Assembly: GCA_019057375.1 (NCBI GenBank)
Contig: DXJF01000070.1
Coordinates: 1 to 15,481, forward strand
Direction: 5' to 3'
DNA: 15,481 nt
Source of the DNA: Candidatus Heimdallarchaeota archaeon
GTDB taxonomy: Archaea > Asgardarchaeota > Heimdallarchaeia > Heimdallarchaeales > Heimdallarchaeaceae
Shown here: positions 1 through 15,481 of the stretch, piece after piece
Layout of the letters: every line of letters begins with the position of its first letter
Position numbering within the stretch: the stretch's first letter is position 1
Notes under the pieces: model-generated
The model's input: the letters and a program-made list of their open reading frames with translations, nothing else
Database searches by the model: none
Told to the model about the DNA's origin: nothing
Made by a program: the position numbers and the translations under genes

Positions 1-767
1 TCAGCATCTTCAACTACTCCTTTTATATCTTCTTGATCTTCAGGATAAAGTGATTCTAAAAGCTGAAACACCCAGTGAATCATAAAATTATATAGATAAG
101 AAGATTTTCTCAGTACTTTTCTCCACTCAAACCACTTTGCTATATTCTGAGAATGAACTGATTGCATTTTTTCTAAATCCTCTTCTGTTACTTCTCTAGT
201 TGAATATCTCAGTGGGTAAAAAGAAACAGGTTTGGCTCCTTTGAATAAGAAACTATCAAAATCCTTAATCAAAGTTCCAAAAATCAATTCAAAATCCATC
301 ATTGCAAATCTTGTGATAACTTTGGATTCTTTGTAATAATCAGCATAACTTGCCCCCTTCTTATAGTAAATTGATTTGAGAATTTTCGCATAAATTGGTA
401 GAAGGAGAGTTTTTCCTTCCTCATTTAATTCTTCAAATATTGCATCTTTGTTAGATAATTCTGCTATGTAATATTCTATCAGAAAAGCACAATAAGTAGA
501 TGTAGATAATTCAGGATGTGATAAATAAAATTCAATTGCCTTTGTAGTTTCTTTTGTATTCTTCTTAATCTTGCTTAAATCAATATCATCTGGTAAATCG
601 ATAGTTTTCTTCTGTCTATCTTTAGGAATTAGATATTTACCTCCTTTTTCGAAGACAAGAGCTTTTTTCTTTGTTAATAACCCGAATGAAACTTCTGATT
701 TCTGTAAAGTTCCTTTATATAAAACTACGTCCATTAAGATTCCTCGCTTAACTCTCTCTAAAGTCAT
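1..767 (-). CDS. Hypothetical protein, runs off the left edge (at least 255 aa, C-terminus missing); absent from the ORF track
   Basis: Manual translation from the ATG at 767 (cat at 765-767) gives MTLERVKRGILMDVVLYKGTLQKSEVSFG...LYPEDQEDIKGVVEDA with no stop to the window edge. Divergent from the 836 gene. No family recognised. Confidence 0.85.
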   Translation of the reverse strand, partial: MTLERVKRGILMDVVLYKGTLQKSEVSFGLLTKKKALVFEKGGKYLIPKDRQKKTIDLPDDIDLSKIKKNTKETTKAIEFYLSHPELSTSTYCAFLIEYYIAELSNKDAIFEELNEEGKTLLLPIYAKILKSIYYKKGASYADYYKESKVITRFAMMDFELIFGTLIKDFDSFLFKGAKPVSFYPLRYSTREVTEEDLEKMQSVHSQNIAKWFEWRKVLRKSSYLYNFMIHWVFQLLESLYPEDQEDIKGVVEDA

Positions 768-835
768 AGGCTAATAAATCTTTATTTTAGCGATATAGAA
801 AAAATTAAAGTTGAGCACATTTTATATCCATTAGA

Positions 836-1339
836 ATGAATAGAGAGAAAACACTTGAATTTCTGAAAGAAGAGCATGAAAGGTTGAATTCTGTCTTCAA
901 TTCTCTTCATAGGGAGGAACTTGTTCAGTACCATATTGTAAAGGCTTGGAATATAAAAGATATTCTTGCGCACTTAGCTGCGTGGAACAAAGAATTGATA
1001 AAATCAATTGATAGTCTTTTGGATAAAAAAGACATATGGTTTAGAACAAAAAACGAAGATGAGTTTAATAAAATTCAAGTTACTTTAAGAAAATCTAAAA
1101 GTGTAACAGAAATAATCGACGAATGGAAAAATTCATTTAGTCAACTCATTGAAAAAATTGAAGGATTATCCGAGGAAGAATGGAATTTCAGATCTGATTA
1201 TAAATGGAAAAGTGGAGATTTTGTTACTGTTAAATCATTCTTTGAATATAGAAAACGGGGATTGGGTCATGAGGGATGGCATGCCTTCCAAATAGAAGAT
1301 TATTTTGAAAGCGATAGATGCGCTTGTAGAGTATATTAG
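836..1339 (+). CDS. DinB-superfamily four-helix bundle protein (ClbS/DfsB, DUF1706-like)
   Basis: WNIKDILAHLAAWN motif (first His) and C-terminal GHEGWH His pair; 167 aa and helical, as is typical of DinB/ClbS-DfsB proteins. Confidence 0.8.
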   Translation: MNREKTLEFLKEEHERLNSVFNSLHREELVQYHIVKAWNIKDILAHLAAWNKELIKSIDSLLDKKDIWFRTKNEDEFNKIQVTLRKSKSVTEIIDEWKNSFSQLIEKIEGLSEEEWNFRSDYKWKSGDFVTVKSFFEYRKRGLGHEGWHAFQIEDYFESDRCACRVY

Positions 1340-1390
1340 ACATGTAGCATACTCAACGTTTAAATTTTGAAATTAGTGTGGATTACATCG

Positions 1391-2692
1391 ATGATTCTTG
1401 AAAGGTATTTATCAAAAAAAGGTCAATATTTAGAGAACAATGTTAATCTTTCAGCAGGCACTATAGCTTGGGGTGTAAAGGCTAAAAAAAGAGCAAAAGA
1501 GAGTTCAGACTTTATTAATGCTACAACTGGAACAGCAACTGAAGATGATGGAAGGTTGATGGTTTTACCAACTCTTTATGATGAACTTCGACAATTAACA
1601 GGAGATCAATTATTCGCTTATGCAAATATGAGAGGACTACATGCTTTTGTTCAAGCTTGGAAAAAAGATACTCTAGAGAGCTTTCCTTCTGATTTAAGAA
1701 AAAAAACTGAAAATCTTTCAACTCTTCCGGTAACTGCATGTGGTGGTTTAACTGGAGGATTGATGTTAGCTGGTCAAATTTTCTTTGACAAAGGTGACAC
1801 GTTATTAGCTCCAAATTCAAGATGGGGAAACGTAGATAATGTTTTTTTCAAGAATCAGCAGCTAAAAGAAACACCATATAAGCTAATTGACCAAGAAGGT
1901 AATCTTTCTCTCTCAAATTTGAGTGATAAGTTAATCGAATGCCAAAAAACAGAGAAAAAAATAGGGGTTTATCTTAATTTTCCTAACAATCCATCTGGAA
2001 TTAGTCCTACAATAAGCCAAATTAAGGAATTACAAGAGACACTAGAAAAGATTACAATTCCAGCTGTTCTATTTCTTGATGATGCGTATGAAAATTATTG
2101 TTTCGAAGATGATGTAGTTGACCATTCTATTTTCCCTTATTTAGTTGGACTAAATGATAATGTAGTCACAGTAAAAATCGATGGAGCTTCAAAAAGATAC
2201 TGTGCTTATGGTGCAAGATTGGGTACCATGACAGTAGGTTTTGGATCAGAAAAGGATGAAGAGGAAAAAGCTAAAATCAGAGAATTAATGGCTAAAGCGG
2301 CAAGAACTAACACCTCAAGCGCACCTAGAGGTATTCAAGAAGCACTAACCAATGTCCTAACAGATGAAAGAAAGAATAAAAAAATCAAGAAAGAGAAATC
2401 AAGAAATCTGAATATTCTTTCTAGAAGATACAAATTGATCAAGAAACTCGGAGAAGAAATAACTAATAAGGTACTTAAACCTGTAAAATTCAACTCAGGA
2501 TTCTTTGGTTATTATCTAATAAAAAATCAGCAGACAGCTACAGAGATATCAACAAAGCTTTTAGAAAAAGGATTAGGAACAGTTCCTTTTGTAAATACAT
2601 CAAATGACTTAAACGGAATAAGAGTTGCATTTTGTTCCATTAGTGAAGAGAATATTCCTAAAGCATTTGATATTCTATATTCGACTTCTTGA
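1391..2692 (+). CDS. PLP-dependent class I/II aminotransferase (PRK08637-like subfamily); substrate unknown
   Basis: Motifs INATTG, NFPNNPSG, DDAY and KIDGASKRYCAYGARLG (PLP lysine). Start moved from the track's TTG 1367 to ATG 1391 because the TATA-like GTTTAAAT (1358-1365) lies 25 nt upstream of it. Confidence 0.88.
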   Translation: MILERYLSKKGQYLENNVNLSAGTIAWGVKAKKRAKESSDFINATTGTATEDDGRLMVLPTLYDELRQLTGDQLFAYANMRGLHAFVQAWKKDTLESFPSDLRKKTENLSTLPVTACGGLTGGLMLAGQIFFDKGDTLLAPNSRWGNVDNVFFKNQQLKETPYKLIDQEGNLSLSNLSDKLIECQKTEKKIGVYLNFPNNPSGISPTISQIKELQETLEKITIPAVLFLDDAYENYCFEDDVVDHSIFPYLVGLNDNVVTVKIDGASKRYCAYGARLGTMTVGFGSEKDEEEKAKIRELMAKAARTNTSSAPRGIQEALTNVLTDERKNKKIKKEKSRNLNILSRRYKLIKKLGEEITNKVLKPVKFNSGFFGYYLIKNQQTATEISTKLLEKGLGTVPFVNTSNDLNGIRVAFCSISEENIPKAFDILYSTS

Positions 2693-2732
2693 TATCTATG
2701 AAACAGAAAAAGCTAAAGAGAAGAAGTTGTAT

Positions 2733-3923
2733 CTACTTCTTCATCGTTTTGAATTTCTTAACAGTTATTGGTAGGGCAATAAGGATTAGAACAGCAAAAC
2801 TAAGTAAAACATATGGTGCACTAGTTTTTGTAGTCGGATAGCCAAATACTCTATAATATGTTTCAAGAACTGCTGCTGATGCATTTACCATTCCATACCC
2901 AAAATAATCATCCTTACCTTCATCACCTAAATCATCAGCGGTTTCATGGAGAATCTCTCTTATCTCACCAACAGACATAGTATAGTTAATGGATCTCATC
3001 AAAGCTATAACCCCTACAACCTGTGGGCATGCAAAAGATGTACCCCATCCAGTTGTATAACCATCAGGAGGATAAGTGCTTCTGATATTATTGACTCCTT
3101 GATCACCAACGGGAGCAACAAGTTCAGTCCATGGACCAAAATTACTGAAATCTGCTACATCTCCCCAGTAGCTGGTTGCACCAACAGAGATTACATTATC
3201 ATACCCTCCGGGAAATGATTGATAGTATCTTCCACCTCCAGATGACAAGGGCGTATTTCCTGTAACAGAAACTACAGGAATGTTTTGATCTATAGCATAT
3301 GTGATGTCATCATGGTATAACTCACTTTCGGAATAATAATGAAGACTTAAGTTGATGATGTCTGCACCGTTTTCAGCAGCATAACGTATGGCGTCACCGA
3401 ATCCGTCTAAAGTTGTTCCTGCATAATTTGCTGAATCAAGAACTCTGATATCCATAATAGTCACATTAGGAGCAACACCTGCTACACCAATTCCATCAAG
3501 TGGAGCGGCTATGATACCTGTAATGAAAGTAGCATGCCAATGAACGGGATCAGCAGCTTCTGGGCCAGGAATGCTGTCGTTGGAAACAAAATCCCATCCT
3601 GCAACGTCATCAATGTATCCATTACTGTCGTCATCTATCCCATTATCTGGGATTTCATCTGTATTATTCCAAGATTTTCCTTCCAATTGTGGATGTGAAA
3701 AGTCTATTCCAGAATCGATTATTGCTACAATTATATTTTCGTTTCCATATGTTTTCTCCCAAGCCCCATAAATGCTTATTTGAGGGAGATGCCAACCTAC
3801 ATCATTTACTTTTGTACTAGGAGGTAAAGTTATATCAGGTTTACTCACTGCAGAGTTGTAATTTAATGAAAATAAAACAATTAACAATAATGTAGCTATA
3901 ACATGTTTGAATGCTTTATTCAT
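2733..3923 (-). CDS. Secreted, C-terminally membrane-anchored S8 (subtilisin-like) serine protease
   Basis: Catalytic triad motifs VAIID70SGID, H130ATFITG and GTS296FACP; oxyanion TGN223; acidic insert NTDEIPDNGIDDDSNGYIDD; N-terminal hydrophobic signal; C-terminal TM followed by KKFKTMKK. Confidence 0.95.
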   Translation of the reverse strand: MNKAFKHVIATLLLIVLFSLNYNSAVSKPDITLPPSTKVNDVGWHLPQISIYGAWEKTYGNENIIVAIIDSGIDFSHPQLEGKSWNNTDEIPDNGIDDDSNGYIDDVAGWDFVSNDSIPGPEAADPVHWHATFITGIIAAPLDGIGVAGVAPNVTIMDIRVLDSANYAGTTLDGFGDAIRYAAENGADIINLSLHYYSESELYHDDITYAIDQNIPVVSVTGNTPLSSGGGRYYQSFPGGYDNVISVGATSYWGDVADFSNFGPWTELVAPVGDQGVNNIRSTYPPDGYTTGWGTSFACPQVVGVIALMRSINYTMSVGEIREILHETADDLGDEGKDDYFGYGMVNASAAVLETYYRVFGYPTTKTSAPYVLLSFAVLILIALPITVKKFKTMKK

Positions 3924-3945
3924 AATAATTAGGTGACTAAAGTAA

Positions 3946-3954
3946 CTTATAAAA
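3946..3954 (-). promoter_or_regulatory. Archaeal TATA box (TTTTATAAG) for the S8 protease gene
   Basis: 22 nt upstream of ATG 3923. Confidence 0.65.
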
Positions 3955-4080
3955 TTATTTACTTCAATATAATATCTAATTTGTTGTAATCAAATTATTG
4001 AAAAATAGATTTTTGTTTGATTATTTTTAAGTATCCAAGATATCTTTTTCTCCTAATCACTTAGCTGTAAAAATATCATA

Positions 4081-4100
4081 AAAGAAAGAAAAAAGAGGAA
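4081..4100 (-). terminator. Oligo-T/pyrimidine tract terminator after plsY
   Basis: Minus strand reads TTCCTCTTTTTTTCTTTCTTT shortly after the TAG stop. Confidence 0.55.
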
Positions 4101-4108
4101 GGAGTCAG

Positions 4109-4855
4109 CTATTTTAAAGCTTCATCTGCTTTTCCTTTGAAAATCTTCCAGAGTTTCATCTTTTTAGCTTCACCAGTCTTAATCTTTCTGAAGTTTTCTC
4201 CTTGTCTTGAAAGAACCACTAGAGTTATAGCTATCATTGTAGCAAATGCTACCCAACCAAAAATTCCAGTTACAGCTGGATTATTCAAATCCGCAATACC
4301 AGTTGCTGGTGAAACCCAAGTCCATATATGTGCCCCCCAAAAGATGAAGATTACACCCATAACGACAAAACTGACTAAATATGTTATTGCACTATACATG
4401 ATGGCTGATCCCAAGATAAAATAAAGTACCAACCATACTGGTAAAAAGATTGGATTAAAGAATATCATAGAACCCAAGGTAGATGCAACACCTTTTCCTC
4501 CTGGACCCCAAAGCCATATGGGCCAATTATGACCTAGAATTGCTGCTGGACCAGCAAAAGCGACCACCCAGAGATCACTATTACTAAATGCGAACGAGAT
4601 GTATACAGTTAACCACATAGCAAAGAAACCCTTTAACATATCAAGTATAGCTTCAATTATTCCAACAGTATAAGCTAGCCCTTTTGATTTTCCTTCTGCT
4701 TGAAATGCTCGAATGACGTTTCTTCCACCAACATTTTTCGAACCAACAGTTCGAATATCTATTCTTAACCATAGCTTTACTATAATCCAAGCAATTGGAA
4801 TTGAACCTAAAAGATAACCTATTGCTGCTGCCCAGAGAACATCTATTGTTATCAT
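4109..4855 (-). CDS. plsY: Glycerol-3-phosphate acyltransferase, PlsY family
   Basis: YLLGSIP, IDIRTVGSKNVGGRN, DMLKG, GHNWPIW-GGKGVA and R-x-x-EN-x5-GE-x-K motifs in a polytopic membrane protein of 248 aa. Confidence 0.9.
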   Translation of the reverse strand: MITIDVLWAAAIGYLLGSIPIAWIIVKLWLRIDIRTVGSKNVGGRNVIRAFQAEGKSKGLAYTVGIIEAILDMLKGFFAMWLTVYISFAFSNSDLWVVAFAGPAAILGHNWPIWLWGPGGKGVASTLGSMIFFNPIFLPVWLVLYFILGSAIMYSAITYLVSFVVMGVIFIFWGAHIWTWVSPATGIADLNNPAVTGIFGWVAFATMIAITLVVLSRQGENFRKIKTGEAKKMKLWKIFKGKADEALK

Positions 4856-4876
4856 GTCTGAATCTCTTTAAAGCTT

Positions 4877-4885
4877 CTTTAAAAA
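4877..4885 (-). promoter_or_regulatory. Archaeal TATA box (TTTTTAAAG) for plsY
   Basis: 21 nt upstream of ATG 4855, preceded by purine-rich CGAACAAAG (BRE-like). Confidence 0.6.
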
Positions 4886-5037
4886 CTTTGTTCGAATAAA
4901 TAAATGCATTGAGACATAGAAGAATTAGAGCCTTAAAACATTTTTTGGATTGATTCTAGAAAGGAAAAATTTCTTCAAATATTAGTAACTAACCACTAGT
5001 TTGAAATAGACTTTATATGAATGATTTGTGAACTATA

Positions 5038-6222
5038 ATGATTAGAGAGTTCAAAAATTCAGAAGATATAAAACAAGCTGTCAAGTTAGCCGCATTATGC
5101 TTCCATGAACCAACCAAAGAAATGGAAAAATTCTTTGCAGGAATCAAAGAGTTAAAAATGTTAGGAGCTTTTGAAGAGAATACTCTTCTAGCAGCTGCTG
5201 GTTCATATAAATTTCAAATGTTCATAAGAGAAAAACTGTTTGACTGTGCAGGAATGGCTTATGTTATGACTCATCCAGTTCATAGAAGAAAAGGTTATGT
5301 TAAGGACTTAATGAATAAACTGATTATAGATAGTAGAAATCAAGGTTATCCTGTTGCAGCTCTTTGGCCTTTTGATCATAGTTTTTATCAGAAATTTGGA
5401 TTTGAAAATGCTGAAAAAGCAATCCATTACAATTTCAAACCAATTGATATAAAATCAAGTTTTAAGCTTGAAGATAATATCAAAATAAGTGAAGTAATAG
5501 ATAAGAAGGATTTCGCACCTCTGATTCAAGTGGCTGAAAATGCACTAAATAAATATACAAGAGTCATCGGAGATGTTGATGCCTGGTTACTCAGAGGAGA
5601 ACTACAGGGTTATTTCAAAATATATCTTATGGAGCGAGACGAAAAACCTATCGCTTATCTTTCCTTAAAATTCAGAAAAGCAAAAGAATGGGAACACAAC
5701 ATGCAAATAATGGATTTTGCTTATGTAGATATAAATGCAAAACATAATCTTCTTGCTTTCTTGAGAAATTTTGAAGCAGACATAAATCAAATAACACTAA
5801 CTCTCCCAGTTCAAGAGGAAATTGAAAGTTATTTAGATGGTGTAAAGGACACTCACAAATTTAGTCAATGGCCAGCAATGTTTAGAATTTTAGATGTTAA
5901 GAAGTCTTTCGAACAATTAGACTATCACTCTGTATTAAATGAAAAACTATATTTTCAAATCAAGGACAATGTTCTTCCCAAAAATAGTGGTATTTGGAAT
6001 TTACAAATAAATAACGGTAAATGTATAGCATCGAAAATCGAAGGGCAAAATATTGCCAAGGAGAAAATTCTAGAACTATCAATAAATCAGCTATCTCAAA
6101 TTCTTATTGGCTATTCTAAAGTTGAAAATCTTCTAGAGCATACTGGAATAAGAATTCCTGAAGAATGGAAACATAAATATTTGTTCCCAGTAATGCCATG
6201 CTCATTCATGCTGTGGTTTTAA
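5038..6222 (+). CDS. Eis-like GNAT N-acetyltransferase (tandem GNAT plus SCP2-like C-terminal domain)
   Basis: VMTHPVHRRKGY acetyl-CoA motif, ALWPFDHSFYQKFGFE, C-terminal D-x2-LPKNSG-W and LSINQLSQILIGY; 394 aa matches the Eis architecture. Confidence 0.9.
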   Translation: MIREFKNSEDIKQAVKLAALCFHEPTKEMEKFFAGIKELKMLGAFEENTLLAAAGSYKFQMFIREKLFDCAGMAYVMTHPVHRRKGYVKDLMNKLIIDSRNQGYPVAALWPFDHSFYQKFGFENAEKAIHYNFKPIDIKSSFKLEDNIKISEVIDKKDFAPLIQVAENALNKYTRVIGDVDAWLLRGELQGYFKIYLMERDEKPIAYLSLKFRKAKEWEHNMQIMDFAYVDINAKHNLLAFLRNFEADINQITLTLPVQEEIESYLDGVKDTHKFSQWPAMFRILDVKKSFEQLDYHSVLNEKLYFQIKDNVLPKNSGIWNLQINNGKCIASKIEGQNIAKEKILELSINQLSQILIGYSKVENLLEHTGIRIPEEWKHKYLFPVMPCSFMLWF

Positions 6223-6233
6223 ATGAGTGGAAT

Positions 6234-6243
6234 AATATATAAG
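6234..6243 (+). promoter_or_regulatory. Archaeal TATA box (AATATATAAG) for the 145-aa gene
   Basis: 22 nt upstream of ATG 6266. Confidence 0.6.
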
Positions 6244-6265
6244 TAAGAAAATCTTATTCTATTTC

Positions 6266-6703
6266 ATGAGTGAACACGAAGTTGAAGAATTAGAACAAAT
6301 ACTCATTCCTTTTGCTTTAAGCAGATTTGATCTTGACAACTATAAAACTAATTTTCCAATGGGAAAAATGGCTATGAATATGGCCAAACGCATGATGGGG
6401 AACTGGATTAACGATTATGTTACTTGGCTAGTTAGAGCTTTTACTCGCTGCTTAGTCAATGTAACTGATGGAATTTATCTAAAAGATCTTGCAGCTGTGG
6501 TATTAGCAGAAGCAAGTTTCATGCAGGGAATCGGTCCTTGGGGTCCTTTCCAAATGCAAATGGGTCAACCAGGTGGTGGCGATAGATCTGCAATGGAACC
6601 CCAAGTCGAAACTGAGGCTCATGCTTGGTTACTTCATCTGCAAGAAATAGGCAAACTACCAGGTGTCTATGAACGCTTTACTGGAAAGTATACCTTGAAC
6701 TAA
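6266..6703 (+). CDS. Hypothetical 145-aa Met/Gly-rich soluble protein
   Basis: Clean ATG ORF with TATA AATATATAAG (6234-6243) 22 nt upstream. Its C-terminal peptide recurs in diverged form at 8413-8478, which supports real coding constraint. Confidence 0.85.
   Translation: MSEHEVEELEQILIPFALSRFDLDNYKTNFPMGKMAMNMAKRMMGNWINDYVTWLVRAFTRCLVNVTDGIYLKDLAAVVLAEASFMQGIGPWGPFQMQMGQPGGGDRSAMEPQVETEAHAWLLHLQEIGKLPGVYERFTGKYTLN
6638..6703 (+). repeat. Copy 1 of a diverged 66-bp direct repeat (copy 2 at 8413..8478)
   Basis: Codon-by-codon alignment gives 47/66 nt identity; the longest exact runs are 7 bp (aaatagg, taccagg). Confidence 0.85.
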
Positions 6704-6716
6704 ATATTTCTTGTCT

Positions 6717-8339
6717 TTATTTGTTTTTTTCTTTTTTCTCTTGTTGTTTTAAGGGACTGCCTAAGTCTTCTAATCTTTCTTTAAAATTGAATTTATCATA
6801 AGTAACTGTTCTTTCCACTACCTGATTATCGACACGAGAAGCAATTTTGTCTAGTTTATCAAAACTAGTTCGTTTTCTTTGTATTCTCTCTTTCTCTTTC
6901 CTCATTTCTTCAGCTCTAGCATCAAAATTAAGTTTATATTTTATGTAATCTCGAAGATTCATATTTGCTCTTTCTAGCTTTCTATTTATGACAACATAAA
7001 TTGCAATAATTTCCAATGTAACAATAATTGAAAGGTTCAACAGTCTATAGAAATTGTCATCAATTTGAATAAATTGATGTAATATTGTAGTGAAAATAAA
7101 CGATACAAGGATTATTATTCCTGGGAAGAACAGAAATAGATAGCTTATATCGCTTACAAGAGAAGTGACTGCATAACCTTTTCCAAAGAAGAAAAGGACA
7201 ATATACTTAATTATTAGATAAGTTGCAATTATTGCAATTATGAGCCACGAAACGATAATGAGGGTTTTATTACTAGAATCAAAGGAATAAATAACAAATG
7301 TAACAAGAAAAATTGTTACCACCAAATCTTGTAAAATTCTTTCTCTCCTAATTGACAGAACTCTTCTTACTGAACCTCTAGGTTCCTCCTCTAAACTAAT
7401 AATCTCGGAATATTCACTTGTTGCGGTTCTTTTTCGAGTGAATAAGTTAACTTGGCAGTGGATGCAATGTTCTAAGAACATATCAGTTCTTTCACCACAT
7501 ACAGGACAATTAATTAGATTAAATTTCACTTCTATTTCTTTCTGCTCCTTTTGTTTTTCTTCTGTTGCCACAGATTTAGTCTTCTGTTGAAGAAGAGAAA
7601 TAAAAGTTCTAGATTGGATATGTTCCTTAGTAGTAGGAATTTCGGTTCTTAATCTTCTATCTTTAACTAAGAATGCTACTTTAGCTTCATAAGGTAAGAG
7701 AGGTTTAGTTAGAACAAACTTTCGAATTCTTGAGATATCAACTATTAGTTTTATTCCTACAACAATCATCAATCCTGATTCAACGAATCCATTGAATGTG
7801 ACCAAGAAAGCATATAACGCTTCATCAGCAACATAATTTGCTATAGCACTAAAAACTGCGATTATAATTGAAAAAAACGCATAAATTGAATAAAAAGCAC
7901 TTCCTATTTTTAGAGAAAAAATTCTATCGATTTTCCTTAAAAGCTTATTTAACAAATAAAAACCAAAAATCCTACCTAGGATGACTGTATATCCAGTTAA
8001 TCCCGCTAAGAATGGCCATCCAAGAAATACTATGTCCGAGAGTACTGCTACTGAAAACGCCATCATCCACAAAGCAGTTTGTTTCCCTATCTTTGTAATA
8101 TGATCAACAAAATAGATATCGGTAATAGAATATATTCCATATGCAATAGGTAATAAACTAATTGCGGTAAATGCAAAAAGGATGTATTCAATCAGTTGAT
8201 AATAGTCTGAATTATTGAGATATAAATTATGCGCAATATTTAGAAAACTGACAATGATAAATAAAATGCATCCTGAAAAAATAAATACTGAATGAGTTTT
8301 TATAGGCTGATCTGCTTTTTCTTGCTCTTTCATTAGCAA
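6717..8339 (-). CDS. Hypothetical polytopic membrane protein with an internal C4 zinc ribbon (start TTG 8339 or ATG 8333)
   Basis: About 6 hydrophobic segments in the first ~200 aa, a charged linker, CPVC-x10-CIHC (nt 7455-7508), about 4 further TM segments and a highly charged C-terminal tail. Confidence 0.85.
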   Translation of the reverse strand: MLMKEQEKADQPIKTHSVFIFSGCILFIIVSFLNIAHNLYLNNSDYYQLIEYILFAFTAISLLPIAYGIYSITDIYFVDHITKIGKQTALWMMAFSVAVLSDIVFLGWPFLAGLTGYTVILGRIFGFYLLNKLLRKIDRIFSLKIGSAFYSIYAFFSIIIAVFSAIANYVADEALYAFLVTFNGFVESGLMIVVGIKLIVDISRIRKFVLTKPLLPYEAKVAFLVKDRRLRTEIPTTKEHIQSRTFISLLQQKTKSVATEEKQKEQKEIEVKFNLINCPVCGERTDMFLEHCIHCQVNLFTRKRTATSEYSEIISLEEEPRGSVRRVLSIRRERILQDLVVTIFLVTFVIYSFDSSNKTLIIVSWLIIAIIATYLIIKYIVLFFFGKGYAVTSLVSDISYLFLFFPGIIILVSFIFTTILHQFIQIDDNFYRLLNLSIIVTLEIIAIYVVINRKLERANMNLRDYIKYKLNFDARAEEMRKEKERIQRKRTSFDKLDKIASRVDNQVVERTVTYDKFNFKERLEDLGSPLKQQEKKEKNK

Positions 8340-8412
8340 ACATCCAGATGTTCTTATTTCGTTAAGGATAATAAATAAATATGCTACTTATACACACTTA
8401 TAAGCTGTTTGA

Positions 8413-8478
8413 CTGGAAAAAATAGGTAAATTACCAGGCGTGTATGAGAGATTTACAGGGAGATATTTTATTAATTAA
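8413..8478 (+). pseudogene. Orphan 3' gene fragment paralogous to the end of the 6266..6703 gene
   Basis: Translates LEKIGKLPGVYERFTGRYFIN* versus LQEIGKLPGVYERFTGKYTLN* (16/21 aa identical, 47/66 nt, same TAA). In-frame stops TGA 8410-8412 and TAA 8401-8403 lie just upstream and there is no in-frame ATG. Confidence 0.85.
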
Positions 8479-8499
8479 ACTAGAGAGATAACTCTAAGA

Positions 8500-9726
8500 T
8501 TAAAACCTCATTTTTTTTCTTCTATTTAGATGTAGTAAGATTACCAACAAGAAAATCATTGTTACTAGATAATATAATTTTGTAGTAGAAGTTCTTTCTA
8601 GATTTTCATTCAGGGGATAAAGGTCATTGTTTTCTGCTTTTCCATTGATATGATATGTACTATTTTGATCCAAATCAGACCAGTAATTGCCTTCTTTTGT
8701 TTTAGTATCATACCAGTAGTTATCTCTTCCTGAATCGCAAGCTTGTGATGTTCCTTCTATATGATTATGAATGAAGTAGTTGTGATGAACAGTATTGAAT
8801 CTCGAGTTAACATCTAATGCAACCCCATATTCAGTATTGTTTCTAATTAGATTGTAGGTAAACTTACTTCTGTGCGTATCCCAAGATCTAATTCCACACC
8901 ATCCATTGAATTCAATTATATTGTTTGTAATTTCTGAATCAACTATACCATATATCATTATTCCATCTCTTTCATTGAATCCAATTGTATTGTTATCTAT
9001 CACTACTTCAGCACCGCCTGTATCCAATCCTTCGATATTGTTAGTAATGATATTATTTTTTATGATAGTATTTCTTCCTCCAACCATTAAACCCCAGAAA
9101 TTGAAAGAACATAAGTTGTTAGTAAAAGTGTTATTTTCACCCCCCCCAAAAATTCCACTATCACTTTGATTCAAACAGATATTATTATCAACTAACGTAT
9201 TATTGGTATATTCCAAATAAATACCAAAATCGCCATATTCATCCAAATGACTAACAGACTCATATAAACAGAGATTATTTGTTATTGAAGCACCATTAGT
9301 TCTTCTTAAATCTAAACCTCTACTAGATAATTGGTGTGAATAAATTGTATTGAAACTATTATTGGTTATAGTTACAGTATAATCTGCCACATCACGAACA
9401 AAGATACATGTCCATAAGGCTTTAATTGAACAGTTTCTAATAACAAAGTGTTTTGTAGTATCCTCAACATGTATTCCTACACCATAATCAAATGAGTCAA
9501 TTACATAGTTTTCAATTAAATATGGATCTAAAGCTGTTCCTGAACCTGAAAAACTATAGTTAATGAAATCTTGATCACTTGCAATATTAATAAACACTCC
9601 TGATTCAGAAATTTCCATATCACCATAAAGAAAATTAGAATTTGCTGATTCAACAGGAAAAATGAATGAAAAGAGCAAAATAAAAGAAAGGCTAATTACT
9701 GTAAATTTCTTCAAACTCCCCATCAT
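8500..9726 (-). CDS. Cell-surface right-handed parallel beta-helix protein (NosD/CASH-like repeats), C-terminally anchored
   Basis: Signal peptide; FSGSGTALDPYLIENY cap; Asn-rich I-x-NN-x repeats; GNYWSD...DLYPL end motif; C-terminal TM followed by RRKKMRF. Confidence 0.9.
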   Translation of the reverse strand: MMGSLKKFTVISLSFILLFSFIFPVESANSNFLYGDMEISESGVFINIASDQDFINYSFSGSGTALDPYLIENYVIDSFDYGVGIHVEDTTKHFVIRNCSIKALWTCIFVRDVADYTVTITNNSFNTIYSHQLSSRGLDLRRTNGASITNNLCLYESVSHLDEYGDFGIYLEYTNNTLVDNNICLNQSDSGIFGGGENNTFTNNLCSFNFWGLMVGGRNTIIKNNIITNNIEGLDTGGAEVVIDNNTIGFNERDGIMIYGIVDSEITNNIIEFNGWCGIRSWDTHRSKFTYNLIRNNTEYGVALDVNSRFNTVHHNYFIHNHIEGTSQACDSGRDNYWYDTKTKEGNYWSDLDQNSTYHINGKAENNDLYPLNENLERTSTTKLYYLVTMIFLLVILLHLNRRKKMRF

Positions 9727-9757
9727 GCTCTTTCAACTAGACAATAATCCTTGAAGA

Positions 9758-9765
9758 CTTATAAG
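9758..9765 (-). promoter_or_regulatory. Archaeal TATA box (CTTATAAG) for the beta-helix gene
   Basis: 31 nt upstream of ATG 9726, preceded by an A-rich BRE-like tract. Confidence 0.55.
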
Positions 9766-9774
9766 ATTTTTGGG

Positions 9775-9810
9775 AAAATAAAAAAACAAAATTAAAAGGA
9801 AAGAAAAAGT
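9775..9810 (-). terminator. Oligo-T terminator after the recombinase gene
   Basis: Minus strand reads ACTTTTTCTTTCCTTTTAATTTTGTTTTTTTATTTT immediately after TAA. Confidence 0.6.
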
Positions 9811-9813
9811 AGG

Positions 9814-10563
9814 TTAGCTATAGAAGTCGTCTTCATCGCTGACTTCTACATCTCCTTCTTTTATTATTGGTTCAACTTGATAAACGACTCTCCCCTTCCA
9901 GAAGTATTCACCAGTTCGATAAATAGGATTTTTTCTTAAATAGGCTAAAGTACTTCGTGGAATGTCATATTTATTGCTAATAGTAGACATAGTGACATTG
10001 TCTTCAAACATCTGGAAAATCTCAACCAATTTAGGTCGCATTTCTTCGTCAATTAACAGCTTACCATTTTCTATCTTGTAACCTATAGGAGGACGAGACA
10101 TTATTTTTTCATCTTGTATCCTTCTTTTGATTCCATACATTCTTTTCTGTCTGTATTTCTTTAGCTCCTCCTCTCCTAAAAGATCGTATATTCTTGTGAC
10201 AAGCATTTCATCAGATTCTTCAGTTGCTCGAATCTCTACTCCTTTGCTTCGTAAGAGCACAGAAGCATATCCTAACATATCTACTTCTCTAGAAATCCTG
10301 TCACGTGTTTGTACCCAGACTTCTTTGATTGGATCTTCAGGTCTCTGCGTATTATGAATTTGGATAAATTCTAACATCTTCTTAAAACCAGGTCTTTCTT
10401 GAACATGACTGTCCCCAGAAACATCTTCATCAACGAATGTTTCAAGAACGTGTCTATATCCAACAGTGTTGATTTTCTTATCTATTACATCGTACTGTGT
10501 GTCTCTGCCAGATTCTTGATCTGCAGTACTAACCCTTACATAAGTAACTACATTAACATGCAT
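9814..10563 (-). CDS. Serine recombinase (resolvase catalytic domain plus compact recombinase DNA-binding domain)
   Basis: Y8-V-R-V-S12 catalytic motif, VSGD, RPGF and DRISR; then SRPPIGY, EIFQMF, KNPIY-x-G and EPII, as in the PF07508 recombinase domain. Confidence 0.92.
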   Translation of the reverse strand: MHVNVVTYVRVSTADQESGRDTQYDVIDKKINTVGYRHVLETFVDEDVSGDSHVQERPGFKKMLEFIQIHNTQRPEDPIKEVWVQTRDRISREVDMLGYASVLLRSKGVEIRATEESDEMLVTRIYDLLGEEELKKYRQKRMYGIKRRIQDEKIMSRPPIGYKIENGKLLIDEEMRPKLVEIFQMFEDNVTMSTISNKYDIPRSTLAYLRKNPIYRTGEYFWKGRVVYQVEPIIKEGDVEVSDEDDFYS

Positions 10564-10586
10564 AGTTTCTAAAAAGGTGGGTTCTT

Positions 10587-10594
10587 CTTATAAC
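10587..10594 (-). promoter_or_regulatory. Archaeal TATA box (GTTATAAG) for the recombinase gene
   Basis: 23 nt upstream of ATG 10563. Confidence 0.6.
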
Positions 10595-10785
10595 ATGATA
10601 TTATCGACAAGATATCTGGAGATTGCATATTTTTGTAGAAAAAAAATTCCTTCCGATTTTACGCTTTTAAGCGATGTTATTTCTGTAAGAAGTTTATTTT
10701 TGAGTCTATTACAAAAATAGCTTTGCATACAAACCAAAAGTGTAACTGTAAAAACCATTAAAAAGAATTTATCTTGTTTCTTCTT

Positions 10786-11580
10786 ATGAAAATAGTTATA
10801 ACAGGTAGCTCAAGGGGTATAGGGTTTGCATTGGCTAAAAGATTTGCTGAATATGGAGATCAGATAATTATATCTTCAAGAAAACAAGAAGCTGTTGATA
10901 TTGCTGTAAATAATATAAAGAGTTTCAATCTTGAAACTGAGGTTCATGGAACTGTCTGTGATGTTACCAAAATTGAGGATGTTAAATCGCTTGTACAATT
11001 TAGTGATGAAAAGATATCTGGAATTGATGTTTGGATTAACAATGCTGGAATAAATGGATCCTTTTATGGTAAACTAACTGATTGGAAAAATGAAGTAATT
11101 GAACAGGTTATACAAACTAATTTAGTTGGAACATTAAATGGTTGTGCGGCAGCTATAGAATACATGATAAAACAAGGACACGGGAAAGTTTTCAATTTAG
11201 CTGGTATGGGATCGAACGGCATGGCTTCACCTAATTTAGCTGTATATGGAGCTACAAAAGCATCTATACCTCAACTAACAAAGTCATTATCACAGGAACT
11301 TAAAGATACCAATGTCATTATCAACCATATGAGCCCAGGAATAGTTATTACTGATTTAATATCAACAAATGTTCCTAAAGAAGCGGTTTCGATTTTCAAT
11401 ATTTTAGCTGAAAAGCCTGATAAGGTTGCGAAGTACTTGGCTAGAAAAATGAGGAAAATCAACAAAAGTAACAAAAACATAAATTTCGCAAATTCAGTTA
11501 AAGTCTTTTGGAAATTTATGACTGCAAGTTTTAGAAAAAACAGATTCTTTGATCAAGAAGGGAATTTAATAGAAGAGTAG
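10786..11580 (+). CDS. Short-chain dehydrogenase/reductase, NOL/NYC1-like subfamily
   Basis: TGSSRGIG, NNAG and YGATK motifs, plus subfamily-like segments GMGSNG-x3-P-x2-AVYG, SPG-x-V-x-TDL, FNIL-x-E-x-P and RKNRFFDQEG. ATG 10786 is preferred to TTG 10774 (TATA-like CATTAAAAAG at 10756-10765). Confidence 0.9.
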   Translation: MKIVITGSSRGIGFALAKRFAEYGDQIIISSRKQEAVDIAVNNIKSFNLETEVHGTVCDVTKIEDVKSLVQFSDEKISGIDVWINNAGINGSFYGKLTDWKNEVIEQVIQTNLVGTLNGCAAAIEYMIKQGHGKVFNLAGMGSNGMASPNLAVYGATKASIPQLTKSLSQELKDTNVIINHMSPGIVITDLISTNVPKEAVSIFNILAEKPDKVAKYLARKMRKINKSNKNINFANSVKVFWKFMTASFRKNRFFDQEGNLIEE

Positions 11581-11603
11581 TAATACAGTTTTAACTTACT
11601 TTT

Positions 11604-13238
11604 TCACTTTTTTGTAAAAATAGATTTTAACTTCTTGAAGAATCTAATAATTACATTTTTTATAATTCTATATGAGTTAATTATACTTTGTTTGACATAT
11701 TTAAAGAAATCCTTGAAATCTTGCTTCAATTGCTTGTAGCTTGTTTTTTTGCCTATTTCCTTATAATATCCTCCTGGAATAAGAAGAGAAATAAACATTG
11801 TTAAGAGTAGCAGAAAGAATGGATGTAAAAATCGAATTTTTATCATAATAATCCAACTATAATAATATAATCCAAGTGTAAAAATCAGTATACTAAGAAT
11901 TTCCAACAAGTTTATTCCTACATTTCCAAATTTTCTCGAATTGCTATTTTCTTCCTTTGTTAGGATATCTTTGTTTTTTCTATTTCTGATATAATCTCTT
12001 AATTTTTCGATTAATGTATTCAATAAGACTATTGCTGAGAGTATAAAGAATGGTGTAAAGAATGCGTCATAATATTTGAATAAACCTCGTGAAATAAAAG
12101 TATGAGTAATCATGATTACCCAAGTAATATAAATAGTAAACATCTTATCATCATTGGCTAGTTTCTTTCCATTAAAATGACCTATAAAAAGTGAAAAACC
12201 ATAGAACAGAATAAATGGTATCATTGGTATGTTAATCCACACATAAAATTGTGCTAAACCTTCTGCTTCTCCATATAAAATAGAATGTGCAAGTGTTGTA
12301 CCATGCGCATTTCCTGCAGGGTCCAAAGTTGCATACCAGAGAGGTCTTCCAGCTGCAAGTATTCTTCCTATGTATAGGATAGGAGTTATGAATATCCACG
12401 GTATAGAGAAGAGAAGAGTAGATAATAAGAACGGTCGTAGAAATTTTTTAACAGCTGTTCTCAGATCATGTTCTTTCCATATCATTGAGAATATTGGGAT
12501 GATCAAAAATAACGACATTTGTTTGGTTAACCAAGCTAAAGTAAGAGAATATGCCGATAACTTATATTTCTTCTTCATAACTAACAGAAACCCAATTAAT
12601 GTGAAAAATGTCATCTGTGGTATATTTAGATAATAAGTGTCAACATAAAATAAATTGAAGGGCATGAAAATAAAAGCAAATGCACCTATTAATCCAAGCA
12701 CATGTTTGTAGATCTTTCTTTCCTTCGTAAAACTAAAATTTACAATTATAAGATAAACCATAATTGCTGATAAAGAATCGAAATTGATCGCTGTCCATTT
12801 AACTGATTCCTCCATCAAAATAGTTGAAGTCATACTTGGGTTGAATAACTGCACCAAGAGAGATGTAAAATACAAACCATAGATAAAAATAGGTCCATAT
12901 ACATAAAAATCAAGCCTGTCTGTATATCTTTTATATGGGTTCCATCCACCACGGAAAGCATCTAAATAGGCTTCATAGTAGTAATCCGCATCATTATAGT
13001 TTTCAAAATACCAATAAACTGTTCCATTTATTGGTTCACTCAAGGTATGAGTAAAAGCTGAACCAATATTACTAATTATCCATCCAGACAGCTCTAACTT
13101 TACAAGAATTGCTGAAACTAAGATAAGAATTGAGATAATAACTGTAACTATCAAGTTTGAAGTTATTTTGTTTTTCAAACCCCCTAGATAGGAATTTGCT
13201 TTCTTCTCTTTCTCTCTTAAATCAACCATGAATTTCAT
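11604..13238 (-). CDS. GT-C superfamily membrane glycosyltransferase (GT87/DUF2029-like)
   Basis: First external loop ND-x-DYYY...GWNPY...YVYGP, AWLTKQ motif and many TM helices. Start is uncertain (13259, 13238 or 13229); the minus-strand TATA GTTTAAAA at 13259-13266 favours 13238. Confidence 0.75.
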   Translation of the reverse strand: MKFMVDLREKEKKANSYLGGLKNKITSNLIVTVIISILILVSAILVKLELSGWIISNIGSAFTHTLSEPINGTVYWYFENYNDADYYYEAYLDAFRGGWNPYKRYTDRLDFYVYGPIFIYGLYFTSLLVQLFNPSMTSTILMEESVKWTAINFDSLSAIMVYLIIVNFSFTKERKIYKHVLGLIGAFAFIFMPFNLFYVDTYYLNIPQMTFFTLIGFLLVMKKKYKLSAYSLTLAWLTKQMSLFLIIPIFSMIWKEHDLRTAVKKFLRPFLLSTLLFSIPWIFITPILYIGRILAAGRPLWYATLDPAGNAHGTTLAHSILYGEAEGLAQFYVWINIPMIPFILFYGFSLFIGHFNGKKLANDDKMFTIYITWVIMITHTFISRGLFKYYDAFFTPFFILSAIVLLNTLIEKLRDYIRNRKNKDILTKEENSNSRKFGNVGINLLEILSILIFTLGLYYYSWIIMIKIRFLHPFFLLLLTMFISLLIPGGYYKEIGKKTSYKQLKQDFKDFFKYVKQSIINSYRIIKNVIIRFFKKLKSIFTKK

Positions 13239-13352
13239 TCTAAAAGACTGATGAACCATTTTAAACTTATTGAAGAATAGATGAACAATAATGGTAATTT
13301 TTGAAACTTCAACTCTTGAGAAAAACTTGACTACATTTTGAAAGAAGTCAAA

Positions 13353-13361
13353 TTTTATAAG
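13353..13361 (+). promoter_or_regulatory. Archaeal TATA box (TTTTATAAG) for the PAS gene
   Basis: 24 nt upstream of ATG 13386; identical 9-mer to the S8 promoter box. Confidence 0.65.
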
Positions 13362-13385
13362 CTCATTTAGTGATTCTGTACAAAT

Positions 13386-14276
13386 ATGACATCTAAGGGT
13401 TCAAACCAGGATGTTTCTAAAACTTCTGGAAAAGGGGATTATCTGTGGGTTCTTGATCAACTCCCCTTTGGTGTTTCAGTACAGACAATAGAACGAAAGA
13501 TATTATATGAAAATGAAACGGTAATAGATTTGGTGGGTTCCTACACTCAAAGACATTGCTTTAATAGATGGCATTATTTAGAAGGGGAAGGTAATGAACC
13601 TTGCTCAGATTGCCCAGCAACAATAGGATTTAAGGATAAAAAATCACACAAAGTCTTTCGTAAAACAAAAGATAGTAAGGGAGAAGATTTATTTCTTGAG
13701 ATTCAGTTTATTCCTGTTTTTAATAAAGAAAATGAAATTGATAAATTCATTGAAATAATTAGAGATGTTACTTTGATAGATAAGGCAAAAGTTCTAGCAT
13801 GCACTCCTGTTAAAGAAATCACAAAATCCGTTCAAAGTTCTATAGTTAAATTTGGGGATTTAGGTGGAGAGATTATCTCTACAGATAATCTTGATTTTGC
13901 TAAGAGTGAAAACTTAGAAGAAATCATAGTAAAACTAACAGTGTACATCTTTAGCGGGGTAATTCAGGGATTTGAAGAACAAGTTGGGTTGTTTGGACCC
14001 TTTCCTGTTTTAGATAAAACTGATTATCTTATGGAAACATATCTTTTCAGAATAAGAGATATTAATTCTAATGATCCTAGATTGAAAGGAATGCAACCAT
14101 GTATGATTTTAATCTTCTTCCCAAGAGAACACTATTTCATTTTTGAGAAAAGAAAAGCAATTGAAGATTTCATGAATAAAAAGATTAAGGAATGGGGTCA
14201 TTTACTAGCAATAAATGAGCAATCTCACGAGGAATTTTCTGAAGAATTAAAACAATTTCTTGAGCTTCAAATTTAG
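13386..14276 (+). CDS. PAS-domain protein (C-x14-C-x2-C-P motif) with a predicted C-terminal longin/uDENN-like domain
   Basis: PAS hallmarks LDQLPFGVSV...ILYEN and LEIQFIPVFNKENEIDKFIEIIRDVT. The C-terminal ~150 aa has a hydrophobic pattern consistent with beta-beta-alpha-beta-beta-beta-alpha-alpha (inference). Confidence 0.8.
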   Translation: MTSKGSNQDVSKTSGKGDYLWVLDQLPFGVSVQTIERKILYENETVIDLVGSYTQRHCFNRWHYLEGEGNEPCSDCPATIGFKDKKSHKVFRKTKDSKGEDLFLEIQFIPVFNKENEIDKFIEIIRDVTLIDKAKVLACTPVKEITKSVQSSIVKFGDLGGEIISTDNLDFAKSENLEEIIVKLTVYIFSGVIQGFEEQVGLFGPFPVLDKTDYLMETYLFRIRDINSNDPRLKGMQPCMILIFFPREHYFIFEKRKAIEDFMNKKIKEWGHLLAINEQSHEEFSEELKQFLELQI

Positions 14277-14314
14277 TTGAAGCACTTACTATTATAATAT
14301 TTGTTAATAAATTT

Positions 14315-14335
14315 GAAAAATAAAGAAAGAGAGAA
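14315..14335 (-). terminator. Pyrimidine/T tract terminator after ssb
   Basis: Minus strand reads TTCTCTCTTTCTTTATTTTTC downstream of the stop. Confidence 0.45.
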
Positions 14336-14351
14336 TTGTGTAGTTACTTTA

Positions 14352-14783
14352 TCAGTATTCTCTTCTACTATCGTATCTTCTGTTTCCACCTTGTGGTCTA
14401 TCCCATCTTCGTGGAATATCATGTTCTTCAGCAGATACATTATTTGTTTCCTCTACAGTTTCAATTTTTTCTTCTGAATCTTCAATAGTACCTTGTCTAC
14501 CCAAGGATAATCGGATATTTTTTTGGAAAAGAATGGTTTTTGCAGATCGAAACTGGTATGTTTCTTCATTTTTGATTGTCTCAATTTGTTCATTCCAAGC
14601 AGAAAAATAAACAACACCTGAGTCATCTCCAATGAGAACATCCATAACTTGATGTTCTTCACCAGAATTTCTACTGGTTACTTCACGAACTTCACCTAAT
14701 TCTATTACTCTTGCGACAAGATTTATATCTCTGATATTTGGAGATAATTCGCTTATTTTTATGAATTTGATTTCTTCACTCAA
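14352..14783 (-). CDS. ssb: Single OB-fold single-stranded DNA-binding protein, crenarchaeal SSB type
   Basis: ISELSPNIRDINLVARV, IGDDSGVVYFSAW and LSLGRQGTI match the Sulfolobus-type SSB pattern, followed by an acidic then Arg/Gly-rich tail. TTG start with SD-like GAAGTGA 6 nt upstream (14790-14796). Confidence 0.9.
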   Translation of the reverse strand: MSEEIKFIKISELSPNIRDINLVARVIELGEVREVTSRNSGEEHQVMDVLIGDDSGVVYFSAWNEQIETIKNEETYQFRSAKTILFQKNIRLSLGRQGTIEDSEEKIETVEETNNVSAEEHDIPRRWDRPQGGNRRYDSRREY

Positions 14784-14930
14784 TTTTTTTCACTTCAAAC
14801 TTGTTGTTATTGATTGCACAAAAATCTGTTTCGAATATTAACAAGCGGTCAGCCAAAGCGAGCTTGAAAATAGATATTTTGAGATTTTTTTGCTGGAATA
14901 CATCCGATTTCTTCAACTATAAAAATAGTA

Positions 14931-14940
14931 TGTTCGAACA
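14931..14940. promoter_or_regulatory. Perfect 10-bp palindrome TGTTCGAACA, possible operator
   Basis: Lies between divergent ssb and the LLM gene; the 13-mer TATGTTCGAACAG is repeated exactly at 15061-15073. Confidence 0.35.
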
Positions 14941-15045
14941 GAATTTATCGTTTCCTTTTAGTAGGTTCTTAAAATAAATGAAGCATATTTCCTAAGAAAT
15001 CACAACACAAGTAAGTGTTAAATATTCTTATTATTAGGAATATTC

Positions 15046-15481
15046 ATGAAGTTTGGTTACTATGTTCGAACAGTTCATTCGTATCCTGAGATAAGGGATT
15101 TAACTATTCGAGCAGAAGAATTTGGTTTTGAATCTGCTCATGTTAACGACCATTTAATTGGTTTTGATGAAAAGCAAGAGAAAAAAGAATCTTATTTAGA
15201 AGCTCTAATGTTAATGAGCTCTTTAGCAATTGAAACTAAGAAAATAAAATTGGGTCATATTGTTCTTTGTAATTCCTTCCGAAATCCAGCATATCTAGCT
15301 AAGATGGTTAGTACTCTAGATCATATTTCAGATGGAAGAGCTCTTCTATGGTTAGGGGCTGGTTGGTATGAAGAAGAATACAAAGCATATGGATATCCCT
15401 TTCCAAATGGAAAACAAAGAGTTGATGAGTTGGAAGAATCCTTAGCTATCTATAAAAAATTGTTCACTGAAGATTCTACAA
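15046..15481 (+). CDS. LLM-class (luciferase-like, probably F420-dependent) oxidoreductase, runs off the right edge; absent from the ORF track
   Basis: Manual translation MKFGYYVRTVHSYPEIRDL...AEEFGFESAHVNDHL...FRNPAYLAKMVSTLDHISDGR...LGAGWYEEEY, which carries the standard LLM motifs. TATA GTTAAATA at 15017-15024. Confidence 0.93.
   Translation, partial: MKFGYYVRTVHSYPEIRDLTIRAEEFGFESAHVNDHLIGFDEKQEKKESYLEALMLMSSLAIETKKIKLGHIVLCNSFRNPAYLAKMVSTLDHISDGRALLWLGAGWYEEEYKAYGYPFPNGKQRVDELEESLAIYKKLFTEDST

Follow-up and report, generated by a model that had tools for sequence, protein, structure and literature searches.

In the genome of Candidatus Heimdallarchaeota archaeon (GCA_019057375.1, labelled G000 here), a small conserved gene, p145, is followed by a membrane-protein gene on the opposite strand, memZn, and then by a second copy of its own 3' end. 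How does a protein-coding gene come to have the same tail on both sides of an unrelated gene? We addressed this question in the window, the 15,481-nucleotide stretch formed by positions 1-15,481 (forward strand) of contig DXJF01000070.1, and in its relatives. The genomes compared are MAGs, and the mapping evidence consists of assembled contigs. The features of the locus are collected in Table 1.

Table 1. Features of the p145-memZn locus in the window.
Feature	Position	Strand	Description
p145	6266..6703	+	Conserved 145-aa gene, from ORF and translation; left anchor of the variable island
Tail A	6638..6703	+	Translates to LQEIGKLPGVYERFTGKYTLN and a stop; closes the 145-aa ORF 6266-6703
Left junction	6700..6716		p145 stop region CTAAAT (6700-6705) overlapping a 13-nt spacer (6704-6716)
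memZn (cargo)	6717..8339	-	540-aa polytopic membrane protein with a central CxxC...CxxC zinc ribbon
memZn promoter/5' region	8340..8412	-	Putative; TATA-like CTTATAAG at 8397-8404
Right junction	8411..8419		Putative 7-nt microhomology CTGCAAG between cargo upstream flank and p145 codons 125-127
Tail B	8413..8478	+	Translates to LEKIGKLPGVYERFTGRYFIN and a stop; orphan copy of the p145 3' end
Beta-helix (NosD-like) gene	8500..9726	-	Pfam PF05048 and PF13229; older gene of the variable island
249-aa gene	9814..10563	-	Minimal large-serine-recombinase type; Pfam Resolvase 1e-15; right anchor of the island

The p145 tail is duplicated and synonymously recoded

Tails A and B lie on the same strand, 1775 bp apart, and differ at 19 of 63 nucleotides. 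The longest exact match between them in the window is 7 nt, the value given by the initial annotation. Within a 13-codon core, nine nucleotide differences fall in eight codons and all nine are synonymous. When nine random substitutions are placed in this core in a neutral simulation, the peptide remains intact in 0 of 200,000 runs; between the two tails dS is saturated. The claim that the tail was duplicated and recoded, with both copies diverging while they were coding, is thereby borne out. Searched with a profile of the p145 family C-terminus, the window yields tail B (E=3e-11) but no third copy.

The arrangement is not an assembly artefact, a doubt raised when it was first described. An independent Logan contig from the source sample matches positions 6173-8546 without a single difference. 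Three other studies supply contigs that span one junction apiece: the left at 6583-7007, 6609-6981 and 6670-7388, the right at 8020-8457 and 8150-8494. The same succession of tail A, cargo and tail B occurs in three further species-level genomes of the genus (G023, G014 and G018), making four in all.

Tail A is the functional 3' end of p145, of the allele type ...GKY[T/S]LN-stop. Among G000, G023, G014 and G024 its variation is almost only synonymous; in G024, which lacks the insert, p145 closes with this same allele. The 25 homologues of p145 all come from Heimdallarchaeaceae-type MAGs, and the gene matches no family in Pfam, NCBIfam or PHROG. Its AF2 model (pLDDT 81) has four helices and a C-terminal beta-hairpin, and a fold search with this model gives no significant PDB match. 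Distant paralogues of p145 exist elsewhere in the genus.

A single gene with its promoter lies between the tails

The only ORF between the two tails is memZn, with a probable ATG start at 8333. It has no family match in Pfam, NCBIfam or PHROG, and for the function of both p145 and memZn there is no usable match in Pfam, NCBIfam, PHROGs, the ESM Atlas or the PDB fold search. At this site, the memZn orthologues of G023, G014 and G018 are 95, 90 and 91% identical, respectively. Four others, 77-79% identical at the amino-acid level (G021, G013, G020 and G025), lie at unrelated loci, in at least two other contexts. No p145 tail is found near these four; only the gene and its promoter are shared.

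The upstream region of memZn aligns with those of the G021 and G013 orthologues up to ...GTT(T/A)GACTGCAAG, where homology ends, and the homology of the window to the off-site orthologues stops exactly at the tail B boundary. By these alignments, the cargo is one gene and about 80 bp of promoter, transferred together. The idea of a gene-sized cargo put in at the 3' end of p145 is supported. In the cargo, Pfam, NCBIfam and PHROG detect no recombinase or transposase, and no terminal inverted repeats or dyad symmetry were found at its ends.

Tail B is a displaced and decaying gene end

Tail B, of the allele type ...GRYFIN-stop, has neither a start codon nor p145 codons 1-124, and a TGA and a TAA stand in frame upstream of it. 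Its amino-acid changes are lineage-specific: V>E and R>I in G023; Y>H, E>V, R>Q and G>R in G014 and G018, where a 1-nt indel also shifts the frame. By these features, tail B is the displaced, non-functional old 3' end of p145, now a decaying pseudogene fragment, in keeping with the displaced tail that the initial annotation placed at the far junction. It would represent a truncated remnant of the recipient, evolving neutrally at an illegitimate joint.

Outgroups indicate which tail was there before. In the 3' half of the tail, G007 differs from tail B at 5/36 and from tail A at 10/36, and in this half tail B is nearer than tail A to the tails of both G007 and G011. By the G007 counts, tail B was inherited vertically, and it is tail A that has the diverged allele.

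Two relatives lack the insert

Two close relatives carry no insert, and in both of them a functional p145 gene is terminated, once by each tail type. In G016 the tail is chimeric: it follows the A consensus over its first 27 nt (to CCAGGT) and then the tail B of G023, including the unusual Glu codon. In G024 a pure A tail is joined to the sequence downstream of G014's tail B. An empty allele directly before the beta-helix gene had been predicted, and G016 possesses one, ending ...GRYFI-stop. The accompanying claim, that excision swaps the C-terminus of the host protein, is supported by G016; in G024 the C-terminus is unchanged, so that cargo loss can have either outcome.

The crossovers of G016 and G024 are at different positions, in different short identity blocks, as predicted by repeat-mediated deletion. 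The blocks shared by tails A and B measure 16 nt in G023 (GGTAAACTACCAGGTG) and 11-12 nt in G014 (12 nt for TCCTTGAACTAA). Recombination between the tails would have deleted the cargo at least once and probably twice, leaving the chimeric and the pure A allele.

In trees of three marker loci, G024 is placed among the occupied genomes at 3/3 loci and G016 at 2/3; V-ATPase subunit I has two paralogues, of which one set was used. The three loci give three topologies, which leaves the order of events uncertain, and we rely only on the nesting of G024 and, for the most part, of G016. This nesting makes secondary deletions more likely than an ancestral empty site; G016 may represent the empty allele of the ancestor. 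Excision and circle junctions are absent from the Logan contigs of four runs, which is uninformative either way, since contigs drop rare variants.

The same site holds a second, unrelated cargo

That other cargo may occupy this site in relatives, as suggested with the first description, is confirmed by a fifth genome, G022. Its unrelated 4.2-kb cargo is bracketed by an 85-bp tail duplication of 86% identity, and constitutes an independent case. The duplicated tail starts at codon ~118 in G022 versus ~125 in the memZn case (85 against 66 bp). The far end of the G022 cargo falls inside a truncated 'family Y' gene that is fused to the displaced tail. When G015 and G022 are compared, identity changes from 77% to 87.5%, and the change coincides precisely with the tail. 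The second tail of G022 lies in a 136-aa open frame, which we rejected as a second p145 paralogue because the N-terminal portion of the frame comes from a different gene family.

The insertion lies at the edge of a variable island

Downstream of tail B, the beta-helix gene occurs as two deeply diverged haplotypes (81% identity), each with a different tail type; tail B and the beta-helix gene form a single haplotype block. The beta-helix gene is missing from most metagenome loci, where p145 adjoins the 249-aa recombinase gene. As these two are directly convergent in most metagenome loci, everything between them is accessory.

The 249-aa protein has the catalytic YVRVSTADQ motif and weak N-terminal matches to XisF, CcrA and PHROG integrase and invertase families; a PDB sequence search gives no match. 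Unlike large serine recombinases, it has neither a zinc-ribbon nor a coiled-coil part. Throughout the family its gene retains synteny and 78-98% identity, also at loci where 20-120 bp separate it from p145. It is a conserved chromosomal gene, present also where there is no insert. Searching 20 loci in six frames with hmmsearch, we found one extra tail per occupied locus, no integron-like tail array, and no tail between the beta-helix and recombinase genes.

Both junctions may carry microhomology

At the left junction, on a tentative reading, the spacer 6704-6716 resembles the 3' flank of the cargo orthologues. In G021 and G020, ...CTAAAT/TATAAAT is followed by CTGTTTG ahead of the stop codon; in G014 and G000, CTAAAT is followed by ATGTCTGTA or ATTTCTTGTCT. 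Tentatively, CTAAAT may have provided microhomology here.

At the right junction, the G021 flank reads GACTGCAAG followed by TCT, and p145 reads CAT CTGCAAG AAATAGG. The present junction is GACTGGAAAAAATAGG in G000 and GACTTGCAAAAATAGG in G014 and G018. The motif CTGCAAG is common to the p145 codons and the upstream flank of the G021 cargo, a flank read from a 78%-identical orthologue and not from the true donor. The match could be a coincidence, at a chance of ~1e-3 by composition.

Origin of the arrangement

We consider it probable (about 60%) that tail B was left by homology-facilitated illegitimate recombination, which added the memZn module at the p145 edge of the variable island. This was the second option of the initial annotation, and it fits best. 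The locus looks like the scar of ordinary recombination, anchored by homology and not site-specific, rather than like a self-mobile element. One boundary of the event lies inside continuous homology, with p145 as the anchor: in all six close genomes the p145 head keeps 93-95% identity as far as CCAGGT, beyond which the alleles are ~36% divergent, and the identity switch between G015 and G022 likewise falls at the tail.

The event may be pictured as follows. DNA of a diverged relative, with p145 ending in an A-type tail and memZn after it, would have entered the recipient and paired with it through the conserved p145 sequence. The far end of the incoming DNA would then have been joined illegitimately at CTGCAAG, in codon 125 of the recipient p145, so that the recipient's last 21 codons, of the B type, stayed downstream. 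That the tails differ mostly synonymously would follow from their having been functional alleles of two lineages before they were brought together. In the sub-lineage of G014 and G018, a later homologous exchange would have swapped the right flank. In these two genomes tail B is a mosaic, B-like in its 5' part and A-like over its last 12-15 nt; this needs an extra exchange or conversion event and counts against our reading. A small sampling of 31 family genomes and 7 metagenome loci did not reveal the donor arrangement, an A-type p145 with memZn and no tail B.

An insertion by template switching is unlikely. Here synthesis would proceed to the p145 stop, switch at microhomology to memZn, copy it and return to codon 125, so that ~69 nt of one tail are duplicated during replication or break repair, one copy being replaced later by a diverged allele. 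The possible microhomology at both junctions (CTAAAT and CTGCAAG) would suit such a path, as would the minimal gene unit of the cargo, and later allelic exchange of the block of tail and beta-helix gene is evident in the species cluster. However, the 30% divergence with a purely synonymous core demands an additional exchange, and the two diverged tails of G022, with the 77%/87.5% switch, stay unexplained.

Site-specific integration, the first option of the initial annotation, is quite improbable on the present evidence. It would bring a circular module of memZn and tail into an att site in the p145 tail, by a recombinase acting in trans, such as the conserved serine recombinase nearby, and the insert would be excisable. 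The geometry matches attL and attR with a replacement gene end, and the A-type 5' and B-type 3' parts of G016 are those to be expected of an unoccupied attB or of a precise excision product. A gene of the serine-recombinase type, its catalytic motif intact, lies 1.3 kb away, and the site was used twice, as seen in G022. Yet the cargo brings no recombinase, and the neighbouring gene, lacking the zinc-ribbon and coiled-coil parts, is syntenic in all species, with or without insert. Nor are the ends fixed: the duplications start at different codons, the crossovers of G016 and G024 differ, an identical att core is lacking at the two ends, and one end of the G022 cargo is within a truncated gene. 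Off-site memZn orthologues have no tail, each locus has one extra tail with none beside the older beta-helix gene, and dyad symmetry and inverted repeats are missing.

A wider version, in which p145 and the 249-aa serine recombinase, a conserved pair that is convergent throughout the family, form a chromosomal cassette-capture system with cassettes inserted in the p145 tail, is very unlikely. If true, each capture would push the earlier tail downstream, and the closest archaeal relatives of eukaryotes would have an integron-like serine-recombinase system.

Least probable of all is a decayed tandem duplication, two full p145 copies having flanked memZn and the second having kept only its tail: the genus does have distant p145 paralogues and the second tail of G022 does lie in an open frame, but the upstream part of that frame is an unrelated gene family, no sampled genome has the two complete tandem copies named beforehand as grounds for abandoning an insertion, and the memZn promoter homology reaches the tail boundary and so leaves no room for a decayed gene body.

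A transposon or insertion sequence with target-site duplication was rejected, there being no transposase, no inverted repeats, and copies 30% diverged with a synonymous-only core. Aloposons and the other described Heimdallarchaeum elements (PMC8813620), which have giant genes and integrate in tRNA genes, are unrelated.

Significance and relation to known systems

The locus presents one process caught at several stages: the occupied site in four species, two deletion products, a swap of the right flank and a second cargo. It suggests that individual host genes travel from lineage to lineage, and from one chromosomal site to another, unaided by the machinery of mobile elements, a conserved gene end serving as homology anchor. 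Such events can alter the C-terminus of a conserved protein, as in G016. Gene gain and shuffling in Asgard archaea bear on models of eukaryote origin, and recombination routes in this group are almost unknown because few of its members are cultivated.

The event is of a known kind, newly seen in Asgard archaea; since the mechanism is well known in bacteria, this is an extension to a new lineage and not a new principle. Homology-facilitated illegitimate recombination is described in naturally transformable Acinetobacter, Streptococcus pneumoniae and Pseudomonas stutzeri (cited in PMC5361080 and PMC3240628). In those bacteria homology holds one end of the incoming DNA, and a microhomology of a few bases serves to attach the other, the course proposed here as well; the recipient gains foreign genes and keeps a truncated piece of its own sequence at the illegitimate joint. 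Unlike the bacterial cases, ours is an evolutionary scar only, in uncultivated Asgard archaea, and it is anchored in the conserved 3' portion of a gene for a small protein.

C-terminal displacement that leaves 'orphan' 3' ends is known from rhs, cdiA and the Vibrio cholerae T6SS effector loci, whose orphans keep a short conserved coding stretch and can recombine back onto the main gene (PMC5361080 and references therein). Those loci too receive a new 3' module while the old 3' end persists downstream as an orphan, but their variable part is a toxin tip with its immunity gene, whereas in p145 it is the best conserved motif of the protein that is duplicated. They also differ in that our cargo, memZn, encodes an unrelated membrane protein and lies on the opposite strand, and in that each locus here has a single orphan.

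Among integrative elements, those integrating in tRNA genes bring a replacement for the 3' end of their target gene, and so does SCCmec, which uses the CcrAB serine recombinases at the 3' end of rlmH. There, as here, a direct repeat of the gene's 3' end brackets the insert, the gene remains intact, and loss of the insert may alter or keep the C-terminus. In contrast to such elements, the p145 insert brings no recombinase of its own and shows no identical core; neither its ends nor its crossover point are fixed, and the cargo is a single gene.

Finally, variable gene islands, such as bacterial surface-polysaccharide loci, are exchanged via homologous recombination in their conserved flanks. They resemble the p145 locus in three respects: a variable block lies between two conserved anchors, identity changes abruptly at the edges of these anchors, and close species have in common haplotypes that are deeply diverged. 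The island described here differs from them in being small (0-5 genes) and archaeal, with one of its anchors a recombinase-like gene.

Two tails of p145 and their divergence

The window is a complete, low-GC (31%) 15.5-kb contig of a MAG. Its gene p145, whose homologues carry Heimdallarchaeaceae or Heimdallarchaeota annotations, is followed by a second copy of its own 3' end (tail B), which has no start codon and is preceded by in-frame stops. The p145 model (pLDDT 81) consists of four helices and a C-terminal β-hairpin made by the tail; a PDB fold search with this model gave no significant match. The membrane protein gene enclosed by the tails, memZn, encodes a CxxC...CxxC zinc ribbon flanked by two blocks of transmembrane helices and matched no known family in Pfam, NCBIfam or PHROG.

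Features of the p145 locus in the window
Feature	Position	Strand	Description
p145	6266-6703	+	145-aa protein, C-terminus LQEIGKLPGVYERFTGKYTLN*
Tail A	6638-6703	+	p145's own 3' end
memZn	6717-8339	-	540 aa; sole ORF between the tails
Tail B	8413-8478	+	1775 bp downstream of tail A; reads LEKIGKLPGVYERFTGRYFIN*
β-helix gene	8500-9726	-	NosD-like
Recombinase-type gene	9814-10563	-	249 aa; serine-recombinase catalytic domain

The tails differ at 19 of 63 bases. Their 13-codon core holds nine differences in eight codons, none of which changes the peptide; nine random substitutions in the core kept the peptide in 0 of 200,000 simulations, and dS is saturated. The initial annotation had proposed a duplicated, synonymously recoded tail whose copies diverged while both were coding, and both points are borne out. 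A profile of the p145 family C-terminus picks up tail B (E=3e-11) and, in the window, no copy besides A and B. An assembly artefact is ruled out by assembled contigs, rather than reads: one contig assembled independently from the source sample covers both junctions with 0 differences, and contigs from three other studies each bridge a single junction.

Among the relatives, all of them MAGs, the two tails evolve differently. Tail A varies almost exclusively synonymously among the genome of the window (G000) and the family genomes G023, G014 and G024. The changes in tail B are V>E and R>I in G023, and Y>H, E>V, R>Q and G>R with a single-base indel in G014 and G018. Judged by these changes, tail B is a pseudogene and tail A is under selection. 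In the 3' half of the tail, 5 of 36 bases separate B from the outgroup G007, a level that agrees with the ~85% identity of the gene body, against 10 of 36 for A. Being nearer to G007, B is the vertically inherited end of p145, and A a diverged allele.

An island between two conserved anchors

p145 was found in 25 of the 31 genomes of the family, and the flanking DNA was compared at 20 loci. G023, G014 and G018 are occupied as in the window: p145 with tail A, memZn, tail B, β-helix gene, recombinase-type gene. The β-helix gene directly follows p145 in the close relatives G016 and G024 and in the more distant G015. p145 and the recombinase-type gene converge directly, across a gap of 20-120 bp, in G007 and five metagenome contigs. 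Because relatives have layouts without them, the β-helix gene, memZn and other inserts are accessory content; the locus, as these layouts indicate, is a small island of accessory genes between two conserved anchors, p145 and the recombinase-type gene. The latter is of a minimal large-serine-recombinase type: the catalytic motif is intact, and coiled coil and zinc ribbon are absent. Throughout the family it lies convergent to p145, often 20-120 bp away (loci L036, L064-L068, L042), at 78-98% identity; this conservation, above that of its neighbours, suggests a domesticated host gene.

The sequence after tail B, including the β-helix gene, exists in two forms: type I in G000, G023 and G016, with a related form in G015 and G022, and type II in G014, G018 and G024. 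Between the two forms, identity is ~81% in the β-helix gene, and the spacer cannot be aligned. All six genomes have p145 bodies that are 93-95% identical, and the haplotype switches inside the tail. Tail B of G014 and G018 is itself mosaic, with 51 B-like nt and 12-15 final A-like nt running into type II sequence, which calls for a later exchange of the right flank. By these switches, the tail has repeatedly been the start of homologous exchange of island content.

The β-helix gene is the fastest-evolving gene at the locus (81-92% nucleotide identity in species with rpoB 95-97% identical; orthologues in L032-L035 and L060), and its two deep forms are common to several species. G024 (L034) has two tandem β-helix genes with proteins only ~46% identical and a common 262-nt 3' end at 87% identity (4801-5062 and 6145-6406), a second case in the island of neighbouring genes with a common conserved end.

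A second, independent cargo at the same site

The initial annotation asked whether other cargo occupies the site in relatives, and G022 is such a case: an unrelated 4.2-kb insert (ORFs of 184 aa, 537 aa, S8-peptidase-like and partly multi-copy within G022, and 236 aa) follows p145. Part of the peptidase-like gene (L038 6491-7435) is repeated at 73-87% identity on contigs C7, C13, C1, C9 and C14, twice at contig ends, which suggests a multi-copy gene family or repeat.

The insert is followed by a second copy of p145's last 85 bp (86% identity) and the β-helix gene. This tail lies within a 136-aa open frame (L038 9220-9630) whose upstream part, in frame with the displaced tail and fused to it, comes from another, multi-copy gene family. 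Alignment to other members of this family (G014:C64; C132, C72 and C65 of G000) ends where the tail starts, so that the far end of the cargo cuts through a gene. Compared with its insert-free counterpart G015, G022 shows 77% identity across 4.6 kb to the left and 87.5% across 2.3 kb to the right; the change falls on the first base of the tail duplication, which begins near codon 118 in G022 and near codon 125 in the window.

Origin and junctions of memZn

memZn belongs to a large paralogous family, with 4-7 paralogues per genome throughout the family (in G000 on contigs C104, C44 and C115). True orthologues (77-79% aa identity) occur in G021, G013, G020 and G025. Their loci are unrelated to p145, represent at least two contexts and have no p145 tail nearby. 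The orthologue of the window's copy is found in at least three genomic contexts within one genus and has thus moved repeatedly. In G014 (L033, about 5294) it lies in two frames (aa 1-391 and 391-540), a frameshift or real split; many family members are half-size, ~250 aa corresponding to residues 312-528.

Upstream regions of the orthologues align with the window through the promoter, up to ...GTT(T/A)GACTGCAAG, and homology ends where tail B starts. As p145 codons 125-127 read CAT-CTGCAAG-AAATAGG, we infer that the right junction lies within a 7-nt microhomology, seen through 78%-identical orthologues rather than the true donor. On the left, the p145 and memZn stop codons are only 13 nt apart; CTAAAT of the p145 stop region recurs 3' of the orthologues in G021 and G020, a possible but weak second microhomology. 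No recombinase, transposase or terminal inverted repeats were found in the cargo, which by its sequence comprises the gene and its promoter alone. A donor arrangement, p145 with an A-type tail followed by memZn and lacking tail B, was not found among the 31 family genomes and seven metagenome loci.

Insert-free alleles and probable loss of the insert

The empty allele sought by the initial annotation occurs in G016, where p145 ends ...GRYFI* directly before the β-helix gene and is followed by the sequence that lies downstream of tail B in the window. Over its first 27 nt, to CCAGGT, the G016 tail equals the A consensus and is identical to G014 tail A; beyond, it tracks G023 tail B, including a Glu codon absent from every other homologue. 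Precisely at this switch point, the two G023 tails have an identical 16-nt block, GGTAAACTACCAGGTG. In G024, a pure A tail is joined to the sequence downstream of tail B in G014 and G018, and both G014 tails have TCCTTGAACTAA at their extreme ends. The two alleles are what direct-repeat recombination in an occupied chromosome would be expected to produce, with two different crossovers. That losing the cargo can swap the C-terminus of the host protein, as had been predicted, is seen in the chimeric A/B tail of G016.

Rooted trees of three markers conflict with each other, indicating that the species recombine: rpoB gives G000, then G023, then G016, then G014 with (G018, G024); secY gives G000, then G024, then (G016, G023); V-ATPase subunit I gives G016, then G000, then G024, then all others. 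Each of the three trees nests G024 among occupied genomes, and two of them do so for G016. Secondary loss, at least in G024, is the simpler reading; the order of events rests on these conflicting trees.

Mechanism of insertion

The initial interpretation is supported in part: of the two routes it put forward, homology-facilitated illegitimate recombination fits the locus better than a site-specific element does. Donor DNA would have paired with the recipient through conserved p145 sequence, and an illegitimate join would have placed its non-homologous far end some tens of bases short of the end of the recipient p145, leaving the recipient's own tail as a remnant. This reading fits because the cargo consists of genes only, the junctions lie at microhomology or within another gene, the duplicated tails start differently in the two events, the two deletions differ in crossover point, the tails come from diverged functional alleles and identity switches sharply at the tail.

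Less likely is insertion by a replicative template switch with later replacement of one allele. A site-specific element is unlikely, because no recombinase travels with the cargo, no locus has more than one orphan tail, and the neighbouring recombinase-like gene, missing the C-terminal regions that large serine recombinases have, is a conserved resident that insert-free loci have as well. A decayed tandem paralogue is supported by no sampled genome.

The p145/recombinase pairing kept around a variable island is the one lead by which the locus could prove to be more than a scar of a known type. Homology-facilitated illegitimate recombination is a known process in transformable bacteria and is a proposed source of the orphan 3' ends at rhs, cdiA and T6SS effector loci (PMC5361080; PMC3240628). 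The p145 locus would be a clear natural example of such a recombination scar, from a lineage in which events of this type had not been documented before.
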